Positions 1-64,000 of a stretch of 64,000 nt of DNA are shown here, piece by piece; within the stretch, counting starts at the first letter, position 1; every line of letters starts with the position of its first letter. Origin of the DNA: Acidimicrobiia bacterium. GTDB taxonomy: Bacteria; Actinomycetota; Acidimicrobiia; Spongiisociales; ZC4RG35. The stretch spans positions 3,962 to 67,961 of the forward strand of contig JBOGEV010000118.1 in NCBI GenBank assembly GCA_050742015.1, in the 5' to 3' direction. The notes beneath the pieces were generated by a model, which made no database searches, was not told where the DNA came from, and saw only the letters and a list, made by a program, of their open reading frames with translations. Both the position numbers and the translations under genes were made by a program.

Positions 1-309
1 GCTGCGCCGAATCACCCCTCCCCAGTTCGGGAAGCGGGAATGCTCGGGCCAGGGCAGCTCGAGCATGAGCTCATCTCCGGCATAGGAGCGAAGGCCCGTG
101 ATCAGATGGAACTCGGGGACGTCGAAGTCGAAGCCCATGTTCTGGAGTTGGAGCACCGCCCGCGGGGTGAGGCCATCGCCGCACGTCTTGTCGCGGGGGT
201 ACTCCTTCTTCTCGACGAGTGTCACCTGGTGCCCGTCCCGCGCCAGCCAGTAGGCAGCAGCCGAGCCGGCCGGGCCACCACCGACGACGAGCACGGAGGG
301 GGAGGGCAT
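1..309 (-). CDS. FAD-dependent geranylgeranyl-reductase-family oxidoreductase (MenJ-like), N-terminal 103 codons only; remainder lies beyond the window edge
   Basis: Not in the ORF track because it runs off the edge. Reverse complement from 309 reads MPSPSVLVVGGGPAGSAAAYWLARDGHQVTLVEKKEYPRDKTCGDGLTPRAV... This shows a GxGxxG FAD fold plus the PRDKxCGDGLTPRA block typical of this family. Confidence 0.6.
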   Translation of the reverse strand, partial: MPSPSVLVVGGGPAGSAAAYWLARDGHQVTLVEKKEYPRDKTCGDGLTPRAVLQLQNMGFDFDVPEFHLITGLRSYAGDELMLELPWPEHSRFPNWGGVIRRS

Positions 310-380
310 GGGCGCAGAGGTTAGATACCGGCAACCGGTAGCCGGGCCACATGCTCGATCCTGGGGTATAACGTGCGCTT

Positions 381-998
381 GTGAATGAAATCCCAAAGGC
401 CACGGTGGTCAGGCTCCCCCGGTACCTCCGTCTGCTGGAGGACCTGGACTCATCCCGGGATGTGATCAGCTCCGAGGAACTGGCGGTGGCGGCCGGGGCC
501 AACGCAGCGAACGTTCGACGCGACCTCTCTCACCTCGACTTCCACGGGGTCCGTGGCATCGGGTACTCGGTTGGCGAGCTGATGGCCCGGATCCGCCAGG
601 AGCTCGGCATCGCCGAAAGGAGGCGGGTTGCCATCGTCGGAGCCGGCAACCTGGGCCGAGCCCTGGCCAACTACGGAGGGCTGGGACGACGCGGATTCGA
701 TGTAGTCGCCCTTTACGACACCGACGTCCGAAAAGTGGGCTCCAAGGTCGGAAGTGTCACCATCCAGCACCTCGACGTCCTCGACGGTGACTCTCGTTCC
801 GACCTCTTCGAGATCGCCATCCTGGCCGTGCCTGCCGTCGCCGCCCAGCAGGTCGCCGACCGTCTGGTCGAGCACGGGATCCGTTCCATCCTCAACTTCG
901 CCCCGGTCCGGGTCAAGGTTCCCGAAACGGTCTCCGTTCGCCAGGTCGACCTCTCGATGGAGCTACAGGTGTTGAGCTACTACGGCTCCCGTCTTTGA
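381..998 (+). CDS. rex: Redox-sensing transcriptional repressor Rex
   Basis: 205 aa with a GTG start. N-terminal IPKATVVRLPRYLRLL DNA-binding block and VAIVGAGNLGRALANY Rossmann NAD(H) site. Confidence 0.9.
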   Translation: MNEIPKATVVRLPRYLRLLEDLDSSRDVISSEELAVAAGANAANVRRDLSHLDFHGVRGIGYSVGELMARIRQELGIAERRRVAIVGAGNLGRALANYGGLGRRGFDVVALYDTDVRKVGSKVGSVTIQHLDVLDGDSRSDLFEIAILAVPAVAAQQVADRLVEHGIRSILNFAPVRVKVPETVSVRQVDLSMELQVLSYYGSRL

Positions 999-1096
999 TG
1001 GCGGCCGACTTCGACCGAGGCCAACCCTCACAGACGCCAGTCGGCCGCCGCGCGGCCAGGTCACCCTCCAGGCGACCGAGTCCAGTTGTTTTCCTC

Positions 1097-1168
1097 CCGG
1101 AGGGGGATGTGGCCCGTAATTCCCCCCTCCCTGGCTCCGTCGGTAATCCCCCCTTCGGAGGAAAAACG
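1097..1168. repeat. C-rich repeat element, copy A (intergenic, rex / small membrane gene)
   Basis: 1120..1168 aligns to 9196..9245 with 43/49 identical positions and one 1-nt gap (hand alignment). The weaker ccggaggggga / gcggaggaagga similarity lies further 5'. Contains GGAGGGGGA...TCCCCCCTCC complementarity. Confidence 0.55.
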
Positions 1169-1173
1169 ACGCC

Positions 1174-1545
1174 CTAAGCCGAGGACTTCTCTTGTACCTC
1201 TTCGTATTGGTGGAGGGCGACCAGGAAAGCCAGGAACAGGACCAGGGAGACCAACAAATAGGTGATCGGGATGATCCGGATTTCCAAGGCGTTGAGACCC
1301 TCGATGTCGTCGGGCTTGGGGCCACGAGGGGCATAGACCACGAACAGCATCGAGGTGATCGTCAGCCAGCCAAACACCGCCGACCCGGTCACCAGAAAAC
1401 CAAGCCTCTTGCCCAAATTGGTCCAGTTGAACAGGTAGATCGAGCCGTAGAACAACAACACCGCGCCCAGGGTCAAGATGATCCCGGTGACGAAGAGGTT
1501 GGCCGAAAACAACGACCGGAAGAACTCACGGAAGAACACTGACAC
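1174..1545 (-). CDS. Small polytopic membrane protein, last gene of the Rieske/cytochrome b operon
   Basis: 123 aa with 3-4 hydrophobic spans. Overlaps the upstream cytochrome c gene by 20 nt. No family recognised. Confidence 0.55.
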   Translation of the reverse strand: MSVFFREFFRSLFSANLFVTGIILTLGAVLLFYGSIYLFNWTNLGKRLGFLVTGSAVFGWLTITSMLFVVYAPRGPKPDDIEGLNALEIRIIPITYLLVSLVLFLAFLVALHQYEEVQEKSSA

Positions 1546-3448
1546 CCTCCTTCCCGTCCATGTTTCCGGCCCTCAAGAACCGGGCCAACAACTTGATGTC
1601 CTCCACGGCGAGACTTGGACCGAAAGCAGGCATCCGGCCGGAGCCGAATCCGTTAAGACCGTACGGGGTCTCAGCCTCCGAGCCTCGGATCAGGAATTGG
1701 AGCAGGAGGTCGTCCTCGGGGTTCTCGGTGGCATCGCCGAACTGAACGGTGGGCCGGCCGTCCCACAGGGCGGGACCGAAGCCGCCCGAGCCCGCCTCCT
1801 GGGTGTAGGGGACACCGGCACTGAATCCCGCGGTGTGACAACGAGCACAGTTGGAGTTGAAGAGGCCGACAGCCCGCTCCGCCTCCTCGACCGAAGACCC
1901 CATGGCCTCGGCCACGCCATCGAAGTCGATGGAGTACAGCTGGGCCTCGAGTGACTCCTCGAGGAAGTCGAGACCGGCGCCTTCGGTGTCCAGAAGCGTC
2001 TTCTGGTTGTCGGTCGCCACGGTGAGCTGGGAGGCCAAACCCTCCAGGCTCCCGACGAAGGCGCTGGCGGTGGCGGCGTCCGGCTCGCCTCCGACCGAGG
2101 CCGGGTTGGTCGGGTCGAGGCTGATCAGGGTGATCTCGGAGGGTGTGGTGGCCGTGATCGCCGCCCCGACCTGGGTCGTGATGTCGTTCTCGGCAGCGGT
2201 GGAGAGCCCGTCCCCGTCGGGATCGGAGCCGCCCTCGATGGCGGCCGTCGTGGTGGCGAGCAACTCGGTGGCCGCTTCGATCGGTTCCTCAGCTGTCGTC
2301 GCCGCCTCCAGGGCAGCGGCCAGCTCGTTGGCTCCGTCCAGGTCTTCGACGACGCCCGGGACCTCGATCCCCGCCGCCTCAGCGGCGGCACGGGTCTCCT
2401 CGATCTCGGTCAGAGCAGCGGTGCTGAGCCCCACGGCCGGGTCGACGGAGCCGGCCTCGATGGCCGCCTCGACCGCAGCCACGTTGTTGAGGACGATGGG
2501 ATCGGTCTCCGAGGCGGTCTGGAGGGCGGCCAGCGCCTCATCGGCCAGCTCGGCATCCGGTGTCTCCGGGTCGAGGGTCACCGGCTCCATGATGCGGAAC
2601 CCGTCCACGGCCTCCTGGGAGATGGCGCTGAGCTCGGTCTCGGCGGCATCGGAAAGGCCGTCGGCATCGGTGTCCAGCCCGGTGCCCGCTCCGTCGAGAG
2701 CCTGGCGCGAGGCGGTCGCCAACGGCACCAGGAGGTCGGCGTCGGCCGGCGCCGATTCGATGTCGGCGACTACCTGGCTCTGGGTCAGGATGGCGGCTTC
2801 CACGGTGGCGTCGGCACCTTCCAGCGTGCCCAGGGCAGCGCTTATGCCGGGCTCCACCTCTCCCAACGCCTCGGGTTGGGAGATCTGGATCGTCTTCAAA
2901 TAGTTGACGACGTCGACCACCTGCTCCTCGTTGAGAGGCCCGCCACCGGGGACCCCCCAGGCCGGCATCGGGGTGTTGCCCCGCCCGTAGGTGACCCAGA
3001 AATTGACCTCGTCCTCGTCGTACCGGAAGAAGACATCGTTGAGGGAGGGTGCCGCCCAGCTCACGGTCACGCCCGACCGCTTCTCGACATAGGGGGCAAC
3101 CCCACCCGAGCCCTCGGGGCCATGGCAGGAGAAGCAGGCGAACTCCTCCACGATGTGGTCGCCGCGCGCAATGGAACCCGCGGCGAACTCGTCGACGAAG
3201 CCCTGCTGTCGGGCGGGCTCGGTGAGGAAGTACAAAGGGAGGGATATGGCGAGAAAGGCGGAGAACGCAATGGCCGCCTTTTGCCCGCCCTCGAGGCGGC
3301 GGGTCTCGATCTGTTCGTCGTCGATCCCGGGTCGGAGGTTGAGCGACACCTCCTCGCCACCACGGTTGCGGATGGCCGACACGAAGAGCATGCCCAGCCA
3401 GGCGATGCCGGCAACGACGGCGATGACCGTGATGATGCCGGCGGTCAT
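1526..3448 (-). CDS. Membrane-anchored dihaem c-type cytochrome (QcrC-like) with a long acidic insert between the haem domains
   Basis: 640 aa. Two CxxCH motifs (CFSCH aa105-109, CARCH aa534-538) and N-terminal TM helices. ATGA overlap with the Rieske gene at 3445-3448. Confidence 0.8.
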   Translation of the reverse strand: MTAGIITVIAVVAGIAWLGMLFVSAIRNRGGEEVSLNLRPGIDDEQIETRRLEGGQKAAIAFSAFLAISLPLYFLTEPARQQGFVDEFAAGSIARGDHIVEEFACFSCHGPEGSGGVAPYVEKRSGVTVSWAAPSLNDVFFRYDEDEVNFWVTYGRGNTPMPAWGVPGGGPLNEEQVVDVVNYLKTIQISQPEALGEVEPGISAALGTLEGADATVEAAILTQSQVVADIESAPADADLLVPLATASRQALDGAGTGLDTDADGLSDAAETELSAISQEAVDGFRIMEPVTLDPETPDAELADEALAALQTASETDPIVLNNVAAVEAAIEAGSVDPAVGLSTAALTEIEETRAAAEAAGIEVPGVVEDLDGANELAAALEAATTAEEPIEAATELLATTTAAIEGGSDPDGDGLSTAAENDITTQVGAAITATTPSEITLISLDPTNPASVGGEPDAATASAFVGSLEGLASQLTVATDNQKTLLDTEGAGLDFLEESLEAQLYSIDFDGVAEAMGSSVEEAERAVGLFNSNCARCHTAGFSAGVPYTQEAGSGGFGPALWDGRPTVQFGDATENPEDDLLLQFLIRGSEAETPYGLNGFGSGRMPAFGPSLAVEDIKLLARFLRAGNMDGKEGVSVLP

Positions 3449-4335
3449 GCCTCAGCCACAGCGCTGATGCAGCTCGGCCCCTGGGGGTACTCGACACTTG
3501 GCGCGGGTGCCCGGGGCGTTTCGATGATATCCCCGGTCCTGATGAAGAAATTGCCCCCGCGGTTCTCCACGACGAACCGATCGAGGTTGCGTGGCGCGGG
3601 CCCGCCGAAGTACTCACCGGCGGCGTTGTACCTCGAGCCATGGCAGGGGCACTCGAAGCCCTGGGACGGTGCGCACCACGGGACCCGGCACCCGAGATGG
3701 ACACAACGCATGTAGAGCGCCATGAGACCGTCGGTGGCCACGCTCTTGCCCTCGAACTGCTCGGACAGTTCTTGCGGAGCGGGGACCAGGTAGGCCCGGG
3801 CCTCGGGGATGAACAGTGGCAGCACCCCCCCGGTCGATGTGAACACTTGTGAGCGGAGATCGGCAACGGGCCCGGCATCGATATCGGCGCCGAAACCTCC
3901 GGTCAGCTTGGGCCAGAAGAAGGCGAGGTAGTAGAGACCTTGGGCGGCGAGAAAAGTGCCGAAGGTGGCAGTGATGGCCCGATTGAAGAACTGGCGCCGG
4001 CTCACCCCACCCTCCTCGGGCGACACCTCGACTATCCGTTGCTCCTCGATGATCTGGACGCCGGCTCCGGCCCCATTCGCCTCGACCGGCACCGGCTCGA
4101 GCTCCTCAGGCTCGGCCACCTCCTCGACCTCGGGCTCGGCCACGGTCACGACCCGGGGAGGGATGGTCACGGTCCGGGCCGACCTGTCGGCGACTCTGGT
4201 CTCCTCGGTCACCCCAGCGAAGGGATCGGGTTTCTCGGCGGTTTGGGACCGGCGATAGGCGACCGCGAACGCCCCGGCCGCCCCGAGGATCGCCACCACG
4301 GCGACGGCAATCAGGGCGGCGTTGGTCAAGGTCAT
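3445..4335 (-). CDS. Rieske [2Fe-2S] subunit of a cytochrome bc-type complex
   Basis: 296 aa. CVHLGC...CPCHGS Rieske boxes and an N-terminal TM anchor. ATGA overlaps at both ends. Confidence 0.9.
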   Translation of the reverse strand: MTLTNAALIAVAVVAILGAAGAFAVAYRRSQTAEKPDPFAGVTEETRVADRSARTVTIPPRVVTVAEPEVEEVAEPEELEPVPVEANGAGAGVQIIEEQRIVEVSPEEGGVSRRQFFNRAITATFGTFLAAQGLYYLAFFWPKLTGGFGADIDAGPVADLRSQVFTSTGGVLPLFIPEARAYLVPAPQELSEQFEGKSVATDGLMALYMRCVHLGCRVPWCAPSQGFECPCHGSRYNAAGEYFGGPAPRNLDRFVVENRGGNFFIRTGDIIETPRAPAPSVEYPQGPSCISAVAEA

Positions 4336-5495
4336 TCGAACTGCACCCAGTCCTTGAGGTCGTCGAAGAAGACTCCGTCCTGCCAGGGGTAGGAGAAGTT
4401 GAAGCCGAGACCGCGGAACAGCACGCCGAAGATGGTGAGCGTGGCCGCCCCAGCGAGGAACACCGAATAGAGGGCGATGGCGAACTTGCGGTCACTGGGC
4501 CTGGTCGATGGGTTCTTGTCGACGTAGGGCACCAAGAAGAACCCGATGATCCCGGTGACGGTCGGGATCATCACCCCGGCGATCTGAGGGTCGAAGTAGG
4601 ACAGCAGCTCCTGCAGACCGAGGAAGTACCACGGCGCCTTCGACGGGTTGGGAGTGGCGTTGAAGTTGGCCGGATCGAGCAACGGGGAGTGGATGATCAC
4701 CGACAGGATCACCAGGAATCCGGTGATGGCCAGGAGCGCCCCGAACTCCATCAGCATCAGGTGGGGCCAGGTGTTGACCTTGTCCGTGGGCTCCGCTTTG
4801 ACAGCCTGGATCGCCCTGGCCTTGACCACGGTGAGCAGACGCTGGGAGCGCACCCCTTCCGGTGTCCCCTTCGGCGGGACGGTGGGACGGGGGCTGACCA
4901 AAGCCGCCACCTTGCCATTGCCGGCGCCATCGCCCTCCGGAGCGGGGCGATCCTCGACTGCGGTGGCCACGGACGCGGCGGCGGGCTCGGCCGTGGTCGC
5001 GGCCGCTATCTCCTCGGCGGGGGGAGTTCCCCCAGGCTCACCGGGGGCCGCGGGTTCGGCCGCAGGCTCGGCCGCTGGCTCCTCTGTGGCCGACTCCGGC
5101 GGGGACACGGCTTGTTCACTGTCTTCCACCGGCGGCGCTTCGGTGGGCGGGGCAGGGGAAACCTCGGCTTCAGTCTCGGCCTCCACCTCGGGCTCGGCGT
5201 CGGCGGCGTCATCGACCGGGGCCTCTTCCACCGGCTCCGGCTCGTCTTCGACCGACTCGATTGCCTCTTCGATCTCCTCGGAGCGCTCGGCGGCCTCCTC
5301 CATCTCCTCGGCCACGGTCTCTTCAGAGGCCGCCGCGGACTCGGCCTCGCCAGCCGGCTCCGGTTCGGCCGACGGGGGCGGAGTGGGCGGTGCCTCGCCT
5401 TTCATCTCGGCCAGGACCTGCTCAACGGGCAGCCCCAACGCCTTGGCCTTGGCCTCAGCCGACCTTCTGAGAAGACTCTCTGGGATTTCGGTCAT
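4332..5495 (-). CDS. Cytochrome b C-terminal half / subunit IV-type protein with a long acidic N-terminal extension
   Basis: 387 aa. The C-terminal 3-TM region carries NPSKAPWYFLGLQELL (PEWY-type Qo motif region). The N-terminus carries the shared RSA..A.A...G..V..VL module plus a Glu/Ala/Pro-rich linker. Confidence 0.85.
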   Translation of the reverse strand: MTEIPESLLRRSAEAKAKALGLPVEQVLAEMKGEAPPTPPPSAEPEPAGEAESAAASEETVAEEMEEAAERSEEIEEAIESVEDEPEPVEEAPVDDAADAEPEVEAETEAEVSPAPPTEAPPVEDSEQAVSPPESATEEPAAEPAAEPAAPGEPGGTPPAEEIAAATTAEPAAASVATAVEDRPAPEGDGAGNGKVAALVSPRPTVPPKGTPEGVRSQRLLTVVKARAIQAVKAEPTDKVNTWPHLMLMEFGALLAITGFLVILSVIIHSPLLDPANFNATPNPSKAPWYFLGLQELLSYFDPQIAGVMIPTVTGIIGFFLVPYVDKNPSTRPSDRKFAIALYSVFLAGAATLTIFGVLFRGLGFNFSYPWQDGVFFDDLKDWVQFE

Positions 5496-5504
5496 AACGA
5501 CTCC

Positions 5505-6281
5505 TTAGAGCGGCCCGGATATCCCGCCATCCTTGCGCACCCGCCAGAAATGGACGGCGAGGAAGAGCACGAGGATGAACGGCAACGCCAGCACGTGCAG
5601 GACATAGAAGCGGAGCAGGGTGGCGCCGGAGACCTCCACTCCGGCGAGGAGGGCGAACTTGACCTGGCTGCCGACGACGGGGACGAAGCCGGCCATGTTG
5701 GTTCCGACCGTCACCGCCCACAGCGCAAGCTGGTCCCAGGGGAGGAGATATCCGGAGAAAGAGAGGAGCAGGGTCAGGAACAGGAGCACCACGCCGACCA
5801 CCCAGTTGAACTCCCGGGGCGGCTTGTACGCGCCGTGATAGAAGACCCGGCTCATGTGCAGGAACACCGAGAGCACCATCAGATGGGCCCCCCATCGGTG
5901 CATGTTCCGTACCAGAGACCCGAAGGCAACGTTGGTGGACAGAGCCTCGATGTCCGCATAGGCCGTCTCCGCCGACGGCGTGTAATAGAACATGAGGAAG
6001 ATCCCGGTGATGGTCAGCAGGATGAACAGGAAGAAGCTGAGCCCACCCAGACACAGGGTGTAGGAGAGCCTGACCCCGTGCCGCTTTACCTTCACCGGGT
6101 GGAGGTGATAGAGCACGTTGTTCATCACCACATACGACCGGTTCCTCGGGCTGTCCGAGTAACCCTTCTTGAAGGGCGAGCCGGGACGCAGGATCGATTC
6201 CGCGACCTGCGAGCCCCAGAGTTTCTCGTTGGCCTCTTTGATTCTGTCCTTGAGTCCGGTCTTACCGTTGCCGTTGGCCAA
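5505..6281 (-). CDS. Cytochrome b6-type protein (N-terminal, haem-binding half of cytochrome b)
   Basis: 258 aa, 4 TM. Conserved His pairs in [12 protein letters not shown] and [22 protein letters not shown]. Stops where b6-type proteins stop. Confidence 0.9.
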
Positions 6282-6289
6282 ACCGCCTC

Positions 6290-6739
6290 CTACCAGCGCA
6301 TTCCATAGGCGTATCCATTCTTGAAGTCACGTTGCCCGGTGTCGAGATCCCACGGGCGCCGATCGAGGCCGAGCTCGGCGGCCTGGTCGGCCAGTGAGCC
6401 CTCGAACTTGCCCAGGGTGATGACATTGGTCGGGCAGCGGTCGACGCAGAGAGCACATCTGGTGCACTCGTCTTCGTCGACAACGAAGAAACCAAGGTTC
6501 TGAGGGTCGTCCCCCGGGTGGTCGACGTTGACCCCTTCGGTGATGGCATCCAGAGACAGGTAGTGGATGCACTTCCAGGGGCAGATGTCGACACAACCCT
6601 CACACAGGATGCACTCCGACTGGTCGATGTGGAGGAACTGCTTCGGGCGCAGTTTGTCGGTGAAGTAGTCACCTTCGACCACCGCCAACTGGTAGTCATC
6701 GCGGTACGGAGGGGTCTCGTCGACGACACCCTTGGGCAT
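6290..6739 (-). CDS. 2x[4Fe-4S] ferredoxin-domain protein encoded inside the bc operon
   Basis: Internal ATG of track ORF 6290..7297 at 6739; 149 aa. Motifs [12 protein letters not shown] and [16 protein letters not shown] overlap with the upstream gene's stop, and 8 nt upstream of the b6 gene. Confidence 0.85.
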
Positions 6740-7344
6740 CAGCCTTCTCCCCTCACCAATGGCCGCCCGTATGGCGACCTCACTTCGGGCTTCTCCGCCG
6801 ACGGCGGCGGCCCCTGTCTGATCTTCTGCAACTGGATGGTGAACACCGCGGCCGCAACCAGCATCACGATGTGATATCCCATCGAGATGGAGTCCTTGAT
6901 GGCGGCCCAGCTGAGCTGGACATCGTTGCCCAACACCAAGAACGGCGGGATGGCGACGGCCACCCTCTGCGACGACCAGTCGAGATCGGTCTGAGCGAAG
7001 TTGAGCCATTCCGAGGGAACCATCCCGAAGATGAGGACCAGCTCGATCCAGGTGATGAAAGAGGCGAACAGGGCCCGAGCCCAGGTCATCTTCAGGTTGA
7101 GCACCCAGACGAAAAGGGCGCCGACGACCAGCATCTGGGAAGCGGCGAACACCACGAGGTAGCCGAGGCCCTTGAGGATGTGACCTCTCGGGATCCAGTC
7201 GAAGAAGCCGGCATCCTGCTCCGGAGGGAGACTGGTGAAGTGGATCCAGATCACCCCGACGACCAGAGCGAGAAAGCCGAGCCCGAGCAACCCCCATCCG
7301 ATGCTCTTGCGTCTGCTGTCACTCAGTTCTGCCAGGCGGTACAT
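6739..7344 (-). CDS. Polytopic membrane protein, first gene of the bc operon (family not recognised)
   Basis: 201 aa with about 5 hydrophobic spans. Translationally coupled (ATGA) to the ferredoxin gene. Confidence 0.55.
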   Translation of the reverse strand: MYRLAELSDSRRKSIGWGLLGLGFLALVVGVIWIHFTSLPPEQDAGFFDWIPRGHILKGLGYLVVFAASQMLVVGALFVWVLNLKMTWARALFASFITWIELVLIFGMVPSEWLNFAQTDLDWSSQRVAVAIPPFLVLGNDVQLSWAAIKDSISMGYHIVMLVAAAVFTIQLQKIRQGPPPSAEKPEVRSPYGRPLVRGEG

Positions 7345-7501
7345 CTCTCGTCTTCGGGTGCGGTCGAATTACCTGTTCACGTCGTTTGTACCACAACCCG
7401 GGTGTCGTTACAGAACCTGGCGAGCGCGTCAGGGGTGTCTGCGGAAGGAATCGGCCGAGCAGTTATGCTCCCGCCCGTCCCGTTCCGCGACGAGGGAACC
7501 G

Positions 7502-8974
7502 TTGGCCGCAACCCAAACTGCAGATATCAGGGCCCTGCTCGGAGCGGGCGCCGAGGATCGGGTCGCTGCCGCCCACTTCCTGGCCGGCGCCATGTTCCTG
7601 GTCTTGGCCGGCGCCCTGGAGCTCCTCGCCCTTTTCTCTCTGAGGTTCGCCGGGCTCTCGCCGGTGAGCTTCGGCCGGGCGGAGTCGATGGCCAATGTCA
7701 CCGTCATGCTCGGTTTCCTGGTGCTGACCCTGTCCGGAGGCATCTACTACGTGCTCCCCCGTCTCACCGGTACCAGGCTCTGGCGAAAGGAACTGGCCAT
7801 CCTCGGCCTGGTCGGAACATCGGGGCTAGTCGTCATCGACGTGCTCGCGGTGGTCCTCGGTCTCGGCGACGGCCGTCAGCCGTTCGGGCTTCCCTGGTGG
7901 CTCCACATCCCGATGCTCGGACTGCTGGCCATCCCGTTCGCCATCACCATGATGACGATCCGGCGAAGGGAGGAGAAGCGAAGCTTCGTCACGCTCTGGT
8001 TCGTCATCGGCGGCGCGACGTGGCTCCCACTGCTCTATCTGGTCTACTTCGCCGGCGAGCTGCCTTTTGTGTCCTCGTTGGGCGAGGCGTACACAGACCT
8101 CTTCTTCACCGCCGGCTTCGTCACACTCTGGGTGTTCACGGTGGGCAGCGGGCTCTTCTATTACACCGTCGTGAAGGAGCTCGAGATTCCCCTTGCCTCC
8201 CGTCAACTGGCCTCGGTCGGCTTCTGGTCGCTCGGTTTCGCCGCGGTTTGGTGGGGGACGGCTCAGCTCGTGTTCGGCCCCGGTCCGGGCTGGATCGCCG
8301 GCGTCTCGGCGGCGCTCGGGCTTGCCTTCCCAATCGGAGCATTGGCCAACGCCTCGAGCGTCTCCCTCACTCTCCAGGGGCACTGGGAGAAGCTCGGTGA
8401 GAGGCCGGGCGTCGTGTCGGGGGTCGTCGGCCTCTATCTCGGGGTAGTCGTGGCCGTGCTGGCCAGCTTCGCCTCCTTCCCCTCGGTGGGATCGGTCACC
8501 GCTCTCACTGCATACTGGGAGGCGATCGAGTACGGCGCTCTGTTCGGGGTGGGCACTCTGCTTGCCGCAGGACTCACCTTCGAGGCGTTGCCCAGGGTCT
8601 CGGGTCGCGACCTGAGCTCCCTCGATCGACCACGGTCTTTCAACCGATGGACCGTGATCGGTGTCGGCGGTGTCATGCTCAGCCTCATCGCTTCCGGCCT
8701 CGTCAGCGGTTATTCCTGGGTGGCCGGCTCCAACAGCGCCGCGTATATCAACGCGGGGGAAGGTTGGGCGCAAGGCGCCGGAGCCGCCGAGGTCCTGCTC
8801 CTCATCGCTTTCGGGTTCGGCATCATCGCCTTCATCGGCCAGTTGGCATATGCAGCCACGGTCATCGGCACCATCACCATCGGCCGTGCCGTGCCCCAGG
8901 AGGTGCTGGTCTACGGCTCTGAGGGAGAGCAGAGCGTTGGGACGGTCGCTGTGGAAGAGACCGACGATGAGTGA
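7502..8974 (+). CDS. Haem-copper-oxidase subunit I-like (CcoN-like) 12-TM protein apparently lacking the canonical His ligands
   Basis: Tail of track ORF 7235..8974. Proposed TTG start at 7502 after GAGGGA; the start is uncertain. 12 hydrophobic spans. N-terminal pattern AAAHFLAG...FGRAESMANVTV...GGIYYVLPRL resembles CcoN. Only 3 His in the whole protein. Confidence 0.55.
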   Translation: MAATQTADIRALLGAGAEDRVAAAHFLAGAMFLVLAGALELLALFSLRFAGLSPVSFGRAESMANVTVMLGFLVLTLSGGIYYVLPRLTGTRLWRKELAILGLVGTSGLVVIDVLAVVLGLGDGRQPFGLPWWLHIPMLGLLAIPFAITMMTIRRREEKRSFVTLWFVIGGATWLPLLYLVYFAGELPFVSSLGEAYTDLFFTAGFVTLWVFTVGSGLFYYTVVKELEIPLASRQLASVGFWSLGFAAVWWGTAQLVFGPGPGWIAGVSAALGLAFPIGALANASSVSLTLQGHWEKLGERPGVVSGVVGLYLGVVVAVLASFASFPSVGSVTALTAYWEAIEYGALFGVGTLLAAGLTFEALPRVSGRDLSSLDRPRSFNRWTVIGVGGVMLSLIASGLVSGYSWVAGSNSAAYINAGEGWAQGAGAAEVLLLIAFGFGIIAFIGQLAYAATVIGTITIGRAVPQEVLVYGSEGEQSVGTVAVEETDDE

Positions 8975-9800
8975 GCTGAGCGCGGCCGCCGCAGCCGCCC
9001 TCGGCATCCCCGAGGCCATCGTGGAGCGCTCCGCTGCCGCCCGCGCCGAAGAGACCGGGATGACCGTCGACGAGGTGCTGACGGCATGGGCCGGAGGTGG
9101 AGAAATTCCCGCCGCGGCAGCGCCTCCGACTCCGGAAGAGCAGGCGGCAGAACCCGAGGCGGCCCCGGTCGAGACGCCTGCCGCGGAGGAAGGAGTTCCC
9201 CCCTCCCCGCCTCCGGCGGTACTCCCCCCTTCGGGGGGAGAAACGGGTACCCCCTCCCCGGTGCCGGCCCCGGTCGCCGATTCGGGGAAGCCACCGGTCC
9301 TGGTGGGAGAGGCGGACAACCCGATCGCCGTGCTGGTCGGGGTGGTGGCCATGTTCGTGGCGGTCTTCCTGGTCGGTTTGGTGGGGCCAGCCCTACCCGC
9401 CGAGAATCCGGGGGCCCGATCCAGTGAGCTCCCCTACAGCGAGGCGGGTCTGCGCGGCCAGCACGTCTACTCGTCGGTCGGATGCGCCTCCTGTCACACC
9501 CAGATGGTCCGGCCGGTGGTGGCCGACGTCGGCCTGGGTGCCGTGACCCTCAACGACAGCAACCAGGTGCTCGGCTCCCGGCGTTTCGGCCCCGACCTCT
9601 CCGACGTCGGGTCGAGGATCTCGGGCAGTCAGATCGAAGGCGTGATCGGAGGGCTGGGGGGGCATCCTTCCCAGAGCCTTTCGGCTGAGGATCTCGCCGA
9701 CATCGTCGCCTATTTGCTCGAGTCTCAGACGATGGAGGCGGCTCCGGCAGAGCCAGCCGATGAGGGAGACGCCGACGAAGAGGAGCCGGCGGAGTCATGA
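8967..9800 (+). CDS. CcoO/FixO-like monohaem cytochrome c subunit
   Basis: ATG at 8967 gives an 8-nt overlap with the upstream stop. GCASCHTQMVRP...RRFGPDLSDVG matches the CcoO signature. Order: N-terminal shared module, Pro/Ala/Glu linker, one TM. Confidence 0.7.
   Translation: MSELSAAAAAALGIPEAIVERSAAARAEETGMTVDEVLTAWAGGGEIPAAAAPPTPEEQAAEPEAAPVETPAAEEGVPPSPPPAVLPPSGGETGTPSPVPAPVADSGKPPVLVGEADNPIAVLVGVVAMFVAVFLVGLVGPALPAENPGARSSELPYSEAGLRGQHVYSSVGCASCHTQMVRPVVADVGLGAVTLNDSNQVLGSRRFGPDLSDVGSRISGSQIEGVIGGLGGHPSQSLSAEDLADIVAYLLESQTMEAAPAEPADEGDADEEEPAES
9183..9245. repeat. C-rich repeat element, copy B (inside the linker-coding part of the CcoO-like CDS)
   Basis: See copy A. Contains a perfect CTCCCCCC-TTCG-GGGGGGAG hairpin (9222..9240). 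In frame it encodes VPPSPPPAVLPPSGGETG. Confidence 0.55.
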
Positions 9801-10846
9801 GCGAGCTCAGCGCCGCAGCGGCCGCCGCGCTCGGTGTCCCCGAGCCGATCGTCGAGCGGTCGGCGGCAGCCCGGGCCGCCGAGACCGGGATGACCGTCGA
9901 CGAGGTGCTCTCGGCCTGGGCGGGCGGTGGAGCCGTCGCCGCTGCGACGCCGGCCGCAGCCGAGGAGACGCCCGCAGCCGAGCCGGAGGCAGAGGCGCCC
10001 GCCGAGGAAGCCGGCCCCGCGCCGGCGCCGGAGATGCCCTCCGAACCCGTGGCACCTGCCGCCGCGGCCCAGCCCTCCGCCGTCACCCGCTCCCCGATCC
10101 CGGCCGAGGTGACCGCAGCCGAGGCGGCGAGCCTGCCCGAGGTGGTCACCGTTCCCACCGCCGGCATCCGGGAAAAGACCAACTTCGTCGTCCCCCGCTG
10201 GCTGGCGGCGGTTTTCCTGATCATCCCGGCATTCGCACTGTTCGCCCTCGGCGGCTCAGCCACCGGCGAGTGCGGAGACGCCACCGAGTTGAGCACCGAT
10301 GTGATCACCGGTGAGGTGGTCAATTGCGATGGAACCGAGTTCACCGGCTCGGGCGCCGGTGGCGGCGGTTCCGACTTCATCGCCATGGGTGAGGACGTCT
10401 ATGCCAATGTTGCTAGCTGCGACGGATGTCATGGCGCCACCGGTGGTGGTGGCGTCGGTCCGGCGTTCGGAAGCGTCGTCTCCACTTTTGGTGCCTGTGC
10501 CGACCATATCGAATGGGTGACACTGGGATCGGCGGGCTTCGAAGCAGCGGGTGAGAGCACTTATGGAGACCCGAACAAGCCCATTGCCGGGGGCATGCCC
10601 CCGTTCGGTGGGACCTTGAGCGAGGAGCAATTGGCCGCGGTGGTCGCCTTCGAGCGGGTCCGCTTCGGTGGGGCGGACCCCGCCGAGACCCTCGTCGATT
10701 GCGGTCTGGCCCCGGCCGAAGGGGAGGAAGGCGGCGAGGGCGAGGCGCCCGGTGAGGAGACCCCCGGTGAAGAGGCGCCGCCCGAGGGAGAGGCGACCAC
10801 CACCACCGTGAGTGGCGCCGAAGCCGGACTCAGCCAGACTCCCTGA
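9797..10846 (+). CDS. Membrane-anchored class I c-type cytochrome (CcoP-like role possible)
   Basis: 349 aa. CDGCH haem motif and GGMPPFGG Met-ligand region. Same N-terminal module as the upstream gene. ATGA overlap at 9797-9800. Confidence 0.8.
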   Translation: MSELSAAAAAALGVPEPIVERSAAARAAETGMTVDEVLSAWAGGGAVAAATPAAAEETPAAEPEAEAPAEEAGPAPAPEMPSEPVAPAAAAQPSAVTRSPIPAEVTAAEAASLPEVVTVPTAGIREKTNFVVPRWLAAVFLIIPAFALFALGGSATGECGDATELSTDVITGEVVNCDGTEFTGSGAGGGGSDFIAMGEDVYANVASCDGCHGATGGGGVGPAFGSVVSTFGACADHIEWVTLGSAGFEAAGESTYGDPNKPIAGGMPPFGGTLSEEQLAAVVAFERVRFGGADPAETLVDCGLAPAEGEEGGEGEAPGEETPGEEAPPEGEATTTTVSGAEAGLSQTP

Positions 10847-10853
10847 CCCAGGG

Positions 10854-11102
10854 TCACACCCGGCGCAGTGCCCGTCGCAATGATGCCCGATCGATCCGAC
10901 CCTCGGCGACCACGTCATCGCCGGGCCCGAGAAGCACCGGGATCCGCATTCCGTAGTCCCTGATCAACACGTCATCGGTGTCGATATCGACTTCTTCCAG
11001 GGTCCCGCCCCGTCGTCGAATCGCCCGTTCTACCAGGGGACGAGCCTCATCACAGAGATGGCATCCGGGTCGGGTGAAAAATTTGAAGGCTAAATGTTTC
11101 AA
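10854..11102 (-). CDS. Glutaredoxin-like small thiol-disulfide protein (DUF836-type)
   Basis: 82 aa. FTRPGCHLCDEA CxxC motif in a thioredoxin-fold context. TTG start. Confidence 0.75.
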   Translation of the reverse strand: MKHLAFKFFTRPGCHLCDEARPLVERAIRRRGGTLEEVDIDTDDVLIRDYGMRIPVLLGPGDDVVAEGRIDRASLRRALRRV

Positions 11103-11245
11103 GTAACCACTCTGGGTGACCGATAATGGAGGCGCATGCAGGAAGGAGGGTCAACCGTTCCCCTCATACCAAGGGCACGTTCGTCCAAGGTGTGAACGGA
11201 TAGCCTCCCAGCCCGCCCCACGGTACGGAACTCTCCTTCGTGTAG

Positions 11246-11281
11246 ATGAGGCCCCCGCCCAGCGGGGGCCTCATCATTTTT
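11246..11281 (+). terminator. Intrinsic-terminator-like hairpin with T-tract on the + strand
   Basis: ATGAGGCCCCCG / CGGGGGCCTCAT 12-bp perfect stem with a 5-nt loop, followed by CATTTTT. No annotated + strand gene ends here. Confidence 0.5.
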
Positions 11282-11376
11282 CGCACCGTCCTCAGGGTCT
11301 GCCATCGTGGGCCCCATGCGACCCGCCACAGCCATAGTCCTGGTGATCCTCTTGGTGATCATCGCCGTGGCCGGGA

Positions 11377-12210
11377 TCATCCAGCTGGTGTCGATCCTCT
11401 CCCAGTGAGGGTGACCGCCACCCCCGACGTCAAGTTCAGTTCCTCGTCGGCCGCACCGTCCCTAACGGCAATGGCGATCAGCCCCACTGAGTCGACATGG
11501 ATCAGTGGCTCGCCGGAGTCGACGTCGGAGTAGGCGGTCGCCCAGGGAATCGTGTGCAGGGTTGCCCCCACCTTCACCGTCAGCGTCGATCCGGGGGCGA
11601 GGCCGACGGCAGCGAGATCGTCAGGCCCGATGTTGGTCTGAACGTTCCCGAAGCTATCCACCCACCATGCCTCCCCCGTCACCACATTCCCTTCGGTCTC
11701 GGGAAGGGGGAGGAGCAGCGGCTGCACCGATCCCGGGCCCAGCTCGGCGCCGAGATCGAGGATCGACGCCTCGCCCGAGGCGAGCAGCCCGGCGGCCGGA
11801 GCAAACACATCACGGCCATGGAACGTCTCCCCAGGAGATGGGATTCTCGCCTCCGGATTGTCGATGGAGACGATGACGGTGGCCCCACCCACCATCGCCA
11901 CCGCCGGGGAGAGGACACCGTTGTCGGGACCGACGAAGTATCCCCATTCGGTTTCCAGGGCCAGGGCCCTGCGCTCCGATCCGACGCCGGGGTCCACCAC
12001 CACCAGGGCCACTCCTTCGGGTAGGTACTGGATGGCCCGGGTCAGGGCCAGGGCGGCCGCCCGCACGTCGCCCCGTGGTGTCCCGTGCCCGACGTCGATG
12101 ACCCGGGACTCCGGTGACATCTTGGACAGCACCCCGTGCACCACCCCGACGAACTCGTCGGCGAGTCCGAAGTCGGAGAGGAAACTGATGGGGAGTGCGT
12201 TCTGCGGCAT
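11377..12210 (-). CDS. S-adenosyl-L-methionine hydroxide adenosyltransferase family protein (DUF62)
   Basis: 277 aa. FLSDFGLADEFVGVVHGV, VVVDPGVGSERR and FHGRDVFAPAAG blocks typical of the family. Confidence 0.85.
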   Translation of the reverse strand: MPQNALPISFLSDFGLADEFVGVVHGVLSKMSPESRVIDVGHGTPRGDVRAAALALTRAIQYLPEGVALVVVDPGVGSERRALALETEWGYFVGPDNGVLSPAVAMVGGATVIVSIDNPEARIPSPGETFHGRDVFAPAAGLLASGEASILDLGAELGPGSVQPLLLPLPETEGNVVTGEAWWVDSFGNVQTNIGPDDLAAVGLAPGSTLTVKVGATLHTIPWATAYSDVDSGEPLIHVDSVGLIAIAVRDGAADEELNLTSGVAVTLTGRGSTPAG

Positions 12211-12265
12211 GGGTGGGGCGTCGGCCGGACACGGTAGACAGCGTGGTCCGACTTATATTGCCGCG

Positions 12266-13147
12266 ATGAACGAGGCCAGCCACGACGCCATTGCCCGGGA
12301 GGTGTCGCGGGCCAAGGTCGCGATGCTGATGGGGAGCGTCGACACCGGAAAGACCACCCTCGCCCTGCAGGCGGCCCGTCTCGCTCTCGGCGCCGGTCGG
12401 ACCGTGGCGATCGTCGATGCCGACGTGGGAAACTCGACCGTCGGCCCCCCGGCCTGCGTCGGGCTGAAGGTCTTGCGAACCCCCGAGGACATCGAGACCG
12501 TGCGCATCCCTGACCGACTCCACTTCGTCGGCACGATCACTCCGGCCCGGCTCGTCCTGCAACAGGTGGTTGCCACCGTGGCCATGGTGGACCAGGCCCG
12601 TGAGCTGGCAGACCTGGTGATCCTGGACACGACTGCTGTGGTCTCCGGGGTGGCCGGGGAGACATTGAAATACCACAAGGCCGAGCTCTGCCGGCCCGAC
12701 ACGGTGGTGGCCTTGCAACGAGGCGGAGAAATGGAGCCGGTCGTGGGGATGTTGCGACGTTTCCTCGGTCTCGATGTGACCGTCTCCCCGACCGATCCCA
12801 ATGTGATGCCCCTCTCCCCCGATGAGAGGGCGCAGAGACGCACCGAGGCCTTCGCCCGCGCACTGGCCCCGCCCCTCGACCGCTGGAAGGTCAGGCCGAC
12901 CGTGTTCGCCCCCACCCTGCCCATGGGCCTCAACCTGGGACGTCTCGACGACGTCCTGGTAGGAGTCCAGGACGAAGGAGGGGGGTGTCTCGGGCTCGGC
13001 ATCCTCAGCAACGAAGACGATGGGCTCCGTGTGATGACCAACACCGGGGAAGGGATGAAGGGCCTGCGTCTCGGCTCGATGCGACTCGACCCCGGGACCC
13101 TGGAATCGAGTGTGATCAGTCTGCGCGAGGTCATGTTCGGGATCTGA
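12266..13147 (+). CDS. Clp1/Grc3-like P-loop polynucleotide kinase family protein
   Basis: Internal ATG of track ORF 11858..13147; 293 aa. GSVDTGKTT Walker A, then VAIVDADVGNSTVGPPACVGL and LVILDTTAVVSG...PDTVVALQ blocks as in archaeal/eukaryotic Clp1. Confidence 0.7.
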   Translation: MNEASHDAIAREVSRAKVAMLMGSVDTGKTTLALQAARLALGAGRTVAIVDADVGNSTVGPPACVGLKVLRTPEDIETVRIPDRLHFVGTITPARLVLQQVVATVAMVDQARELADLVILDTTAVVSGVAGETLKYHKAELCRPDTVVALQRGGEMEPVVGMLRRFLGLDVTVSPTDPNVMPLSPDERAQRRTEAFARALAPPLDRWKVRPTVFAPTLPMGLNLGRLDDVLVGVQDEGGGCLGLGILSNEDDGLRVMTNTGEGMKGLRLGSMRLDPGTLESSVISLREVMFGI

Positions 13148-13234
13148 GCTCAGCGTTCTACGTTTACGTAGGTGGGTCAAGGAGCCCAACCAGCGACCTA
13201 AAGGGGTTTTGGCCACGCGTCGATAAATAGATCG

Positions 13235-13927
13235 ATGCTGGGGAAGCGACGATGGCTCTTGGTGCTGGTCGGGGTCCTGGTGACCGCCGGCGTGTCCGTG
13301 GCTGCCGCCGCCGACTCCGGCACCGAGAGCGAATTCCTCTCCCTGATCAACTCGACCCGGGCCAACAACGGGCTGGGGTCCCTTCAGGTCGACGGAGGGC
13401 TTCGGGCTCACGCCCGGAATCACACCCAAGCGATGATCGAATCCGGCGGCATCTACCACTCCAGTGACGGCGAGCTCTCGGCCGCGGCCGGAAGTGGCTG
13501 GTCCCGGGTCGGAGAGAACGTGGGACGGGGTCAGGACCCCTCGTCCCTGCACAGCGCCTTCATGGCCTCGCCCGGTCACCAAGCCAACATCCTCGGTGAC
13601 TACAACTACGTGGGGATCGGCACCGGGAGCGCCGACGGCTATCTCTATGTCACCGTCGTGTTCATGAAGAAGGGCGAAACCGCTCCGCCCCCCACCGAGG
13701 CCCCACCCCCGACCGAGGCCCCGCCCCCGGCCTCAGACTCCCCCGGCACGACGCCCGCTCCCGCCCCTGATCCAAGCGAGCCGGGGCCGGCATCGACCAC
13801 CACGACCTCCACAACCACCACGACCCCGCCCCCGACCACGACCCTGATCGTGCCCCCCGACAAGGCGGTCGTCGCCGGTCAGTCGTGCCTCGAGGCAACT
13901 CGATACTCGAGCATCTGTCAGAACTGA
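13235..13927 (+). CDS. Secreted CAP/SCP (PR-1-like) domain protein with Pro/Thr-rich tail
   Basis: 230 aa. Signal peptide, then a CAP block (GENVGRGQ, SPGHQANIL, YVGIGT), then PPPTEAPPPTEAPPP and poly-T segments. Confidence 0.85.
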   Translation: MLGKRRWLLVLVGVLVTAGVSVAAAADSGTESEFLSLINSTRANNGLGSLQVDGGLRAHARNHTQAMIESGGIYHSSDGELSAAAGSGWSRVGENVGRGQDPSSLHSAFMASPGHQANILGDYNYVGIGTGSADGYLYVTVVFMKKGETAPPPTEAPPPTEAPPPASDSPGTTPAPAPDPSEPGPASTTTTSTTTTTPPPTTTLIVPPDKAVVAGQSCLEATRYSSICQN

Positions 13928-13950
13928 GACTCTGGCCAGGGTTTGGCCGA

Positions 13951-14808
13951 CTAGATCACAGCGTGCAAAACCCGGGTCCCGTCGAAGCCCTTGAGATCGT
14001 GTCCAGGGCTCTCCTCAAAGCTGAACTCGCTATCAGTCGCCAGAGCACGGGTCGTGGCGGACACGAGGATCTCCCCTGGGGATGCGGCCGCAGCGATCCG
14101 GGCCGCCTCATGCACCGCGACTCCCCTGACATCGTCGCCCACCACCTCGACCTCCCCGGTGTGGATCCCGGCTCGGATCTCCAGATCGAGCGCGCGAGAC
14201 CTATCCCGTATCGCCCGCGCGGCATGAATCGCCCGGGCCGGCCCATCGAAAACGGCCAGGAAACCGTCGCCGGTGGTCGCTACCTCGCGCCCCCGAAACC
14301 GATCGAGCTGATCGCGGACGTCCCGGTTGTGTCGGCCGAGGAGATCGCGCCACGCACCGTCCCCCAGCCGCACAGCTGTTTCCGTCGACGACACGATGTC
14401 GGTGAAGAGAAGGGTGGCGAGAACTCGATCGCCCGACTCGACCTGGGGAAGCCAGGTTCGGACTCCGGACCAGTTGATGCCGACGAAAGGCTCCTCGCTC
14501 ACTACCCAGCCATCGTGGCCGGCCGGAATGTCGAACACCTCGTTGGGGCCGAGGTCCATGGCCGAGCCGTCATCCATCTCGATGCGCAGCCTCCCTTGGA
14601 CCACCATGCCGGAGTGATGCGCCTGACAGCTCTCCTCTGCCCGATGGTTCCCCTTGAGAAGACGTCCCCCCAGGGTACAGTGGGCGCCCGGCTGGAATAC
14701 ATTCCGGGAGATGGAGGCATCGCCGACCTGAACGATGTCCGCCACGACCCCTTCCAACTGAACGCGCTCGTCCGGGGCGTCGAGGTTCTTCTTCTGCAGG
14801 CCGGCCAT
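13951..14808 (-). CDS. Cupin domain + class III adenylate/guanylate cyclase
   Basis: Internal ATG at 14808 of track ORF 13951..15003; 285 aa. LLFTDIVSST and TTGDGFLAVF metal-Asp motifs and GIHTGEVE. The N-terminal ~110 aa has a cupin-like beta pattern. Confidence 0.8.
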   Translation of the reverse strand: MAGLQKKNLDAPDERVQLEGVVADIVQVGDASISRNVFQPGAHCTLGGRLLKGNHRAEESCQAHHSGMVVQGRLRIEMDDGSAMDLGPNEVFDIPAGHDGWVVSEEPFVGINWSGVRTWLPQVESGDRVLATLLFTDIVSSTETAVRLGDGAWRDLLGRHNRDVRDQLDRFRGREVATTGDGFLAVFDGPARAIHAARAIRDRSRALDLEIRAGIHTGEVEVVGDDVRGVAVHEAARIAAAASPGEILVSATTRALATDSEFSFEESPGHDLKGFDGTRVLHAVI

Positions 14809-15128
14809 CCCATGAGATCGTACTGGAGAAGTACCAGCCAAACCCCGCCGTGTTGGCCGGGTGCGCCAAAGGCAAACGCCCGAGTGACCTCCAGAGCCTC
14901 CTCCGCACTTCCCCGAACGGACGGTGCTCCGGTTTGCCTCTCGGGCGTTCGCATCGCCGAATGTACGGGCTCGCCGACCTCGGTTCAACGACCTCGACGC
15001 CATCGTCGATCACCGTCGAACAACGATATCCATCGTCAAGTGGACAGTGAATCGAGGCTGTAACCCGGTTACCAACAGGAATCGGGCTTTTGCACAGGGT
15101 TTGTGCACATGGGTGTGTTCACAAGTTT

Positions 15129-15554
15129 CTAACTCGAATTTTCGCGACCCGACTGCAGTGAGCGAAGCAGAGGTCGGAAGCTGACCTCGATGGTGTCGTA
15201 GACCTCACCGAGGGCGCGGTCCAGCTCGAGATCGGTCACATGGGTGTCGGGGATGCGTCCCCGAAGCAGCAGACCCCCATCCTGGTCGAGGGCGAAAAAG
15301 GCGCGCCACCCTCTCATGTTCCGCTGCAACGCCTGACGGAGAAGGCCGGGAGTGCCTTCGCCCACCGGCAACACGTAGGCCTCGTACTGGAGGCTTCGCT
15401 CTCCAACCGTGAACCACACCGTCGTGGCGTCCCTCGTCTCCTGAACCATGCGGACCGCCCAGCGCCCTTCGACCTCCTCGGCGTACTCGACACTCGAGTC
15501 CGGATCGTCGAGCCAGCCTGAGATCCGCTGCTCCAGCACCTCCCTCATGCCCAT
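15129..15554 (-). CDS. YbjN-family protein (putative sensory-transduction regulator / chaperone-like fold)
   Basis: 141 aa. The pattern WAVRM..E.RDATTVWFTVGERSLQYEAYVLP...LLRRN resembles actinobacterial YbjN-domain proteins. Confidence 0.65.
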   Translation of the reverse strand: MGMREVLEQRISGWLDDPDSSVEYAEEVEGRWAVRMVQETRDATTVWFTVGERSLQYEAYVLPVGEGTPGLLRQALQRNMRGWRAFFALDQDGGLLLRGRIPDTHVTDLELDRALGEVYDTIEVSFRPLLRSLQSGRENSS

Positions 15555-16492
15555 CGCAGCTCGACCCTCGGCTCGAGCTCACCGACCGAACGCCCGCCGC
15601 CGAGGACCTCGGGCCGAGCCAGCGGGGCGAGACGATCCGCGCCGTATCGCGGGAGCTCGCCCAGTGCGGCCAGGGTGGCGACCATGGCCGTGTCGGCCAC
15701 TTCCTGGATCCCGTCCCAAGCCTTGACCGCGATACCCAGCCGCCCATCGAGTGCGACCCCGAGACAGCCGGCCGCGCCTCGCTTTGCGGCCGCATTCAAT
15801 GCCGTGGCGATCTCACTGTCGCCATTGCCGCGGCCCGACGCCAATGCCGGATAACGGTGCATGGCAGTGAACACCTCACGCAACATGGGCAACGAGGCGA
15901 GCCGGGCGTAGAGGAGGGCCATCGCCCGGGTCGTCGTGCGGTGAACCGGCGCCCCACACCCATCGACCCCGACCGGGGTGGCCGGATACTGACCAAGTTC
16001 ATCGATCAGCTCGGTGATCTTCTCCTGCAGCAGATGGCTCGGTGACAGATAGTCGTCCAATGGCCAACCACGCGCCTGACTCGCCCTGAGCCAGGCGGCG
16101 TGCTTCCCCGAGCAGTTGTGCCAAACCCGTTCCGGAGTCTCCCGCCCCTGATCTCGATACCTGGTCATCGCCGCATTGGAGAGGGGCCATGCGGCCGGGC
16201 AGAGGAGATGGGACACTTCGAGCCCCACGCCGCCCAGCATCGCCTCCACGATGGCCACATGCACCGGTTCGCCGTCGTGTGATCCGGACGCGAGTGCCAG
16301 CTGCTGCGAGTCGAGCTGGGCGCCTTCCTGCTGGGCGATCAGGGCCTGGAACGGCTTGGAGGCCGACCGAAGGAAGAACGGCTGATCGATGTCCCCTACT
16401 GAGGCAACCAGGGCCCCATCGTCCGCAACGACCGCCACGGCCCCATCGTGCATGGTCTCCACGAGACCCGAGCGGGTTCGGGCGGCGAGCAA
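15545..16492 (-). CDS. Asparaginase II family protein (Rhizobium-type L-asparaginase)
   Basis: 315 aa. FFLRSASKPFQAL, HNCSGKHAAWL and VDGCGAP blocks. Confidence 0.85.
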   Translation of the reverse strand: MLAARTRSGLVETMHDGAVAVVADDGALVASVGDIDQPFFLRSASKPFQALIAQQEGAQLDSQQLALASGSHDGEPVHVAIVEAMLGGVGLEVSHLLCPAAWPLSNAAMTRYRDQGRETPERVWHNCSGKHAAWLRASQARGWPLDDYLSPSHLLQEKITELIDELGQYPATPVGVDGCGAPVHRTTTRAMALLYARLASLPMLREVFTAMHRYPALASGRGNGDSEIATALNAAAKRGAAGCLGVALDGRLGIAVKAWDGIQEVADTAMVATLAALGELPRYGADRLAPLARPEVLGGGRSVGELEPRVELRWA

Positions 16493-16495
16493 CGC

Positions 16496-17026
16496 TCAGC
16501 CTGCGGTTTGTGGTTCGCCCTGCTGGCTCCGGTATCGGGAGATGATCTCGTCCTGCAGGGCATCGATCACCGAATGCAGCTGCCGACGTTGCGCCGAGAG
16601 CTCTGCCTCCACCTCATGGACACGGTCGATGGCCTCGCTCAGCTCCTCACTGGTCAGCTCGGGAAGCTGGGTCAGAATGCCGTCGTCCATGATCCGATCG
16701 ATGAGTCGGCGCCCGGTGGAGGTGGGGAGCGGGGGCATGGTCTCGAGGTGGCGCAGATTGGGCTCGTTGCCCAGGACCATGCCGGTGGCGAGGATCTCGG
16801 GCAGCGCCTCGAGCAGGGTCCGCTCCTCCTGGCCGCTGCGACGCCGCAGCTCGAAATTGAGCAGGTCCATCCGGCCGTGGAGGAGCCGGCGGTAGTACGA
16901 GATCTGGGCCTCGACGTCTTCAGCCGACTCCCGACGCCGTCGGAGCTCGTCTAGGTCGACCTCGGCTATGTCGTCCAGGTAGTCGGGCTCGAGAACCGTG
17001 TCGATGTTGCGTCGGTGCTCGGTCAC
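16496..17026 (-). CDS. RsiG-like coiled-coil protein (candidate c-di-GMP-binding anti-sigma factor homologue)
   Basis: GTG at 17026, immediately after the upstream gene's stop; 176 aa. Two copies of E-x3-S-x2-R-x3-H-x3-D (EAQISYYRRLLHGRMD, EAELSAQRRQLHSVID). The published RsiG motif is E-x3-S-x2-R-x3-Q-x3-D. Confidence 0.5.
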   Translation of the reverse strand: MTEHRRNIDTVLEPDYLDDIAEVDLDELRRRRESAEDVEAQISYYRRLLHGRMDLLNFELRRRSGQEERTLLEALPEILATGMVLGNEPNLRHLETMPPLPTSTGRRLIDRIMDDGILTQLPELTSEELSEAIDRVHEVEAELSAQRRQLHSVIDALQDEIISRYRSQQGEPQTAG

Positions 17027-17036
17027 GGGGTCAAGG

Positions 17037-18128
17037 CTACCTGCAGGCACCGGCCACGGTGGGATAGGGGTTGACCGCCGAGGAGCCACGACCGCCGGGA
17101 TGGATCTCGAAGTGGAGGTGGGGCGAACCTCCCCTGGCGTTCCCGGTGTCACCGTTGAATCCGATCGTCTGCCCCTGGCTCACCGAAGCACCCGAGCTGA
17201 CGTTGAAGCTGGAGAGATGGGCGTAGTAGAAGCCGATTCCGTTGTCGCCGGACAGCCAAATGCTGTTGCCTCCCAGACCACCGCTGCGGGTTGACACCTT
17301 TCCTGAGGTGACGGCATATATCGGCTCGTTCCAGGCCGCGAACATGTCGGTCCCCTTATGGGCCCGGCCCCCGGACCGAGGGCTGCCCCAAGAGTCGATG
17401 AACGAAGTGCGGCCCGGCGTGAAGGGGCAGATGAACGAGCCCACCTGGACCGAGCCTGCGGCTCGCTGCCTCGCCCGCGCCGCCAGCTCCGCCTGTTCCC
17501 GGTCGTATTCGGTGGCCAACTCCTTGCATCGTCCGGACAGCTTGGCGTAGGCCGCATGCTCGGCCTCCATGGCCGACTCCTGTGTGTTGCGCGCGTCCAG
17601 CCGATCCGCCTCGACCACTTCCAGCTCGTTCTGGGTGTCGGCCAGCTGACTCTCGAAGCGATCGAGCTCGCTCCGGGCGGCGATCAGCTCGTCGAGCGAC
17701 TCCTGGCCTCCGGTCGCGGCCGCAGCGAGGAATTCGGACGTGGTCATGAACTGATCGACCGTGGAGGCCGAGAAGATGATGCCCGGGCTAGCCATCCCTC
17801 CCCTCATGTACAGCTCCACCGCCTGTTCTTCGATCTTGGCCTGCACCTGGTCTAGTTCGTCGGTGTGACTGGTCATCGAGCCAGTGACCTGTTCCCGCTT
17901 GCGTTCCACCCGATCGACCTCGATGACGGCGTCTTCGTACTCCCGGGCCGCCGCGGCGAAGGCGCCCTGTGCTTCGCGGTACTCCGCCAGCTGAGCACGG
18001 GAGTCGGCGCATGCCTCTTCTACCTGCGCCTTGGTCACGGCAAGGCCCGAAATCGGGAACAGCGCGGCCAGGAGAGCGATGAGGGTGAGGAGGGTGACGA
18101 CGCGACGAGGCGTCCAGGTGGCACGCAT
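17037..18128 (-). CDS. Secreted M23 family metallopeptidase with N-terminal coiled coil
   Basis: 363 aa. Signal/TM segment, long coiled coil, then HKGTDMFA...[10 protein letters not shown] (HxxxD / HxH zinc motifs). Confidence 0.9.
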
Positions 18129-18192
18129 CGGCGGAGAGAGTAACCCCTGAGACCCGCTTTATGTAGTCCCCAGTTGATCTGTCGTGATGTGA

Positions 18193-19191
18193 TCAGAGAA
18201 CGAGCAGCAAAAGGGGGTAGTAGATGGCGGCGGCCAGGGCCACGCCATCGAGGCAAACCAGGGCCCCGGGTGGTCGCTCGGTGAGGGTGGCGCGTCCGGT
18301 GCGGAGCATCGAGGAAAGTCCGCGACCTGCGAGCAAGGCCACTGCGATGCCAAGTCCGACGAGCAGGTAAGACACCACATCGAGGTCCCAGATCAAGGCC
18401 GCGCCGACTGCCGAGAGGACGGCTCCGAGAGCGGTCACGGAGAACGGGTCGAGGAGGGGGAGCGGGGGAACGCGTTCCACGATGGACCCGAGGAGAAGGG
18501 CCGCGATAACGGAGACCAAAAAGACGTCGACTGCACTCGCCTCCGGGCTCTGGGCCGACCTGGCGAGTACCAACGACGCCGTGCCCAGCCCCGCGAAGAG
18601 CGACACCATCACCGTCGGGCTGAACACGTCGACGTGCCGATACTGGGGGAAGGCGACGGCCCACCCCATGCCGACGGCGACCGCCAGGACGAGGGCCAGG
18701 GCGTAGCCGGCGCCACCAGCGACGTGGGCGGCCATGGCCGCGCCGGCGGCGGTGACAACCACGGCGAGAGTGGCGAACTCTTTGCCCCTGGAGGTGAACG
18801 CAGAGCCGAGGTCGACTGCCCAAACCCCCACGATGAGCACCAGGACCGCGGCCCAGATCTCCTGGCCCTGAGTGTTGGCCAGAATGGCCACAACGGCCAC
18901 GGCGATGGGCAGGAACCCGATCAGATCGACGGCCGAGAACGTCGTGGTCGGTTGGCTGCCCCCCGATACGGGCGGGATCAGCACCACCTCGTCGGTCTCG
19001 ATGATGTTGTCCTCCATGGACGCCGACTCCCCGTTGACCCACACTCGGGCCGTTTCCACGCCACGGCGGAAGTCGGGGCCGAACTTCTCGGAGGCCGCCT
19101 CGATGACACCGCCAACCGTCTCCGCGGGCACGTCGAGCCTCGAGGTCCCGGCGATCTCACGGAGATTTGCGAACAGGCGGAGCTTTGCCAT
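18193..19191 (-). CDS. MoaD/ThiS-like ubiquitin-fold domain fused to a polytopic membrane domain
   Basis: Internal ATG at 19191 of track ORF 18193..19683; 332 aa. aa1-78 look like a complete MoaD ending LIPPVSGG. The frame continues uninterrupted into about 8 hydrophobic spans. Confidence 0.6.
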   Translation of the reverse strand: MAKLRLFANLREIAGTSRLDVPAETVGGVIEAASEKFGPDFRRGVETARVWVNGESASMEDNIIETDEVVLIPPVSGGSQPTTTFSAVDLIGFLPIAVAVVAILANTQGQEIWAAVLVLIVGVWAVDLGSAFTSRGKEFATLAVVVTAAGAAMAAHVAGGAGYALALVLAVAVGMGWAVAFPQYRHVDVFSPTVMVSLFAGLGTASLVLARSAQSPEASAVDVFLVSVIAALLLGSIVERVPPLPLLDPFSVTALGAVLSAVGAALIWDLDVVSYLLVGLGIAVALLAGRGLSSMLRTGRATLTERPPGALVCLDGVALAAAIYYPLLLLVL

Positions 19192-19257
19192 GTGCTGAGG
19201 GTAAAGCGTACCGACATCACTTCGCGTCTCCGGGGTCCCGTCGCTTAGGCTCGGATC

Positions 19258-19677
19258 ATGGACGACAGGGTGATGGTGGCTGTCGACGTCCCCCTGGTGG
19301 GGGATGAGCGTCACAAGAACTGGGCCAAGGTCGTGGAGTCGGTCGACAGTGAGAAGGCCTCGGGATGGGCGTTCGAAGGCCCGTTCGTGGCGGCTGGGGG
19401 GATCCAGGACATCCCGATGGGCTCGGTCCTGCTCGTCTACGGAGAACGCGGGTCGCGGGCCAATCCCCAGATCACGGCGCACGTGTACAGGGTCAACGCG
19501 GATTCGACGCTGAGCCTCGAGGCGGAGGCCAAGGGCAAAGCCTGGGCCCGCACCCTTCGTGACCCGGTCGAGCGTTGTCTTGGTGTGGATTCGATCGACC
19601 TCGACTTGTCCTATCTGAGCGACGAGCTTCTCGCGGACGAGCTGCGGACCCGAGGATGGAAGGTGGAACGGACGTGA
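19258..19677 (+). CDS. Hypothetical protein
   Basis: 139 aa ORF. GTGA overlap with the downstream quinone oxidoreductase gene suggests real translation. No family recognised. Confidence 0.45.
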   Translation: MDDRVMVAVDVPLVGDERHKNWAKVVESVDSEKASGWAFEGPFVAAGGIQDIPMGSVLLVYGERGSRANPQITAHVYRVNADSTLSLEAEAKGKAWARTLRDPVERCLGVDSIDLDLSYLSDELLADELRTRGWKVERT

Positions 19678-20642
19678 AGGCAATCGTGATATCCGAGCTC
19701 GGCGGGCCGGAGCGGCTCGTCCTGAGCGACGTCCCCGAGCCCGTGGTCGGGCCGGGCGACCTCCTGGTCGAGGTGGCAGCCGCCGGCCTCAACTTCATCG
19801 ACACCTATCAGCGCATCGGGTTGTACGACCTCACCCTCCCCTTCACCCCGGGGATGGAAGGGGCGGGGACGGTGCTCGGGGTGGGCGCCGACGTCACCGG
19901 GTTCCATACCGGCGACAAGGTCGGCTGGGCCCAGGTCGTCGGCACCTACGCCGAACGTCATGTCGTGCCTGCCGAACGGGCGATTCCGGTGCCCGATGGG
20001 ACGGACCTTCGGGTGGCGGCCGCGGTGCTGTTGCAAGGGATCACCGCCCACTACCTGGCGACCGACACCTTCCCTTTGAAGCCCGGAGACAGGTGTCTGA
20101 TCCATGCCGGAGCTGGTGGGGTGGGTTTGCTTCTCACCCAAATCGCCAAACTCCGGGGTGCCGAGGTGTTCACGACCGTGGGCACCACCGACAAGGCCGA
20201 CCTGAGCCGGAAGGCGGGGGCGGATCATGTCATCGTCTACTCCGAGACCGACTTTCAGGAAGCAGTGGAGGCCGTGGCCGGCCCCAAGGGCCTGGATGTC
20301 GTCTTCGACGGGGTGGGCGCCGACACCTTCATGAAAGGGCTCGATCTGCTCCGGCCCCGGGGTCTGATGGCCACCTTTGGCAACGCATCCGGCCCCGCGC
20401 CGGAGATCGCGCCCCTCGTCCTCTCCCGGAAGGGCTCGTTGTATCTGACCAGGCCGACCATGGCCCATTACCTCCGGACAAGGGAAGAGATGCTCTCCCG
20501 CTGCAGCGATATCTTCTCCTGGATCGATCAGGGTGTCCTCGACGTTCGAATCGGGGCCGAATACCCACTTGCCGACGCGGCCGACGCCCATCGGGCCCTG
20601 GAGGCCAGGCAGACAACGGGCAAAGTGCTGATCATTCCTTGA
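19674..20642 (+). CDS. qor: NADPH:quinone oxidoreductase (zeta-crystallin / MDR family)
   Basis: GTG at 19674; 322 aa. VAAAGLNFIDTYQRIGLY and IHAGAGGVGLLLTQIAK nucleotide-binding block. Confidence 0.85.
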   Translation: MKAIVISELGGPERLVLSDVPEPVVGPGDLLVEVAAAGLNFIDTYQRIGLYDLTLPFTPGMEGAGTVLGVGADVTGFHTGDKVGWAQVVGTYAERHVVPAERAIPVPDGTDLRVAAAVLLQGITAHYLATDTFPLKPGDRCLIHAGAGGVGLLLTQIAKLRGAEVFTTVGTTDKADLSRKAGADHVIVYSETDFQEAVEAVAGPKGLDVVFDGVGADTFMKGLDLLRPRGLMATFGNASGPAPEIAPLVLSRKGSLYLTRPTMAHYLRTREEMLSRCSDIFSWIDQGVLDVRIGAEYPLADAADAHRALEARQTTGKVLIIP

Positions 20643-21268
20643 ACCGTCCTGCGCCCAGCCGAATCCCGCTGAGGTCTCGCCTGTTCTGGCCCGTGGTGCT
20701 CCCGGCCATCCGGATCGGCGGAAGGATCGCCTGGAGGCTGAAGATCGATCGGGGACCGGGTTTTCCCGCCCCTCCTTTCGTCATCGCAGCCAATCACTAT
20801 TCGTTCCTCGACCCTCCGCTGGTTGGCGCGGTGTACGGAAGCCGGTCCCGGTTCATCGCCCTGACCGACCTCTATGGGAATCACTGGTGGCTCGATTGGC
20901 TCTTGGACACCCTGGAGGTGATCACGGTGCGCAGGGGAGCCGTGCCGCTGGCAACGGTGAAGGCGTGTCTGGCCCATCTCGCCGAAGGGGGAGTCGTCGG
21001 CCTGTTCCCGGAGGGGATCAGGGTGGAGCGATTCGGTGATGCCGGCTTCAAGCAAGGGGCGGCGTGGTTGGCTGCCCGGGCCGGAGTGCCGTTGGTCGCA
21101 GTCGCCGTCATCGGCACCGAGCAGGCGCTGGGCATCGACAACAGGTTCCGGAAGGGCCGGGTCCGGGTCATCGTCGGCCCCACATTCCACCCCACCGGGA
21201 CCGACCGCCCCTCAATCCACGACCTCACCCGCCGCTGGGCGGAGTGGGTGGAAGGAGCGCTTACCTGA
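20639..21268 (+). CDS. plsC: 1-acyl-sn-glycerol-3-phosphate acyltransferase family protein
   Basis: Proposed TTG at 20639 (TTGA overlap); the start is uncertain. NHYSFLDP (HX4D) and FPEGIR motifs. Confidence 0.75.
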   Translation: MNRPAPSRIPLRSRLFWPVVLPAIRIGGRIAWRLKIDRGPGFPAPPFVIAANHYSFLDPPLVGAVYGSRSRFIALTDLYGNHWWLDWLLDTLEVITVRRGAVPLATVKACLAHLAEGGVVGLFPEGIRVERFGDAGFKQGAAWLAARAGVPLVAVAVIGTEQALGIDNRFRKGRVRVIVGPTFHPTGTDRPSIHDLTRRWAEWVEGALT

Positions 21269-21280
21269 ACCTGATACCTA

Positions 21281-21314
21281 ATGCAGGGCGTCACGGATGT
21301 GTGACGCCCTGCAT
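21281..21314 (+). terminator. Perfect 14-bp GC-rich hairpin downstream of plsC
   Basis: ATGCAGGGCGTCAC-ggatgt-GTGACGCCCTGCAT. No strong T-tract, as is common for high-GC terminators. Confidence 0.55.
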
Positions 21315-21350
21315 AACGTTCGTGTCGTGTCCCGTTAGGTTGGCCCGGCC

Positions 21351-22373
21351 ATGAGCGGACTCGAGTTCATCACCGAAGAGCCCCCGAATGCCGCCGTCCC
21401 TTTGGCCGATCTCGATGGGAGGGGGCTCCCCCAGGAGCGGGTGTACATGCGGAACAGCTTCCCGATGCCCGAGCCCGGACAGGTCACCGGCCAGATAGAG
21501 GTCGACCTCCCCGGCCGCCCGGCGCGCACGCTGACCCCCGACGGACTGGCGGCTCTGGAACACGTCGACCTCGACCTGGTCCTCGAGTGTGCCGGGAACG
21601 GGCGCTCCCTCATGAGGCCGGTGGTCAGCGGGGTGCAATGGGGATTGGGGGGAGCATCGCCGGTCCGGGTCGGGGGGGTGCGGCTCATCGATGCCTTGGG
21701 CGAGATCCCTGATGAGGTGACGGAGATCGTTTCCACCGGGTTCGATCGGGGCAATGTCCACCCCGAGGGCGAGGTGCACTTCGAGTTCTCGGTCCCGGCT
21801 CGCCTGGTCCGGGAGGGCTCGGCGTTGTTGGTGACACACATGGGCGGTGAACCACTGGGCCTCGAGCACGGAGGCCCGGTTCGGTTGGTCGTGCCCGGGC
21901 ACTACGCCATGAAGTCGGTCAAGTGGCTGATCCGGATCGTAGGTGTGACCGAGCCATTCTCCGGCCACTTCGTGAATCGCTACCGCTTCTTCGGCGACGA
22001 CCTCGTCGAAGACGGCGCGCCGGTGGCGGAGATGCAGGTCAGGTCGGTCGTCACATTCCCCGGTCCAGGAGGACGGGTGACCGCCGGAAGAGTGACCGTT
22101 GCCGGATCGGCCTGGTCGGGGCTGGCGGCGGTGGAACGGGTAGCTGTGTCGGTGGACCAGGGAGTGACGTGGGTGGACGCGGAGCTCACACCGGGATCGG
22201 GACCGCTGGCGGCGACTTCATGGCGGCGCGACCTGACCCTCAGTCCCGGGATGCACACGGTCATGGCCCGAGCCACCGACGCCTCCGACAACACTCAGCC
22301 ACTCGTCTCGAGATGGAACAAAGGCGGCTACGCCAACAACGTGGTGCACACCGTCGAATTCGAGGTGGTCTAA
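21351..22373 (+). CDS. Sulfite-oxidase-family molybdopterin oxidoreductase
   Basis: 340 aa. LECAGNGR with the Mo-ligand Cys, GGPVRLVVPGHYAMKSVKWL, and a C-terminal Ig-like dimerisation-type domain. Confidence 0.85.
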   Translation: MSGLEFITEEPPNAAVPLADLDGRGLPQERVYMRNSFPMPEPGQVTGQIEVDLPGRPARTLTPDGLAALEHVDLDLVLECAGNGRSLMRPVVSGVQWGLGGASPVRVGGVRLIDALGEIPDEVTEIVSTGFDRGNVHPEGEVHFEFSVPARLVREGSALLVTHMGGEPLGLEHGGPVRLVVPGHYAMKSVKWLIRIVGVTEPFSGHFVNRYRFFGDDLVEDGAPVAEMQVRSVVTFPGPGGRVTAGRVTVAGSAWSGLAAVERVAVSVDQGVTWVDAELTPGSGPLAATSWRRDLTLSPGMHTVMARATDASDNTQPLVSRWNKGGYANNVVHTVEFEVV

Positions 22374-23344
22374 GGCGTCAACGTGGCGATTGCTGCCGCC
22401 ACTTCGCCCGGGGCGTCGAGATGTGCCTTCCAGGCGTCCGCCTGCACCTCGAACTCGGCCTCGGGCAGTGCCTCCTCGACTCGATCGACGGATTCACGAG
22501 GCACCTCTCCCTGTTGGCTCCACAGGTAGAGGACGGGAGCGGTGATCTCGTTCAGCTTGGACGGCACCTGGGAGGCAGCCGGGGTACGGCGGAACGCCCG
22601 GAACGACTCTGTGGTGTCGACGATGGTCTCGGCGAGATCCCGGGCCAGGACCTGGCTCTGTGTCGGGCACCAACCTCCGGTCTCGCAATTCGGGGCCCAG
22701 CGTGAACTGCTGAGCGGACCTGCCGTCTCCAAGGCGAAGGTGGCCGCCGTGCCCACCCACGGCAATTTCTCGACGAATTCGACCCATCCCTCCGGTTTGT
22801 AGAAGTCGACGTCGACCATGACCAGACCGGCCACCAGATCGGGATCCATCACCGCGATCTCGGCGCCGACCTCTCCTCCGAGCCCGACGCCGGCGATCAC
22901 CACGGGCCCGCCCACGCGCGCCTCGATGGCACCCGACAGCTCGGTGGCCATCGAAGCCACCGTGTGCCTGCTCCCCTCGACCGGGATCCTCTCGCTCAGT
23001 CCGAACCCGGGGAGATCGATTCTGATGATGGTGAACTCCGGGCCCAGGTCGGCAACCACATCGTCCCAGAGCACCCCGCCGGCGACGTCCACGTCGTGAA
23101 GGAGGACCAACGGGACGGCCCCGTCTCCTTCCTCGACCACATTCAGCTGGGTGCCATTGGCGGTGACGACCTGATCCAACTCGAGGTCGTCGAGGGAGAC
23201 GTCCTCGATCAGGTCGATCCGTTGCCTGGTCACCGCCGTCCAGACGACGATCCCGGCCGCGACGACAAGCAGGATCAACACGACGATTCGCAGCAGGACC
23301 CGGCTCGGTGCTTCATCCTTGGGCGGTGGGCGGAGCCCGCTCAC
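22370..23344 (-). CDS. Membrane-anchored alpha/beta-hydrolase-fold protein, nucleophile apparently absent
   Basis: 324 aa. N-terminal TM and LVLLHD oxyanion-type block. The nucleophile elbow reads AGVGLGG where GxSxG is expected. Confidence 0.65.
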   Translation of the reverse strand: MSGLRPPPKDEAPSRVLLRIVVLILLVVAAGIVVWTAVTRQRIDLIEDVSLDDLELDQVVTANGTQLNVVEEGDGAVPLVLLHDVDVAGGVLWDDVVADLGPEFTIIRIDLPGFGLSERIPVEGSRHTVASMATELSGAIEARVGGPVVIAGVGLGGEVGAEIAVMDPDLVAGLVMVDVDFYKPEGWVEFVEKLPWVGTAATFALETAGPLSSSRWAPNCETGGWCPTQSQVLARDLAETIVDTTESFRAFRRTPAASQVPSKLNEITAPVLYLWSQQGEVPRESVDRVEEALPEAEFEVQADAWKAHLDAPGEVAAAIATLTP

Positions 23345-23424
23345 GGGACACGACCAGGCGAGGGGGGCAACGCCATGACCCTCACGTTAGGAACGACCGT
23401 AACCGACCAGAGGTCAATAGGGCC

Positions 23425-24399
23425 TCAGCCGAGCCGCTTGACGACAGTCTCGGTGATCGAGTCGACCGAGGGGATCGCCATGTCCTCCAGTGCCTCGGCG
23501 GCCGGGAGCGGGATGTGCGGGGTCGTGATCCGGACCACAGGCCCGTCCAGGTCCCAGAACACCTCGTCGGCGACGATCGAGGCGATCTCGGCGCCCCAGC
23601 CACAGAGACGGGGGTTCTCCTCCACGGTGAACAACCGACTCGTTTTCGTCACCGAGCCGAGGATGGTCTGTGTGTCAAGCGGGACCAGGGTCCGCACATC
23701 GATCACCTCGGCCGAGATGCCCTGCTCGGCGAGCCGATGGGCGGCCTCCAAGGCGCGGGGGACCATCAGGGCGAGGGCGGCGATCGTGCAATCCGTGCCC
23801 TCACGCACCACCTTGGCCACTCCGAGCTCGTCGACGATCTCGCCCTCGGGCACCTCCGCCTTGTCGGCCATCAGGGATTTGTGCTCGAGGAACACCACCG
23901 GATCGGGATCCCGGATCGAGGCGGCCAGAAGACCGACCACGTCGAGCGGGGTGGAGGGTGCCACCACTTTGAGGCCGGGGATCATCATCACCCAGTTCTC
24001 CACGCTCTGTGAGTGCTGAGCGCCGAATCGGGAACCGCCACCATTGGCCGTGCGCACCACGACCGGGACGCTCACCTGGCCCCCGGTCATGTAACGGGAC
24101 TTGGCGATCTCGTTGGCCAACAGATCGAAGCAGACGGCAATGAAGTCGGAGAACATGATTTCGGCGATCACCGGGACGCCGGTCATGGCGGCTCCCATGG
24201 CCGCACCCAGGATCGCCTGCTCCGAGATGGGGGTGTCCCGAATGCGGTCCGGCCCGAATTCGTCGAGCAGCCCGACCGTCGTCTTGAACACGCCCCCTGC
24301 CCCGGCGATGTCCTCGCCCAGCATCACCAGGTTCGGGTCGCGGCGCATCTCCTGGGCGATGCCGTAGGCAACGGCCGTGCGATAGGTCAGTTCCGCCAT
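23425..24399 (-). CDS. 2-oxoacid (pyruvate/acetoin/branched-chain) dehydrogenase E1 component beta subunit
   Basis: 324 aa. Typical transketolase-like Pyr and C-terminal domains (MLGEDIAGAGGVFKTT, DTPISEQAI). Confidence 0.9.
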   Translation of the reverse strand: MAELTYRTAVAYGIAQEMRRDPNLVMLGEDIAGAGGVFKTTVGLLDEFGPDRIRDTPISEQAILGAAMGAAMTGVPVIAEIMFSDFIAVCFDLLANEIAKSRYMTGGQVSVPVVVRTANGGGSRFGAQHSQSVENWVMMIPGLKVVAPSTPLDVVGLLAASIRDPDPVVFLEHKSLMADKAEVPEGEIVDELGVAKVVREGTDCTIAALALMVPRALEAAHRLAEQGISAEVIDVRTLVPLDTQTILGSVTKTSRLFTVEENPRLCGWGAEIASIVADEVFWDLDGPVVRITTPHIPLPAAEALEDMAIPSVDSITETVVKRLG

Positions 24400-25460
24400 G
24401 CCGAACCCCCATCTACCCAGACGTCGCTCATCAAGAGCTCCTCGCCGGGCAACTCACCGCTCTTGGCGAACTCGGTGGCCTCGTCGACCCGCCTCGCCAC
24501 ATCCTGTTGGATCGTGGTCAGGTCCCCCTCCGGGACGCCGAGCCGCAACATGCGCTCGTGGTACATCGGGATCGGGTCCCGCGCTTTCCAGGCCTCAACC
24601 TCGGCCGGGGGTCGGTACTTGGCCGGGTCGGCACGGCTGTGCCCCTGCTCCCGATAGGTCTGGGCCTCGACCAAGGAAGGTCCTTCGCCATTGCGGGCCC
24701 GCCCGATGACTCGACCGGCCACCTGGTAGACGGCATCGGCGTCGTTGCCGTCGACGATGATGCTCTCCAGGCCGTAGGAGCCGGCGCGATCCGCTGCCGG
24801 GTTGGGCACTGCGGTGATCAGGTCGATCGGGGTGTACTCCATCCAGAGGTTGTTCTCGCAGACGAAGACGACGGGAAGGTCCCAAATCGCAGCCATGTTG
24901 AGTGCCTCGTGGAAGGCACCGATGTTGGTGGTCCCGTCGCCGAAAAAGCACACCGCCACCTGATCGGTGCCTCGCATTTGCGCCGACCAGGCGGCGCCGT
25001 TGGCGATGGTGAGGTGGGCCCCAATGATGGCGTAGGAGCCCATCATCCCGTGCTCGATCGAGGTCAGGTGCATCGAACCACCCTTGCCTTTGAGAATCCC
25101 GTTCTCCCGTCCGAGCAGCTCGGCCAGCACCGGCCCCGGCTCGGCGCCCCGGGCCAGGGTGTGGGCGTGCCCCCGATAGGTGGCGAAGGTGTAGTCGTCG
25201 GGTCGCATCGCCTTGGCGAAACCGGTGGCCACTGCCTCCTGCCCAAGAGAGAGATGCGAGGTCCCCTTGACCAGGTTCTGCAGGAAGAGGTCATACGCCC
25301 GTTTCTCGAACTGACGGAGAAGCTGCTGGGTCTCGTACAGGCCCAGTCTCTGCTCGATCGGTATCTCGATCCGGTCGTTGTCCCGGTTCTCCGGGGCAGG
25401 GAGCCGTGGCTCCCTGGTGGCATAGTCGTAGAGGCCCTCGGAGGCCTGTTTGGTGCTCAT
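24387..25460 (-). CDS. 2-oxoacid dehydrogenase E1 component alpha subunit (TPP-binding)
   Basis: Start at ATG 25460 (or 25490). TPP motif GDGTTNIGAFHEALNMAAIWDLPVVFVCENN. 13-nt overlap with the beta subunit gene. Confidence 0.9.
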   Translation of the reverse strand: MSTKQASEGLYDYATREPRLPAPENRDNDRIEIPIEQRLGLYETQQLLRQFEKRAYDLFLQNLVKGTSHLSLGQEAVATGFAKAMRPDDYTFATYRGHAHTLARGAEPGPVLAELLGRENGILKGKGGSMHLTSIEHGMMGSYAIIGAHLTIANGAAWSAQMRGTDQVAVCFFGDGTTNIGAFHEALNMAAIWDLPVVFVCENNLWMEYTPIDLITAVPNPAADRAGSYGLESIIVDGNDADAVYQVAGRVIGRARNGEGPSLVEAQTYREQGHSRADPAKYRPPAEVEAWKARDPIPMYHERMLRLGVPEGDLTTIQQDVARRVDEATEFAKSGELPGEELLMSDVWVDGGSAWRN

Positions 25461-25539
25461 GATCGCCAACTCACTCCTCGCATCGGGCACAAGGTAATGA
25501 CCGGGCAGGCGGCCCGGCGCATCGGGATAACCTCGAGCT

Positions 25540-27438
25540 ATGACCGAAGCCCGACCCTACGGTACGTGGGAGTCCCCGATGTCGGCCGCCGACGCCGTCG
25601 GCGGCGTCGTCGACTACGGACAGATCGGTGTCGACGGTGACGATCTCTACTGGCTCGAAGGCCGTCCCGGCGAAGGCGGCCGGCAGGTGCTGGTCCGCCG
25701 TGACCACTCGGGTCGGATCACCGAGATCACACCGTCGCCGATCAACGTGCGGACCCGGGTCCACGAATACGGAGGCGGGTCGTACGTGCTCGGTGAAGGC
25801 CGGCTCGCCTACTCCGAGTTCTCCGACCAGCGTCTCTATGTGGACGGCGCTCCCATCACGCCGGAACCGTCGGTCCCCGGCTCGCTGCGATATGCCGACG
25901 GCCGCTTTCTCCCCGACGGGTCGATCGTTTGCGTCCGGGAGAGCCATGGGAAAGGCGAAGCAGTCAACGAGATCGTGAGAGTCGACCCTGCCGGCAACTC
26001 GGTCAGGGTCCTGGCCTCGGGTCGGGACTTCTACTCCTCGCCCCGTCCCTCGGCCGACGGCGGCCGACTCCTTTGGCTGGAATGGGATCATCCCAACATG
26101 CCCTGGGACGGGACCACGCTGATGGTGGCCATCATCACGAACGAAGGGCTCACCGATGTCTCGCAGGTGTCCGGTGGCCGCGACGAGTCTGTGATCCAGC
26201 CGGAGTGGGGCCCCGACGGGGAAGTCGTGTTCGTCACCGACCGGAGCGGTTGGTGGAACCTCCACCGTTTCGATGGAGGAGAATCGTCACCGATCCTGAC
26301 CATGGAGGCGGACTTCGGCGGTCCCGCCTGGTTGTTCGGGTCCACGACCTTCGGGTTCCTCTCCCGAGGCCGGCTCCTGGCCGGCTTCTGGGAGGGTGGT
26401 GTCCATCACCTGGCGGTCATCGGTGCCGAGGGCACACTCACCCGTCTCCCCGATGACCTCACCTCCCACGATCACCTGGTCACCGACGGCGAGTCCCGGG
26501 CATGGTTCGTCGGTGCGGGCCCGACCACCCCGAGTGCCGTCTACGAGCTCGAGGTCGACAACGGCGGGATGGGCATCGTCCGCTCCAACCCGATGCCGGT
26601 CGAGCCGGGATACCTCCCTGAGCCCCGAATCGTCACCTTCCCAACCGACGACGGGACGATGGCCCATGGTGTGTTCTACCCGCCGACCCACCCCGGCCAT
26701 CACGGTCCCGACGACGAAAAGGCGCCGCTGATCGTGAAAGTGCACGGCGGGCCGACCACCCACGTCTTTCCCCGGCTGAGACCGGGCTTCATCTATTGGA
26801 CGAGCCGAGGCTTCGGGGTGGTCGACGTCAACTACCGGGGTTCGACCGGCTTTGGACGTTCGTATCGGGACCGACTCCGCAATGCCTGGGGCATCGCCGA
26901 CGTCGAGGACTGCATCGCCGCAGCCAAATTCCTGGCCGACGCCGGGGAAGCAGACCCCGACCGTCTGATCATCACCGGGGGCAGTGCCGGTGGGTACACG
27001 ACCTTGGCCGCGCTCGCCTTTGGCGATGCGTTCGCCGCCGGCGCCTCGTACTACGGGGTAGCCGACATCGGGCTCCTGGCCGACGACACCCACAAGTTCG
27101 AATCGCGCTATCTCGACGGTCTCGTCGGGACCGATCGCGATGTGATGAGACGGAGGTCGCCCTTGTACTCGGTCGACAAGATCACCGTCCCGGTGATCTT
27201 GTTCCAGGGTCTCGACGACCTGGTGGTGCCTCCGGAGCAGGCAAAGGTCATCGCCGACGCTTTGGCGACGAACGGCGTGCCCCACGCCCTCATCACATAT
27301 CCGGGCGAGGATCACGGCTTCCGCAAGGCGGAGAACATCATCCACAGCCTGGAGTCGGAACTGGCCTTCTATGGGGAGGTCTTCGGTTTCGAGCCTGCCG
27401 GCCCGCTCCCCGACGTCCCGCTGGTGGTGGCGCGGTGA
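25540..27438 (+). CDS. S9 family serine peptidase (prolyl oligopeptidase / acylaminoacyl peptidase type)
   Basis: 632 aa. Beta-propeller N-terminus, GGSAGGYT nucleophile elbow, and a C-terminal D...H (YPGEDHGF). Confidence 0.9.
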   Translation: MTEARPYGTWESPMSAADAVGGVVDYGQIGVDGDDLYWLEGRPGEGGRQVLVRRDHSGRITEITPSPINVRTRVHEYGGGSYVLGEGRLAYSEFSDQRLYVDGAPITPEPSVPGSLRYADGRFLPDGSIVCVRESHGKGEAVNEIVRVDPAGNSVRVLASGRDFYSSPRPSADGGRLLWLEWDHPNMPWDGTTLMVAIITNEGLTDVSQVSGGRDESVIQPEWGPDGEVVFVTDRSGWWNLHRFDGGESSPILTMEADFGGPAWLFGSTTFGFLSRGRLLAGFWEGGVHHLAVIGAEGTLTRLPDDLTSHDHLVTDGESRAWFVGAGPTTPSAVYELEVDNGGMGIVRSNPMPVEPGYLPEPRIVTFPTDDGTMAHGVFYPPTHPGHHGPDDEKAPLIVKVHGGPTTHVFPRLRPGFIYWTSRGFGVVDVNYRGSTGFGRSYRDRLRNAWGIADVEDCIAAAKFLADAGEADPDRLIITGGSAGGYTTLAALAFGDAFAAGASYYGVADIGLLADDTHKFESRYLDGLVGTDRDVMRRRSPLYSVDKITVPVILFQGLDDLVVPPEQAKVIADALATNGVPHALITYPGEDHGFRKAENIIHSLESELAFYGEVFGFEPAGPLPDVPLVVAR

Positions 27439-28280
27439 CCAGGCCTTTTCGTCATTCGTTCAAAGTCTGGGCACAGGACCATGACTGGCCCCACCTGCGC
27501 GAAACGTGGATCGAAGCCGACCGGGGAGGGTTCTGGGACATGGTCTGGCTCAACGACCATCTCTACGCGCCACGAGACGATGACACGCGGCCGATGCTGG
27601 AGGCCTACGCCTTGTTCGGGGGCTTGGCTGCGGTGACCAGTCGGATCCGCTTCGGGACGATGGTGACCGCCAACACGTTTCGTCATCCTGTTCTCCTGGC
27701 CAAGCAGGCCGTCACGCTCGATCACATGTCGCAGGGGCGGCTCGAGCTTGGCGTGGGGACCGGGTGGCAGGAAAGGGAGCACGAGGCGTTCGGCATCGAC
27801 CTCCCCCCGATCCAGGAGCGTTTCGAGAGGCTCGAAGAGACGTTCGAGATCCTGCACGGCTTGATGACCGAAGAGGTGTTCGAATTCGCGGGCAAGTACC
27901 GCACCATCACCGCAGCACGGTTCGAACCCAAGCCCGTCCAACGCCCGAGACCGCCCTTCGTCATCGGTGGCACCGGGCCGCGGCGGACCATCCCCTTGGC
28001 CGCGCGCTGGGCGGACCAATGGAACTTCCCGGACTTCACCTCGGACCTCGAGTTGTTCGTCTCGTCTCTGGGCCGGCTCGACGAGGCCTGCGAGGAGATC
28101 GGCAGGGACCGGGCCGAGGTCGAGGTCTCGGTGCAGTTCCGCTACCCGGACGATCTCGCCGAGACCGCAGACCGGGTGGCGGCCTACCGGGAGTCGGGCG
28201 CCGACCACGTCCTGGTCAGCTTCTTCCCCCCAACCAGCCTCGACCTCCCCTCCAAGGTGGCCGAGACGCTGGCGGGTTGA
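27435..28280 (+). CDS. LLM-class (luciferase-like) F420-dependent oxidoreductase
   Basis: GTG at 27435 (GTGA overlap); 281 aa. Typical LLM blocks: LNDHL, RIRFGTMVT, GRLELGVGTGW. Confidence 0.8.
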   Translation: MTRPFRHSFKVWAQDHDWPHLRETWIEADRGGFWDMVWLNDHLYAPRDDDTRPMLEAYALFGGLAAVTSRIRFGTMVTANTFRHPVLLAKQAVTLDHMSQGRLELGVGTGWQEREHEAFGIDLPPIQERFERLEETFEILHGLMTEEVFEFAGKYRTITAARFEPKPVQRPRPPFVIGGTGPRRTIPLAARWADQWNFPDFTSDLELFVSSLGRLDEACEEIGRDRAEVEVSVQFRYPDDLAETADRVAAYRESGADHVLVSFFPPTSLDLPSKVAETLAG

Positions 28281-28309
28281 GGCACGGAACCCCCCGTTTT
28301 GGCTACCCT

Positions 28310-28437
28310 GAGCGGGCCGACCCAAGGGTGGCTAGGGTTCCGGCCGATTCGTATCGGTGACCGGTCCGAGCGCCACAGAAGGCCCGCTCTGGAAGACACC
28401 GGGCTCGCACCTCACTGGACAAAAGCCTCGAGGGGAC
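28310..28437 (+). promoter_or_regulatory. ykkC-family (guanidine-I-like) riboswitch aptamer
   Basis: Conserved ykkC blocks in the right order: CTAGGGTTCCGG (28332-43), GGTCCGAG (28363-70), ACACCGG (28396-402), GGACAAAAGCC (28417-27), GAGGGGA (28430-36). A 9-bp closing helix GAGCGGGCC/GGCCCGCTC spans 28310-18 / 28381-89. Confidence 0.6.
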
Positions 28438-28439
28438 AA

Positions 28440-28465
28440 GTCGGCACGTGTCAGCGCGTGCCGAC
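28440..28465 (+). other. Hairpin between the aptamer and the SD of the transporter gene (candidate expression platform)
   Basis: GTCGGCACG-tgtcagcg-CGTGCCGAC perfect 9-bp stem, directly followed by AAGGAGAG and TTG at 28478. Confidence 0.4.
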
Positions 28466-28477
28466 CAAGGAGAGAAC

Positions 28478-29422
28478 TTGTCCGATCCGACCACCAGCCG
28501 GGAGCACACCGGCGCCATCCTCACCGCACTCTTCGTCACCGTGCTCTGGTCCTCGTCGTGGATCTTGATCCGATGGGGCCTGGACGACGAGGGTCTCCGG
28601 CCGCTGACCTTCGCCGGCATGCGTTACCTCCTCGCCTCCCTGCTCCTCATCGGCCTGGTGCTGGTGACGCCGAGAACCCGGGTGATGATCGCCGGCATGG
28701 GTCGGGCGAAATGGGGACAACTGATCCTGCTCGGATTGGTCTTCATGGCGGTGGCTCAGGGCGCCCAGTTCGTCGCGATCGACTCGCAACCAGCGGCTAC
28801 CTCGAGTCTGGTCCTTTCGCTGACCCCTCTCATCGTCGCCGCGGCCTCCACGATCACGCTTGCGGAGCGACCGAGCACGCGCCAGACAATGGGAGCTGTC
28901 CTCATCGTCCTCGGCGCCGTCGCCTATTTCTCTGGTGACCTCGGGTTCACGGTCATCGGCCTGGTGGCCGCCCTGGTCGGCCTGATCGCCAGCTCGGTGG
29001 GCTCCCTGATCGGAAGGGCTGCGAACCGGGACCGGGCACTGGCTCCTGTGGTGGTGACCGTGGTCAGCATGAGCTCAGGAGCAATCGCGCTGATGGCCGC
29101 CGGGGTGGCGGTCGAGGGTTGGCCCGCAATATCGGCTCGGGCCTGGCTCATCATCATCTGGCTGGCAGTGGTCAACACCGCGTGGGCGTTCACCCTGTGG
29201 AATCGGAGTCTCCAACTCCTCTCCGCAACCGAGTCGTCCGCAATCAACAACACGATGCTGATCCAGATCGGGTTGCTCGCCTGGCTGTTCCTCGACGAAA
29301 CTCCGGGCCCACTCGACATCCTCGGAATGCTGGCGGTGTCGGTTGGGGTTTACCTGGCCCAGCGGCCACGTGTCGACACCCGAGCCTTCCATGAGCAAGT
29401 ACCTGACCCCGGTCGCCGGTGA
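28478..29422 (+). CDS. EamA/DMT-superfamily transporter
   Basis: Track ORF starts at GTG 28448, which lies inside the hairpin. TTG 28478 has an AAGGAGAG SD 4 nt upstream. 10 TM with two EamA-type repeats. Confidence 0.75.
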   Translation: MSDPTTSREHTGAILTALFVTVLWSSSWILIRWGLDDEGLRPLTFAGMRYLLASLLLIGLVLVTPRTRVMIAGMGRAKWGQLILLGLVFMAVAQGAQFVAIDSQPAATSSLVLSLTPLIVAAASTITLAERPSTRQTMGAVLIVLGAVAYFSGDLGFTVIGLVAALVGLIASSVGSLIGRAANRDRALAPVVVTVVSMSSGAIALMAAGVAVEGWPAISARAWLIIIWLAVVNTAWAFTLWNRSLQLLSATESSAINNTMLIQIGLLAWLFLDETPGPLDILGMLAVSVGVYLAQRPRVDTRAFHEQVPDPGRR

Positions 29423-30035
29423 GCGGCTCCCCAGACGCGTCACCCAACTCGTCGTTGGTTTGGTGCTTTTCGGCTTCGGGGTCGGTCTCATGCTGCAATC
29501 GGGCCTCGGCGTTCCGCCCTGGGACGTCCTGCACCAGGGTCTTGCCCGTCAGTTCGGCCTAACCGTTGGTGTCTGGTCGATCATCATCTCGGTCATTGTG
29601 CTCTTGCTCTGGCTGCCCCTTCGGCAGGCCTACGGGATGGGGACCCTGCTCAACGCCGTGATCATCGGAGTTGTGATCGACCTGACCGGAGTCTTCCTCC
29701 CGGAGGCCGAATCGACCGTTGTCGCCTGGGTCATGCTGATCGGCGGTGTCGTCCTGATCGGGATCGCTTCCGGGCTGTACATCGGCGCCAACCTCGGCCC
29801 CGGTCCCCGGGACGGGTTGATGACCGGGATCGCCAAACGGGGGCCATCGATCAGGCTCACTCGTGGGGTCATCGAGATCACGGTCCTGGTCCTGGGATGG
29901 ATCCTGGGCGGCACCTTCGGCATCGGCACCATCGTGTTTGCCCTCGCCATCGGTCCCCTGGTCCAGTACTTCCTCCCCCGCTGGGACATCTCACCGCACC
30001 CGATGACCGACCCGCTCGACCACTCGGCCCGTTAG
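29391..30035 (+). CDS. YczE/YitT-like membrane protein
   Basis: ATG 29391 (MSKYLTP...), 214 aa. GFGVGLMLQSGLGVPPWDVL and GPGPRDGLMTGI blocks as in YczE-type proteins. 32-nt overlap with the EamA gene. Confidence 0.65.
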   Translation: MSKYLTPVAGERLPRRVTQLVVGLVLFGFGVGLMLQSGLGVPPWDVLHQGLARQFGLTVGVWSIIISVIVLLLWLPLRQAYGMGTLLNAVIIGVVIDLTGVFLPEAESTVVAWVMLIGGVVLIGIASGLYIGANLGPGPRDGLMTGIAKRGPSIRLTRGVIEITVLVLGWILGGTFGIGTIVFALAIGPLVQYFLPRWDISPHPMTDPLDHSAR

Positions 30036-30074
30036 TGCCCCGAGCTCTCGATTTCGCAGTACATTTGCCGAAGT

Positions 30075-33000
30075 GTGAGCGTGTCTCGGGAGGGGAATCC
30101 CAAATTGGGAACAGAGTCCGCGCCTGGCGCGGCTTTTCGCGACAATTCCGATCCGGGTGATGAGGGTTCCGACGCGCGGTTGCGGGTCTTCGTCTCATCC
30201 ACTCTGGGCGAGCTGAGATCGGAGCGGGAAGCCGCCAACTCGGCGATCAAGAGCCTCCGTCTGGTGCCGACCGGCGTCGATCTCGGAGGCCAGTTCGAAA
30301 AAGCCGTCGCCTCACCGGAAACCTCTGACGTCTTCGTGGGCATCTACTGGCAGTCCTACGGATGGGTTGGCGAGGACAGTCCCCGGTCGGACTTGGAGAG
30401 GGACTACGACCACAGCACCGGCCTGCCCAGGCTGATCTACGTCAAGGGCCCGGCCGGAGATCGAGACGAGGGTCTGCAACGGCTGCTCTCGCGCATCGGC
30501 CAGGACGAGCACGCGGCGATGCGCTCCTTCGAATCACCAGGTGAGCTTGCCGAGATGATGGTCGAGGACCTCGCCGGCCTGATGACCGACCACTTTCCGG
30601 CATTCGACGACCAGCCGGGATCTCTTCCGCTGGGGACCCTGACCTTCATGTTCGGGGACATCGTCGGCTCGACCTCCCTCGTCGAGCGTCTCCAGGGCGA
30701 CTACGCAGAGGTCCTCTCCGGCTATCACGAGACGGTCGCCGAGGCCAATCGGAGCAATGGCGGGACCGTCCTCGATCTCGAGGGGGAGCGCGTCTTCAGC
30801 GTCTTCCAGGATGCCTTCGAAGGGTTGAGCGCCGCCGTCGAGATCCAGACGTCGCTCGCCGAACGGGAGTGGCCCCAGGCCGCCCAGATCCGGTCCCGAC
30901 TCGGACTGCACACCGGGACCGCCCGCCTCGGATCGGGCGGGTACGTGGGCCTCGACGTCCATCGCGCATCGCGGGTCGCCGCCACGGGTCATGGAGGGCA
31001 GATAGTGATCTCGGCGCCGGTCAGGGAATTGGTGGAGGGCCGCGTCGAAGACGTCGGATGGCGCATCAAGGAACTGGGCTCGTTCGCCCTCAAGGGCCTG
31101 TCCCGGGCGGAGAAGCTGTTCCAGGTCGAAGCTCCCGGGCTCGAGACCGACTTCCCACCCCCCCGGGCCCGCTCGACGATCCGGGTTCGGCTGCCCTCAT
31201 CACAGGCCAGTCTCGTCGGCCGGGAGAAGGAATTGGCCGAGTTGGTCGACATGCTGGGACAGGCCCACGTGCGCCTAGGCACCATCATCGGACCGGGTGG
31301 CATCGGAAAGACTCGCCTCGCCCTTTCGGCGGCTGAAGTGCTCTCCCCTTCGTTTCCCGACGGTGTGTACTTCGTCAACCTGGCCCCGCTCACCGAGGCG
31401 AGCCAGGTCCTCCATGCCATTGGTGACGCCGCCGGCATCCCCATCGAGGGCGATCCGATCGACGCCCTGTCCAGCGAGTTCCAGGACCAGCAGGTCCTCC
31501 TCCTGATCGACAACTTCGAGCATGTGGTCGCCGCCGGTCCGGACATCGGGGAGCTCCTCGGCCGCAGTCCGGGGCTGAAGGCCCTGGCCACCAGCCGGGT
31601 GCCTCTACGGATCATGAGCGAATACGAATATCCCCTCGAACCGCTCGGGCTGCCCCCCATCGGGTCGGATCGGGTGGAGTCGGTCTCCACATCCGACGCG
31701 GTGCGCCTGTTCATCGAACGTGCCCTCGCCGTGATCCCTGGTTTCTCGATCGACGAGGAGAACGCCTCCCCGGTCGCTTCGATCGTTCGCATCGTGGACG
31801 GGCTTCCCCTCGCCATTGAATTGGCCGCCGCTCGTCTGCGCATGCTGAGCCCATGGGCGCTGTCGGAGCGCCTCACCAAGTCGCTCGACGCTCTCGGCGC
31901 CGGTGCCGCCGATGTCCCCAGCCGCCAGCGCACCCTGGAAGCAGCCATCGACTGGAGCTATCAGCTCTTGACCCGTGAGGAGCAGACCCTGTTCGCCCGG
32001 CTCTGCGTGTTCCAAGGGGGCTTCACGGTCGAGTCGGCGCAGGAGGTCGCGGTTGAAGACGGGGACGCGGTCGACCAGTTGATGGTCCTGGTGGAGAACA
32101 GCCTGGTTCTGCCCGCTCAGGGTGGGGATGGCCGGCTCCGGATGCTGGCGCCGATTCGGGAGTTCGGTCTCCGTCGTCTCCACGAGTCGGGCGAGTACGA
32201 CTGGCTCAAAGACCGACATGCCGGCTATTACGTCCGTCTGGCGGAATCGGTCCTGGACGACCTTCGAGGTGTCAAGCAGGCCGCCGTTGTGGAGCGATTG
32301 GCGGCCGACTGGAACAACATCGACATCGCGGCCGATTGGCTCCTGCAGCAAGGCGACCACGACTCGCTGATCCGGATGGCCTACGGGATGTGGGTTTTTC
32401 TCTGGGTCGGGAACCACATGAAGGACGGTGCTCGATGGCTGGGCGGGGTCACCGCCTACGACGAGATGGATCCGGTGCTCGCCGGGCGCTGCTGGTGGCT
32501 ACGGGGCGGGATCCTCTATGAGATGGGCCAATACGGGAAGTCGAAGCAGGCCATCGACACGGCCCTGGAGATCCTGGAGAGCAACGGAGACATCGACTGC
32601 CACAACTGGGCCGACTTCGTCTCCGCGCTCCTGCTCCCGGCCTTCGACGGCGATCAGGGTGAGGTGTGGCGAAGGGTGGAGGTCTCACTCGCCAGGTTCC
32701 GTGGCCTCGGGGACCGCTGGGGCGAGGGGTACGCCCTGATCGCACTCGGCATATTGGCCGGGTCGACGGGCGATCACGAGACTGCCGAGAAGTATCAGCT
32801 CGAGACTCGCGCCCTGGGCGCCGAGCTCGCCAACGGTGCGCTCATCGGGCTAGCCGAGGCGCAGCTCGGGTTCTCCTACGTTGCCTCAGGGAGGTTCGAC
32901 GAGGCGCGTGACGCTCTGCGGAGGTCGTTCGAGGTCTTCCGGGGCATGAACTACCGGGAGGGCATGTGCTACGCCCTCGAGGCGACAGCTTCGCTTTCGT

Positions 33001-33233
33001 TCGGACAGGGGCGGGCGGAGATGGGCATGATCGCCTTGGGCGCCGCCGAGGACGTCCGCACCAGGATCGGCCTCCATCCCTGGCCCCTGATCAGCTGGGT
33101 GTTCGACTCGCTGACCTCTCTGGCCGATTCCGTCGACGACCCGGCGTTACAGGCCGCCAGGCACGAAGGCCGCCAGATGAACCCCTTCGACGCCGCCGCA
33201 CTGGTCCTCGACGCCGCCCCGGTCCCGGCCTGA
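30075..33233 (+). CDS. STAND NTPase: DUF4062 + class III cyclase-homology domain + NB-ARC ATPase + TPR array
   Basis: 1052 aa. RVFVSSTLGELRSEREA...YWQSYGW (DUF4062-like). FMFGDIVGSTS...GLHTGTA...VHRASRV (cyclase). GPGGIGKTRLA Walker A and VLLLIDNFEH Walker B. C-terminal ~350 aa of TPR-like helices; no HTH. Confidence 0.8.
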   Translation: MSVSREGNPKLGTESAPGAAFRDNSDPGDEGSDARLRVFVSSTLGELRSEREAANSAIKSLRLVPTGVDLGGQFEKAVASPETSDVFVGIYWQSYGWVGEDSPRSDLERDYDHSTGLPRLIYVKGPAGDRDEGLQRLLSRIGQDEHAAMRSFESPGELAEMMVEDLAGLMTDHFPAFDDQPGSLPLGTLTFMFGDIVGSTSLVERLQGDYAEVLSGYHETVAEANRSNGGTVLDLEGERVFSVFQDAFEGLSAAVEIQTSLAEREWPQAAQIRSRLGLHTGTARLGSGGYVGLDVHRASRVAATGHGGQIVISAPVRELVEGRVEDVGWRIKELGSFALKGLSRAEKLFQVEAPGLETDFPPPRARSTIRVRLPSSQASLVGREKELAELVDMLGQAHVRLGTIIGPGGIGKTRLALSAAEVLSPSFPDGVYFVNLAPLTEASQVLHAIGDAAGIPIEGDPIDALSSEFQDQQVLLLIDNFEHVVAAGPDIGELLGRSPGLKALATSRVPLRIMSEYEYPLEPLGLPPIGSDRVESVSTSDAVRLFIERALAVIPGFSIDEENASPVASIVRIVDGLPLAIELAAARLRMLSPWALSERLTKSLDALGAGAADVPSRQRTLEAAIDWSYQLLTREEQTLFARLCVFQGGFTVESAQEVAVEDGDAVDQLMVLVENSLVLPAQGGDGRLRMLAPIREFGLRRLHESGEYDWLKDRHAGYYVRLAESVLDDLRGVKQAAVVERLAADWNNIDIAADWLLQQGDHDSLIRMAYGMWVFLWVGNHMKDGARWLGGVTAYDEMDPVLAGRCWWLRGGILYEMGQYGKSKQAIDTALEILESNGDIDCHNWADFVSALLLPAFDGDQGEVWRRVEVSLARFRGLGDRWGEGYALIALGILAGSTGDHETAEKYQLETRALGAELANGALIGLAEAQLGFSYVASGRFDEARDALRRSFEVFRGMNYREGMCYALEATASLSFGQGRAEMGMIALGAAEDVRTRIGLHPWPLISWVFDSLTSLADSVDDPALQAARHEGRQMNPFDAAALVLDAAPVPA

Positions 33234-34280
33234 TCACATTGTGGCCAGAGCAACGTTGGTGAGGGTGGGCCCGTAGCTCTCGCGGAGGAGTAGCTTGCGT
33301 TCCAGCGCTTCGATGACGGCCGAGGCGAAATCGACCTCGTGGAGGGAGGAGGCGCTGCCCAGCCCTCCCGGGCTGAACACGTTCGCTTCCATCAGCTTGT
33401 CTCCTACGATGTCGAGCCCGACCAGGAACATCCCGTCCTGGATCAGCTTGGGTCGGGCCATCCTCACCACGTCCAGCATCTCGTCGGTCACCTTCACCTT
33501 CTCGGCCTTCCCTCCGACGTGCATATTCGATCGGACATCGTCGTCCTCGTTGACCCGTCGAAAAGCGGCGACCTTCCCGTTCACCTCCAACGGCACCCCG
33601 TTCATCACGAAGAGGCGGACGTCGCCCTTTTCCGCCTCCTTCAGGTACTCCTGGACCACCACATAGCCGTCTCGGGTGATGGTCTCGATGATCTGGTTCA
33701 GGTTTTGACCCTTCTTCCCATCGATGAGGAACACCCCTTGTCCCCCCGACCCCTGCAGTGGCTTGAGCACCGCCCGGCCGCCGAGCTCGCTCACGAACTC
33801 TTTTATGTCGGCATCGGTCCGCGAGATGAGAGTGCGCGGCCGTACTTCCTCGGGAAAGTGCTGGAAGTAGGTCTTGTTGATCGCATCAGCGAGATGCACC
33901 GGGTCGTTGACCACCAACACCCCGGCCGCTGCCGCCAGCTGGCCGAAGAGCACACCGGATGCCTGGGCCCAGGGCCGCTCGGTGGCATCCTCAGCGGGGT
34001 CGTTGCGCAACAACAGGACGTCCAACTCGTCGAGGGTGATCAGCTCAGGCTCCGTCTCCGGGCTCTGGATGTCCTCGAGGAAGCTCTTCAGCGAGCGATA
34101 CGTCTTGTCCTGAGGAGCGCGTGCTCTCGCCCGCACTTCACCGCTGGCGATGTTGGAGAGGTCACCGACACCCATCATCCAGACGTCATGACCCCGCTTC
34201 CGGGCGGCGAGGGCCAGGCGAGTCGTGCTGTACTGGGGGTGTTCGGTCGCGATTTCGTTGACTACCAGCCCGAGTCTCAT
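33234..34280 (-). CDS. Glutathione-synthetase-like (GshB/RimK-type) ATP-grasp ligase
   Basis: 348 aa. VVNDP, LKPLQGSGGQGVF, VVQEYL and RSNMHVGG ATP-grasp blocks. Its stop abuts the STAND gene's stop. Confidence 0.8.
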   Translation of the reverse strand: MRLGLVVNEIATEHPQYSTTRLALAARKRGHDVWMMGVGDLSNIASGEVRARARAPQDKTYRSLKSFLEDIQSPETEPELITLDELDVLLLRNDPAEDATERPWAQASGVLFGQLAAAAGVLVVNDPVHLADAINKTYFQHFPEEVRPRTLISRTDADIKEFVSELGGRAVLKPLQGSGGQGVFLIDGKKGQNLNQIIETITRDGYVVVQEYLKEAEKGDVRLFVMNGVPLEVNGKVAAFRRVNEDDDVRSNMHVGGKAEKVKVTDEMLDVVRMARPKLIQDGMFLVGLDIVGDKLMEANVFSPGGLGSASSLHEVDFASAVIEALERKLLLRESYGPTLTNVALATM

Positions 34281-35431
34281 ACGACGACGCCTCCCAGCTC
34301 CATGACACTCGCACCGTCCCTGATTCGGGTCAGACGATCACGAGCCATTTCCGAGTCCATGAACCGCGGCCGCAGCGGCGGCTCGACCAAAACCCCCCGG
34401 TCGAGGAGGTCGACGACAAGCGGCTCGTCCTCCAAAGATATCTTGCCAACGAGGAGGGAATCGAACCGTCCACCTTCGTGGAGGTAGGCAAGAAGGCGGA
34501 TCAGACCACCCAGATAGAGGGCATCTTTGGTCATCCCACCCGAGCGGTGGGCCCGCATGGTGGTCATGAAGGCCAGGTGTCGCCCGGAACCGTGTTTTCT
34601 CAGGAGGTCGTAGGTGTCCGCGAACCGGGCTCGGTCGCTCACCGACTGGGCGGCCACGACGCGCAGCGCGAGGACGCGGAGTCTTTGCGGCCTGAGCCCT
34701 CCGCTCAGATGCTCGGCCAGAACCCCGAGCGACTCTTGGGTCTCCTCGTATCCGGCCAGGCCGAGGGAGAGCATCCGGATCGGCTGTGCGCTCCCGTTGA
34801 CATAGGTCAGGACGTGGATCCCGATCTCGTGTTGGAGCAGTTGCTCGACCCGGCCGACGGCGATGGTGGTGTCGGCGCCGATGAAAAGGTCGCCGTTCTC
34901 CACCATCACCCCGGCGGCCGTGTCGCTGATGTGGACCAGCGCCGTCAACTCGGGGAACAGAGCCCGATAGTGGTCCAACTCCCGATTGGCCAAAGTGGCC
35001 AGCCTCTCTGACGCAACGAATTCCCTGGACCGTCTTCCCGGAGGTATCTCCTCGAGGATCTGATGGGCGAGGTCCAGCAGAGTCTTCTCGACATGCCCGT
35101 ACTTCTCCACGGCCGCGAGGAGGAAGTGCTCGGTGTTCCGGCTCTCGAGCAGTTCGAGCCGACGCTCCAACTCACGGTGCATGCCCCGCATCATGTGGAT
35201 GAGAACGGGGTCGGACGCCTCCTCGGGGTTGACCTGTTCCAACTCCCTGGCCATGGCGTCGAGGTCGGGAAGGTCGGCGTAGGTGAACTCCGGGTCATCC
35301 GTCTCGCCGGCGAGATAGGCCCCGGCCATGTCGGGCACATTGGTGGGCGTGAGGAGCCGAAGCATCGGGAGGAGGCCGCAGATCTCGCTGAGCCGACGGT
35401 CGAGGGCCAGGTCGACATCATCGACGCTCAT
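34277..35431 (-). CDS. DUF1704 / QEGLA-motif protein (zincin-like putative carboxypeptidase)
   Basis: ATG at 35431 (ATGA overlap with the upstream stop); 384 aa. HEIGIH (HExxH) and TQESLGVLAE (QEGLA-type motif). Confidence 0.75.
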   Translation of the reverse strand: MSVDDVDLALDRRLSEICGLLPMLRLLTPTNVPDMAGAYLAGETDDPEFTYADLPDLDAMARELEQVNPEEASDPVLIHMMRGMHRELERRLELLESRNTEHFLLAAVEKYGHVEKTLLDLAHQILEEIPPGRRSREFVASERLATLANRELDHYRALFPELTALVHISDTAAGVMVENGDLFIGADTTIAVGRVEQLLQHEIGIHVLTYVNGSAQPIRMLSLGLAGYEETQESLGVLAEHLSGGLRPQRLRVLALRVVAAQSVSDRARFADTYDLLRKHGSGRHLAFMTTMRAHRSGGMTKDALYLGGLIRLLAYLHEGGRFDSLLVGKISLEDEPLVVDLLDRGVLVEPPLRPRFMDSEMARDRLTRIRDGASVMELGGVVV

Positions 35432-36204
35432 GCCAGCTCCCAGGCGCGCCCGACCGGCTCCGCCGAGGCGAGGAGGGCATCTCCCAGCTCCTCCAAGAGA
35501 GTCGAGTCGATCCTCCCGGTCCACTCATCCATGAACACCTTCTTCATCTCGATGGCCAGGGCACAACCCACGTCGCCGTAGTTTTCGTGCACCCAACGAG
35601 CGACCTGCCGCCCCTCGAAGCGCACGTTCTCTCTGGCGTCGAGGGGAGTCCCCGCAACGGTCGCGCCTCTCATGCTCTCGATGAAGACATCTGCGACACC
35701 CTTCCACTTGTCGGGCAGCGAGCCGGTGCCGAGGTTGACGACCGGGCTCTCCTCGGCCGGATCCGGCGGGGCCACCGGACCGGCTCGCCGGTGGTTGAAG
35801 GAGTGGAGATCGTAGAGGACGAAGCCGCCGCGCTCGACCACGAGACGATCGAGGACCGAGGCCAGGTCGGAGTAGAAGCGGTCGTAGAGGTCGAGGGATT
35901 CTGCGACATCCTCCTCGGTCGGGGGGCGGCGCCAAATGTCGAGACCCCAAGCATCGGAGGGGCCCATATAGACGGCTTTCTCCCGCTCCCGGTTCAGGTC
36001 GACCTCGAAGCGCGACCGGTGAACCACCACGCTCGGGGCGAAACGCTCGGCGATCGCCCCCGTGTGAGGATCCTCCTCGCGAAGACGCGCGGCGTCGTCC
36101 AGGATGAGCAACCTCGCCAGGCTTGGCCGGAGGTCGTGCCCATTGTGGACCGCGGTGGCGATCACGAGCTCGGTTGCAGGCAGGTTGAAAGAAGCGAATT
36201 CCAT
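35428..36204 (-). CDS. N-formylglutamate amidohydrolase (FGase) family protein
   Basis: ATG at 36204; 258 aa. VHNGH, EVDLNRE and LYDLHSF blocks typical of PF05013-like proteins. Confidence 0.75.
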   Translation of the reverse strand: MEFASFNLPATELVIATAVHNGHDLRPSLARLLILDDAARLREEDPHTGAIAERFAPSVVVHRSRFEVDLNREREKAVYMGPSDAWGLDIWRRPPTEEDVAESLDLYDRFYSDLASVLDRLVVERGGFVLYDLHSFNHRRAGPVAPPDPAEESPVVNLGTGSLPDKWKGVADVFIESMRGATVAGTPLDARENVRFEGRQVARWVHENYGDVGCALAIEMKKVFMDEWTGRIDSTLLEELGDALLASAEPVGRAWELA

Positions 36205-36334
36205 CGGTTGGGGACAATTACCCGTCCCCGATCGACCCAAAACGAACAGCGGGCCTCGTGACTTCCGCGACCAGTGAGCCACAGGCCTGGCGGGCGGAAC
36301 CAATTTCGGCTCGCCCAGAACCAGAGCAGCCCTT

Positions 36335-37546
36335 TCAGGGGCGAAGGGCGACGACCCCCGAGTGGTACCCCACGAACAGGGTCGCCTCTGCTGTCGCTCC
36401 GGTGTTCGAGTTCATCGCGTAGAGCATCCCGTTCGACGGTCGGTAGGCCCCGACGGTGTCATCGCCGTCGCCATCCCAGTCGCCTGCGACGAGGAAGTCA
36501 CCGGAGTTGCCAAACGTGAACTGGCCGTCGGCCAACCCGTGGCTGTGAGAGTTCCGGTAGTAGACGAGACCGGCCTCCTCCCGGTGCAATCCGATCGTGT
36601 CGATCCCATCCCCGTCGAAGTCGTGCACGAACGGCTTGTCTCCTTCCATTCCGAAAGTGAACGAGTGGTGCGCGGTCCCAAGTCCCCGGTCGGCCGCACC
36701 GATCTCGTTGATGATGTAGAAGCGAGCTTCCGAGGGTCGGTGGATCGACACGGTGTCGCAGCCGTCGCCATCGAAGTCGCCTGCGATCGGGAAGTCGCCG
36801 GGATTCCCGAAGTAATACGTTATGTCGGCGAGCCCTTCCGTGTTCGCATTGCTGAGATACACGTAGCCGTCGGAACGTCGGTAGAGACCGAGGGTCTCGA
36901 CGCCGTCACAGTTCCAATCCCCAGCGAACGCCACATCGCCAGGATTTCCGTAGTAGAAGGCTGAGACCTGGCGGGTAGAGGCAAGCTCGTCCCACAGGTC
37001 GAACCTGCCTCCGGCGTCCTGAAAGGCGACGGTGTCACAGACGGCACCCACTGGACAGAGACTCGACGCGCTGGTCCCGGATGTGTCGGCCGCGGTCGTG
37101 CTCGCGTCCCTCTTCATGAAGACGACGGTCACGTAGAGGTATCCATCCCTGCTTTGAGTTCCGATCCCGACGTAGTTGTAGTCGGCGAGGATGTTGTTCC
37201 TATGAGCAGGCGAATTCATGAAGGCTTGGTGGAGTGAGGTAGGGCTCTGGCCGCGGCCGACGTTTTCGCCGATCTTCTCCCAGCCTTGGCCGCCAGCCGC
37301 CCCGAGCTCCGCGGAGCTGGAGTGATACAACTCGCCGGCGTCAATCATGCCTTGAGTGTGCAAGCGGGCATGCGATTCGAGGCCATCGTCAATTTGAAGC
37401 AATCCGAGGCCGTTGGCCGAGCGCTCGGCATTGATCTTGGCGAGAAACTCGCCCTCGGTATCCGAGTCGGCGACGGCGGCGCCCTCTCCGAACAGGACCA
37501 TCGTCGCCACCAGTGACAACACGACCCAGCGCCTTGTTCCATGCAT
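36335..37546 (-). CDS. Secreted CAP/SCP domain protein with four FG-GAP/VCBS-like repeats
   Basis: 403 aa. N-terminal CAP domain paralogous to 13235..13927. Then 4 repeats containing GD(W/F)(D/N)(G/C)DG.(D/E)T.G..R. Confidence 0.85.
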   Translation of the reverse strand: MHGTRRWVVLSLVATMVLFGEGAAVADSDTEGEFLAKINAERSANGLGLLQIDDGLESHARLHTQGMIDAGELYHSSSAELGAAGGQGWEKIGENVGRGQSPTSLHQAFMNSPAHRNNILADYNYVGIGTQSRDGYLYVTVVFMKRDASTTAADTSGTSASSLCPVGAVCDTVAFQDAGGRFDLWDELASTRQVSAFYYGNPGDVAFAGDWNCDGVETLGLYRRSDGYVYLSNANTEGLADITYYFGNPGDFPIAGDFDGDGCDTVSIHRPSEARFYIINEIGAADRGLGTAHHSFTFGMEGDKPFVHDFDGDGIDTIGLHREEAGLVYYRNSHSHGLADGQFTFGNSGDFLVAGDWDGDGDDTVGAYRPSNGMLYAMNSNTGATAEATLFVGYHSGVVALRP

Positions 37547-37582
37547 CCATTGGATATCGGCTCTGGCGCCGAATCCCTTGAG

Positions 37583-38542
37583 ATGGCGCCGGAGGTGATA
37601 TCACCTCGTCTGGGCAGATCAACCCCGACGGCGAGTGGAGTCACACCGGCCACTACCGTTGCCGTGGTGCAGCGACCCGATTGGTTCCTCGAAGACCAGT
37701 ACCCCTTCGAGAGTCATTGGCAGGAGATCGACGGGGCACAGGTCCACTACCTCGACGAGGGTGAAGGCCCTGTGCTGCTCATGCTGCACGGCAATCCGAC
37801 CTGGTCATTCCTCTACCGGCGGATGGTGCCCTATTTATCGGACCGGTTCCGCTGCATCGCCATCGACTACCCCGGGTTCGGCTTGTCCAAGGCGAGAGAC
37901 GGGTTCGGGTACACCCCGGCCGAGCACGCCGAGGTGGTGGGCAAGTTCATCGATGCGCTGGATCTGCAGGGCTACACCCCGGTGATGCAGGATTGGGGTG
38001 GCCCGATCGGCCTGGCCACCGCCCTGGACCGACAGGACCGGGTGAAGGCGATGATCATCGGAAACACATGGGCGTGGCCTCGCACCGACAACGTGACACA
38101 ACGATTCTCCTCCGCGCTTGGCGAGGGGAGAACCAGTGAATTCCTGGTCGACCGGGCCAATGTCTTCGTCAACGTGTTCGTGCGAAGGGCGATGCGTCGC
38201 CGGGCGCCGAGCGGTCGAGAGATGGCCATGTGGCGAGGGCCCTTCCCAGACCAGGAATCCAGGCTCCCGATTCGAGTCTTCCCCCGGGAGCTGACCGGAT
38301 CGGCCGACTTCCTCAAATCCGTGGAGGATCGCCTCGCCGAGATCGCCGACAAGCCGACCCTGCTGTTCTGGGCCGACCAGGACCCGGCGTTCCGGGGGGT
38401 CGAGAAGCGGCGCTGGGAGTCGATCCTCACCAACCGCACCAGCTACGACCTGCGTCACGCCGGCCACTACTGGCAGGACGACGCCGGCCCCGAAGCCGCC
38501 CTCATGATCCGCTACTGGTGGGACCAGACGGGGCTGAATTGA
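37583..38542 (+). CDS. Haloalkane dehalogenase-type alpha/beta hydrolase
   Basis: Start uncertain (ATG 37583; the track start 37541 overlaps the divergent gene). HGNPTWSFLYR, QDWGGPIG (Asp nucleophile) and AGHYWQDD (His) motifs. Confidence 0.8.
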   Translation: MAPEVISPRLGRSTPTASGVTPATTVAVVQRPDWFLEDQYPFESHWQEIDGAQVHYLDEGEGPVLLMLHGNPTWSFLYRRMVPYLSDRFRCIAIDYPGFGLSKARDGFGYTPAEHAEVVGKFIDALDLQGYTPVMQDWGGPIGLATALDRQDRVKAMIIGNTWAWPRTDNVTQRFSSALGEGRTSEFLVDRANVFVNVFVRRAMRRRAPSGREMAMWRGPFPDQESRLPIRVFPRELTGSADFLKSVEDRLAEIADKPTLLFWADQDPAFRGVEKRRWESILTNRTSYDLRHAGHYWQDDAGPEAALMIRYWWDQTGLN

Positions 38543-38551
38543 CCCATCGCT

Positions 38552-38727
38552 CTGCCCAATGTGATCCTCACCCCTCACATCGGGACCTCGGCACGGCAGA
38601 CGAGAGAGTGATGGCGACCCAGGTGGTTCGGAACATCGAGATCCATCACCGAGGGGGGCGACCCCTTCACGTGCTCAATCCCGAGGTCTACGGGGAAGCT
38701 CCGCTCGATCACGAGCGGATCGGCTGA
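38552..38727 (+). pseudogene. Remnant of the C-terminal ~58 codons of a D-isomer-specific 2-hydroxyacid dehydrogenase, frameshifted
   Basis: LPNVILTPHIGTSARQTRE then TGA at 38609. The -1 frame continues MATQVVRNIEIHHRGGRPLHVLNPEVY. No N-terminal part exists because the dehalogenase gene ends at 38542. Confidence 0.6.
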
Positions 38728-38786
38728 CCCGGACCGACGAGGCGGTCCCCTGCGTCAAGGGGGCACCGGAATCGGCCCCCACTAAC

Positions 38787-39581
38787 TTGGCCAGATGCTG
38801 GCCACACCTGGCCCGTGAAGAGGCCGTGACCGCAACGAAGGGCGAATACGCCCACGAGCGCCGCAAGCACTGGCTCAAGATCCACGCCGGTGTCTATCTG
38901 GTGGTGAACGGCTTCTTCGTGGGGACCTGGCTCATGGTCCAAGGGATCCCCGACATCGAGGATCCGAATATCGAGATGTTCTTCCCCGGATGGCTTCTCC
39001 TGATCTGGGGCGTGTGCCTCGGCTTCCACGCCGTGGTTGTCTGGGCCCGTCGCCCTCAGGTCCGCCCACTGGCGATGCGGAGCGGCGGGCAGGCGGGGCG
39101 TGTGGTGAGCACCGTCCTCTTCACCGACATCGTCGGCTCGACCGAGTTGGCGGCCGGCCTCGGCGATCGCCGGTGGGCGGAAGTACTCGATCTCCATGAC
39201 CGGACGTCCCGACGAGTCGTCGTCGACAATGGCGGCCAGGTGGTGAAACAGACCGGTGACGGCACACTCGCCACCTTCGACACCCCTAACCAGGCAATAG
39301 CCGCCGCGTGGGCGCTGCGCGAGGAGTTGGGCCAACAAGACCTCCTGATCAGGGCCGGGCTCCACTCGGGAGAGATCGAGCTGAGACGCAGAGATGTTGG
39401 TGGCATCGCAGTGCACATCGCATCCCGGGTGATGGGGGCCGCAGCACCGGGAGAGATCCTGGTGTCGAGGACCGTCCGCGACCTCGTCGGGGGTTCCAAG
39501 GTCGAGTTCTCCGACCGGGGCGCCAGCCCCCTCAGAGGGCTGGAAGGCGAGTGGGAGCTCTACGCTGTGGACGCCCTGTGA
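38787..39581 (+). CDS. Membrane-anchored (2TM) class III adenylate/guanylate cyclase
   Basis: 264 aa. N-terminal 2-TM module (WLKIHAGVYLVVNGFFVGTWL...). VLFTDIVGST, QTGDGTLATF and GLHSGEIE motifs. Confidence 0.85.
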   Translation: MARCWPHLAREEAVTATKGEYAHERRKHWLKIHAGVYLVVNGFFVGTWLMVQGIPDIEDPNIEMFFPGWLLLIWGVCLGFHAVVVWARRPQVRPLAMRSGGQAGRVVSTVLFTDIVGSTELAAGLGDRRWAEVLDLHDRTSRRVVVDNGGQVVKQTGDGTLATFDTPNQAIAAAWALREELGQQDLLIRAGLHSGEIELRRRDVGGIAVHIASRVMGAAAPGEILVSRTVRDLVGGSKVEFSDRGASPLRGLEGEWELYAVDAL

Positions 39582-39618
39582 GAGAGCTCGACGTCCGTCG
39601 TCTGACCGCGGTCGACAC

Positions 39619-40107
39619 ATGTGGGGCGGGAGCGGCTCGATCCTGCGGCGACGGCTGATCCTCTTCGAGTTCCTCCTCGGCGCAGTCGGTGGTCTGGCTC
39701 TCGGGACCTGGCTCCTGCTCGACGCCAACGACGGGCTCGGCTTCGGCCTGGGCCTGTCGGCGATCGGGGTGGGTATCAACTATGTGCCCCTCGCCATCTA
39801 CGCCGTCATCTTCTCTCGCCCCGGCGCGCTGGAGAGGGAGATGCAAGGGGTCGATCTGTGGTCCGAGCTGCGCTATTACATGGGTGCCCAGTTCCGGGTG
39901 TTGGTGCCCCTGGTGGATCGCCCTCGGCGCCCTCCGCCAGGCAACGAACGCGTGATCGCGAAATCTCGTCAGCGACCAGAGATGTGGCTGCGACTACTCC
40001 GAACTAGGGTTGCGCCCTCTTCCCCCCGAGTGCCAATCGAGGTGTTCACCTCCCCGCCGAGAGTGTTGATTTTCGCGCTCTTGGCACCTCTCGAGGCCTG
40101 TGGATAA
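39619..40107 (+). CDS. Hypothetical small membrane protein; C-terminus ambiguous
   Basis: The first ~95 aa are hydrophobic and protein-like. After ...VLVPLV the frame turns Arg/Pro-rich, while the +1 frame reads WWIALGALRQATNA* (stop at 39955). Confidence 0.35.
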   Translation: MWGGSGSILRRRLILFEFLLGAVGGLALGTWLLLDANDGLGFGLGLSAIGVGINYVPLAIYAVIFSRPGALEREMQGVDLWSELRYYMGAQFRVLVPLVDRPRRPPPGNERVIAKSRQRPEMWLRLLRTRVAPSSPRVPIEVFTSPPRVLIFALLAPLEACG

Positions 40108-40115
40108 CGAAACAC

Positions 40116-40144
40116 TTGACCGATGACATATGTGTAATTACAGT
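40116..40144 (+). promoter_or_regulatory. Sigma-70-type promoter for nrdJ
   Basis: TTGACC (40116-21), 17-nt spacer, TACAGT (40139-44), in the only AT-rich patch upstream of nrdJ. Confidence 0.55.
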
Positions 40145-40153
40145 GTTGAAGTC

Positions 40154-40200
40154 CAACCAGATGTAGTGGTCGCTTCCCCTTCAACCACAACATCTTGTGG
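40154..40200 (+). promoter_or_regulatory. Tandem NrdR boxes
   Basis: CAACCAGATGTAGTGG (40154-69) and CCACAACATCTTGTGG (40185-200). Both fit acaCwAtATaTwGtgt at every strongly conserved position. They lie 31 bp apart, just downstream of the -10. Confidence 0.6.
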
Positions 40201-40272
40201 TGGTGGTAGTTGGCAATTGGACTGGCCCCGGACCTTTCACGGGGCGCTCCCCGTGCGAGGAGGCACGTTTCT

Positions 40273-43200
40273 ATGAGTAAAGGCCTGCGGATCACCCGTC
40301 GCTTCACCGAGGCCGGCAAGGACCCCTACGACCAGATCGAATGGTCGCGTCGCGACTCTCGGATCACCAACCCCGACGGCTCGGTGGTGTTCGAGATGAC
40401 CGACGCCGAGATCCCGGCCGGGTGGTCGCAGGTCGCCTCGGACATCATGGTGTCGAAGTACTTCCGCAAGGCGGGTGTCCCCCAGCTCGACGAAGAGGGC
40501 AACCCGATCGTCGATGATAACGGCGACCCTGTGCTCGGTCCGGAGCGCTCAGCTCGACAAGTGTTCGACCGTCTCGCCGGCACCTGGCGGCATTGGGGTG
40601 AGAAGGAGGGTTACTTCGCCTCCACCGACGATGCGACGGTCTTCGAGGACGAGCTCAAGTACATGCTGGCCAACCAGATGGCCGCCCCCAACTCCCCTCA
40701 GTGGTTCAACACCGGGCTGAATCACGCCTACGGGCTGACCGGGCCTGCCCAGGGCTTCTGGTACGTCGACGGCGCCGACGGCGAGCTCAAGGCCTCTCCC
40801 GACTCCTACAGCCGCCCGGCCCCCCACGCCTGTTTCATCCTCAGCGTCCGTGATGATCTGGTGAATCCCGGCGGGATCATGGACCTCTGGGTGCGCGAGG
40901 CAAGGATCTTCAAGTTTGGCTCGGGGGCCGGGTCCAACTTCAGCCAGATCCGCGGTGAGAACGAGCGGCTTTCCGGTGGTGGTAAGTCGTCGGGAGTGAT
41001 GTCGTTCCTCAAGATCGGCGACCGCGCCGCTGGCGCAATCAAAAGTGGAGGCACGACGAGACGCGCCGCCAAGATGGTCATCCTCGACGTCGATCATCCA
41101 GATATCGAGAAGTTCATCGACTGGAAGAAGGTCGAGGAGGACAAGGCCCGGGTCCTGATCAACCATGGTGGATTCCCCGCCGACTTCAACGGTGACGCCT
41201 ATGCCACGGTGTCCGGTCAGAACTCGAACAACTCGGTCCGGGTCAGCAACGAGTTCATCGAGACGGTCGTGGACGACGGAGACTGGGAGTTGAAGAACCG
41301 GACCGACGGCACGGTCCGCAAGACGGTCAAGGCCCGTGACCTGTGGAACCGGATCGCCGAAGCGGCATGGGCCTGCGCCGATCCCGGTCTCCAGTTCGAC
41401 ACCACGGTCAACGAGTGGCACACCAGCCCCGCCGGTGGCCGGATCAACGGATCCAACCCTTGTAGCGAGTACATGTTCCTCGACGACACGGCGTGCAACC
41501 TTGCGTCGATCAACCTCGTCAGGTTCCACGACGACCAGACCGGTGTCTTCGACATCGAGGGCTACCAGCACGCGGTCCGTCTGTGGACGATCGTTCTCGA
41601 GATCTCGGTGGCGATGGCCCACTTCCCATCGCCGGAGATCGCCCAGGGCTCCTACGACTATCGCACTCTCGGACTCGGCTACGCCAACCTCGGATCCCTG
41701 CTGATGCGTCAGGGGATCGCCTACGACTCCGACGAGGGCCGCGCCATCAGCGGTGCTTTGACCGCGATCCTCACCGGGTACTCGTATGCCACGTCGGCTG
41801 AGATCGCCGGGGTGGTCGGGCCGTTCCCCCGCTTCGCCGAGAACCGGGAGTCGATGCTGCGGGTGATCCGCAACCACCGTCGCGCCGCCTACGGCGACAC
41901 CGACTATGAGGGTGTCAGCCACAAGGTGATGGCGATCGACGCCGATCTCTGCCCCGACGATGTGCTGGCCGCGGCCCGCACCTCGTGGGACCTCGCCCTC
42001 GCCCAGGGGGAGCAGCACGGCTACCGGAACGCCCAGTCCAGCGTCATCGCGCCTACAGGAACAATCGGGTTGCTGATGGACTGTGACACCACCGGGGTGG
42101 AGCCCGATTTCGCCCTGGTGAAGTTCAAGAAGCTGGCCGGCGGCGGCTACTTCAAGATCGCCAACCAGTCGGTCGCCCCGGCGCTGCGGCACCTTGGCTA
42201 CGACGAGGGCCAGATCAAGGATGTGGTCGAGTACATCGTGGGAACCAGCTCCATCGATGGGACTCCCCACATCAACCGGGAGACACTCACCGCCAAGGGC
42301 TTCGACGACGAGGACCTGGCCAAGTTGGAGAAGGCTCTGCCGGCGGTGTTCGAGTTGAAGCACGCCTTCAACGTGTTCACCTTCGGCGAGGATGCGTTGC
42401 AGCGGCTCGGCTTCGGAGTCGACGAGTACACCGGGTGGGATTTCAACCTGCTCAAGGCGCTCGGGTTCTCCTCGAAGGAGATCAACGAGGCCAACGATCA
42501 CATCTGCGGCCGGCAGACCATCGAAGGTGCCCCGCACCTGAAGGACGAGCATCTATCAGTCTTCGACACCGCCAACAAGAACGGGAAGATCGGCGAGCGG
42601 TTCATCCACCACTACGGCCACATCAAGATGATGGCCGCGGCCCAGCCGTTCATCTCGGGGGCGATCTCGAAGACGATCAACATGCCCAACGAGATAACGA
42701 TCGAGGACATCGAAGAGTCCTATCGGATGTCCTGGGAGTGGGGTCTCAAGGCAATGGCCCTCTATCGGGACGGATCGAAGGCGGCCCAGCCGCTCAACTC
42801 CACCTCCGACGAGGGTGAGGAGAGCGAGGATGAGGCGCCTGGGATCACTGCTGCGGTCGAGGCGGAGAAGGCGATCCACTGGGGCAACCTGCCGGCGGGG
42901 ATCTCCCCCACCCAGGCCTACCACCAGGGAATGAAGCCACCCCGGTTCCTGCTCCCGGCCCGTCGCAACGGGTACAACCAGGAGGCGAGGATCGGCGGGC
43001 ACAAGGTGTTTCTCCGCACCGGCGAGTACGACGACGGGACCCTGGGCGAGATCTTCATCGACCTGGCGAAAGAAGGGGCGACCTTGAAGGGAATCCTCTC
43101 CTGCTTCGCCATCGCCGTCTCCAAGGGCCTCCAGTACGGGGTGCCGCTGGAGGAGTTCGTCGACACCTTCACCTTCCAGACCTTCGAGCCGAGGGGCATG

Positions 43201-43683
43201 GTCGAGGGCCATCCCAACATCAAGATGGCAAACTCGATCGTGGACTACGTGTTCCGGGCCCTCGGTGTGGAGTACCTGGAGCGTGACGAGCTGGCACAAG
43301 TTCCGCCCGACCGTGAGGGTGAGCTCCCCGAGCCCGCCTCGGGCATCGCCATCGAGGCCGGGATCCAGCTCGACCTGACCGACGCCGTTGCCGAGTCCGA
43401 CGTTGATGCGGTCAGGGCAGCCGCGGCCTTCGTGGATGCGCCGACATCCGTTTCTCCTTCCGTAGGGGGAGGTACCGCCGGAGGCGGCGGAGGCGTAGCG
43501 GCCCGTACCCTCCAGGTCGAGGAGAAGGTGACCGTGGTCGCAGGATCGGCGGCGATGGTGGACACGGCCTTGAAGGAGAACATGGGCGACGCCCCGGTCT
43601 GCTCCAACTGCGGGCACATGACCATCCGCAACGGCAGCTGCTACGTCTGCCTCACCTGCGGGGACACGACCGGGTGTAGCTGA
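40273..43683 (+). CDS. nrdJ: Class II (adenosylcobalamin-dependent) ribonucleotide reductase
   Basis: ATG 40273 after GAGGAGG; 1136 aa. Active-site NPCSEY and a C-terminal CxxC...CxxC zinc-ribbon tail (CSNCGHMTIRNGSCYVCLTCG). Confidence 0.95.
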   Translation: MSKGLRITRRFTEAGKDPYDQIEWSRRDSRITNPDGSVVFEMTDAEIPAGWSQVASDIMVSKYFRKAGVPQLDEEGNPIVDDNGDPVLGPERSARQVFDRLAGTWRHWGEKEGYFASTDDATVFEDELKYMLANQMAAPNSPQWFNTGLNHAYGLTGPAQGFWYVDGADGELKASPDSYSRPAPHACFILSVRDDLVNPGGIMDLWVREARIFKFGSGAGSNFSQIRGENERLSGGGKSSGVMSFLKIGDRAAGAIKSGGTTRRAAKMVILDVDHPDIEKFIDWKKVEEDKARVLINHGGFPADFNGDAYATVSGQNSNNSVRVSNEFIETVVDDGDWELKNRTDGTVRKTVKARDLWNRIAEAAWACADPGLQFDTTVNEWHTSPAGGRINGSNPCSEYMFLDDTACNLASINLVRFHDDQTGVFDIEGYQHAVRLWTIVLEISVAMAHFPSPEIAQGSYDYRTLGLGYANLGSLLMRQGIAYDSDEGRAISGALTAILTGYSYATSAEIAGVVGPFPRFAENRESMLRVIRNHRRAAYGDTDYEGVSHKVMAIDADLCPDDVLAAARTSWDLALAQGEQHGYRNAQSSVIAPTGTIGLLMDCDTTGVEPDFALVKFKKLAGGGYFKIANQSVAPALRHLGYDEGQIKDVVEYIVGTSSIDGTPHINRETLTAKGFDDEDLAKLEKALPAVFELKHAFNVFTFGEDALQRLGFGVDEYTGWDFNLLKALGFSSKEINEANDHICGRQTIEGAPHLKDEHLSVFDTANKNGKIGERFIHHYGHIKMMAAAQPFISGAISKTINMPNEITIEDIEESYRMSWEWGLKAMALYRDGSKAAQPLNSTSDEGEESEDEAPGITAAVEAEKAIHWGNLPAGISPTQAYHQGMKPPRFLLPARRNGYNQEARIGGHKVFLRTGEYDDGTLGEIFIDLAKEGATLKGILSCFAIAVSKGLQYGVPLEEFVDTFTFQTFEPRGMVEGHPNIKMANSIVDYVFRALGVEYLERDELAQVPPDREGELPEPASGIAIEAGIQLDLTDAVAESDVDAVRAAAAFVDAPTSVSPSVGGGTAGGGGGVAARTLQVEEKVTVVAGSAAMVDTALKENMGDAPVCSNCGHMTIRNGSCYVCLTCGDTTGCS

Positions 43684-43754
43684 TCAGAGAACCTGAACGT
43701 CCGGGAGACAGGATCTAGGAGAAAGGGGAGAGGCGGTCGACGAGGCTGCCTCTC

Positions 43755-44381
43755 TCACGCGCCCGGGTCGGGCGTGGCCGTTTCGTACTGCGGACGGCCG
43801 GCGGGCCGGTAGACCTGGATCGTTACCCCCTTTGGGGTAGTCCGCGATTCCACCAAATCGAACGCTATGTCCGGGCCGGTGTCGGGGAACAGCCGTGTGC
43901 CCTGACCGATCACCACTGGGCAGACGAATAGGGTGATCTCGTCGACGAGCTGGTTGTCGAGCAGCCAGCGGATCAGGCCCCCGCTGCCGTGCACCTGCAG
44001 CTCCCCTTCCCGCTCGGCTTTCAGGTCGTCGATGCCGGCCGCGACGTCACCGGAGAGGACGGTCGTGTTCGCCCAGCTCGGTTCGGTGAGGGTGTTCGAT
44101 GCGACGTACTTGGGCTGCTTGTTCAAGGCCGCAGCGATGGGGTTGCTGCTCGGGTCTGGCATCGTTCCCCAGTAGCCGGCGAAGGTCTCGTAGGTTCGTC
44201 GGCCGAACAGGAACGTGTCGGCGCGCTGGTAGATCTGGTTCACAGACGTCGCGGCCTCCTCGTCCCAGAACGGCGCGGCCCACCCACCGCGCTCGAATCC
44301 GCCGCTGCGATCCTCGTCCGGCCCGCCGAGTCCCTGCATCACGCCGTCGAGGGTGATCCACGTGGTGGTGGTGAGCTTCAT
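43755..44381 (-). CDS. Dihydrofolate reductase-like (RibD C-terminal domain) family protein
   Basis: ATG 44381 after GAAGGGA; 208 aa. ITLDGVMQG...FGRRTYE...LQVHGSGGLIRWLL pattern. Confidence 0.8.
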   Translation of the reverse strand: MKLTTTTWITLDGVMQGLGGPDEDRSGGFERGGWAAPFWDEEAATSVNQIYQRADTFLFGRRTYETFAGYWGTMPDPSSNPIAAALNKQPKYVASNTLTEPSWANTTVLSGDVAAGIDDLKAEREGELQVHGSGGLIRWLLDNQLVDEITLFVCPVVIGQGTRLFPDTGPDIAFDLVESRTTPKGVTIQVYRPAGRPQYETATPDPGA

Positions 44382-44615
44382 GATCGTGGTTCCCTTCTCG
44401 CTGTTCGGCGTGTGAGCCTGGTTTAGACCACGCCTCCGCACCGATCCAATCGCTTGTGGGTACGACAGCGCTCTCCATGCTGATGTGATCTGGGTTGAAC
44501 GTGCCCTCCATCTTGGGTCATTCGACTCATTGTCGATCCCCCGCTAAAGACCAAAGCTTCGAGGGCCGACAGGGATCTATGAGGGAGGCCCCGCATCCGT
44601 AAGTTCGCCGGCTTC

Positions 44616-45590
44616 TTGCGTCGTCACCCACGCGCCCGGTGGGGGATCCCGCTCGTGTCATTGATCGTCATCGCCTTCCTGCCGGTGCCCTGGCTGATGG
44701 CCAACACCACCAACCCGCCGGGGATTGCGTGGAGGCTCGATGGTCGGTTCCTGTTCGACGGGGAGCCGATTGACCCGCCGGGCACCTGGTACGCCCTCTC
44801 CGCGGGTCGGCCGCCACTGGTGGCAGAGGTGGTTCTCGCCTGGGTCGACCCCGACGTCTTGCCGCCGAGAGATCTGACCCGCGGATCAGGGTTCAGCTCG
44901 CCGGCGATGGCGGAGCCTGCCGCGCTCGCTATCGGACTGGTCCGTGCCGGGCGGGTGGTCGAGCTGACCACAGTGGTCGAGGTCAGCGAGCCGACGATCC
45001 CGGGACTGCCCGACCGGGCTCAGGTCGCCCGTCTCAACGGGCAGGCAATCACGAGTCGAGAGGAATGGTCAGACGCTGTCTCGCATCTGGGACAACTGAA
45101 CGAGTTCATCACCCGGAGCGGTGCCGTTCACACCTTCGATGGGCCCGAGCTGCCGTATCGGGAAGTGGTGGCCATGGGATTCCCGATCGATGCGTCCGTA
45201 TCGCCGACGGGATGGCTTCGATTCATCCCGGAGAGCTGGTACCGCAACCTCACGCTGGGTAGGTCCCACGGGCTGATCCTCGCCCTTGCCGCCTACACGC
45301 ACGCCTCAGGGGAGGACCTGGCCGCGGGCCGGGTGATCGCCGGCACCGGGACAATCCGAATCGACGGCACTGTCTCTGCGATTGGGGGGCTAGCCGCCAA
45401 AGCGCGAGCTGCGCATCGTGCCGGCGTCGAAGTGTTCGTCTACCCGGCATCACAGCGATGCCAGGGCGAGGCCATCGCCGAGAGTCTCCGCGGCCAAAAC
45501 ATGACGATGTACCCAGTGGAGACACTCGACCAGGCGATCGGCGTGCTGCGAGGAGTGGTCCCTCCTCCTTCTCAGACCGCCTGTCCCTAG
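44616..45590 (+). CDS. Membrane-anchored Lon-like S16 peptidase with PDZ-like middle region
   Basis: 324 aa with an N-terminal TM. GRSHGLILALA (Ser) and IGGLAAKARAAHRAG (Lys) resemble the Lon protease C-terminal catalytic dyad. Confidence 0.6.
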   Translation: MRRHPRARWGIPLVSLIVIAFLPVPWLMANTTNPPGIAWRLDGRFLFDGEPIDPPGTWYALSAGRPPLVAEVVLAWVDPDVLPPRDLTRGSGFSSPAMAEPAALAIGLVRAGRVVELTTVVEVSEPTIPGLPDRAQVARLNGQAITSREEWSDAVSHLGQLNEFITRSGAVHTFDGPELPYREVVAMGFPIDASVSPTGWLRFIPESWYRNLTLGRSHGLILALAAYTHASGEDLAAGRVIAGTGTIRIDGTVSAIGGLAAKARAAHRAGVEVFVYPASQRCQGEAIAESLRGQNMTMYPVETLDQAIGVLRGVVPPPSQTACP

Positions 45591-45611
45591 TCGGCGTGGA
45601 TAGACAGAGAA

Positions 45612-46127
45612 TCAGATCTCCCTCACCCTGAGGATCTTGCCGGTGATGGCAGCCAACTGATGGATCTCGGTCTTGTTGAGCTGTGAGAACAGGCGCCTGT
45701 CCAGCCCGGCGAGATGCGTGTCCTGGGCGACTCTGAATTTCTCGAGTCCCTTGTCGGTGATGGACACCTCGACCCCGCGTCTGTCAGCCCCGGCAACCGA
45801 GCGCTGAACCAGGCCGCGGACCTCGAGATCGGCGACCAGCCGGGATACCCGGCTCTGGCTGAGGGGTGTCCGTTCGGTCAACTCCGAGATCCGAAGTCGG
45901 CCCTCCGGAGAGAAGACCGCCAAGAACAAGAGCACCTCGAAGCCGCGTAGGCCTATCCCGTGCTCCGTCTCGAGCTCGTGGTCCAGCTCGCGAGCGATTT
46001 TCTCCCCCGCCCTCACCAACCCGAGGAACGCTGACGCTCGCACCGGTGAGAGGTACTTCAAGCCACCGGCGCGTTGGACCACGCCTTCACTCTCGGTGAT
46101 GACGGAATCCGGGTCGGTAGCGGTCAT
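45612..46127 (-). CDS. MarR family transcriptional regulator
   Basis: About 171 aa. Winged-HTH block ISELTERTPLSQSRVSRLVADLEVRGLV.R......DRRGV. Confidence 0.85.
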   Translation of the reverse strand: MTATDPDSVITESEGVVQRAGGLKYLSPVRASAFLGLVRAGEKIARELDHELETEHGIGLRGFEVLLFLAVFSPEGRLRISELTERTPLSQSRVSRLVADLEVRGLVQRSVAGADRRGVEVSITDKGLEKFRVAQDTHLAGLDRRLFSQLNKTEIHQLAAITGKILRVREI

Positions 46128-46148
46128 GAGCAAAAGACTACACAATTA

Positions 46149-46162
46149 CTTGCGCCCGCAAG
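46149..46162. promoter_or_regulatory. Palindrome in the MarR divergent intergenic region (candidate operator)
   Basis: CTTGCG-cc-CGCAAG perfect 6-bp arms between the divergent MarR gene and the small membrane protein gene. Confidence 0.3.
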
Positions 46163-46212
46163 CACATTCTTATATGCTTGTGCATACATCTTATCCGAGC
46201 CTGGAAGTGAAT

Positions 46213-46665
46213 ATGACACATCCGAAATCAACCAGGACCATCTCCGGCTCGAAGGCCTTGCGAGGACAGAGACTTATCGCGGTAGTTGCCGCCGTCGCTG
46301 CTTCCCTCGCCACCTTTGCGGTGATCGAAGGTGTCTTGGGAGTTGATCTGCAGTCCCCCGGCTTCGGTCCGAGCGGCCCTCAGGATCTCGGTTTCGTCCC
46401 AGTGGTGGTGGCTAGCGCGCTGGCGGGTGCTGCCGCGTGGGCATTGCTGGCGCTGCTGGAGAGGTGGACGACCCGGTCCCGCCGCTATTGGACGATCTCG
46501 GTGACCCTCGGGCTCGTCATCTCCATCGGCGGTCCCATGTCCGGAACCGGCATCAGTCAGTCCGAACGCTGGCTTCTGTTCCTGCTCCACGTGGCGGTGG
46601 CCGTCGTGTTGATACCTCTCCTCTACCGAACCGCGCGGTCCGGCTCCGATCGGTCGACAATATGA
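46213..46665 (+). CDS. Small 4-TM membrane protein (DUF6069-like)
   Basis: ATG 46213 after GGAAG; 150 aa with four hydrophobic spans. ATGA overlap with the downstream PPOX gene. Confidence 0.5.
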   Translation: MTHPKSTRTISGSKALRGQRLIAVVAAVAASLATFAVIEGVLGVDLQSPGFGPSGPQDLGFVPVVVASALAGAAAWALLALLERWTTRSRRYWTISVTLGLVISIGGPMSGTGISQSERWLLFLLHVAVAVVLIPLLYRTARSGSDRSTI

Positions 46666-47039
46666 CCGAGAGGCGGCGATTCTCGGAAGCCGAACTCGCA
46701 TACTTGCAGAGTGAGCGACGCTTGGGCCGGCTCGCAACCGCCGATTCGGATGGGCGGCCCCATGTCACACCGGTAGGGATGTGGACCTTCAACCATGAGC
46801 TCGGGACGGTCGATGTCACCGGTCGCGACTTCGCGACCACCCGCAAGTATCGAAACGTCCGGGCCAATCCTCACGCCGCTTTGGTCATCGACGACCTCGC
46901 ATCGATTGATCCCTGGCGACCGCGAGCTGTCGTCATCGAGGGCGCGGCGACAGCAGTGACCGGGGACGGGGTATCCGCGCTGATCCGGATCGTGCCCACC
47001 AAGATCATCTCCTGGGGGCTCGACTCGCCAGAGGCCTGA
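46662..47039 (+). CDS. PPOX-class (pyridoxamine 5'-phosphate oxidase-like) probable F420-dependent protein
   Basis: 125 aa. LGRLATADSDGRPHVTPVG...TRKYRNVRANPHAALVIDD pattern. Confidence 0.8.
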   Translation: MTERRRFSEAELAYLQSERRLGRLATADSDGRPHVTPVGMWTFNHELGTVDVTGRDFATTRKYRNVRANPHAALVIDDLASIDPWRPRAVVIEGAATAVTGDGVSALIRIVPTKIISWGLDSPEA

Positions 47040-47107
47040 AGCACGGAAGTGGTCAGGCAAACGGGACAAGCCTGCGGGGCCGGCTTCAGCGGGCGATACT
47101 GAGACGG

Positions 47108-47800
47108 ATGAAAGCGATCACCGCTCCGATCCTTCCCTGCGTCGATCTGGACGACTCGATCTCCTTCTACGAGGCACTCGGGTTCAAACGCACCTACCGC
47201 CAGCAGCGACCGAATCCCTCTGCCGTCGTCGAGCGCGGCGAGATCGTGATTCACCTCTTCGGACTCGAGAACTTCGACCCGGAAACGTCTTACGGCAGCG
47301 TCATCATTGCCGTATCCGATCCGGACGCGCTGTACGCCGATTTCGCCGCCGGTTTGCGCGAGCGGTTCGGGAAACTGCCTTCCACAGACATCCCTCGCAT
47401 CCTGCGACCGAGAAAGAAGCACGGGACGGTCCGGGGATTCAGCGTGGTGGATCCGGGCGGAAATTGGCTGCGGGTGTCGAAGCTCGGTGACGAGGAGCGG
47501 GCCCAGGAGACGACGACGGGTCTGGCCCGCGTGATCGAGAACGCGGCGAGGCTCGGCGACGCCAAGGGTGACGACTCCGAAGCGGTGCGTCTGCTGAGCA
47601 ATGGCCTGGAACGTTTCTCCGATGCGCCGCCCATCGAAAGGGCCAGGGCCTTCCTCTACCTCGCCGAGCTCCACGCCAGGGTTGGCGACCAACCGGCCGC
47701 ACACGATTCATTGACCAAGGCATCCTCGATGGAACTGTCGGACGACGAGCGCGAGTCGCTGAGTGCCGAGTTGGCGCACACCCGTGAGGTCGTCGGCTAG
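47108..47800 (+). CDS. VOC/glyoxalase-bleomycin-resistance domain protein with helical C-terminal extension
   Basis: 230 aa. PILPCVDLDDSISFYEALGF...FSVVDPGGNWLRV, then about 100 aa of helical sequence. Confidence 0.7.
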   Translation: MKAITAPILPCVDLDDSISFYEALGFKRTYRQQRPNPSAVVERGEIVIHLFGLENFDPETSYGSVIIAVSDPDALYADFAAGLRERFGKLPSTDIPRILRPRKKHGTVRGFSVVDPGGNWLRVSKLGDEERAQETTTGLARVIENAARLGDAKGDDSEAVRLLSNGLERFSDAPPIERARAFLYLAELHARVGDQPAAHDSLTKASSMELSDDERESLSAELAHTREVVG

Positions 47801-47801
47801 A

Positions 47802-48740
47802 TCACAACCCTTCCCGAAATCCCGCCCGCCAGCTCGAGTAGCGCGGCGTCCAGCCCAGTTCCCGCTTCGCCTTGGCGTTGGAGGAGCCGCGGAGCTTGGT
47901 CATCATCGTCACCCCGGGGCTGCCGACGATGAGTCGGGCAAGCCAGGCCGGTACCTTCCGGGGCGGCTTGGCGCCGAGCACTTCGGCCAGATATGGGAGC
48001 CATTCCGAAACTGCAGCCGGCTCGTCGTCGACGACGTTGTAGAGGCCGGGGTCGCCCCGGTCCACGGCCAACGCGGTCGCGGCCGCGGCGTCGTCGATAT
48101 GGACGAATGACCAGATGCCGGTCCCCCCACCCACGATCGGCATCTGCCGCTTGACCACCGCCTCGAACATGGCCCCACCTTTGCCGAGCGCCTGCCCGGG
48201 CCCGTAGAACCCCCCGTAACGCAAGGCGAGGCCTTCGATCCCGTGAGTGCCGGTGGTGACAGACTCCAGGTGGAAGATGGCCTCGACCGTTTCCTTGACC
48301 GGTCCGGTCGGGTTGGCCAGACGAGGGTCCTCTTCGGTCTTGACCGGGCCTCCGCTCTGCTCATACGCCCAGGCGGCGAAGCTCTGAGCGACGAAACGGC
48401 GGGCACCGGCCTCGACACTGGCCGCTATGAGTCGATCGGTGGTCTCGGTCCTAAGCCGGTTGGTCTCGGCGAAGGTATCGGCGAAGTGTCGGAAGTCGAG
48501 GTCGCCGGAAAGGGCGGTCATTTGGTGGACCACCACCTCCGGTTGCGCGTCGAGCACGGCACGCCGCACCGCATCTCCGTCCAGGCCGTCGAGCACCACC
48601 GGTGTGGCACCGGTCAGGCGAAGACCGTCGACCTTGGCCGGGGTAGTGGTGGTTCCGACGACGTCGTGACCTGCGTCCACGAGCAGTGGCACCAGCCTCT
48701 GCCCGATCGCTCCGGTCGCGCCTGCAACAAAGACCTTCAT
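47802..48740 (-). CDS. NAD-dependent epimerase/dehydratase (SDR) family protein; COE-type partner of the ECF41 sigma factor
   Basis: ATG 48740 after AAGGAG; 312 aa. MKVFVAGATGAIGQRLV Rossmann motif. Confidence 0.85.
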   Translation of the reverse strand: MKVFVAGATGAIGQRLVPLLVDAGHDVVGTTTTPAKVDGLRLTGATPVVLDGLDGDAVRRAVLDAQPEVVVHQMTALSGDLDFRHFADTFAETNRLRTETTDRLIAASVEAGARRFVAQSFAAWAYEQSGGPVKTEEDPRLANPTGPVKETVEAIFHLESVTTGTHGIEGLALRYGGFYGPGQALGKGGAMFEAVVKRQMPIVGGGTGIWSFVHIDDAAAATALAVDRGDPGLYNVVDDEPAAVSEWLPYLAEVLGAKPPRKVPAWLARLIVGSPGVTMMTKLRGSSNAKAKRELGWTPRYSSWRAGFREGL

Positions 48741-48767
48741 ATGTCTCCTTTGATCGTTACCTACTGA

Positions 48768-48794
48768 GACGAGATAGGTGCGACTCATGTGACA
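48768..48794 (-). promoter_or_regulatory. ECF41-type promoter driving the epimerase gene
   Basis: The minus strand reads TGTCACA-tgagtcgcacctatct-CGTC, an exact match to TGTCACA-N16-CGTC. Confidence 0.7.
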
Positions 48795-48806
48795 AGCGTG
48801 GATCGG

Positions 48807-48833
48807 TGTCACAATTGGAGGGGCTATCTCGTC
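48807..48833 (+). promoter_or_regulatory. ECF41-type promoter driving the sigma factor gene (autoregulation)
   Basis: The plus strand reads TGTCACA-attggaggggctatct-CGTC. It shares the ctatctCGTC extension with the divergent promoter and ends 11 nt before ATG 48845. Confidence 0.7.
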
Positions 48834-48844
48834 CCAGAGGACAC

Positions 48845-49753
48845 ATGACCGATGCCCCAGACCCAGGTCCCGAGCGCGACGAGCCCGATTCGCAGCTCCG
48901 GCCACTGTTGTTCTCCATCGCCTACCGGATGACGGGCAGCGTGACCGAGGCCGAAGACCTGGTCCAGGACACGTTCATCCGGGTCCACGACGCGGAGCAG
49001 CAGGGGACCGAGATCGAGTCCCGTCGTGCCTACGCCTGCGCAGTGGTGACCCGTCTCTCCATCGACCATCTCCGCTCCGCCCGGGTGCGAAGAGAGCAAT
49101 ACGTCGGCGAATGGCTCCCCGAGCCCATCGTCACGGATCCCGCCCTCGACCCCGAGAAACACGCCGAGCTCTCCGACAGCCTGTCGATGGCATTCCTGGT
49201 CCTCCTCGAGCGGCTGACCCCGCCGGAACGGGCGGTCATCCTGCTCCGGGACGTGTTCGGGTACGGGTTCGACGAGATCGCCGAGCTGATCGGCAAGACC
49301 GAGGCCAACTGCCGGCAGCTTGCGGTGCGGGCCCGGGAGAAGGTTCAGGCAGGGAAACCCCGGTTCGAGACCTCGGTTGAGGAGCGGTGGGCATTGGCGG
49401 AGCGGTTTTTCGCCGCTGCTGAGGCAGGGGACACCGAAGGGTTGATGAGCATGCTCGCCGAAGATGTCGTCATGTACGGAGACGGTGGGGGAAAAGCGCC
49501 GGCGCGGAGAACCCCGACGAGAGGAGCCGTGGACGCGGCGCGTCTGCTCGCCGGCTTCAGCCGACGAGGCGAAGCACCCAAGTGGGTCTTGACCCTGGTG
49601 GAGGTCAATGGCCAGCCCGGAGCGATCGTGCACGACCAGTCCGGGGCCACGGTGTCGGTGGTGTCACTCGACATCTCAGAGGGCAAGGTCCAGGTCGTCC
49701 GGGCAGTGGTCAACCCCGAGAAATTGCGCCACCTGACCTCCGCCGCCGGCTAA
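48845..49753 (+). CDS. ECF sigma factor, group ECF41 (SigJ-like) with fused SnoaL-like C-terminal domain
   Basis: 302 aa. Region 2 (LFSIAYRMTGSVTEAEDLVQDTF), region 4 (PPERAVILLRDVFGYGFDEIAELIGKTEANCRQL), then about 110 aa of NTF2/SnoaL-like extension. Confidence 0.85.
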   Translation: MTDAPDPGPERDEPDSQLRPLLFSIAYRMTGSVTEAEDLVQDTFIRVHDAEQQGTEIESRRAYACAVVTRLSIDHLRSARVRREQYVGEWLPEPIVTDPALDPEKHAELSDSLSMAFLVLLERLTPPERAVILLRDVFGYGFDEIAELIGKTEANCRQLAVRAREKVQAGKPRFETSVEERWALAERFFAAAEAGDTEGLMSMLAEDVVMYGDGGGKAPARRTPTRGAVDAARLLAGFSRRGEAPKWVLTLVEVNGQPGAIVHDQSGATVSVVSLDISEGKVQVVRAVVNPEKLRHLTSAAG

Positions 49754-49792
49754 ACGCCATCCCGCGGCCAGGCGCCCGACTAGACATCTGAC

Positions 49793-50209
49793 ATGGACAT
49801 AGTCGACCGACACTTCGCCGCTGAGAACGCCCATGACGTCGCCGCCACCCTGGCCACCTACACCGACGACATCGTCTGGGACGACGTCACCCATCCACTG
49901 CGCCCGGTGCACGGGAAGGAGGCCGTGGGAGCCGTCTACACGGACATCATCGCCGCCATCCCCGATGTGCACTTCGAGTCGATCCGTCGTTTCTCCTCCG
50001 AAGACGGCAGTTGGGTGGTCGACGTGTCCGACGTCACCGGCCACGTCGAAGGCGAGTGGGCCGGTGCCGCGGGCGGCGGAGCGTTTGTCCAGCTCCAAAT
50101 CCTCCACCTGTTCCAGGTCCGCGACGGGCTGATCGCCTACGAGAACACATGGTTCGACTCCGCTGCCGTCCAGCGACAGGTCGAAGCCTGGAAGGCGAAG
50201 CAGGGCTGA
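49793..50209 (+). CDS. SnoaL-like / NTF2-fold protein (ester-cyclase-like)
   Basis: 138 aa. VDRHFAAENAHDVAATLATYTDDIVWDD pattern. Confidence 0.7.
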   Translation: MDIVDRHFAAENAHDVAATLATYTDDIVWDDVTHPLRPVHGKEAVGAVYTDIIAAIPDVHFESIRRFSSEDGSWVVDVSDVTGHVEGEWAGAAGGGAFVQLQILHLFQVRDGLIAYENTWFDSAAVQRQVEAWKAKQG

Positions 50210-50238
50210 CCGGCCGACCCATCCGTAGACTCGTTCGC

Positions 50239-51516
50239 GTGCGGACTCCACTCCGGAGCGCCACCCTGGCCCTGGTATCGATGCTGGTCGCCTTGGTCAT
50301 CGCCGCCTGCACCGCCGAAGCCGATCCGGGGCTGTCGTCGCTGCCACGTATCGGGACCCTCACCACCGCGGTCGAAGGCGATCCGGGCCTGGCCGCCCTT
50401 CCGGGGCGGCTCCTGGTCCTGGGCACCGACGGCGAGATCACGACGATGAGGGCTGACGGCACCGATCCGGTGACCCTGGCCGAGCCCGACCCGTCCACGG
50501 ATCGCACTCAACCGACGTGGTCGCCCGACGGGTCGCAAGTGGCCTGGACCGAGCAAACAGACGTCGGGGAGAGGTTCCTGGTGGTGGCGGCTGAGGATGG
50601 CCGGATGTCGACGTCGACTCCGGCGCCGTTGATGGCTGTCTACATCGCCTGGAACCCGGGTGGGTCGCTCATCGCCATGAGCGGGAATGACGAGGAGGGC
50701 AACCTGCTGCTTGCCACAGCCGAGCCGGGTCAATCGATCGCAGTGATCGACCAGGGCGCCCCTCTCTATTTCGACTGGGCCCGCGACGGATCCTCCCTGC
50801 TGGTACGCACCGCGGAGCGATTCGAGCATGTGCCAATCGACGGGTCGGAACGAACCCAGGTCCCTGCCAGCGGAACCTTTCGTATCGGGGTGCACATCGG
50901 GGACTCGCTGGTGCTGGCCACCGCGCGGGACGTCGGCGATGCGCTCGCCGTGGCCGATCGCGAAGGTGAGATCGTCCGAGAACTGATTCGATACGCCGGT
51001 CCGATCGCCTACGTGGCGGGGCCCGGCGACGACCGGCTGGCGACGATGACCAGAGGATCTCCGGAGAGCCAACGCCTGGCCCAGCTTGAAAAGTCCGACC
51101 TGCCAATCCTCGAGCCCAATCGCCTGGTCACGGTCGAGACCGCCACAGGTGACATCGAAGAAGTGGCGCAAGCTCGTGGCGTCGCCTGGTTCTGGAGCCC
51201 GGACGGGCGTCTGCTTCTCTACAGCACTCTCGAGTTCGTCGACGGCGTCGAACGTCTCCAGTGGCACACCTGGGACGGCGAGCGGTCGGTCTCATACCGG
51301 GCGTTCTCCCCGACCGGGATCTTCGGTCGGGACTACCTGGCCTTCTTCGACCAATTCGCCCGAAGCATGTCGTTGTGGGCCCCCGACGGCTCGGCGTTCG
51401 CCTACGCGGGCGGCTCCAGTCTCGACGACGCCGGCATCTGGGTGCAACCCGTCGCCGGCGGCGACCCGGTTCGGGTGTCGGCCGGTGAGATGGCCATGTG
51501 GTCCCCCACTCCCTGA
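50239..51516 (+). CDS. Lipoprotein with TolB-like (PD40) beta-propeller repeats
   Basis: GTG 50239; the signal peptide ends in the lipobox VIAAC. Repeated W(S/N/A)PDG motifs (TWSPDGSQVAW, FWSPDGRLLLY, LWAPDGSAFAY). Confidence 0.7.
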   Translation: MRTPLRSATLALVSMLVALVIAACTAEADPGLSSLPRIGTLTTAVEGDPGLAALPGRLLVLGTDGEITTMRADGTDPVTLAEPDPSTDRTQPTWSPDGSQVAWTEQTDVGERFLVVAAEDGRMSTSTPAPLMAVYIAWNPGGSLIAMSGNDEEGNLLLATAEPGQSIAVIDQGAPLYFDWARDGSSLLVRTAERFEHVPIDGSERTQVPASGTFRIGVHIGDSLVLATARDVGDALAVADREGEIVRELIRYAGPIAYVAGPGDDRLATMTRGSPESQRLAQLEKSDLPILEPNRLVTVETATGDIEEVAQARGVAWFWSPDGRLLLYSTLEFVDGVERLQWHTWDGERSVSYRAFSPTGIFGRDYLAFFDQFARSMSLWAPDGSAFAYAGGSSLDDAGIWVQPVAGGDPVRVSAGEMAMWSPTP

Positions 51517-51630
51517 GGCTCCAGATTCCCCCTCGCCGCCCGTGTCCTCCGCCAAGAACGAAGTGAGGTTGGGGGAGGAAGCCCAGGGCCGGGGGGTCCG
51601 GCGCTCCCCTCCCTGACTTAGACTCGGGTC

Positions 51631-52014
51631 ATGCCCCAACTCGACGCAATCGGCGTCATCGTCTCCGACATGGAGCGCGCCATCGACTTCTACCAGCGGG
51701 TCGGTCTCGAATTCGCCGACATCTCCGACGATGTGCATGCCGAGGCGACCGGGCCAGGCGGGATTCGGGTCATGCTCGACACTGAGGCCAGTGTCATGTC
51801 CTTCTCCGACTGGCACCCGCCGACCGGGGGCGAGCCGCGCACCGCCCTCGCCTTTCTCTGCGAGAGCCCGGCCGAGGTGGATCGCATGTTCGATGAGTTG
51901 GTTTCTGCCGGCGGCCGGGGTCACCTGCCCCCGTTCGACGCCCCGTGGCGACAGCGCTACGCCTCGGTTCACGACCACGACGGCAACGCCGTGGACCTCT
52001 TCGCGCCTCTCTAG
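51631..52014 (+). CDS. VOC/glyoxalase family protein
   Basis: 127 aa. IGVIVSDMERAIDFYQRVGL...VHDHDGNAVDLF. Confidence 0.8.
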   Translation: MPQLDAIGVIVSDMERAIDFYQRVGLEFADISDDVHAEATGPGGIRVMLDTEASVMSFSDWHPPTGGEPRTALAFLCESPAEVDRMFDELVSAGGRGHLPPFDAPWRQRYASVHDHDGNAVDLFAPL

Positions 52015-52033
52015 GCGCTGGCAGTATCCCGTC

Positions 52034-53536
52034 ATGAGCGACACGCTGAGCATCGTGGATCGGGCCCGGGAATGGGGAGATCGAGCCGCGGTGACAGACG
52101 AGAATGCGGTCTACACATACGACGACCTGTTGACGGAGTCGCAACGAGGGGCCGCCCACCTTCTAGCCGCGAGACCCGATCTCGAGGAGGCACGGGTTGC
52201 CTTCATGGTCGAGCCGTCGTTCGACTACGTCCGAATCCAATGGTCGGTGTGGCGGGCCGGCGGCGTGGCCGTCCCGTTGTGTCTCACCCATCCCGCCCCG
52301 GAGCTCGAGTACGTGCTCGACACCACGACCTCGGCGATGGTCATCGCTTCGCCCCGGTATGCCGACCTCCTTCGACCCCTGGCCGAGGCTCGTGGGATCG
52401 AGTTCTCGATGGTGGACGAGGTTGCGGCTGACGCGGTCGACCTGCCTGAAATCAGCCCCGAACGCAAGGCGATGATCCTGTTCACCAGCGGCACCACCGG
52501 GAGGCCAAAGGGCGTGGTGACCACCCATGGCAACATCGAAGCTCAGATCAGGTCCCTGGTCGAGGCATGGGAGTGGGAGCTCGACGACCGCATCCTGCTC
52601 ACCCTGCCCCTTCATCACATCCACGGCATCGTCAACATCATCGGCTGCGCCCTGTGGAGCGGGGGCCGCTGCGACATGCTCCCCGCATTCGACAGCTCGG
52701 CGGTCGTCGATCGATTGACGACGGGCGACCTCACCCTGTACATGGCCGTGCCCACCATCTACCACCGACTCATCGCCCACCTGGATGGGTTGGCCGCTGA
52801 GGAAAGGGACAGGTTCAGAGAGGGGACGGAGCGTCTCCGTCTCATGGTTTCCGGCTCAGCCGCTCTGCCTATCCCGGTCCTGGAACGGTGGCGTGAGCTC
52901 TCCGGCCACACCCTGCTCGAGCGGTACGGGATGACCGAGATCGGGATGGGTCTCTCCAATCCGTACCGGGGAGAGCGGATCCCGGGCTCGGTGGGGACTC
53001 CCCTTCCCGGTGTCGAGGTCCGTCTCGTCGACGACCACGGTGTGGAGGTCCGCGACGGAGAGCCCGGTGAGATCCAGGTCCAAGGTCCATCTGTGTTCCT
53101 CGAGTACTGGGAGCGACCGGAAGACACCGAGGCTGCCTTCACCGACGACGGCTGGTTCCGCACCGGAGACACCGCCGTGGTCGAAGCGGGTCGCTACCGG
53201 ATCCTGGGACGGTCCTCGGTGGACATCCTCAAGTCCGGGGGTGAGAAGATCTCGGCTCTCGAAGTCGAGGACGTGCTCCTGCGCCACAAGGCGATCAGCG
53301 AGGCGGCGGTGGTCGGCGTCGACGACCCGGAGTGGGGTCAACGGGTCGTGGCCGTGGTCGTATCCAGACAACCGGTCGACCCCGACGAATTGAGACAGTG
53401 GGCGAAGGGAATCCTCGCGCCGCACAAGGTGCCCAAGGAGTTCCATTTCGCGGATTCGCTACCCCGCAACCCGCTCGGCAAGACCCTCAAGCCCGAGGTG
53501 GTGCGGTGGGTCACCGAGCAGGAAGCAATCGGATAG
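52034..53536 (+). CDS. AMP-forming acyl-CoA synthetase (MatB/long-chain-type)
   Basis: ATG 52034; 500 aa. ILFTSGTTGRPKGV, YGMTE, FRTGD and GEKIS motifs. Confidence 0.9.
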   Translation: MSDTLSIVDRAREWGDRAAVTDENAVYTYDDLLTESQRGAAHLLAARPDLEEARVAFMVEPSFDYVRIQWSVWRAGGVAVPLCLTHPAPELEYVLDTTTSAMVIASPRYADLLRPLAEARGIEFSMVDEVAADAVDLPEISPERKAMILFTSGTTGRPKGVVTTHGNIEAQIRSLVEAWEWELDDRILLTLPLHHIHGIVNIIGCALWSGGRCDMLPAFDSSAVVDRLTTGDLTLYMAVPTIYHRLIAHLDGLAAEERDRFREGTERLRLMVSGSAALPIPVLERWRELSGHTLLERYGMTEIGMGLSNPYRGERIPGSVGTPLPGVEVRLVDDHGVEVRDGEPGEIQVQGPSVFLEYWERPEDTEAAFTDDGWFRTGDTAVVEAGRYRILGRSSVDILKSGGEKISALEVEDVLLRHKAISEAAVVGVDDPEWGQRVVAVVVSRQPVDPDELRQWAKGILAPHKVPKEFHFADSLPRNPLGKTLKPEVVRWVTEQEAIG

Positions 53537-53635
53537 ACGGCGAAGCCCCGCAACACCGAGTAGCGACTCAGCTCGCCGTCACAGCGAGGGCAGCCGATGT
53601 CGAGCACGGTGGAAGGCTATCCCGACGCCGCATGA

Positions 53636-54529
53636 TCAGGCCCGGCGCGCAGACTCCACCACATAGCCCATGTCCTGAGACCCGAAACCCTGCTCGATCA
53701 GAGCGTCCGTCAACTCCAAAGTCCTCTCCAGCTGCCCGGTGGGTGCGCCGGTCCCTCGAGCCTGTTCCAGCGCAAGCACCATGTCCTTGCGGGCCAGGTC
53801 GAGGGTGAATGAGATGGGAGCGGTGTCCGGGTGGAGATACTGCTCCCGCCGGTAGGAAAGCATCGGCGCCCCGGCAGCCCCCTTGGCCAGGATGTCGAGC
53901 GTGGTCGCCGGCTCCACTCCCGACTTCTCGGCGAGAGCGACGGCCTCGGCGACTGCCTGGTTCAAACCGTAGAGCACTGAGTTCACGGCCAGCTTTAGAA
54001 CCGTGGCCGATCCGGTGGGCCCGACGTGGACCGGGTTGCCCGCACCCTCGAGCAGCGGTGCCACCCGTTCGTAGGTCTCAGGGGACCCGCCGACCATGAT
54101 GAGCAGAGAGGCCGACTCGGCGGCGGCGGTCGCTCCCGATACCGGGGCGTCGACCATCATCCCGCCGTTTGCCTCGACCATTTCTCGAACCCGTTGGAAG
54201 CTTTCCGGGCCCGATGTGCCCATGTCGATGGCGACGGTCTGTCCACCCAGGGAACCAGCGACTTCCTCATAGACGGCTTCCAGTGCGGCCCCGTCGGCCA
54301 ACATGGTGACAATCGCATCGCTCCACTCGGCCAACTCGACAAGGTCGCCCGCGACCGTTCCTCCGTTCGCGTCGACCCAATCTTCGGCGACCGATCCGGT
54401 TCGATTCCAAACCATGATTTCGTTGCCTTTGGCGAGGTTCGCGGCGATGCGCGACCCCATTCGACCCAACCCGACAAACCCGACTCGCTGACTGGTAGAT
54501 GTGCTCACGCCCTCAGTATCGGGCTTCAT
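53636..54529 (-). CDS. 3-hydroxyisobutyrate dehydrogenase-family NAD(P)-dependent oxidoreductase
   Basis: ATG 54529 (GTG 54508 is an alternative). VGFVGLGRMGSRIAANL Rossmann motif and a GTGAPTGQ-type C-terminal domain. Confidence 0.85.
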   Translation of the reverse strand: MKPDTEGVSTSTSQRVGFVGLGRMGSRIAANLAKGNEIMVWNRTGSVAEDWVDANGGTVAGDLVELAEWSDAIVTMLADGAALEAVYEEVAGSLGGQTVAIDMGTSGPESFQRVREMVEANGGMMVDAPVSGATAAAESASLLIMVGGSPETYERVAPLLEGAGNPVHVGPTGSATVLKLAVNSVLYGLNQAVAEAVALAEKSGVEPATTLDILAKGAAGAPMLSYRREQYLHPDTAPISFTLDLARKDMVLALEQARGTGAPTGQLERTLELTDALIEQGFGSQDMGYVVESARRA

Positions 54530-54567
54530 GGCACCGGCTGTCACACCGAACCACCCGGCCTCCCCGT

Positions 54568-55812
54568 TCAAATGGTCAACGCGACGCGGCGATGGAGGAT
54601 CACGACCGCTGCCGGCACCGCGAGCAGAAAGAGGCCGATCAGGGCGATGGTCCGGTAGTCGGTTGCCTGATAGGCCACACCCGACGAGATGCTTGCCAAC
54701 CCACCCGAGATCCAGGCCAGCGAGTCGACCCTGCCCTGGAGACGGCTCCGGATCGCATCCGCCACCCCGACCGTCAGCAATGAGCTCCCCGCCACGAAGG
54801 ACATGTTCCAACCGACGCCGAGCAAGAACAACACCAGGACCAACAGCGTTGTGGAGCTGTTGGGACCGTAGGCCGCCCCGAGAGCGGCCAGAGCCAGCAG
54901 CACCATGCCGCCGGTGACCACCCGGTAGCCACCGAACCTGTCGGCGAGACGCCCGGTGAGCGGGGACAAGGCGAACATGCCCAGGGTGTGGGCGCTCATC
55001 ACCAGGCCGACGATCCCCAGGTCCGAACCGTGATGATGGATGTGAAGCGGGGTCGAGGTCATGATCATCACCATCACCACCTGCCCCGCGATCATCGCGC
55101 TCAGCGCCACCCGCACCTGAGGCAGCCGGAATGCGGTGCCGATGCCACCGGACCCTTCGCTGCGGTCGTGAGATCCGATCGCCAGACTCGCCGGATCGGG
55201 ACGGAGCGCGATCAAATAGAGGACCAATGCCGCGGTCATGAAGACGCCGCTGACCAGGAAGCCTCCGAGCAGCTCCGACCTGCCGAGGTCGAGCGCGATC
55301 CGGCCTGACGGTTGAAGCAATGCCGGGCCTAGCACCGACCCGATCGTGCCGCCCCAGACCACCATGCCCAGCGCGGAGCCGCGCCGATCGGACGGATAGA
55401 GGTCCGCTGCCGTGTAGCGGGCGAGGTGACTCGAAGCGTTGCCGAGCCCGAGGAGCGCCATGCCCACGAGGAGGAGAGGGAGGGAGCGGGTGAACAGCGA
55501 GACCCCACCGACGACCGATCCCAAAGCAGCCGCGGTGTAGCCGGCCATGAGCCCGGGCCGCCGGCCACGCCTGGCCACGCCCAACGTCAGCAGTGTGGTC
55601 CCGGCCGCCGTCCCACCTGTAGCGACCGCGGCGGGGACACCGGCGAACGTGGCCGATCCGATGATCTCGTCGACCGCCAGGGTCGAGATCGTCACCGCCG
55701 CGATGTACGCAGTGGACCCGAGCGCGACGCCACTGAACAACACCATGGTGAGCCGTCGCCGAGCAGAAGGAGGGCCGATTTCCTCGGTGGCGGCATTGAC
55801 GTCAGGATGCAT
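54568..55812 (-). CDS. MFS transporter (12 TM)
   Basis: 414 aa, hydrophobic throughout. Motif-A-like GRLADRFGGYR loop. Confidence 0.85.
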   Translation of the reverse strand: MHPDVNAATEEIGPPSARRRLTMVLFSGVALGSTAYIAAVTISTLAVDEIIGSATFAGVPAAVATGGTAAGTTLLTLGVARRGRRPGLMAGYTAAALGSVVGGVSLFTRSLPLLLVGMALLGLGNASSHLARYTAADLYPSDRRGSALGMVVWGGTIGSVLGPALLQPSGRIALDLGRSELLGGFLVSGVFMTAALVLYLIALRPDPASLAIGSHDRSEGSGGIGTAFRLPQVRVALSAMIAGQVVMVMIMTSTPLHIHHHGSDLGIVGLVMSAHTLGMFALSPLTGRLADRFGGYRVVTGGMVLLALAALGAAYGPNSSTTLLVLVLFLLGVGWNMSFVAGSSLLTVGVADAIRSRLQGRVDSLAWISGGLASISSGVAYQATDYRTIALIGLFLLAVPAAVVILHRRVALTI

Positions 55813-55884
55813 TCCTGCAGTATCGCGGGGACAGGACTTTGTGAGCCTGCACTGTCGGCCGGGTGATCCCTCCGACGTGACCGG

Positions 55885-57285
55885 TCAGGACTCGCAGCCC
55901 AGACCGTCGTTGTCGTTGCCGTCGAATCCGTGCGGATCGGGGGGCAGCACCTGGAACCGCCGATGAGAGATCTCACCACAATCGAGATCGGGAGGGGCGG
56001 GCGGGATGCAGACGTCGGGATAGCTGGGGTCACAGTCGGTCGGCCCCACGATGGGATTGATCGGGGCCAACGTCGTGACCGGGGACTGGGTGGTGGTCGT
56101 CACCCCGTCGTAGTCGTAGGTCGTGTGCGTGTTGCCGTTGGGGTCGAGAAGGAACGCGGTATCGCCGTCGTTGTTCCAGACAGCAGCGCCGATGCTGCAC
56201 CAGAAGAGGTCAGTGCCGAAGTCGTCTCCACAGCCAGTGCGAATCGTCACCGACTCACCGGGGGCGAGGATGAACGCAGTCGGGAACGAGTAGCGATTGC
56301 CGGCCGACTCGTCCTTGATCCCCCATCCGCTGAGGTCGACCACGTTGTCTCCGTCGTTGCGGATCTGGATCCACTCCTCATTCAGGTTGTCGTTGTCGTT
56401 CCCCGCCGCGTCGAACTCCAGCGCGATGATGGACACCACGGCATCGGCCCGAGGCCCACAGGCTTCGGCTGCCCACAGCCCGAGCCCGGCATCCTTGGCC
56501 TCGGATTGGGCCACCTCGAAACGGTCGGCCATGGCCGTGTCCGGCGGGTAGCGCCGGGCGATGGCCGCTCCCCGACGGACCGACTCCTCGTTGACCGACA
56601 ACCCGCCGACCCATAGGTAGCGGAGCAGCCGGTCGAACTGGTCGAGATCGGATACGTCGCTGGTCACTCCGACTCTCGAGCCGACCGGAGCCAACGCGGC
56701 CAGTGTCAGCGCGGCCTCATCCGAGAAGCATTCGTTCGATTCCGGGGTGTTGATCCCTATCAGCCTGACTTCGGCCACCGATCCGTCGGCGAATGCGACA
56801 TCGAGAGTATCGCCGTCGGTGATCGACCTCACGGTCACCAATTCCGCCCCGGTCGGAACCGCTCCACCCGGATCTCCGGACGGTCCGGCCGCAGGGGCCG
56901 CCAGCAGGACCTCAGCTTGCGGGAAGGGCGGTTCGGCCACCACGGTGGTTGGTGCGGGCGGGGTGGTGGTCGATGGGATCGAAGTCGACGTGGTTGCGAG
57001 CCCGGTCGAGGTCGAGGTGGCGATCGCTCCGGTCGTCGTCGGGCTCGAGGACAGGGTCGTGTCGGGCCCGGCCAGAGTCCCGGGCTCGGCGGACTCCCCC
57101 GACCCCGGGAGGGCCACGACGACGACCAGGATTGCCGCCGGGACCCACGCGGGAGACACTGGGCGGGCCGGTCTGGGTAGGAGACTGCCCGGCGTATTCT
57201 TGTGCTCAAGCCATGCACCGCGGCGTTCGCGCCACTCGCCCCATGAAGCGGAAGACCAGAACCTGACCCATGAGGGAGCCCTCAT
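55885..57285 (-). CDS. Secreted thermonuclease (SNase) + lamin-tail domain + excalibur-like Ca-binding tail
   Basis: 466 aa. DGDTLDV...VRLIGINTPE...RLLRYLW (SNase). NEEWIQIRNDG..VDLSGW (LTD). C-terminal DGNDNDGLGCE. Confidence 0.8.
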   Translation of the reverse strand: MRAPSWVRFWSSASWGEWRERRGAWLEHKNTPGSLLPRPARPVSPAWVPAAILVVVVALPGSGESAEPGTLAGPDTTLSSSPTTTGAIATSTSTGLATTSTSIPSTTTPPAPTTVVAEPPFPQAEVLLAAPAAGPSGDPGGAVPTGAELVTVRSITDGDTLDVAFADGSVAEVRLIGINTPESNECFSDEAALTLAALAPVGSRVGVTSDVSDLDQFDRLLRYLWVGGLSVNEESVRRGAAIARRYPPDTAMADRFEVAQSEAKDAGLGLWAAEACGPRADAVVSIIALEFDAAGNDNDNLNEEWIQIRNDGDNVVDLSGWGIKDESAGNRYSFPTAFILAPGESVTIRTGCGDDFGTDLFWCSIGAAVWNNDGDTAFLLDPNGNTHTTYDYDGVTTTTQSPVTTLAPINPIVGPTDCDPSYPDVCIPPAPPDLDCGEISHRRFQVLPPDPHGFDGNDNDGLGCES

Positions 57286-57295
57286 GTGCTTGCCC

Positions 57296-57640
57296 TCAGT
57301 CGGTGGCCGGTGTTGTTTGCTCCCACCTCATGATCATCGGGTGTCGGGCCCCGTCACCTTGAATTCGACGATGTGATGGAGTCCGCCGGACCCAGAATCC
57401 GCCCTCTTCCGTCAGGGGGTAATCGATCTCGTACCCGCGTCGCTTCGCCTCCGCGTACGCCTCGTCAACGCCGATGCCGAGGTGGACCGAGATAGCCGGG
57501 TCATGAGGCGCACGTCGTACCATTTGCCGCGCAGCACATCGGTGACCGCAACGATACCGCTCGGAACCAGGATTCCTCTCGTCGGGTGAGGCGTTCGTCT
57601 CACGCGCCGGGTGCAGGCTGCCGGGACTTGCCAAGGAAGA
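57296..57640 (-). pseudogene. Possible degraded VOC/glyoxalase-family gene
   Basis: One frame gives a C-terminal half-domain (ISVHLGIGVDEAYAEAKRRGYEIDYPLTEE...). A second frame upstream gives an N-terminal-like IVAVTDVLRGKWYDV. No single frame covers a full domain. Confidence 0.3.
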
Positions 57641-57644
57641 GGCT

Positions 57645-58220
57645 TCAGCCCAGGGGTGCTGTAGCGAAGGGCACCGCGAACCGTAGGCACCAGATCAGCA
57701 CCGCCCGGTGGATCGCCGGGTCGAACTCCGGGGGCAATTTGTAGTTCTGACCGCCCACTGTCCCCTTCAGCGTGCCGAGATCGATGTATTCGGCCGGGTT
57801 GCCACCTTCATACGAGCCGGCAGGGAGCAGCCACACGTAGAGGTCAGGCCCGTTCTGGATGTCCGTGTCGTCCTCGAACCTGAGCACGTACGCGCCGTCC
57901 TGTTCGTAAATCGACGCCGTACCATCAGCCGAGTGGTCGATCCCGGTCCACCGGCCCGTGGCGACCTGGACCGGCCCGGCGGTGATTGTGGTCGTGGACG
58001 CGGTCGCGACCTCGGTGGTGGTTGTCGAGGACGGGTCCGCGTTCCTGGTGGTCGTTGCCTGCCCGACGGTCGCCTCGGTGGTAGTCGTCTCATCGAACGC
58101 CTCCTCCAGTTCCTCATCGGACTCCACCTTCGTGAACAACGTGTCTGGGCGAAAGAGAAGAAGACCAACCACCGCCACAACAGCGGCGGCACTGATAGCC
58201 AGCCATCGGCGCCGACTCAT
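57645..58220 (-). CDS. DM13 domain protein with N-terminal anchor and Thr-rich linker
   Basis: 191 aa. G.W.GIDHSADGTASIYEQDGAYVLRFE...GPDLYVWL pattern of DM13. ATGA overlap with the fasciclin gene. Confidence 0.7.
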   Translation of the reverse strand: MSRRRWLAISAAAVVAVVGLLLFRPDTLFTKVESDEELEEAFDETTTTEATVGQATTTRNADPSSTTTTEVATASTTTITAGPVQVATGRWTGIDHSADGTASIYEQDGAYVLRFEDDTDIQNGPDLYVWLLPAGSYEGGNPAEYIDLGTLKGTVGGQNYKLPPEFDPAIHRAVLIWCLRFAVPFATAPLG

Positions 58221-58774
58221 CCAGCCTCGGGCGGAGTGAGGACCATGTCGATGACATGGATGACGCCGTTCGAGGCCGCTATGTCGTAGCGGAGAATGGT
58301 CGCATCCCCGACCTTGACGGTGTCTCCGTCGACGGTGACCTCCAGCGGCGCCCCGTTGAGGGTGGTGAAGGTCTGACCGTCCATCCCCATGACCATATCG
58401 GCATCCTCCATCGTCGCGACCGCGTGAAAGCCGAGGATCGACTGGAGCATCTCGGCTCCGGCGAATGCTTCTTCCTGGGTCATGCCGGCCTCGTCGAGAT
58501 AGGCAGCGAACGCGTCGTCGGTGGGCACGAACAGCGTGAAGGGTCCCTCGCCGTGGAAGTCCTCCATGATCCCCGCCGCTTCAAGGGCGGCGAGGAATGT
58601 TCCCAGATCACCTTCGTTGGCAGCGACGGCGAGCACGTCGTCGTCCATCATCTCGGTGGTCGCGGTGTCATCCATCATCTCGGTGGTGTCGGTTCCACCC
58701 TCCTCGCCTCCACCGCAAGCGGCGACCAACAGACCGACCAGGGCTAGCAACAAAACAAGACGTCGGGCTTTCAT
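58217..58774 (-). CDS. Fasciclin (FAS1) domain lipoprotein
   Basis: ATG 58774; 185 aa. Lipobox LVAAC. FTLFVPTDDAF...NGVIHVID FAS1 H1/H2 motifs. Confidence 0.85.
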   Translation of the reverse strand: MKARRLVLLLALVGLLVAACGGGEEGGTDTTEMMDDTATTEMMDDDVLAVAANEGDLGTFLAALEAAGIMEDFHGEGPFTLFVPTDDAFAAYLDEAGMTQEEAFAGAEMLQSILGFHAVATMEDADMVMGMDGQTFTTLNGAPLEVTVDGDTVKVGDATILRYDIAASNGVIHVIDMVLTPPEAG

Positions 58775-58959
58775 CAGAGGGCTCCTTTGTATGCGACCTG
58801 GCCAACGTAGGGCTCGATCTCGGGCCAGTGGCCCCGTTTCATCGTCTGTTAAGCCTTTGTTGCTCGGAAAGAAAGCGTTGACCCCAAGAAGTGAAACTTT
58901 CGGAAACGGGCAGGAGGGCGAGAACGCTTTAGGGATGCCGGGCCGTAGCATTTCGGGCC

Positions 58960-59661
58960 GTGGCACCCCGCACCACCCCCGCCGGCCAGCGCATCCTCCT
59001 CGTCGACGACGAGCCGCGGATATGCGAGGTGGTGGCCAACTACCTCCGCCGCGATGGGTACGAGGTCGCGACTGCCGTCGACGGTGAAACCGCACGCAGC
59101 GGTCTACTCGAGTTCAAACCCGACCTGGTCGTCCTCGACCTGATGCTGCCCGCCGTCTCCGGCTTCGAGTTGCTCACCGAGATACGCCGGGATGGCGACC
59201 TACCCGTCATCCTGCTCACCGCCCGAGCCGAGGAGTCGGATCGAGTTGCCGGCCTCGAGCTCGGCGCCGACGACTACGTGGTGAAGCCGTTCTCCCCTCG
59301 CGAGCTCGTGGCCCGGGTTCGCACCGTTCTCCGCAGGGTCCACCCCAAGCCCGGGGACGGTCCGGTCGAATTCGACGGAATCATCGTCGACTCCGCTCGC
59401 CGAGCCGTATCCGTTGACGGAGAGTCGGTGGAATTGACGGCGAAGGAGTTCGATCTCCTCTCCTTTCTCGTAGCCCACCCGCTCCAGGTGTTCAGCCGTG
59501 GCGAGTTGTTGAAGAGCGTCTGGGGATCGTCGGCCGAGTGGCAGGACCCGGCCACGGTCACGGTCCATGTCCGACGCATCCGCCAGAAGATCGAACCAGA
59601 CCCTCAGACCCCTCGCTGGGTACAGACCGTCTGGGGGGTCGGATACAGGCTCGGCGCATGA
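58960..59661 (+). CDS. OmpR/PhoB-family response regulator
   Basis: 233 aa. ILLVDDE...DLVVLDLMLP receiver domain and a C-terminal winged helix (VWGVGYRL). Confidence 0.9.
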   Translation: MAPRTTPAGQRILLVDDEPRICEVVANYLRRDGYEVATAVDGETARSGLLEFKPDLVVLDLMLPAVSGFELLTEIRRDGDLPVILLTARAEESDRVAGLELGADDYVVKPFSPRELVARVRTVLRRVHPKPGDGPVEFDGIIVDSARRAVSVDGESVELTAKEFDLLSFLVAHPLQVFSRGELLKSVWGSSAEWQDPATVTVHVRRIRQKIEPDPQTPRWVQTVWGVGYRLGA

Positions 59662-60836
59662 AACGAATCGTCTGGGCGGTGATCCTGGTGCTGGCCATGG
59701 TGCTCCTGGTCGCCGAGCTGACCATGGATGTCACGCCCGGCGAGCGAACCGAGCTCTACGTCATCTTCGGTCTGATGGCAGTTGCCACCTTCGTAGCCGC
59801 GATCGTCTCGTTGCGGTTGGCGAGCCGGTTTCACTCGCTGCGTACCAGTCTGATCGTTGTCGCCTTCGCCGCGGTGGCCGTGACCGGCGCCGCGGTAGCT
59901 GTGGCCGCCCTGACGATGTTCATCGACGAACACGACCTGACTCTCGTGCTGGTCGCGATCGGTCTCGGCGTGGGCCTGGGAGGCACCATCGCCGGCGCCG
60001 TTGCCCGACCCCTCACCAGTGATCTCGCTGCCATCTCTCGCACCGCAGAGCGGGTCGGCGCCGGTGACCTGAGCGTCAGGACCGGTATCGAGCGGACGGA
60101 CGAGTTGGGGCGGGCCGCCGAGGCCCTCGACCAGATGATCGAGAGGTTGGAGACATCAGAGAACGAGCGGCGAAACCTGCTCTCGGCGATCGGGCACGAC
60201 CTGCGTACTCCCATGGGGTCGATGCAGGCAGCCGTCGAGGCACTGCAGGATGGTGTCGCGCCGGACCCGCCGGCCTACTTGCGCGGCCTATCCCTCGACC
60301 TCGATCATCTGCGGCACCTGGTCGATGACCTCTTCTTGCTGGCGCGGATCGATGCTGGACGGTTGGAGCTCTCGCCGGTGGGAGTCGACCTGGCGGAGCT
60401 GGCCGATGAGGCCGTGGAAGCCGTGACCCCGGCTGCAGCCCAGCGGAACGTGGGCCTCAAGGTCGAGACGACGGGCCATGTCGGGGTGAATGGCGACCCC
60501 GCTGCCCTAGGTCGGGTTCTTCGGAACCTGCTGACGAATGCGATCCGTCACAGCCCGGAGTCTGGTGAGGTGACCGTCATAGTGAGCCGCAACGGGACCG
60601 ACGCGGTCACCAGCGTCATCGATCAGGGCCCTGGATTCCCCGACGAGCTCGGATCGAAGGTCTTCGAGCGATTCACGAGAGCCGACGATTCGCGAAATCG
60701 AGAGTCCGGCGGCGCCGGACTCGGTCTCGCCATCGCCATGAGCATCGTCGAAGCCCACGGCGGCGTCATCGCGATCGGGCGTGGGCCTGGTGGCCATGTC
60801 CGCTTCTCGGTGCCGCTGGGGCAGCCGCCTTCCTGA
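59658..60836 (+). CDS. Sensor histidine kinase (2 TM, HAMP, HisKA, HATPase_c)
   Basis: ATG 59658 (ATGA overlap). H-box SAIGHDLRTP, N-box LLTNAIRHS, G-boxes DQGPGF / GGAGLGLAI. Confidence 0.9.
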   Translation: MKRIVWAVILVLAMVLLVAELTMDVTPGERTELYVIFGLMAVATFVAAIVSLRLASRFHSLRTSLIVVAFAAVAVTGAAVAVAALTMFIDEHDLTLVLVAIGLGVGLGGTIAGAVARPLTSDLAAISRTAERVGAGDLSVRTGIERTDELGRAAEALDQMIERLETSENERRNLLSAIGHDLRTPMGSMQAAVEALQDGVAPDPPAYLRGLSLDLDHLRHLVDDLFLLARIDAGRLELSPVGVDLAELADEAVEAVTPAAAQRNVGLKVETTGHVGVNGDPAALGRVLRNLLTNAIRHSPESGEVTVIVSRNGTDAVTSVIDQGPGFPDELGSKVFERFTRADDSRNRESGGAGLGLAIAMSIVEAHGGVIAIGRGPGGHVRFSVPLGQPPS

Positions 60837-60846
60837 CGATCGCGGG

Positions 60847-62373
60847 TCAGTGGCCGACGGGAGCGATGGGCGCCTCGGGCTCCCCGGCACCGACATGCGC
60901 CGTATCGCGGAGAGGAAGCTCGGGGAGAAAGATCACCAGGATCAGCGCAACCAGGACAAAGGGGATGGCAACAGCGAACACGGTGGTGATCGACTCCGAG
61001 AACGCCGTGATCACCGTCTCTCTGACCGCAGGTGGGAGCTGGGCGATCAGCTCCGGGCTTCCGGTGAGTTCCCCCAGTTGCCCGTCGGAACCTGCGGGGA
61101 GCAGATCGGCGAGATGCAACGTCAGCTGGCTGGTGAGGACCGCCCCCAGAAACGCGGTTCCGAACGACCCGCCGAGCGACCTGAAGAAAGTCGCCGACGA
61201 GGTGGCCACCCCCAGGTCACGAGCGTCCACTGCGTTCTGCACCGCGATCACGAGCACCTGGAGCACCAGCCCCATGCCGGTACCGAAGATCGCCATGAAG
61301 ACCGATGCCTCGAGGATGGTGGTGTCGGGGCCCATGGTGGAGAGCAGCCAGAGCCCAACCGCCATCAGAGTGGTGCCCGTCAGCGGGTAGATCTTGTAGC
61401 GACCTGTGCGGGTGATCAGCCGCCCAGAGACGATCGACGAAGTGACCACACCACCCATCAGCGGCACGAGCAGCAGTCCGGAGTTGGTAGCGGACGCCCC
61501 CATCACGACCTGCAGGAACAGGGGAAGGAAAACGATCGCACCGAACATCCCGAGACCGACTATGAAGCTCGCCGAGGACGTGATGGCAAAGGTGCGATCC
61601 CGGAACAGACGGAGGGGCAGGATCGGCTCCTCCACCCTCCGTTCCTGGAAGAGGAACAGCACCAGCAGGACCACGGACAGCACCGAGAGCCCGATGATCA
61701 CTGGCGAGTCCCACTCGTACTGAGAACCACCCCACACGGTGACCAGGAGAAGCGAGGTGACACCACCCACCAGCAGGCCCGCCCCCAGATAGTCGACCGG
61801 GCGGTCGACCCGGCGGAAGGGAAGGTCGAGCACAGTCGCCGTCACGAAGAGTGCGGCCAAGCCGATGGGAAGGTTGATGTAGAAAACCCAACGCCAGCTG
61901 AAGTTGTCGACGAAGAACCCACCCAGGAGGGGCCCCGCGACCGAGGCGAGGGCGAACACCGACCCGATGTAGCCCTGATATCGCCCCCTCTCCCGTGGCG
62001 ACAGGACATCACCGACGATGGTCATTGCCATGACGATCAAACCACCGGCGCCGAGTCCCTGTATGGCCCGGAACCCGATGAGCTGGATCATCGACTGCGA
62101 CATCCCGGCGAGAACCGATCCAACCAGGAAGGTGACGATGGCGAACTGGAAGACGATCTTCCGCCCGTACATGTCGGAGACCTTCCCGTACAACGGAGCC
62201 GAAGCGGTCGACGTGAGCAGATAGGCCGTGACCACCCAGGACAGTTGTTCCAGCCCGCCGAACTCGCCGGCGATGGTGGGCAATGCGGTGGCGACGATCG
62301 TCTGGTCCAGGGCAGCCAGGAACAAGCCGAGCATGAGACCACTCAGCACGAGGAGGATCTGGCGATGAGTCAT
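60847..62373 (-). CDS. MFS drug/H+ antiporter, DHA2 (14 TM, EmrB/QacA-like)
   Basis: ATG 62373; 508 aa. LDQTIVATALPTIAGEF and GKVSDMYGRK motifs. Downstream of a MarR gene on the same strand. Confidence 0.9.
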   Translation of the reverse strand: MTHRQILLVLSGLMLGLFLAALDQTIVATALPTIAGEFGGLEQLSWVVTAYLLTSTASAPLYGKVSDMYGRKIVFQFAIVTFLVGSVLAGMSQSMIQLIGFRAIQGLGAGGLIVMAMTIVGDVLSPRERGRYQGYIGSVFALASVAGPLLGGFFVDNFSWRWVFYINLPIGLAALFVTATVLDLPFRRVDRPVDYLGAGLLVGGVTSLLLVTVWGGSQYEWDSPVIIGLSVLSVVLLVLFLFQERRVEEPILPLRLFRDRTFAITSSASFIVGLGMFGAIVFLPLFLQVVMGASATNSGLLLVPLMGGVVTSSIVSGRLITRTGRYKIYPLTGTTLMAVGLWLLSTMGPDTTILEASVFMAIFGTGMGLVLQVLVIAVQNAVDARDLGVATSSATFFRSLGGSFGTAFLGAVLTSQLTLHLADLLPAGSDGQLGELTGSPELIAQLPPAVRETVITAFSESITTVFAVAIPFVLVALILVIFLPELPLRDTAHVGAGEPEAPIAPVGH

Positions 62374-62426
62374 AGGGGATGCGGGAGGGCTGGGTTCCAA
62401 GTCGGTCTCCTGGGCGAGCGGTGCGG

Positions 62427-62930
62427 TCAGGTCAGATGCTGTTGGACGTGTTCGGTCAGATCGCCGGCGAAGCGCTCGGTGAGCTCGAACAGGGAGTCCC
62501 GATCGCCCGGGTCCCAACCGGCGAGGACACCTGCCAGGACCTTCCTCCGCTCGGCATCGAGCTGGGCCACGGCCTGCGCACCGTCCTTGGTCGCGGCCAC
62601 CAGTGTCGCCCGCCGGTCTCCCGGATCGGAGCGACGCTGCACCCAGCCCTTGAGCTCGATCGCCCTGAGGTGACGGCTGATGGTGGATGGGTCCAGTCCC
62701 AGGTTCACGGCCAGATCGGTGACCCGGATCGGGCCATCGGCGACCACTTGCCGCATGACCAAGAAGGCGGCCCGCTCACAATCGATCCCGGCTTCTGCCG
62801 CTACGTGGTCGTGAAGACGTTGCAGGGTGCCGTGGCGGAACAGTCTCGCCATCGCCTTCTGGAAACGCTCCAGGCCCTGTTCGGTCGTCGTCAGCACCGC
62901 GCCAGCATAATGCTTGTATTCACCAAGCAA
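62427..62930 (-). CDS. MarR family transcriptional regulator
   Basis: 167 aa. VTDLAVNLGLDPSTISRHLRAIELKGWVQRRSDPGDRR winged HTH. Confidence 0.85.
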   Translation of the reverse strand: MLGEYKHYAGAVLTTTEQGLERFQKAMARLFRHGTLQRLHDHVAAEAGIDCERAAFLVMRQVVADGPIRVTDLAVNLGLDPSTISRHLRAIELKGWVQRRSDPGDRRATLVAATKDGAQAVAQLDAERRKVLAGVLAGWDPGDRDSLFELTERFAGDLTEHVQQHLT

Positions 62931-62977
62931 CTAGGCGTCGGCCGTCAGAAAGCCTCCTCGCCGCGCCAGAACCGTTG

Positions 62978-63973
62978 TCAGTCGGCGCCGCGGGTCGAGG
63001 CGACGATGGCGGCCAGGATCACTCCCCAGATCAGGGTCATCCCGGTCGCCAACCGTGACACCCCGGCCACCACTCCGGCCACAACGCCGACCACGGTCGT
63101 GATCACCACCACCACCAGCACCCCGGCATGGTCCTTGGGCCTGGGAGCGGGCGGCAGCTGGACCACAAGGGTCTGCTCTCCCGATGTGGGCTGAGGCGCC
63201 GTGGTCGAACCGGGGTGGTCCCGACGGACGGTCCCCAACAGCCATGTCTCCAGGCGGCGCCCGTATCGGCTGCCCAGCCACATCAATAGGACGAACCCGG
63301 ACCCCGCAAGGAGCCAAACCCAGCCAGGCGCTCCCTCGAGACCGGCCATGGTGAACACCCCGGCGGCGACCGCAGGCACCCGACCCAGCGTGGCGATGAG
63401 CATGAACCGGCGGAATGAGATTCCTGACAACCCGGCCAGGGCGCAGACCGCGTCGTCCGGCAGCAGCGGCAAGAGGAACACCACCCAGAGCAACAGCCCA
63501 CCGCGCGCCGTGATCACGTTCTGGTACTTGTCTACCCGGTCCTCGCCCAGCAAACGCACAGTCAGGGGCCGGGCCCAACGCCGCGCGGCCAGGAACACGA
63601 CCGCGGAGCCGAGAGCCATGCCGGCCAGACTCAACCCCAGGGCGGCCCATGAGCCGAAGGCGAGCGCGCCAACAGGAGGGAACAGGGCTCCGGGGATCGG
63701 GACGACCATCACCTGCGCCGCTTGAGCCAGGAAGTAGACGACCGGCCCCCATGCGCCGAATCCCTCCACCCAAGCCCGGAAAGCCTCGGGTGTGCCCAAC
63801 GTCTCCGAGAACCCCGCCCACCACTCCCCGATCTCGTCCCCGAAGACGAGCGTCATCCAGACCCCGGACAGGGCCAATACGAACAGGACGATCCAGCCTG
63901 TCGGCCGTCGGCTCGACGGCTCAGGAGCGCGATCGATCGTTGTCACGACACTGGTGGGATTGACCGGATCCAC
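62978..63973 (-). CDS. TVP38/TMEM64 (DedA-related) family membrane protein with extra C-terminal TM segment
   Basis: 331 aa. VVPIPGALFPPVGALAFG and LLPLLPDDAVCALAGLSGISFRRF blocks. Confidence 0.7.
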   Translation of the reverse strand: MDPVNPTSVVTTIDRAPEPSSRRPTGWIVLFVLALSGVWMTLVFGDEIGEWWAGFSETLGTPEAFRAWVEGFGAWGPVVYFLAQAAQVMVVPIPGALFPPVGALAFGSWAALGLSLAGMALGSAVVFLAARRWARPLTVRLLGEDRVDKYQNVITARGGLLLWVVFLLPLLPDDAVCALAGLSGISFRRFMLIATLGRVPAVAAGVFTMAGLEGAPGWVWLLAGSGFVLLMWLGSRYGRRLETWLLGTVRRDHPGSTTAPQPTSGEQTLVVQLPPAPRPKDHAGVLVVVVITTVVGVVAGVVAGVSRLATGMTLIWGVILAAIVASTRGAD

Positions 63974-64000
63974 ACCTCGATACTCGCCTTCGGCCTGCCG

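Follow-up and report, generated by a model that had tools for sequence, protein, structure and literature searches.

A split cytochrome b/Rieske operon of Acidimicrobiia with a b6c-type core, a conserved dicluster ferredoxin and two accessory membrane proteins

The minus strand of the window (the whole stretch of 64,000 nucleotides analysed here, from an Acidimicrobiia bacterium) carries between positions 1174 and 7344 a run of seven genes in which a split cytochrome b, a Rieske protein and a dihaem cytochrome c stand together with a ferredoxin and two membrane proteins, and this raises the question of what complex is encoded and whether the latter three products belong to it. Judged from sequence, a respiratory menaquinol:cytochrome c oxidoreductase (complex III) with a b6c-type core is the most likely product of the operon. 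All seven open reading frames listed in a first-pass annotation are present where it placed them, and its domain assignments agree with Pfam and NCBIfam profile matches and with the cofactor motifs. The first gene, g1 (6739..7344), encodes a protein of 201 aa with four predicted TM helices and is followed by g2 (6290..6739; 149 aa), a 2x[4Fe-4S] ferredoxin with a Fer4 match; g3 (5505..6281; 258 aa, TTG start), the cytochrome b6-type N-terminal half with four TM helices; g4 (4332..5495; 387 aa), the subunit-IV-type C-terminal half with three; g5 (3445..4335; 296 aa), the Rieske [2Fe-2S] protein; g6 (1526..3448; 640 aa), the membrane-anchored dihaem cytochrome c; and g7 (1174..1545; 123 aa), the last gene, whose product has three predicted TM helices. 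GC3 is 0.83-0.88 in the six ORFs scored (g2 was left out, its long ORF being excluded). A terminator-like hairpin followed by a T-run on the same strand (1171..1186), identified as a consensus match only, overlaps the g7 stop codon.

The junctions from g1 to g7 measure -1, +8, +9, -4, -4 and -20 nt. Of the earlier description, the gaps of 8 and 9 nt hold, as do the ATGA overlaps at 4332-4335 and 3445-3448, but the ATGA reported at 6739 is instead a TGATG with a 1-nt overlap, the A at 6739 being common to g1 and g2. The 20-nt overlap of g6 and g7 holds if g7 starts at the GTG at 1545, whereas a second GTG at 1539, which has better Shine-Dalgarno spacing, would make it 14 nt. These spacings dominate across 80 loci, and gene order and tight spacing are kept in every one of the 80 related Acidimicrobiia loci with enough flank, a recurrence that places the operon far above chance. 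The comparative evidence thus supports the earlier proposal that the seven genes form one tightly coupled unit. No match to an internal promoter or terminator rose above chance level inside the operon. The divergent intergenic region at 7345..7501 contains two non-coding blocks conserved in an alignment of 45 loci, one about 40-85 nt upstream of g1 (GGTTCT.T..CG.G.CCCGGGTTGTGGTA.AAACGACGTGAACAGG) and one in the leader of the divergent gene u1 (GTTATGCTCCCGCC.GTCCCGTTCCGCGACGAGGGAAC); neither a canonical Rex box nor an Rfam match was found in this region.

The catalytic core is readily recognized. The g3 product matches Pfam Cytochrome_B (E 1e-47), and its best solved match is a cytochrome b6 (6rqf_I, 163 bits), whereas solved actinobacterial QcrB chains reach 80-90 bits. 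Its CLGG motif aligns with the haem-cn cysteine of b6 and supplies the haem-ci cysteine C77, its haem ligands H128/H142 and H229/H244 have the b6-type 13/14 histidine spacing, and its C-terminus reads ...ISGPL, all of which bear out the description of a b6-like cytochrome b. The four haem histidines and Cys77 are 100 % conserved among 73 sequences, and by inference from these residues haem ci would be attached covalently to Cys77. The core is preceded by a conserved N-terminal extension of about 50 residues, predicted to be cytoplasmic, which is common to all four ferredoxin-linked lineages and lies outside the match to the NCBIfam ExtP profile (the match begins at residue 52). In g4, Cytochrom_B_C matches residues 275-358 and APWYFLGLQELL is present; the Qo motif is APWY, and TPNPSKAPWYFLGLQELL is identical in six of seven lineage examples compared, the remaining one having FLSLQ. 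The g4 N-terminus consists of a conserved 32-aa module followed by an acidic Pro/Ala/Glu-rich linker of about 200 aa, and both are predicted by b6f topology to be cytoplasmic. The Rieske protein has the cluster boxes CVHLGC and CPCHGSRY, an N-terminal TM helix, an acidic linker and a second TM helix preceded by an internal Tat motif (SRRQFF at residue 112); five distant examples and the Rieske protein of locus L091 likewise carry this Tat motif and the Ser/Tyr that follow box II. The g6 product has two N-terminal TM helices and haem sites CFSCH and CARCH (CxxCH at positions 105 and 534), separated by a clade-specific acidic insert of about 300 aa for which no significant Pfam match was obtained. 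Its counterparts in sister lineages are dihaem proteins of 304-403 aa or monohaem proteins of about 247 aa.

The CLGG haem-ci cysteine, b6-type histidine spacing, APWY Qo motif and split gene place this haem/Rieske core in the already described APWY clade, in which Kao & Hunte (2014; PMC4122944) reported split APWY/CxGG cytochromes b from deep-branching Actinobacteria including Ilumatobacter. The first-pass annotation had called the architecture non-actinobacterial, which is half right. The operon is not of the qcrCAB type, the NCBIfam models for actinobacterial QcrB (116 bits, cut-off 500), QcrA (21, cut-off 275) and QcrC (18.5, cut-off 200) all scoring well below their cut-offs, yet a few deep-branching Actinobacteria were already listed in the APWY clade, and the arrangement is the conserved solution in this part of the phylum: it is kept in 128 species-level Acidimicrobiia genomes, and three further actinobacterial lineages, represented by thousands of metagenomic proteins, carry it. 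The attribution of the split b6/subunit IV specifically to Firmicutes or cyanobacteria is overstated, the closest curated model being Geobacter ExtP, a member of the APWY clade, which is of mixed phyla.

What appears to be new is the accessory set, a ferredoxin expected to be cytoplasmic together with the 4-TM and 3-TM proteins. These had been noted as additional to known bc, b6f and b6c complexes, and in the literature we found no description of a ferredoxin, 4-TM or 3-TM protein of this kind in any of them. Homologs of g1, g2 and g7 occupy the same operon positions in the three further lineages. The g2 product has two CxxCxxCxxxCP motifs, whose eight cluster cysteines are 99-100 % conserved among 78 sequences, and its mean column identity to the window residue (0.92) equals that of cytochrome b (0.92). 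At E<=1e-30 this small, specific family comprises 23 clusters (50 % identity), and it has an N-terminal extension and a C-terminal GYAYGMRW tail of its own. It lacks a TM helix, signal peptide and Tat motif, and the absence of signal and helix predicts a cytoplasmic location. Wherever the downstream gene is present in the retrieved context (80 loci of the window's clade, L081-L084, L085-L087, L088/L089 and L091/L092), g2 lies directly upstream of cytochrome b. The operon encodes no NAD(P)- or flavin-binding partner.

Profile searches assign neither g1 nor g7 to a recognisable family. The g1 product has the conserved motifs FGMVPSEWLNFAQTDLDWSSQR and a cytoplasmic C-terminal tail, SPYGRPLV; its 1008 homologs are all named 'hypothetical', and Pfam DUF7139 gives sub-threshold matches only, in 4 of 15 members. 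Homologs of g1 hold the first operon position in other lineages at E values of 2e-10 to 5e-4 (0.13 in one truncated ORF call). The g7 product is 67-93 % identical between loci of the window's clade and represents a short version of the protein family that closes the operon elsewhere, where its counterparts have 245-341 aa and an extracytoplasmic middle domain; its matches to the N-terminus of z303 (E 1e-7) and of z341 (L091; 1e-8) are significant, that to z246 has E 5e-4, and those to z340 (L081) and z245 reach only 0.009 and 0.015. Two AlphaFold models (pLDDT 62 and 43) were too poor for use.

Gene content, cofactor motifs, conservation and synteny in four lineages are direct observations; beyond them, we infer that g1, g2 and g7 are subunits of the complex, that the ferredoxin lies on the n side in electronic contact with haem ci, and the quinone type and physiological role. 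The reading that we favour, with a little better than even confidence, is a b6c-type complex III with constant g1, g2 and g7 in which the ferredoxin forms an n-side FeS side branch. The conservation of g2, its small family, its fixed adjacency to cytochrome b and the end positions of g1 and g7 indicate that the accessory genes are integral to the module. An n-side ferredoxin is suggested by its lack of a TM helix, signal peptide or Tat motif and by the cytochrome b N-terminal extension conserved in the ferredoxin-linked lineages. A respiratory role is suggested by the neighbours. A Rex-type redox-sensing repressor gene (rex, 381..998, plus strand), whose product is 55 % identical to that of an L091 gene carrying Put_DNA-bind_N and CoA_binding, is syntenic in 50/50 of those among the 80 loci whose flank reaches its position; rex also adjoins the operon in L081, L085 and L086 and lies near it in all lineages. 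In Acidimicrobiales nuoA-N is directly downstream, and in another lineage a caa3 oxidase and cytochrome c maturation genes are divergent to the operon. The enzyme may nonetheless not be the main complex III of these organisms.

In the proposed complex, a four-helix cytochrome b6 with haems bL and bH and covalent haem ci on Cys77 would combine with a three-helix APWY subunit IV, a Tat-inserted Rieske protein and a membrane-anchored dihaem cytochrome c. The ferredoxin would dock on the cytoplasmic (n) face of cytochrome b6/subunit IV, tethered by the cytochrome b extension, the g1 C-terminal tail and possibly the subunit IV N-terminus, elements that occur solely in ferredoxin-linked complexes. 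Its two clusters would serve as a short wire linking the haem bH/ci-Qn region to a soluble redox partner in the cytoplasm, comparable to PsaC on photosystem I, and act as a side branch of the low-potential chain, so that the ferredoxin and two membrane proteins may link the complex to cytoplasmic redox chemistry. Electrons could pass from low-potential cytoplasmic donors to the quinone pool via haem ci, or could be bifurcated at Qo toward a low-potential acceptor; the latter would be favoured if menaquinone is the quinone and the Ser/Tyr-type Rieske protein has a high potential. For haem ci attachment, menaquinone use and Rieske potential, this reading relies on motifs and on what is generally known of Actinomycetota. 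A branch of this kind, with FeS clusters on the n side of short haem-ci cytochromes b, has a precedent in anammox Rieske/cyt b complexes (PMC12954380; PMC5600118).

Other explanations of the accessory genes must be weighed against this model. It is unlikely that g1, g2 and g7 are assembly or maturation factors, acting for example in n-side attachment of haem ci to Cys77 or in FeS/haem delivery, even though g1 and g7 belong to no recognisable family, the operon-ending family ranges from 123 to 341 aa (unusual in a core subunit), biogenesis genes often share a transcript with the genes of their targets and two lineages have cytochrome c maturation genes at the flank of the operon. The locus contains no CCB-type system for haem ci attachment. 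The ferredoxin equals the catalytic cytochrome b in conservation and, in all lineages, is translationally coupled and keeps a fixed place after g1 and before cytochrome b, no haem-ligation role is known for dicluster ferredoxins, and to our knowledge thioether formation in the cytoplasm needs no dedicated reductant. We likewise consider it improbable that the ferredoxin is a free soluble carrier or redox sensor, co-expressed (e.g. under Rex control) and unattached to the complex. Its lack of a membrane anchor, its resemblance to the generic dicluster modules NuoI, FwdF, RnfB and PsaC, and the constant proximity of rex would fit such a role. Against it stand a gene that strictly adjoins cytochrome b in four lineages with differing flanks, a sequence conserved to an extreme degree even in the N- and C-terminal extensions peculiar to the family, the co-occurring cytoplasmic extensions on cytochrome b, and a promoter region in which no Rex operator was found.

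That the folded ferredoxin is carried to the p side along with the Tat-dependent Rieske protein, to relay electrons there between the Rieske cluster and cytochromes c, is very improbable. The Rieske protein does have an internal Tat motif, and signal-less FeS partners of Tat substrates occur in other systems; partner-dependent export is mentioned in PMC10924467. Against export, the ferredoxin gene does not adjoin the Rieske gene, a low-potential [4Fe-4S] relay between a Rieske cluster and haem c would be thermodynamically odd, and all remaining extensions that are lineage-specific (at the N-termini of cytochrome b and subunit IV, and the g1 C-tail) are predicted to be cytoplasmic by b6f topology. 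Hardly credible is an ExtP/ExtQ-type module for selenite/tellurite reduction or extracellular electron transfer, as in Geobacter extHIJKLMNOPQS. Although g3 passes the NCBIfam ExtP equivalog cut-off (302 vs 290 bits) and bears that name in GenBank, g4 falls well under the ExtQ cut-off (50 vs 150 bits), and the defining ext partners described in PMC5877670 (porin ExtI, rhodanese-like ExtH, selenocysteine cytochrome ExtKL and 10-/12-haem cytochromes) are lacking. This reading is contradicted by the gene context of the operon, whose neighbours are rex, oxidase-like genes, nuo and cytochrome c maturation genes, and the role of Geobacter ExtOPQ is itself without experimental proof (PMC5877670). The NCBI product names ExtP, NuoI and sugar transferase in the operon are misleading; the last, given to g7, is backed by none of the searches made.

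Beyond what had been noted before, the unit extends into a divergent, co-conserved, cbb3-like trio of CcoN-like, CcoO-like and cytochrome c genes and into the convergent rex. The trio comprises, on the plus strand, u1 (7502..8974), a heme-copper oxidase subunit I homolog; u2 (8967..9800), a CcoO/FixO-like monohaem cytochrome c with a CASCH motif; and u3 (9797..10846), a membrane-anchored cytochrome c with a CDGCH motif. u1 starts at a TTG with a GAGGGA Shine-Dalgarno sequence, is co-conserved with the operon across the 80 loci, and is without all six canonical haem/CuB histidine ligands; a His-less relative adjoins the operon in L091. Since this adjacent oxidase-like gene lacks its metal ligands, the local genes of the window's clade do not show which acceptor takes electrons from the dihaem cytochrome c. 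Both u2 and u3 carry the same 32-residue N-terminal module as g4.

The seven minus-strand reading frames reported by the first-pass annotation lie exactly where it placed them, and encode a complete set of complex III cofactor-binding proteins together with three further co-inherited products in a respiratory neighbourhood. The block opens with g1 (6739–7344; 201 aa), which has four hydrophobic helices, and continues on the same strand with the g2 ferredoxin (6290–6739; 149 aa; two CxxCxxCxxxCP motifs by motif scan), the g3 cytochrome b6-type protein (5505–6281; 258 aa, roughly 29 kDa), which has a TTG start and an upstream GGAGG overlapping the g2 stop, the g4 subunit IV (SUIV; 4332–5495; 387 aa), the g5 Rieske protein (3445–4335; 296 aa; CVHLGC and CPCH), the g6 dihaem cytochrome c (1526–3448; 640 aa; CFSCH and CARCH) and g7 (1174–1545; 123 aa), which has three hydrophobic helices. 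Profile searches bear out all the domain assignments, the cofactor sites were all found by motif scan, and third-position GC is 0.83–0.88 in the six frames scored (g2 was left out). The junctions had been described correctly for the gaps of 8 and 9 nt, the ATGA overlaps at g4/g5 and g5/g6, and the 20-nt overlap of g6 and g7, which falls to 14 nt if g7 starts at a second GTG with better Shine-Dalgarno spacing; the g1/g2 junction, also read as ATGA, is instead TGATG with a 1-nt overlap.

This arrangement recurs well beyond the window. The g1 protein has 1008 database relatives, and a pattern scan using one genome per species places it in 128 genomes. The best 80 loci from that scan are all Acidimicrobiia MAGs, some with wrong automatic labels, and the order g1–g7 on one strand is kept in every locus with enough flank. 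Carriers of the operon include the complete chromosomes OZ244166.1 and OZ244163.1 and a 2.64-Mb contig, CAVVMG010000001.1. Identity to the window proteins across the 80 loci is 66–99% for the ferredoxin (mostly above 85%), 80–96% for cytochrome b, 67–93% for g7 and 50–87% for g1. The spacings recur as well: −1 nt at g1/g2 in 71 of 79 loci, +8 nt at g2/g3 in 45 of 69, +9 to +13 nt at g3/g4 in most, −4 nt at g4/g5 in 53 of 56 and at g5/g6 in 34 of 55, and −20 nt at g6/g7 in 21 of 43. A promoter and terminator scan gave matches inside the operon only at chance level, and the sole terminator-like hairpin, followed by a T-run, overlaps the g7 stop, at the operon 3′ end. Given the kept order and spacings, the chance level of internal signals and the 3′ hairpin, comparison across genomes strongly supports the view that the seven genes form one translationally coupled operon, as the first reading of the sequence had supposed.

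The core of the operon can be classed as a b6c-type, APWY-clade Rieske/cytochrome b complex, and at the level of cytochrome b it is not new. Cytochrome b is split, g3 contributing four transmembrane (TM) helices and matching Cytochrome_B, and g4 the three C-terminal ones and matching Cytochrom_B_C. Among solved structures g3 scores 163 bits against b6, about 130 against proteobacterial and mitochondrial cytochromes b, and 80–90 against actinobacterial QcrB. The b-haem ligands H128/H142 in helix B (spacing 13) and H229/H244 in helix D (spacing 14) are present in 100% of 73 sequences, as is Cys77 of CLGG, which aligns with the b6 motif YCLGG, whose cysteine binds haem cn; Cys77 is thus the predicted haem-ci attachment site. 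The CLGG motif, the helix-D spacing of 14 and the C-terminus ...GGISGPL mark g3 as b6-type, in agreement with the original assignment. The g5 protein matches Pfam Rieske, and its best NCBIfam matches are b6f PetC-type models, below cut-off. The Qo motif of g4 is APWY, within SKAPWYFLGLQELL, and is the same in all lineage examples compared but one, an FLSLQ variant. The best curated model for g3 is that of Geobacter ExtP (302 bits, cut-off 290; the b6 model gives 211), which is consistent with membership of the APWY clade.

The contrast drawn at the outset with the canonical actinobacterial bcc complex QcrCAB stands in one respect and fails in another. Membership of QcrCAB is rejected, since cytochrome b is split, the gene order differs and all three NCBIfam actinobacterial models lie far below cut-off (QcrB 116 bits against 500, QcrA 21 against 275, QcrC 18.5 against 200). 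The broader description of the architecture as non-actinobacterial does not hold, because split, CxGG-bearing cytochromes b in deep Actinobacteria were already recorded by Kao & Hunte (2014, PMC4122944). Their APWY clade, defined by such cytochromes b with the Qo motif APWY, spans delta-Proteobacteria, Chloroflexi, Nitrospirales, Planctomycetes and a few deep Actinobacteria (Rubrobacter, Patulibacter, Conexibacter and Ilumatobacter), Rubrobacteridae and one Acidimicrobidae strain being already included; no member had been characterised and the actinobacterial gene context is not described (PMC4122944). Ilumatobacter coccineus YM16-304 is among the strains listed there with a split cytochrome b. 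The Geobacter split-cytochrome-b complexes (ExtO/ExtP/ExtQ) are part of this mixed-phylum group (PMC3509893, PMC4122944). The window proteins share with it the split after helix D, CxGG and APWY, and g3 passes the ExtP cut-off. They differ in that cytochrome b, SUIV and Rieske belong to an operon of seven genes in constant order, the others encoding a ferredoxin, two membrane proteins and a cytochrome c with one or two haems; cytochrome b also has about 50 further conserved residues at its N-terminus, and no Geobacter ext partner is present.

The same operon is found in three other lineages, each more distant than the one before. The first, a group with a 138-aa ferredoxin labelled Acidimicrobiales (>2000 proteins, one Tara Oceans MAG among them), has the order 151-aa membrane protein, ferredoxin, b6, SUIV, Rieske, dihaem c and a 303–340-aa membrane protein, with nuoA-N immediately downstream and rex-hemACDB-hemL upstream. 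The gap between operon and nuoA-N is 2 nt in one contig of this lineage (L084, 15047–20417) and about 50 nt in three others (L081–L083; L081, 15233–20417). On this arrangement, complex I and complex III genes may form one super-operon there. The second, with a 131–135-aa ferredoxin and labelled only "Actinomycetota" (>3200 proteins), likewise fills all seven positions, its cytochrome c being monohaem, and adds a 37–41-aa ORF and a convergent rex; divergently upstream lie ccdA/resB/resC and a genuine caa3-type oxidase. The third, with a 139-aa ferredoxin on contigs of 58% GC, also keeps all seven genes and the convergent rex, and carries a Ccm (system I) cluster upstream. Even on 1-kb contigs cytochrome b is the gene after the ferredoxin.

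Cytochrome b is 66–75% identical across all lineages over aligned regions, and its cytoplasmic N-terminal extension FRPGS.F.KGY.D..R.R, which lies outside the ExtP profile match, is kept, as are the SUIV segment TPNPSKAPWYFLGLQELL (one example has FLSLQ) and the Rieske CPCHGS.Y and internal Tat motif. The first gene in the other lineages is homologous to g1 at BLAST E values of 2e-10 to 5e-4 (0.13 for one truncated ORF call); the family shares a helix motif VPxxWL…L.W, and the window clade, to which the 80 loci belong, shares the tail YGRPLV with the Acidimicrobiales sister group. Comparison of g7 with the N-terminal two helices of the last gene is significant for some examples (E 1e-8, 1e-7 and 5e-4), the other two giving 0.009 and 0.015, and the window-clade protein has lost its extracytoplasmic middle domain. 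Two acidic low-complexity inserts are long in the window clade only, their counterparts in the sister lineages being much shorter. One, of about 300 aa, separates the two haem domains of g6 (1940–2880, minus strand) and keeps the motifs G.DTD.DG.SD and GSDPDGDG.S; it has no significant Pfam family and a very weak TSP3_bac hint. The other, of about 200 aa, runs in g4 from the N-terminal module to the first TM helix (4780–5390, minus strand). A tandem-repeat search found only short low-complexity arrays, in acidic linkers.

Among the accessory products, the ferredoxin is as strongly conserved as cytochrome b (mean column identity 0.92 for each), and its eight cluster cysteines hardly vary at all. 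Searched exhaustively, 1.8 billion cluster representatives yield a small and specific family, with only 23 representatives at E ≤ 1e-30 and 129 at E ≤ 1e-10, whose members have …DY.L..V…KPKQF.HIDQ.EC… in common as an extension at the N-terminus and often end in a tail GY.YG.R; among solved structures only generic dicluster modules match. The g1 profile finds nothing below E of about 1 among solved structures, and its assignment to DUF7139 was rejected (a sub-threshold Pfam match in only 4 of 15 relatives). AlphaFold2 models of g1 (15-sequence alignment; pLDDT 62, pTM 0.45, only the four helices credible) and of the ferredoxin (17 sequences; pLDDT 43) are too poor for a fold search. Our literature search found no paper on the ferredoxin or on g1- or g7-like proteins in such complexes, in keeping with the earlier remark that these subunits fall outside known bc, b6f and b6c complexes, and none describing the seven-gene operon in Acidimicrobiia; papers on Nitrospina and on Tat tail anchors proved to have no bearing on it. 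The cytochrome b clade, and the occurrence of split cytochromes b deep in the Actinobacteria, had been reported before; as far as searched, the novelty lies in a constant set of seven genes that includes the ferredoxin and two membrane proteins, in how widely this set is spread over Acidimicrobiia and related lineages, and in its association with rex and with genes for oxidases or their derivatives.

On the other side of a 157-nt region, reading away from g1, are three overlapping plus-strand genes, co-conserved with the operon in 80 of 80 loci: u1, CcoN-like (7502–8974; COX1 E 1e-16), u2, CcoO/FixO-like (8967–9800), and u3, a cytochrome c (9797–10846), the last two keeping CxxCH. Alignment of u1 to the cbb3 CcoN 9g83_t shows all six canonical haem b, haem b3 and CuB histidines replaced by Ala, Gln, Val or other non-His residues, and in 74 sequences a single histidine is conserved, at a non-canonical position. 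The trio was rejected as a cbb3-type oxidase, the ligand histidines being gone and the scores 86 bits against 583 for ccoN and 38 against 201 for ccoO. In the third lineage a COX1-like gene near the operon (L091, 1–953) is 31% identical, with histidines absent over the part on the contig; the second lineage has a normal oxidase in the equivalent position. We found no paper on a His-less CcoN, and u1 is in itself a case of a catalytic respiratory subunit homolog retained after loss of all metal sites. At their N-termini SUIV, u2 and u3 carry homologous copies of a module some 32 residues long, …IPE.L..RSA.A.A…G..V..VL… (g4, 5393–5495, minus strand; u2, 8967–9100, and u3, 9797–9930, plus strand; hhalign 97.4% probability, E 1e-11), followed by a Pro/Ala/Glu-rich linker and then the first TM helix. 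It has no significant Pfam family and occurs in the window only in these three genes; SUIV of the Acidimicrobiales sister group has only its first half. By its presence in all three proteins the module would tie the two divergent operons together, physically or in assembly.

Comparison with better-known systems places the core more precisely. The Firmicute b6c complexes (Bacillus QcrABC, Heliobacterium PetCBDA) resemble it as menaquinol-oxidising complexes of Gram-positive organisms in which b6 and SUIV are separate, haem ci is bound covalently and a c-type cytochrome, dihaem in heliobacteria, is attached to the membrane (general knowledge; PMC3509893). They differ in having Rieske first, whereas the window order is b6-SUIV-Rieske-c, and PDWY or PEWY in place of APWY; in Bacillus SUIV is fused to cytochrome c, and the window Rieske, unlike theirs, carries the Ser/Tyr signature of high-potential clusters. 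We know of no ferredoxin, g1-like or g7-like subunit in the Firmicute complexes. The cyanobacterial and chloroplast b6f complex provides the best solved match to g3 and shares the haem-cn cysteine, the helix-D spacing and the ISGPL end, but the window has no cytochrome f, PetG/L/M/N, or chlorophyll or carotenoid context, and has APWY instead of PEWY. In b6f a ferredoxin is at most a transient soluble partner, whereas the window encodes a dedicated dicluster ferredoxin within the operon. QcrCAB of Mycobacterium and Corynebacterium is from the same phylum and is alike in its dihaem cytochrome c, its association with a terminal oxidase locus and its Rieske protein, which crosses the membrane more than once and has an internal Tat signal, but has one long fused QcrB without haem ci and the order qcrC-qcrA-qcrB. 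The anammox complexes of Kuenenia (Kustd1480-1485, Kuste4569-4574) resemble the window operon in a short haem-ci-type cytochrome b with SUIV and an n-side FeS module (in the window, a predicted one), and offer the nearest concept described so far. Their n-side subunit, an FAD/FeS protein, has been proposed to reduce NAD(P)+ with electrons drawn from haems bN/cN, and a high-potential Rieske cluster is taken to imply very low-potential b haems (PMC12954380; PMC5600118). In anammox the module is a large oxidoreductase that binds FAD and NAD(P), carries about four FeS clusters and has multihaem c partners, whereas the window has a 149-aa 2x[4Fe-4S] protein lacking flavin and nucleotide domains, and a dihaem class-I cytochrome as c partner. 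An anammox-type complex is rejected for the window, which has neither the FAD/NAD(P)-binding FeS subunit nor multihaem cytochromes c, and the likeness is functional and conceptual, not one of family membership. The operon-bearing organisms are probably aerobic heterotrophs.

Actinomycetota use menaquinone, and the complex would oxidise menaquinol and reduce its own membrane-bound cytochrome c, with the ferredoxin carried on its cytoplasmic face. Where the ferredoxin occurs, so do several cytoplasmic segments, namely the N-terminal extension of cytochrome b, the C-terminal tail of g1 and the N-terminus of SUIV, and haem ci lies on the n-side in b6f; the most economical reading of these features is that the ferredoxin may act as a two-cluster wire from the bH/ci-Qn region to a soluble cytoplasmic partner. 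As a whole, this model of a bound n-side FeS branch is one we modestly favour from the sequences. Rieske Ser and Tyr have been used to predict high potential (PMC3509893), and since the window Rieske carries both, the anammox argument for low-potential b haems could apply with menaquinol. Electrons might then leave Qo via the b haems to a cytoplasmic acceptor. Equally possible is that reduced ferredoxin would pass electrons to haem ci and on to the quinone pool, a ferredoxin-quinone reductase activity long discussed for b6f, whose n-side haem cn region is a proposed site of ferredoxin-dependent cyclic electron flow (PMC5600118).

Other explanations would assign the additional proteins different roles. 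The ferredoxin, g1 and g7 could all be assembly factors, or the ferredoxin could be a free carrier or a sensor. It might also be exported to the p-side; a motif scan finds no TM helix, signal peptide or Tat motif in it, and for this reason we place it, presumably, in the cytoplasm. An Ext-type function, as the ExtP match of g3 would imply, fares poorly, since the ExtQ model reaches only 50 bits against a cut-off of 150 and the ext partner genes are absent. The Geobacter extHIJKLMNOPQS operon includes a porin, a rhodanese-like protein and 4-, 5-, 10- and 12-haem cytochromes (PMC5877670), and an ext-type operon was rejected for the window, where neither it nor any related locus has a porin, rhodanese-like protein or multihaem cytochromes. 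An extension of the bound n-side branch, which we consider unlikely in this full form, is a PsaC-capped respiratory machine. Here a high-potential Ser/Tyr Rieske and low-potential menaquinol would make bifurcation at Qo strongly asymmetric, the low-potential electron passing from bL to bH, haem ci and the two [4Fe-4S] clusters to a low-potential cytoplasmic acceptor, or, in reverse, electrons from reduced ferredoxin would reach the quinone pool by way of haem ci; the machine would, in the window clade, also dock via the 32-residue module onto a cofactor-less cbb3-type descendant, now a scaffold for c-type cytochromes. If this were true, haem ci would gain a demonstrable physiological partner, and the complex would be a living example of the proposed ancestral cytochrome b carrying a cytoplasmic oxidoreductase.

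The operon would matter mainly because it genetically hard-wires a ferredoxin next to a haem-ci cytochrome b, and because its current automatic names are wrong. The role of haem ci/cn and direct n-side ferredoxin input are long-standing questions for b6f-type complexes, and an operon with a dedicated dicluster ferredoxin beside a haem-ci cytochrome b is a natural system for a biochemical and structural test of the ferredoxin-haem ci link. The operon is relevant, too, to the proposal that a cytoplasmic oxidoreductase was part of early cytochrome bc complexes (PMC5600118). The arrangement is kept in thousands of sequences from Acidimicrobiia and related Actinomycetota, which come from many soil, freshwater and marine metagenomes, and the misleading names ExtP, NuoI and sugar transferase will distort metabolic reconstructions of the lineages that bear it. 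In GenBank the window cytochrome b (MGH8951071.1) is called "selenite/tellurite reduction operon b-type cytochrome ExtP", the ferredoxin (MGH8951072.1) "NADH-quinone oxidoreductase subunit I" and g7 (MGH8951067.1) "sugar transferase". Evidently the NCBIfam equivalog model for ExtP also picks up cytochromes b of the APWY type from actinobacteria.

The region between g1 and u1 (7345–7501) contains two strongly conserved non-coding blocks. The block upstream of g1 reads GGTTCT…CCCGGGTTGTGGTA.AAACGACGTGAACAGG; the other is the u1 leader, in which an inverted repeat GTTCC…GGAAC overlaps the Shine-Dalgarno sequence. Rfam gave no match on window positions 1–12000, these blocks included. A rex gene (381–998, plus strand) and a Glrx-like (DUF836) gene (10854–11102, minus strand) flank the whole block. 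The rex gene adjoins the operon in all four lineages examined, while nuo, caa3 oxidase or cytochrome c maturation genes vary by lineage; the Glrx-like gene is also beside rex in two contigs of the second lineage (L085 and L086). A search for the Rex operator TGTGAA-N6-TTCACA with up to three mismatches found none between g1 and u1, and over the whole window the number of hits was that expected by chance.

Elsewhere in the 64-kb window there are only housekeeping genes with no relation to the operon. Two genes for CAP-domain proteins (cysteine-rich secretory protein family; 13235–13927, plus strand, and 36335–37546, minus strand) have identical domain coordinates, residues 35–142, and may be paralogs or a duplicated segment. 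A MATCAP (tyrosine carboxypeptidase-like) gene is followed immediately downstream by one for a glutathione-synthetase/RimK-type ATP-grasp protein (33234–35524, minus strand), which suggests a peptide-tail ligase and peptidase pair.

Follow-up and report, generated by a model that had tools for sequence, protein, structure and literature searches.

A Two-[4Fe-4S] Protein Encoded within a b6-Type Complex III Operon of Acidimicrobiia: A Candidate Cytoplasmic Electron Wire

Our analysis of a 64,000-nucleotide stretch of DNA (the window) from an Acidimicrobiia metagenome-assembled genome (MAG) that is 98% complete revealed a gene for a ferredoxin-like protein (Fdx) lying between the membrane-subunit genes of a Rieske/cytochrome b operon. 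We propose that Fdx is a dedicated cytoplasmic two-[4Fe-4S] partner of the organism's single complex III, most likely acting as an electron wire on the n-side, and we put the probability of this reading, drawn from sequence comparison, at roughly one half. In the proposed model, Fdx would dock on the n-side of cytochrome b6 and its subunit IV-like partner (SUIV), near haems bn and cn, where its pair of clusters would make up a short electron path that joins either the low-potential haems or the Qn site to a redox partner in the cytoplasm. Electrons could flow either way, as an input to menaquinone or as an output from the low-potential chain. We infer the physical binding and the electron exchange with the haems, as well as any direction of flow, from the operon context, the conservation and the homologies described below.

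Results

Organization of the operon

The operon lies on the minus strand in the order M201-Fdx-b6-SUIV-Rieske-dihaem c-M123, and its genes overlap or are separated by gaps of no more than 9 nt:

6739..7344, minus strand: M201, a membrane protein of 201 aa with four hydrophobic segments by hydropathy, the first gene of the operon
6290..6739, minus strand: Fdx, a ferredoxin-like protein of 149 aa (pI 4.4) whose two [4Fe-4S] motifs lie at 6578-6613 and 6431-6466
5505..6281, minus strand: cytochrome b6, 258 aa, TTG start (Pfam Cytochrome_B, 1.1e-47)
4332..5495, minus strand: SUIV, 387 aa, whose long N-terminal region is acidic and which carries an APWY Qo motif (Pfam Cytochrom_B_C and synteny)
3445..4335, minus strand: Rieske [2Fe-2S] protein, 296 aa, with an N-terminal helix followed by an internal SRRQFF Tat-type motif (profile matches)
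1526..3448, minus strand: dihaem cytochrome c of 640 aa that contains a long acidic insert (profile match)
1174..1545, minus strand: M123, a membrane protein of 123 aa with three hydrophobic segments by hydropathy, the last gene of the operon

At the upstream junction, cTGATGcc, the M201 stop (TGA, 6741-6739) and the Fdx start (ATG, 6739-6737) share a single base; a preliminary description of this DNA had placed an ATGA overlap there. A GGAG lies 7-10 nt 5' of the ATG, the start codon falls at the same position in an alignment of orthologues, and the TGATG junction is the most frequent one in close relatives among 80 public loci. At the other end, the Fdx stop (TAG, 6292-6290) overlaps an AGGAGG (6291-6286), and cytochrome b6 begins with a TTG at 6281, so that the 8-nt gap between the two genes stands as first described. 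A longer open frame of 335 aa that covers Fdx and overlaps M201 was dismissed as a high-GC artefact. A terminator-like hairpin (1186-1171) sits at the M123 end of the operon, and between the operon genes we found no terminators beyond chance expectation. Transcription and translation of Fdx together with the membrane subunits is the best explanation of this arrangement.

The cytochrome b of this operon is the sole PF00033 match in the genome, and since the genome is 98% complete, the operon encodes the organism's only complex III. An aa3-type oxidase is encoded elsewhere, and the genome of this aerobe also encodes POR_N, belonging to a 2-oxoacid:ferredoxin oxidoreductase that uses ferredoxin. 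The two flanking membrane proteins, M201 and M123, gave no match in Pfam, NCBIfam or the PDB even at E=10. We considered M201 as a haem-b anchor and rejected this role because the protein has no conserved histidine. An M201 homologue is found 5' of Fdx in 79 of the 80 public loci and is retained in operons that have lost Fdx, while M123 homologues close most of the operons sampled in the class and occur in some operons of other classes.

A two-cluster protein of cytoplasmic character

The reading frame at 6290-6739 yields exactly the 149-residue product with two CxxCxxCxxxCP motifs that had been reported, with motif 1 at residues 43-54 and motif 2 at residues 92-103. The protein matches Pfam Fer4 with E=6.6e-13 (48.3 bits, cut-off 21.1), and eight further models of the Fer4 clan score above their cut-offs, among them Fer4_21 (42.6 bits, cut-off 35) and Fer4_7 (35.8 bits, cut-off 27). 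Only Fer4-clan matches were obtained over the 149 residues; FAD, NAD(P) and Fer4_20 domains are absent by Pfam. A homologue search returned 1791 sequences, the named ones coming from Acidimicrobiia MAGs, and all eight cluster cysteines are invariant across 75 sequences down to 26% identity, which argues that the motifs are not a chance pattern. Y16, V21, P54, W55, R94, R101 and P103 are invariant in the same 75 sequences.

The highest Kyte-Doolittle mean over 19 residues is 1.03 in Fdx, compared with more than 2.3 (2.3-2.7) in the neighbouring membrane proteins, and the N-terminus carries no twin-arginine motif, in agreement with the earlier statement that signal peptide and transmembrane helix are lacking. 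Fdx is also strongly acidic (pI 4.4, charge -14), a property shared by 31 of 31 orthologues (pI 4.2-5.1). As judged from these features, Fdx is a two-[4Fe-4S]-motif protein of cytoplasmic character.

An N-terminal extension of about 40 residues precedes the first motif, an insert of about 37 residues separates the two motifs, and the C-terminal tail ends in GYAYGMRW. The extension (DY..VD..WL..VKPK) is recognizable throughout the phylum; the tail, GYAYGMR(F/W), is specific to Acidimicrobiia. With its extension, insert and tail, and in its best matches, Fdx is unlike the free ferredoxins of 55-80 residues. Within the class, Fdx is 48-62% identical, level with the SUIV core; b6 reaches 72-78%, and the Rieske protein, the cytochrome c and M201 are less conserved. 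The family is small when clustered at 50%: in a search of 1.84 billion proteins, 18 representatives reached E≤1e-30.

Among profiles and PDB chains, Fdx is best matched by dicluster subunits bound in larger complexes, namely NuoI, FwdF, MvhB, RnfB and PsaC. Scores against the NCBIfam families fall far below the cut-offs, and an assignment as NuoI/NdhI was rejected on this ground (TIGR01971, 43.9 bits against 113). The preliminary description had called the protein "soluble-type"; in view of its closest matches the term is only a label. A PDB search found no Fdx-like chain in any solved bc1 or b6f structure. Single-chain AlphaFold2 models of Fdx reached pLDDT 37.5 with 28 sequences and 49.5 with 75, too poor for a fold search.

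The partner cytochrome b6

The window b6 aligns end to end with spinach b6 (6RQF) and with 1Q90, with all four haem histidines in register and Cys77 on Cys35. It thus keeps both histidine pairs and the haem-cn cysteine, Cys77, in a TLCLGG (CxGG) motif, and it scores 211 bits against the NCBIfam "cytochrome b6" subfamily model. The cysteine, within T[LFY]CLGG, is present in all orthologues examined that stand beside a stand-alone Fdx. In addition, b6 carries about 45 extra, basic N-terminal residues that are specific to the clade; residues 1-73 have a charge of +8.8. The pairing of an acidic Fdx (pI 4.4) with this basic extension offers a docking hint, but one that is only suggestive. The three-helix N-terminal "handle" of SUIV was also considered as the docking site of Fdx and tentatively rejected, since a similar handle-like N-terminal motif occurs in one of the operons lacking Fdx (G130) and hence shows no dependence on Fdx.

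Inheritance of Fdx with b6

The presence of Fdx closely follows that of b6. In a sample of 151 genomes of the class, with orthologous b6 defined by a best E below about 1e-120, Fdx was found in 134 and orthologous b6 in 138. In two of the four differing genomes (G146, G172) the contig begins at b6, and in the other two (G130, G090) Fdx has really been lost. Among the remaining genomes negative for Fdx, one (G181) has a truncated b6; the others either encode no cytochrome b or are limited to paralogues and QcrB-like forms. In a sample of 301 Actinomycetota genomes, 123 encode both proteins, 170 neither, seven b6 only, and one, a fragmented assembly, Fdx only. Presence and absence agree in every family named in these tallies: in families with the pair the counts are, for example, 20/20, 17/21, 11/12, 8/10, 18/21 and 16/16, and in families lacking this b6 no Fdx was found (0/22 in f51, 0/9 in f52, 0/20 in f53, 0/8 in f59).

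The two genes are also neighbours. Of 19 loci drawn from separate families of the class, 18 have Fdx directly 5' of b6, some of them in genomes of only about 1 Mb; b6 is the next gene in 80/80 public loci, which were picked by Fdx similarity; and adjacency holds in 14/14 loci sampled from other actinobacterial classes, all of these counts being inflated by shared ancestry and not representing independent events. Co-occurrence with the b6 and SUIV genes, which the preliminary description had named as a check, is therefore strongly borne out, although the linkage may trace to one ancient gene insertion. Two of the contigs from other classes end at b6; wherever the contig extends further, the order is Fdx-b6-SUIV-Rieske-cytochrome c, with identities of 31-40% for Fdx and 66-73% for b6. 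The gene order is thus kept across Acidimicrobiia and other classes outside the Actinomycetes. One public MAG shows the same gene set by its Pfam labels, with an M201-like gene of 128 aa overlapping the Fdx start by 4 nt. Apparent M201-Fdx-b6, M201-Fdx or Fdx-b6 fusions in public collections (P0290, P0286, P0293, P0298, P0340, P0344) proved to be frameshifted read-throughs of adjacent genes and provide no Rosetta-stone evidence.

Five otherwise syntenic operons lack Fdx and have M201 directly before b6. Two belong to the class, in genomes G130 (locus L030) and G090 (locus L135, with the order of the window), and three (G335, G395, G371) to family f84 of another class, in which a further genome, G359, keeps the gene. 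These cases amount to at least three independent deletions. The expectation of the preliminary description that close relatives with syntenic operons would retain the gene thus fails in a minority, these five operons. In the Fdx-less operons that were checked (G130 and the three of f84), b6 keeps both the haem-cn cysteine and its N-terminal extension. Because a few lineages have deleted Fdx from an otherwise intact operon, its function is, on this comparative evidence, accessory rather than obligatory; and since M201, the CxGG cysteine and the b6 extension persist in such operons, the complex would work in its absence.

A homologous module fused to an NAD(P)H/FAD domain

A paralogous operon in relatives of the source organism (L032, L125, L126 and others) contains an open frame of 694 aa directly before b6-SUIV-Rieske-dihaem c. 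Its GltD-like product consists of Fer4_20, Pyr_redox_2 and a C-terminal dicluster domain, and this last domain is 37-48% identical to residues 35-123 of Fdx, with the same insert between the clusters. For L032, the match covers Fdx residues 36-114 (37% identity, E=6e-16); the C-termini from L125 and L126 are 45-48% identical to Fdx. The cytochromes b6 next to the fusion lack the CxGG cysteine in 3/3 paralogues examined, whereas the window b6 retains it. We take it as the best explanation of these homologies that Fdx corresponds to the two-cluster module of an NAD(P)H/FAD/FeS subunit that would lie proximal to b6, encoded here as a stand-alone protein.

Discussion

What is the relevance of the fused paralogue? 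In Kuenenia stuttgartiensis, the gene clusters Kuste4569-4574 and Kustd1480-1485 encode Rieske/cytochrome b complexes that include an NAD(P) oxidoreductase subunit (PMC12954380, PMC5600118), and FeS proteins that bind NAD(P) have been recorded together with cytochromes b of this kind (PMC5600118). AlphaFold3 models of the anammox complexes place the NAD(P)H/FAD/FeS subunit on the n-side, where four FeS clusters lead from haem bn/cn to FAD in steps of 15-20 Å or less (PMC12954380). The window operon resembles these systems in combining a four-helix b6-type cytochrome, SUIV and a Rieske protein with an additional cytoplasmic FeS protein, and in the [4Fe-4S] chain that is proposed to run from haem bn/cn to the cytoplasm. 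It differs in that Fdx, with 149 residues, comprises only the two-cluster module and lacks the Fer4_20, FAD and NAD(P) domains, and in that the operon is part of an aerobic chain whose cytochrome c is an ordinary dihaem protein, with no multihaem or HAO-like proteins. The likeness to anammox complexes drawn earlier is therefore apt in architecture, by way of the GltD-Fdx paralogue, but does not extend to subunit family: an assignment of Fdx as an anammox-type NAD(P) oxidoreductase subunit was rejected because the protein has no FAD, NAD(P) or Fer4_20 domain. The comparison with Kuenenia rests on published architecture, the homology having been measured only to the actinobacterial GltD-Fdx paralogue.

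Could Fdx instead be a free, diffusible ferredoxin that shares a message with the complex yet remains unbound, either as a carrier for another pathway or as a transient partner? We consider this the main rival, though a rather unlikely one. A small, acidic and soluble protein with no membrane segment, cleanly deletable from an otherwise intact operon, is what such a carrier might look like, and AlphaFold2 provided neither a structure nor an interface at the pLDDT values given above. Free dicluster ferredoxins, however, lack the N-terminal extension of about 40 residues, the insert of about 37 residues and the C-terminal tail, and the nearest relatives of Fdx are all complex-bound subunits. Also difficult to reconcile with a free carrier are the position of the gene between membrane-subunit genes with overlapping stop and start, kept at the depth of the phylum, and its complete absence from the four families that lack this b6.

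Fdx could also have a function other than electron transfer to and from the complex. As a biogenesis or regulatory factor, it might supply reductant for attaching haem cn covalently to Cys77 on the cytoplasmic side, or it might sense oxygen or redox state for the complex. The insertion of haem cn in such bacteria "remains a mystery" (PMC5600118). In favour of this proposal, the CxGG cysteine is a constant feature of operons with a stand-alone Fdx and is missing from the b6 next to the GltD-Fdx paralogue, and the operon is accompanied by M201 and M123, two uncharacterized membrane proteins. This proposal is weakened by the operons that have lost Fdx and keep the cysteine, and in the GltD fusion this module evidently serves as an electron wire; we regard the proposal as improbable. 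To our knowledge, Bacillus-type b6 complexes, moreover, contain haem ci with no Fdx-like gene, which likewise speaks against it. We would give no better odds to a purely structural subunit whose relic clusters lie off the catalytic path and which stabilizes the dimer on the n-side. The dispensability of Fdx in a few lineages and the lack of a partner enzyme encoded nearby would suit such a relic, but invariance of eight ligands and of the flanking proline, tryptophan and arginine residues down to 26% identity would be unexpected for redox-inert clusters. Least probable by far is a location on the p-side, reached by export in folded form as a passenger of the Tat-dependent Rieske protein. The SRRQFF Tat-type motif of the latter would provide a route; Fdx, however, has no signal peptide of its own, the module homologous to it shares a chain with a cytoplasmic NAD(P)H/FAD domain, and the p-side FeS subunits known to us carry their own Tat signals.

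An n-side electron wire, our preferred reading, would also make sense energetically. Potentials of -360/-220 mV lie near those that [4Fe-4S] clusters usually have. For haems bP/bN of Rieske/cytochrome b complexes from Firmicutes, values as low as these have been reported (PMC12954380). The ferredoxin-using 2-oxoacid oxidoreductase of this aerobe is a further point in favour of the wire. We speculate further, and consider it a long shot, that the complex is a three-port, electron-bifurcating enzyme, transferring electrons from menaquinol to cytochrome c and to a ferredoxin-level reductant, or a ferredoxin:quinone reductase in the reverse direction. In the bifurcating case, one electron of menaquinol would pass to cytochrome c and the low-potential electron would pass via haem bn/cn to the two [4Fe-4S] clusters. 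In the reverse case, the same wire would allow true ferredoxin:quinone reductase activity at haem cn, which has been postulated for b6f over many years.

The usual view of Rieske/cytochrome b complexes is that of two-port enzymes, with quinol entering and cytochrome c leaving. If our model is correct, a conserved FeS protein on the cytoplasmic face would give the main respiratory complex a third port in a large, mostly uncultured group, whose carriers of the gene include Acidimicrobiia with genomes of about 1 Mb. It would provide a genetically fixed model for the debated exchange of electrons between haem cn and ferredoxin in b6f-type complexes, and it would form a bridge from the ordinary complexes of aerobes to the NAD(P)-linked ones that have been proposed in anammox bacteria. 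Should Fdx prove to be a free carrier or to act in assembly, little more than an annotation note would remain of the finding.

Several known systems share individual features with the window operon. Cytochrome b6f is similar in that plant b6 can be aligned to the window b6 with 45-50% of positions, including the same histidine ligands and the haem-cn cysteine, and in the idea that ferredoxin delivers electrons to haem cn on the n-side; haem cn of b6f lies towards the n-side and is a long-standing candidate for an electron acceptor from ferredoxin (reviewed in PMC5600118). In contrast, the b6f system uses a free [2Fe-2S] ferredoxin whose gene lies apart from those of the complex, whereas the window operon, which encodes a non-photosynthetic menaquinol oxidase, includes the gene of a 2x[4Fe-4S] protein. 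The b6c complexes of Bacillota and Heliobacteria (QcrABC/PetCBDA) have in common with the window a split cytochrome b, the haem-ci cysteine, the use of menaquinol and an occurrence in Gram-positive lineages, but they differ from the window b6, which has the additional basic N-terminal extension of about 45 residues. We know of no ferredoxin and no M201- or M123-type gene in those operons. PsaC, NuoI/NdhI, FwdF/MvhB and RnfB share with Fdx the 2x[4Fe-4S] fold together with docking insertions and terminal extensions; unlike them, Fdx would have a Rieske/cytochrome b complex as its partner, and it scores far below the cut-offs of these families.

The "PDWF-FeS clade" (Kao & Hunte 2014, PMC4122944) is comparable in that 4Fe-4S domains are physically joined to a bc-type cytochrome b. 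Its members, however, are single-polypeptide fusions from other clades and contexts, and the window genes are separate. The window cytochrome b is of the split "APWY" type, which has been noted in Rubrobacteridae and in Ilumatobacter with no mention of a ferredoxin (PMC4122944). In the literature surveyed, we found a large NAD(P)-binding FeS partner described and no description of a small, stand-alone ferredoxin. Finally, the window b6 scores above the cut-off of the Geobacter ExtP equivalog model (NF040969, 302 bits against 290) and SUIV scores below that of ExtQ (NF040970, 50 bits against 150). The window operon encodes an aerobic complex III with a ferredoxin, and the name ExtP would be a misannotation.

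Discussion

Five natural versions of the complex III operon lack the gene for the 149-aa 2x[4Fe-4S] ferredoxin, and in them cytochrome b6 directly follows the first gene of the operon, encoding the 201-aa membrane protein M201:

L030:7602-9125, ferredoxin-less operon
L131:6750-8015, likewise
L132:5969-7223, likewise
L133:6370-7519, likewise
L135:514-1968, likewise

These operons arose by at least three independent losses, and they would provide a comparison set in the search for the ferredoxin's partner. In two genomes of family f9, which belongs to the same order as the window genome (G152 and G163, both approximately 95% complete), neither the ferredoxin nor a b6-type cytochrome b was found, and the entire complex may have been lost from part of this family. 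Six apparent M201–ferredoxin or ferredoxin–b6 fusions in the public protein collection (P0286, P0290, P0293, P0298, P0340 and P0344) contain out-of-frame residue stretches and are frameshift artefacts from error-prone assemblies.

The N-terminal extension of b6 is a candidate docking surface on the n-side:

5505-6281, minus strand, cytochrome b6
6062-6281, minus strand, its basic, conserved N-terminal extension (residues 1-73)

With a charge of +8.8 and the conserved pattern ..SI(L/F)RPGS..(K/R)GY.D..R.R.., the extension is common to orthologous b6 proteins and, in altered form, to the b6 of a GltD-linked paralogue, whereas plant b6 and ExtP lack it, as judged by where the NCBIfam model alignments start. 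The NCBIfam equivalog for ExtP, 'selenite/tellurite reduction operon cytochrome ExtP', has a cut-off of 290 bits, which the window b6 exceeds with 302 bits, so this respiratory protein may be misnamed by automatic annotation.

The paralogous operon of relatives has an architecture like that of the anammox complexes and occurs in aerobic-type Actinomycetota:

L032:5154-9681, paralogous operon, also present in L125 and L126

At all three loci, a GltD-like NAD(P)H/FAD/FeS protein, whose C-terminus is a dicluster domain, is followed by b6, subunit IV, Rieske protein and dihaem cytochrome c. Its b6 lacks the haem-cn cysteine, reading SWYLGV where CLGG is expected, and no homologues of two uncatalogued membrane proteins were detected in these three operons:

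6739-7344, minus strand, M201
1174-1545, minus strand, M123 (123 aa), last gene of the operon

Both accompany b6 proteins with the CxGG cysteine, including those in operons that lost the ferredoxin. M201 and M123 could be extra subunits, or a candidate system for haem-cn attachment in non-phototrophs, a process that has been termed a mystery (PMC5600118).

The remaining features are the Rieske protein and a neighbouring gene:

3445-4335, minus strand, Rieske protein with two helices and an internal Tat-type motif
381-998, plus strand, Rex-type redox-sensing repressor gene

In the Rieske protein, an N-terminal helix is followed by an acidic linker of approximately 85 aa, the Tat-type motif SRRQFF and the second helix. 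This arrangement suggests insertion by a dual Sec/Tat route, which has reportedly been described for actinobacterial Rieske proteins. The Rex-type gene is convergent with the complex III operon and faces its 3' end.

What the first reader, a model, noticed from the sequence alone, without database searches (positions are those of the whole stretch)
7502..10846. CcoN-like 12-TM protein apparently stripped of all haem/Cu histidine ligands, kept in an operon with two intact c-type cytochromes
This operon is divergent from the bc operon. Its genes are:
- a 12-TM protein (7502..8974)
- a CcoO-like monohaem subunit starting 8 nt before the upstream stop; GCASCHTQMVRP...RRFGPDLSDVG fits the FixO/CcoO signature
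- a third cytochrome c coupled by an ATGA overlap

The 12-TM protein follows the cbb3 subunit I pattern at three places. AAAHFLAG...FGRAESMANVTVMLGF...GGIYYVLPRL corresponds to the family pattern HF..A...fGRlR.lHTNavif...yy..qR. LFYYTVVKELEIPLASRQLASVGFW corresponds to yY..Pk...p.yS.rLs..FW.

At every position where haem-copper oxidases have an invariant His, my by-eye alignment finds another residue. Those positions are the helix-2 haem ligand, the CuB His, the CuB HH pair and the helix-10 HxH. The residues found there are M, F, A-Q and I/Y. The whole protein has only three His (AAAH, WWLH, LQGH). This suggests a cofactor-less oxidase scaffold (pseudo-oxidase) that still partners with cytochromes. 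I am not aware of such a thing being described.
Basis: partly seen in the sequence, partly recalled or inferred. Interest (0 to 1): 0.8.

Follow-up and report, generated by a model that had tools for sequence, protein, structure and literature searches.

The report
Ligand-less cbb3 oxidase-like scaffold protein
Soil Acidimicrobiia keep a membrane protein with the full fold of the catalytic subunit of a cbb3 oxygen reductase but none of the six histidines that hold its haems and copper. It stays coupled to intact c-type cytochromes next to the cytochrome bc complex, so it is most likely a redox-dead scaffold that databases wrongly call an oxidase.

Summary
The ORF at 7502-8974 (490 aa) is a true CcoN homologue: Pfam COX1 E=1e-16, profile-profile match to canonical CcoN E=6e-47 with probability 100%, and a predicted structure that matches solved CcoN chains at TM 0.83-0.88. 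All six haem/CuB histidines and the cross-linked tyrosine are replaced in three independent alignments.

The loss is conserved in 115 close homologues. Relatives were found in 112 species genomes, and the best 80 are all uncultured Acidimicrobiia. The gene is under purifying selection (dN/dS about 0.12).

It overlaps a CcoO-like monohaem gene and then a third cytochrome c gene. In every sufficiently long relative locus it lies divergent from a Rieske/cytochrome b operon.

New here: the ligand-less form is a large, diverse radiation (66 of 95 full-length representatives). About 30 of these representatives are fused to the CcoO-like domain. A second ligand-poor lineage sits beside alternative complex III in a Verrucomicrobia MAG.

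No new conserved reactive residue replaces the lost centre. Best reading: a redox-inert scaffold that holds a CcoO-type cytochrome relay on a complex-III-type enzyme. I found no prior description. Cofactor absence and function are inferred, not shown.

The parts
7502..8974 (+). CcoN-like 12-helix protein (490 aa) lacking all six haem/CuB His ligands and the cross-linked Tyr.
   Evidence: Homology and fold. Ligand columns. dN/dS 0.12-0.13.
8967..9800 (+). CcoO/FixO-like monohaem cytochrome c (277 aa). It has an N-terminal cytoplasmic 43-aa motif, an acidic/Pro-rich linker, one TM helix and the CASCH haem site. The canonical distal Met is replaced by His (GGHP).
   Evidence: Pfam FixO 6e-11. PDB CcoO chains 8e-8 to 1e-6. 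CXXCH present in 78/78 and His at the Met position in 77/78. 8-nt overlap with the upstream gene.
9797..10846 (+). Third membrane-anchored monohaem cytochrome c (349 aa). It resembles a single CcoP domain, with CDGCH and GGMPPF motifs, and carries the same N-terminal 43-aa motif.
   Evidence: Pfam Cytochrome_CBB3 3e-8. ATGA overlap. N-terminal motif 91% identical to that of the CcoO-like protein.
7345..7501 (.). Divergent intergenic control region. Conserved blocks are GTTT[C/G]TACCACAA (7383-7396), AGTTATGCTCCCGCC (7462-7478) and an ACGAGG ribosome-binding site before the start at 7502.
   Evidence: Alignment of 15 orthologous intergenic regions. No sigma-70 consensus match was found.
6739..7344 (-). 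Conserved 201-aa membrane protein of unknown family, first gene of the divergent bc operon.
   Evidence: No Pfam or NCBIfam hit. Present in all relative loci that reach it.
6290..6742 (-). Soluble 2x[4Fe-4S] ferredoxin-type subunit (150 aa) inside the bc operon.
   Evidence: Pfam Fer4 1e-12. It is the most conserved gene of the locus, dN/dS 0.01-0.05.
5505..6281 (-). Cytochrome b6-type N-terminal half of cytochrome b.
   Evidence: Pfam Cytochrome_B 1e-47.
4332..5495 (-). Subunit-IV-type C-terminal half of cytochrome b. It has a long acidic N-terminal extension that begins with the shared 43-aa motif.
   Evidence: Pfam Cytochrom_B_C 5e-7. Motif hits.
3445..4335 (-). Rieske [2Fe-2S] protein.
   Evidence: Pfam Rieske 1e-7.
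1526..3448 (-). Dihaem cytochrome c (640 aa) with a long acidic insert between the two haem domains.
   Evidence: Pfam Cytochrome_CBB3 8e-15 in two stretches. CXXCH at two sites.
1174..1545 (-). Small conserved membrane protein (123 aa), last gene of the bc operon.
   Evidence: No Pfam hit. Syntenic in relatives.
381..998 (+). Rex-type redox-sensing repressor gene, syntenic with the locus.
   Evidence: Orthologues carry Put_DNA-bind_N and CoA_binding domains. Synteny.
10854..11102 (-). Glutaredoxin-like small protein, syntenic downstream neighbour.
   Evidence: Pfam Glrx-like in orthologous loci. Synteny.

Best explanation
The 490-aa protein descends from the catalytic subunit (CcoN) of a cbb3-type haem-copper oxidase. 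It has lost the low-spin haem, the high-spin haem, CuB, the Ca site and the proton-path residues, so it can no longer reduce O2 or NO.

It is retained as a redox-inert 12-helix membrane scaffold. Its role is to dock and stabilise the CcoO-type monohaem cytochrome c, and probably also the third, CcoP-like anchored cytochrome c.

Together these form a cytochrome-c module. The module is made with, and most likely physically attached to, the adjacent menaquinol-oxidising Rieske/cytochrome b complex. It would take electrons from that complex on the outer face of the membrane and pass them to a separate terminal reductase, probably an A-family oxidase encoded elsewhere.

Shown:
- homology and fold;
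- loss of all ligands;
- conservation and purifying selection;
- invariable linkage or fusion to CcoO;
- invariable linkage to a complex-III-type operon.

Inferred:
- absence of cofactors;
- physical complex with the bc enzyme;
- direction and destination of electron flow.
For: 1. True CcoN fold with no ligand.

2. Not a dead gene. There are 115 homologues with at least 61% identity, and relatives in 112 species genomes. dN/dS is 0.12-0.13, the same as the Rieske protein.

3. Column survey of 66 ligand-less against 20 canonical representatives.
- Every position conserved in the ligand-less set is a Gly, Pro, Trp, Tyr or Arg that is also conserved or common in canonical CcoN.
- All cofactor, Ca and proton-path positions have become variable: R57, H60, W102, E122, H207, N208, T215, S240, H243, Y251, H257, H258, N289, Y317, H345, H347, Q406, R437.
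- No new conserved reactive residue appears.

4. Partnership with CcoO.
- The genes are translationally coupled.
- The gene order was the same in every relative locus that reached far enough, among the 83 loci compared.
- About 30 representative clusters of 613-753 aa are His-less CcoN fused to a CcoO domain with CXXCH.

5. Link to complex III.
- The divergent Rieske/cyt b operon is conserved from 86% down to about 28% identity.
- A 43-aa cytoplasmic N-terminal motif is shared by subunit IV of the bc operon and both cytochromes of this operon. It occurs three times per locus in 63 of 86 loci with hits (87 searched).

6. A second ligand-poor lineage follows an ACIII operon in a Verrucomicrobia MAG (L088). 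A form that keeps only two of the six ligand His lies directly upstream of an A-type cox operon (L089).

7. No Cu-ATPase or ccoGHIS-type assembly gene lies within 10 kb of any ligand-less locus examined. A canonical sister, P0217 (L090), is followed by a P-type ATPase.
Against: - No biochemical data exist. Haem or another cofactor bound through non-His ligands or through a partner subunit cannot be excluded.
- A 12-helix protein kept at 60-86% identity seems more than is needed just to anchor a single-helix cytochrome.
- In the window's clade the CcoO-like haem is predicted to be bis-His. That would normally give a low potential, which fits poorly with a simple downhill relay from a Rieske centre.
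- No terminal oxidase was found in the 64-kb window or within 10 kb of the actinobacterial loci, so the electron acceptor is unknown.
- Physical association with the bc complex rests only on synteny and on the shared motif.
Confidence: 0.6

Rival explanations
1. The protein is still a redox or catalytic subunit. It would bind haem or another metal through non-histidine residues (for example Tyr344, Glu340/Glu343 or Gln255 in the WEAIEY and WWGTAQ motifs) and carry out an unknown reaction fed by the CcoO-like cytochrome.
For: Within the Acidimicrobiia clade the replacement residues are highly conserved: Q255 in 115/115, Y344 in 114/115, and E61, E340, E343 invariant or nearly invariant in 40 sequences. 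The CcoO-like haem would otherwise lack an obvious partner. Other HCO families tolerate His/Met or His/Lys haem ligation and one Asp at the active site (PMC11214002).
Against: None of these residues is conserved across the wider ligand-less radiation. The H347 column is Tyr in only 17% and the H258 column is Arg, Gln, Asp or Phe. Position 64 opposite Tyr344 is Ala, so no second axial ligand is available. The Arg residues that hold the haem propionates and the Ca-site Glu are also lost.
Confidence: 0.12
2. The scaffold has been re-used as an ion or proton pathway, a transporter or a sensor. In that case the 12-helix bundle itself does work coupled to the bc complex, rather than merely holding cytochromes.
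For: The whole bundle is kept under constraint comparable to that on the Rieske protein (dN/dS about 0.12). The cytoplasmic-loop motifs shared with CcoN (YYxxPR, YY..P..., FW) are retained. The locus sits next to Rex and, in other clades, next to nuo.
Against: The residues of the C-family proton pathway (T215, S240, H243, Y317, Y251) are not conserved, and no alternative polar chain is conserved across the radiation. The consistent fusion or coupling to a cytochrome points to an electron-transfer context.
Confidence: 0.13
3. It is an assembly artefact, a sequencing error or a recently inactivated pseudogene of a real cbb3 oxidase.
For: Only the annotation as a cbb3-type oxidase subunit I and the ordinary ccoN-O-P-like gene order.
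Against: The same open frame and the same substitutions occur in 115 close homologues and in the 83 loci compared, drawn from independent assemblies. dN/dS is 0.12. The start codon and ribosome-binding site are conserved. The radiation is deep, reaching down to 25% identity.
Confidence: 0.01

Closest known systems
cbb3-type cytochrome c oxidase CcoNOP (C-family haem-copper oxidase; P. stutzeri 3MK7/5DJQ)
   Same: Same 12-helix CcoN fold (TM 0.83-0.88). Same gene order: subunit I, then a CcoO monohaem subunit, then a further anchored cytochrome c. CcoO has the same TM anchor plus the CxxCH...GPDL core.
   Different: 0 of 6 His ligands, no cross-linked Tyr, no Ca-site Glu, no propionate Arg and no proton-path residues. 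The third cytochrome is monohaem rather than dihaem CcoP. The distal ligand of the CcoO haem is His rather than Met in this clade. No ccoQ or ccoGHIS lies nearby. The TIGR00780 score is 87 against a cut-off of 583.
bc1-cbb3 respiratory supercomplexes (R. capsulatus 6XKW, P. aeruginosa 8SMR, alphaproteobacterial 9G83)
   Same: A CcoN/CcoO-type module associated with a Rieske/cyt b complex. The CcoN chains of these entries are the best structural matches.
   Different: There the cbb3 part is the working terminal oxidase. Here it cannot be. Here the association is inferred from divergent-operon synteny and from a shared N-terminal motif, not observed.
Active-site variants of the HCO superfamily (gNOR with one His replaced by Asp; nNOR with His/Met and eNOR with His/Lys low-spin haem; NOD)
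   Same: These are members of the superfamily with altered ligand sets. L089 (P0301) resembles nNOR in having Met at one low-spin haem position.
   Different: Those families keep both haems and a metal site. Murali et al. 2024 state that gNOR is the first HCO family to replace even one active-site His (PMC11214002). The protein here has replaced all of them.
ACIII gene clusters followed by a C-type oxidase in Verrucomicrobia (Methylacidiphilum, Opitutaceae; Refojo 2010 as cited in PMC8498564)
   Same: The Verrucomicrobia MAG locus L088 has the order ActB-ActC-ActD-ActE-...-COX1-FixO-cyt c. This matches the described adjacency of ACIII and 'cbb3'.
   Different: In L088 the COX1 protein keeps only 1 of 6 ligand His. 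The literature treats these as functional cbb3 oxidases. Whether the cultured strains are also ligand-poor was not tested here.
Catalytically dead homologues kept as structural subunits of respiratory complexes (for example the core 1/2 subunits of mitochondrial bc1, which derive from processing peptidases, and CuA-less subunit II of bo3 quinol oxidase). This comparison rests on general knowledge.
   Same: An enzyme fold is retained after loss of its catalytic or cofactor site, as part of an electron-transport assembly.
   Different: I know of no previous case in which subunit I of a haem-copper oxidase, the cofactor-bearing core itself, plays this role.

Membership tests
C-family haem-copper oxidase subunit I (CcoN) | 12-TM HCO fold with significant sequence homology to CcoN profiles | tested here: met
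   Pfam COX1 1e-16. hhalign against canonical CcoN E=6e-47. Foldseek TM 0.83-0.88.
C-family haem-copper oxidase subunit I (CcoN) | Two His axial ligands of the low-spin haem b (H60, H347 in P. stutzeri) | tested here: not met
   A64 and Y344. 0 of 115 homologues have His at either position.
C-family haem-copper oxidase subunit I (CcoN) | Proximal His of the high-spin haem b3 (H345) | tested here: not met
   I342, and Ile or Val in 115/115.
C-family haem-copper oxidase subunit I (CcoN) | Three CuB His (H207, H257, H258) | tested here: not met
   A204 (or F), A254 and Q255.
C-family haem-copper oxidase subunit I (CcoN) | Cross-linked active-site Tyr in helix 7 (Y251) | tested here: not met
   Ala, Gly or Ser in 115/115.
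C-family haem-copper oxidase subunit I (CcoN) | Score above the curated equivalog cut-off (TIGR00780) | tested here: not met
   87.2 bits against a cut-off of 583.
C-family haem-copper oxidase subunit I (CcoN) | Haem b, haem b3 and Cu content; O2 reduction | not testable with these tools
   Needs purified protein.
CcoO / FixO monohaem subunit | N-terminal TM anchor, CxxCH and the conserved ...RP...GPDL...G.R core | tested here: met
   Pfam FixO 6e-11, above the gathering score. PDB CcoO chains 8e-8. CXXCH in 78/78.
CcoO / FixO monohaem subunit | Distal Met ligand in the MP(S/A)Y motif | tested here: not met
   Replaced by His (GGHP) in 77/78 loci of this clade. Met is kept in the fused ligand-less forms and in a canonical fused form.
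cbb3 operon (ccoNOQP with ccoGHIS) | Dihaem CcoP, CcoQ and the assembly genes ccoGHIS nearby | tested here: not met
   The third gene has one CXXCH. No FixG/H/I/S-type genes lie within 10 kb in the loci examined. Canonical sister L090 has a P-type ATPase.
Pseudoenzyme / non-catalytic homologue | Clear homology to an enzyme, loss of catalytic or cofactor residues, and retention under purifying selection | tested here: met
Respiratory III-IV type supercomplex module | Physical association with the Rieske/cyt b complex | not testable with these tools
   Only synteny and the shared N-terminal motif are available. Needs co-purification or cryo-EM.

The most novel reading that the evidence does not exclude
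Cofactor-less descendants of cbb3 oxidase subunit I form a large, unrecognised protein family. It arose at least twice: an actinobacterial lineage linked to Rieske/cyt b, and a lineage linked to ACIII in the one locus long enough to show it, from a Verrucomicrobia MAG. In this reading the family serves as the structural core of a new kind of complex-III accessory module that carries CcoO-type cytochromes. If so, 'cbb3 oxidase' calls in Acidimicrobiia, and possibly in some Verrucomicrobia, are not oxygen reductases at all.
Probability: 0.5. Interest if true: 0.85.

Novelty: new variant of a known kind. Interest (0 to 1): 0.8.

Why it matters
1. The six histidines define the haem-copper oxidase superfamily. 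A recent superfamily-wide survey states that they are completely conserved apart from one substitution in gNOR (PMC11214002). A conserved, widespread clade with none of them shows that the fold has a second, non-catalytic life.

2. It gives a concrete, purifiable candidate for a new accessory module of menaquinol:cytochrome c oxidoreductases in Actinomycetota. That phylum is said to lack cbb3 oxidases (PMC5829832).

3. These genes are annotated by NCBI and JGI as cbb3-type cytochrome c oxidase subunit I or I/II. Metagenome studies read such calls as high-affinity O2 respiration in Acidimicrobiia (for example PMC8357290). If the proteins are redox-dead, those inferences of a microaerobic lifestyle are wrong for this abundant soil and sediment class.

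Tried and rejected
- Sequencing error or pseudogene: rejected.
- A shifted alignment register hiding His ligands: rejected. The three His of the protein lie at positions 25, 135 and 294, far from all ligand columns. Only H25 is conserved within the close clade (112/115), and it is present in only 27 of 66 ligand-less representatives.
- A new conserved metal site: searched for by a column survey and none found across the radiation.
- Another haem-copper oxidase in the window: none detected with a C-family profile. A-family genes might be missed at that sensitivity.
- Scan of genome contigs with the divergent alignment A2: failed because there was no conserved stretch. The closer alignment A1 worked.
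- Third homology search with a profile of the fused forms: added little.
- Cluster look-ups: gave almost no organism names beyond Acidimicrobiia and Actinomycetota.
- AF2 of a fused representative: poor (pLDDT 64, CcoO domain below 50), so not used.
- Model coordinates are not exposed, so I could not check whether the former haem pockets are filled.
- Rex operator search: one site with 2 mismatches at 379-396, not above chance.
- Nine literature searches found no description of a His-less CcoN.

Full report
WHAT IS THERE

The window is about 66% G+C. The target protein is 100% identical to an NCBI MAG protein named 'cbb3-type cytochrome c oxidase subunit I [Acidimicrobiia bacterium]'.

Three + strand genes are translationally coupled:
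- 7502-8974, a 490-aa protein with a TTG start;
- 8967-9800, 277 aa, whose ATG lies 8 nt before the upstream stop;
- 9797-10846, 349 aa, joined by an ATGA overlap.

On the - strand, diverging from 7344, lies a seven-gene operon:
- a 201-aa membrane protein with no family match;
- a 2x[4Fe-4S] ferredoxin;
- a cytochrome b6-type half of cytochrome b;
- a subunit-IV-type half of cytochrome b;
- a Rieske protein;
- a 640-aa dihaem cytochrome c;
- a 123-aa membrane protein.

A Rex-type gene lies at 381-998.

IS IT A CcoN HOMOLOGUE?

Yes.
- Pfam COX1 gives E=1e-16, above the gathering score, over nearly the whole model.
- NCBIfam ccoN gives E=1e-24. The score is only 87 bits against an equivalog cut-off of 583.
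- phmmer finds the solved CcoN chains at 2e-11 to 4e-10.
- A profile of 40 family members aligns to a profile of 14 canonical CcoN with probability 100%, E=6e-47, over 442 columns.
- An AlphaFold2 model built on the family alignment (pLDDT 82.9, pTM 0.85) has 12 long helices.
- The best Foldseek matches in the PDB are CcoN chains of cbb3 oxidases and of bc1-cbb3 supercomplexes, at TM 0.82-0.88 and rmsd about 3 A. cNOR NorB follows at 1e-9 and A/B-family subunit I at 1e-7 to 1e-8.

ARE THE LIGANDS GONE?

Yes. Three independent alignments agree: pairwise phmmer, MAFFT with P. stutzeri CcoN, and hhalign.

| P. stutzeri residue | Window residue |
|---|---|
| H60 | A64 |
| H207 | A204 (F in the pairwise alignment) |
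| Y251 | A or V |
| H257/H258 | A254/Q255 |
| H345 | I342 |
| H347 | Y344 |

The protein has three His in all, at positions 25, 135 and 294.

IS THE LOSS CONSERVED AND SELECTED?

- Among 115 full-length homologues with at least 61% identity, none has His in any ligand column. The replacements are themselves conserved.
- A scan of one genome per species found relatives in 112 genomes. The best 80 are all uncultured Acidimicrobiia MAGs, some of them mislabelled.
- Pairwise dN/dS against six orthologues is 0.12-0.13. That equals the Rieske protein (0.10-0.14). Cytochrome b gives 0.03-0.05 in five of the six comparisons, and the ferredoxin 0.01-0.05.
- The start codon and the ribosome-binding site are conserved.

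This is a working gene, not a relic.

HOW WIDE IS THE PHENOMENON?

An exhaustive search of 1.84 billion representative proteins gave 493 hits. I aligned the 95 full-length representatives among the best 150.
- 66 have no His in any ligand column. They range down to 25% identity to the query.
- Canonical HHYHHHH sequences first appear at E of about 1e-30.

In a neighbour-joining tree most ligand-less sequences form one large clade, separate from canonical CcoN. This is NJ only, so it is tentative.

Inside that clade about 30 representatives of 613-753 aa carry a C-terminal CXXCH domain. Pfam calls the domain FixO, so these are His-less CcoN fused to CcoO.

A second, smaller ligand-poor group comprises P0223, P0233, P0245, P0257, P0267, P0299, P0300 and P0303. 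Its nearest relatives include a canonical sequence (P0217) and forms that keep only two of the six ligand His (P0244, P0301). Ligand loss has therefore probably happened more than once.

CONTEXT IS CONSTANT

In all 83 loci compared, wherever the contig reaches far enough, the order is the same:
- Rex;
- then, on the opposite strand: small protein, dihaem c, Rieske, subunit IV, cyt b, ferredoxin, TM protein;
- then divergently: CcoN-like, CcoO-like, cyt c, followed by a Glrx-like gene.

The fused forms keep the same divergent bc operon, although they share only about 28% identity with the window protein. They are followed by a cytochrome c, a MenJ-like flavoprotein and the nuo operon.

One unfused clade (L086) instead has a multihaem cytochrome and Fe-S proteins upstream. 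It still has FixO downstream and nuo nearby.

Outside Actinomycetota:
- In a Verrucomicrobia MAG (L088), a CcoN-like gene with 1 of 6 His, a FixO gene and a cyt c gene follow an alternative complex III operon.
- In L089, a form that keeps H60 and H207, has Met at the H347 position and lacks the haem b3 and CuB pair, lies with FixO and cyt c directly upstream of an A-type COX1-COX3-COX4-COX2-CtaA operon.
- The canonical sister P0217 (L090) is followed by FixO, cyt c and a P-type ATPase. This matches the usual copper-delivery gene of cbb3 operons.
- No such assembly gene lies within 10 kb of the ligand-less loci.

WHAT IS LEFT IN THE PROTEIN?

I compared 66 ligand-less with 20 canonical representatives column by column.
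- Every position conserved at 75% or more in the ligand-less set is a Gly, Pro, Trp, Tyr, Arg, Thr or Leu that is also conserved or common in canonical CcoN. Examples are FGR before helix 2, YYxxPR after helix 2, YY in helix 6, FW in helix 7 and GPxPxW before helix 8.
- All positions tied to cofactors, the Ca site or the proton path have become variable.
- No new conserved reactive residue appears. No His column is shared by the whole radiation.

This is the signature of a fold kept for its shape and its interfaces, not for chemistry.

THE PARTNERS

The CcoO-like protein matches solved CcoO chains over its TM anchor and haem core. Its CXXCH is invariant in 78 loci. In the window's clade the canonical distal Met of the MPSY motif is replaced by His (GGHP, 77/78). 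The fused ligand-less forms and a canonical fused form keep Met. I infer bis-His ligation and a lower potential in this clade. This is unexplained and is counted against a simple relay.

The third protein is an anchored monohaem class-I cytochrome c with CDGCH and GGMPPF motifs.

Both cytochromes begin with a 43-aa cytoplasmic motif that is 91% identical between them. A weaker copy (40-43% identity, E about 1e-4) begins subunit IV of the bc operon. A profile of the motif finds three copies per locus in 63 of 86 loci with hits (87 searched). It finds tandem copies on subunit IV and on the cytochrome c of the fused clade. This ties the two operons together at the protein level.

MECHANISM I CONSIDER MOST LIKELY (confidence 0.6)

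The CcoN-like protein is a redox-inert membrane scaffold inherited from a cbb3 oxidase. It docks the CcoO-type cytochrome, as CcoN does in cbb3 oxidases, and probably the CcoP-like cytochrome as well. The resulting module is attached to the complex-III-type enzyme encoded next to it. It relays electrons on the outer membrane face to a separate terminal reductase.

What is shown and what is inferred is listed under the best explanation above.

Rivals:
- retained chemistry through non-His ligands (0.12);
- a new ion-path, transport or sensor role for the bundle (0.13);
- artefact or pseudogene (0.01).

COMPARISON WITH WHAT IS KNOWN

By fold and operon the module works like, and derives from, a cbb3 oxidase. 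It fails every cofactor-related membership test for CcoN, so it should not be filed as one.

Murali et al. 2024 state that gNOR is the first HCO family to replace even one active-site His, and that these residues are otherwise completely conserved (PMC11214002). Ekici-lab work states that Actinobacteria are known to lack cbb3 oxidase (PMC5829832).

The adjacency of ACIII and a C-type oxidase in Verrucomicrobia is described (PMC8498564), but it is treated as a functional oxidase.

Nine full-text searches found no description of a ligand-less CcoN. The library lacks most subscription papers, so prior mention cannot be excluded.

VERDICT

I rate it a new variant of a known kind: a pseudo-enzyme family within the haem-copper oxidase superfamily. 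Interest is 0.8. It would surprise specialists, it is directly testable, and it affects how 'cbb3' calls in Acidimicrobiia metagenomes are read.

Noticed in passing
window 6290-6742 (- strand): A soluble 2x[4Fe-4S] ferredoxin-type gene sits inside the Rieske/cyt b operon. It is the most conserved gene of the locus (95-99% aa identity at dS 0.55-1.1; dN/dS 0.01-0.05). A cytoplasmic Fe-S subunit on a bc-type complex is unusual and suggests an electron path on the inner face.
   Followed up: partly
window 8967-9101, 9797-9931 and 5385-5495 (- strand): A 43-aa N-terminal cytoplasmic motif (consensus SDLLAAAAAALGIPEALVERSAEARAAETGMTVDEVLAAWAGG) is shared by the CcoO-like protein, the third cytochrome c (91% identical to each other) and subunit IV of the bc operon. 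There are three copies per locus in 63 of 86 loci with hits (87 searched), and tandem copies in the fused clade. No Pfam match.
   Followed up: partly
window 9669-9680 (GGHP in the CcoO-like protein): The canonical distal Met of the CcoO haem is replaced by His in 77 of 78 Acidimicrobiia loci, but kept as Met in the fused ligand-less forms. This predicts a bis-His, lower-potential haem c in this clade.
   Followed up: partly
window 1526-3448 (- strand): The dihaem cytochrome c of the bc operon has a roughly 350-aa acidic Ala/Glu/Asp/Thr-rich insert between its two haem domains. The insert contains DxDxDG-type repeats (weak TSP3_bac hit).
   Followed up: no
window 7345-7501: The divergent intergenic region holds two blocks conserved across 15 species: GTTT[C/G]TACCACAA at 7383-7396, part of a palindrome spanning 7387-7412, and AGTTATGCTCCCGCC at 7462-7478. 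There is no sigma-70 consensus match. These are likely promoter or operator elements.
   Followed up: partly
window 379-396: A Rex-operator-like site (TTGTGAATGAAATCCCAA, 2 mismatches) overlaps the start of the Rex-type gene. One such match is not above chance (0.46 expected).
   Followed up: yes
L088 1-11163 (Verrucomicrobia MAG GCA_019241085.1): An alternative complex III operon (ActB, NrfD/ActC, ActD, ActE and two unknown genes) is followed by a CcoN-like gene that keeps only 1 of 6 ligand His, then FixO and cyt c. The 'cbb3 next to ACIII' described for Verrucomicrobia may therefore also be ligand-poor.
   Followed up: partly
L089 5613-16974: A CcoN-like protein keeps H60 and H207, has Met at the H347 position, and lacks the haem b3 His and the CuB HH pair. 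With FixO and cyt c it lies directly upstream of an A-type COX1-COX3-COX4-COX2-CtaA operon. It may be an intermediate stage of degeneration that retains a low-spin haem.
   Followed up: partly
L090 103-4899: The canonical (HHYHHHH) sister P0217 of the second ligand-poor group is followed by FixO, cyt c and a P-type ATPase. No such ATPase is seen near any ligand-less locus.
   Followed up: partly
L005, L012-L014, L016, L020-L022, L026, L032, L034-L036, L040, L060: MAGs titled 'uncultured Acidobacteriota bacterium' (MFD series) carry this Acidimicrobiia-type locus at 64-83% identity with full synteny. The taxonomic label in the record title is probably wrong.
   Followed up: no
window 6739-7344 and 1174-1545 (- strand): Two conserved membrane proteins of unknown family (201 aa and 123 aa) flank the bc operon and are syntenic in all relatives. 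They may be further subunits of the complex.
   Followed up: no
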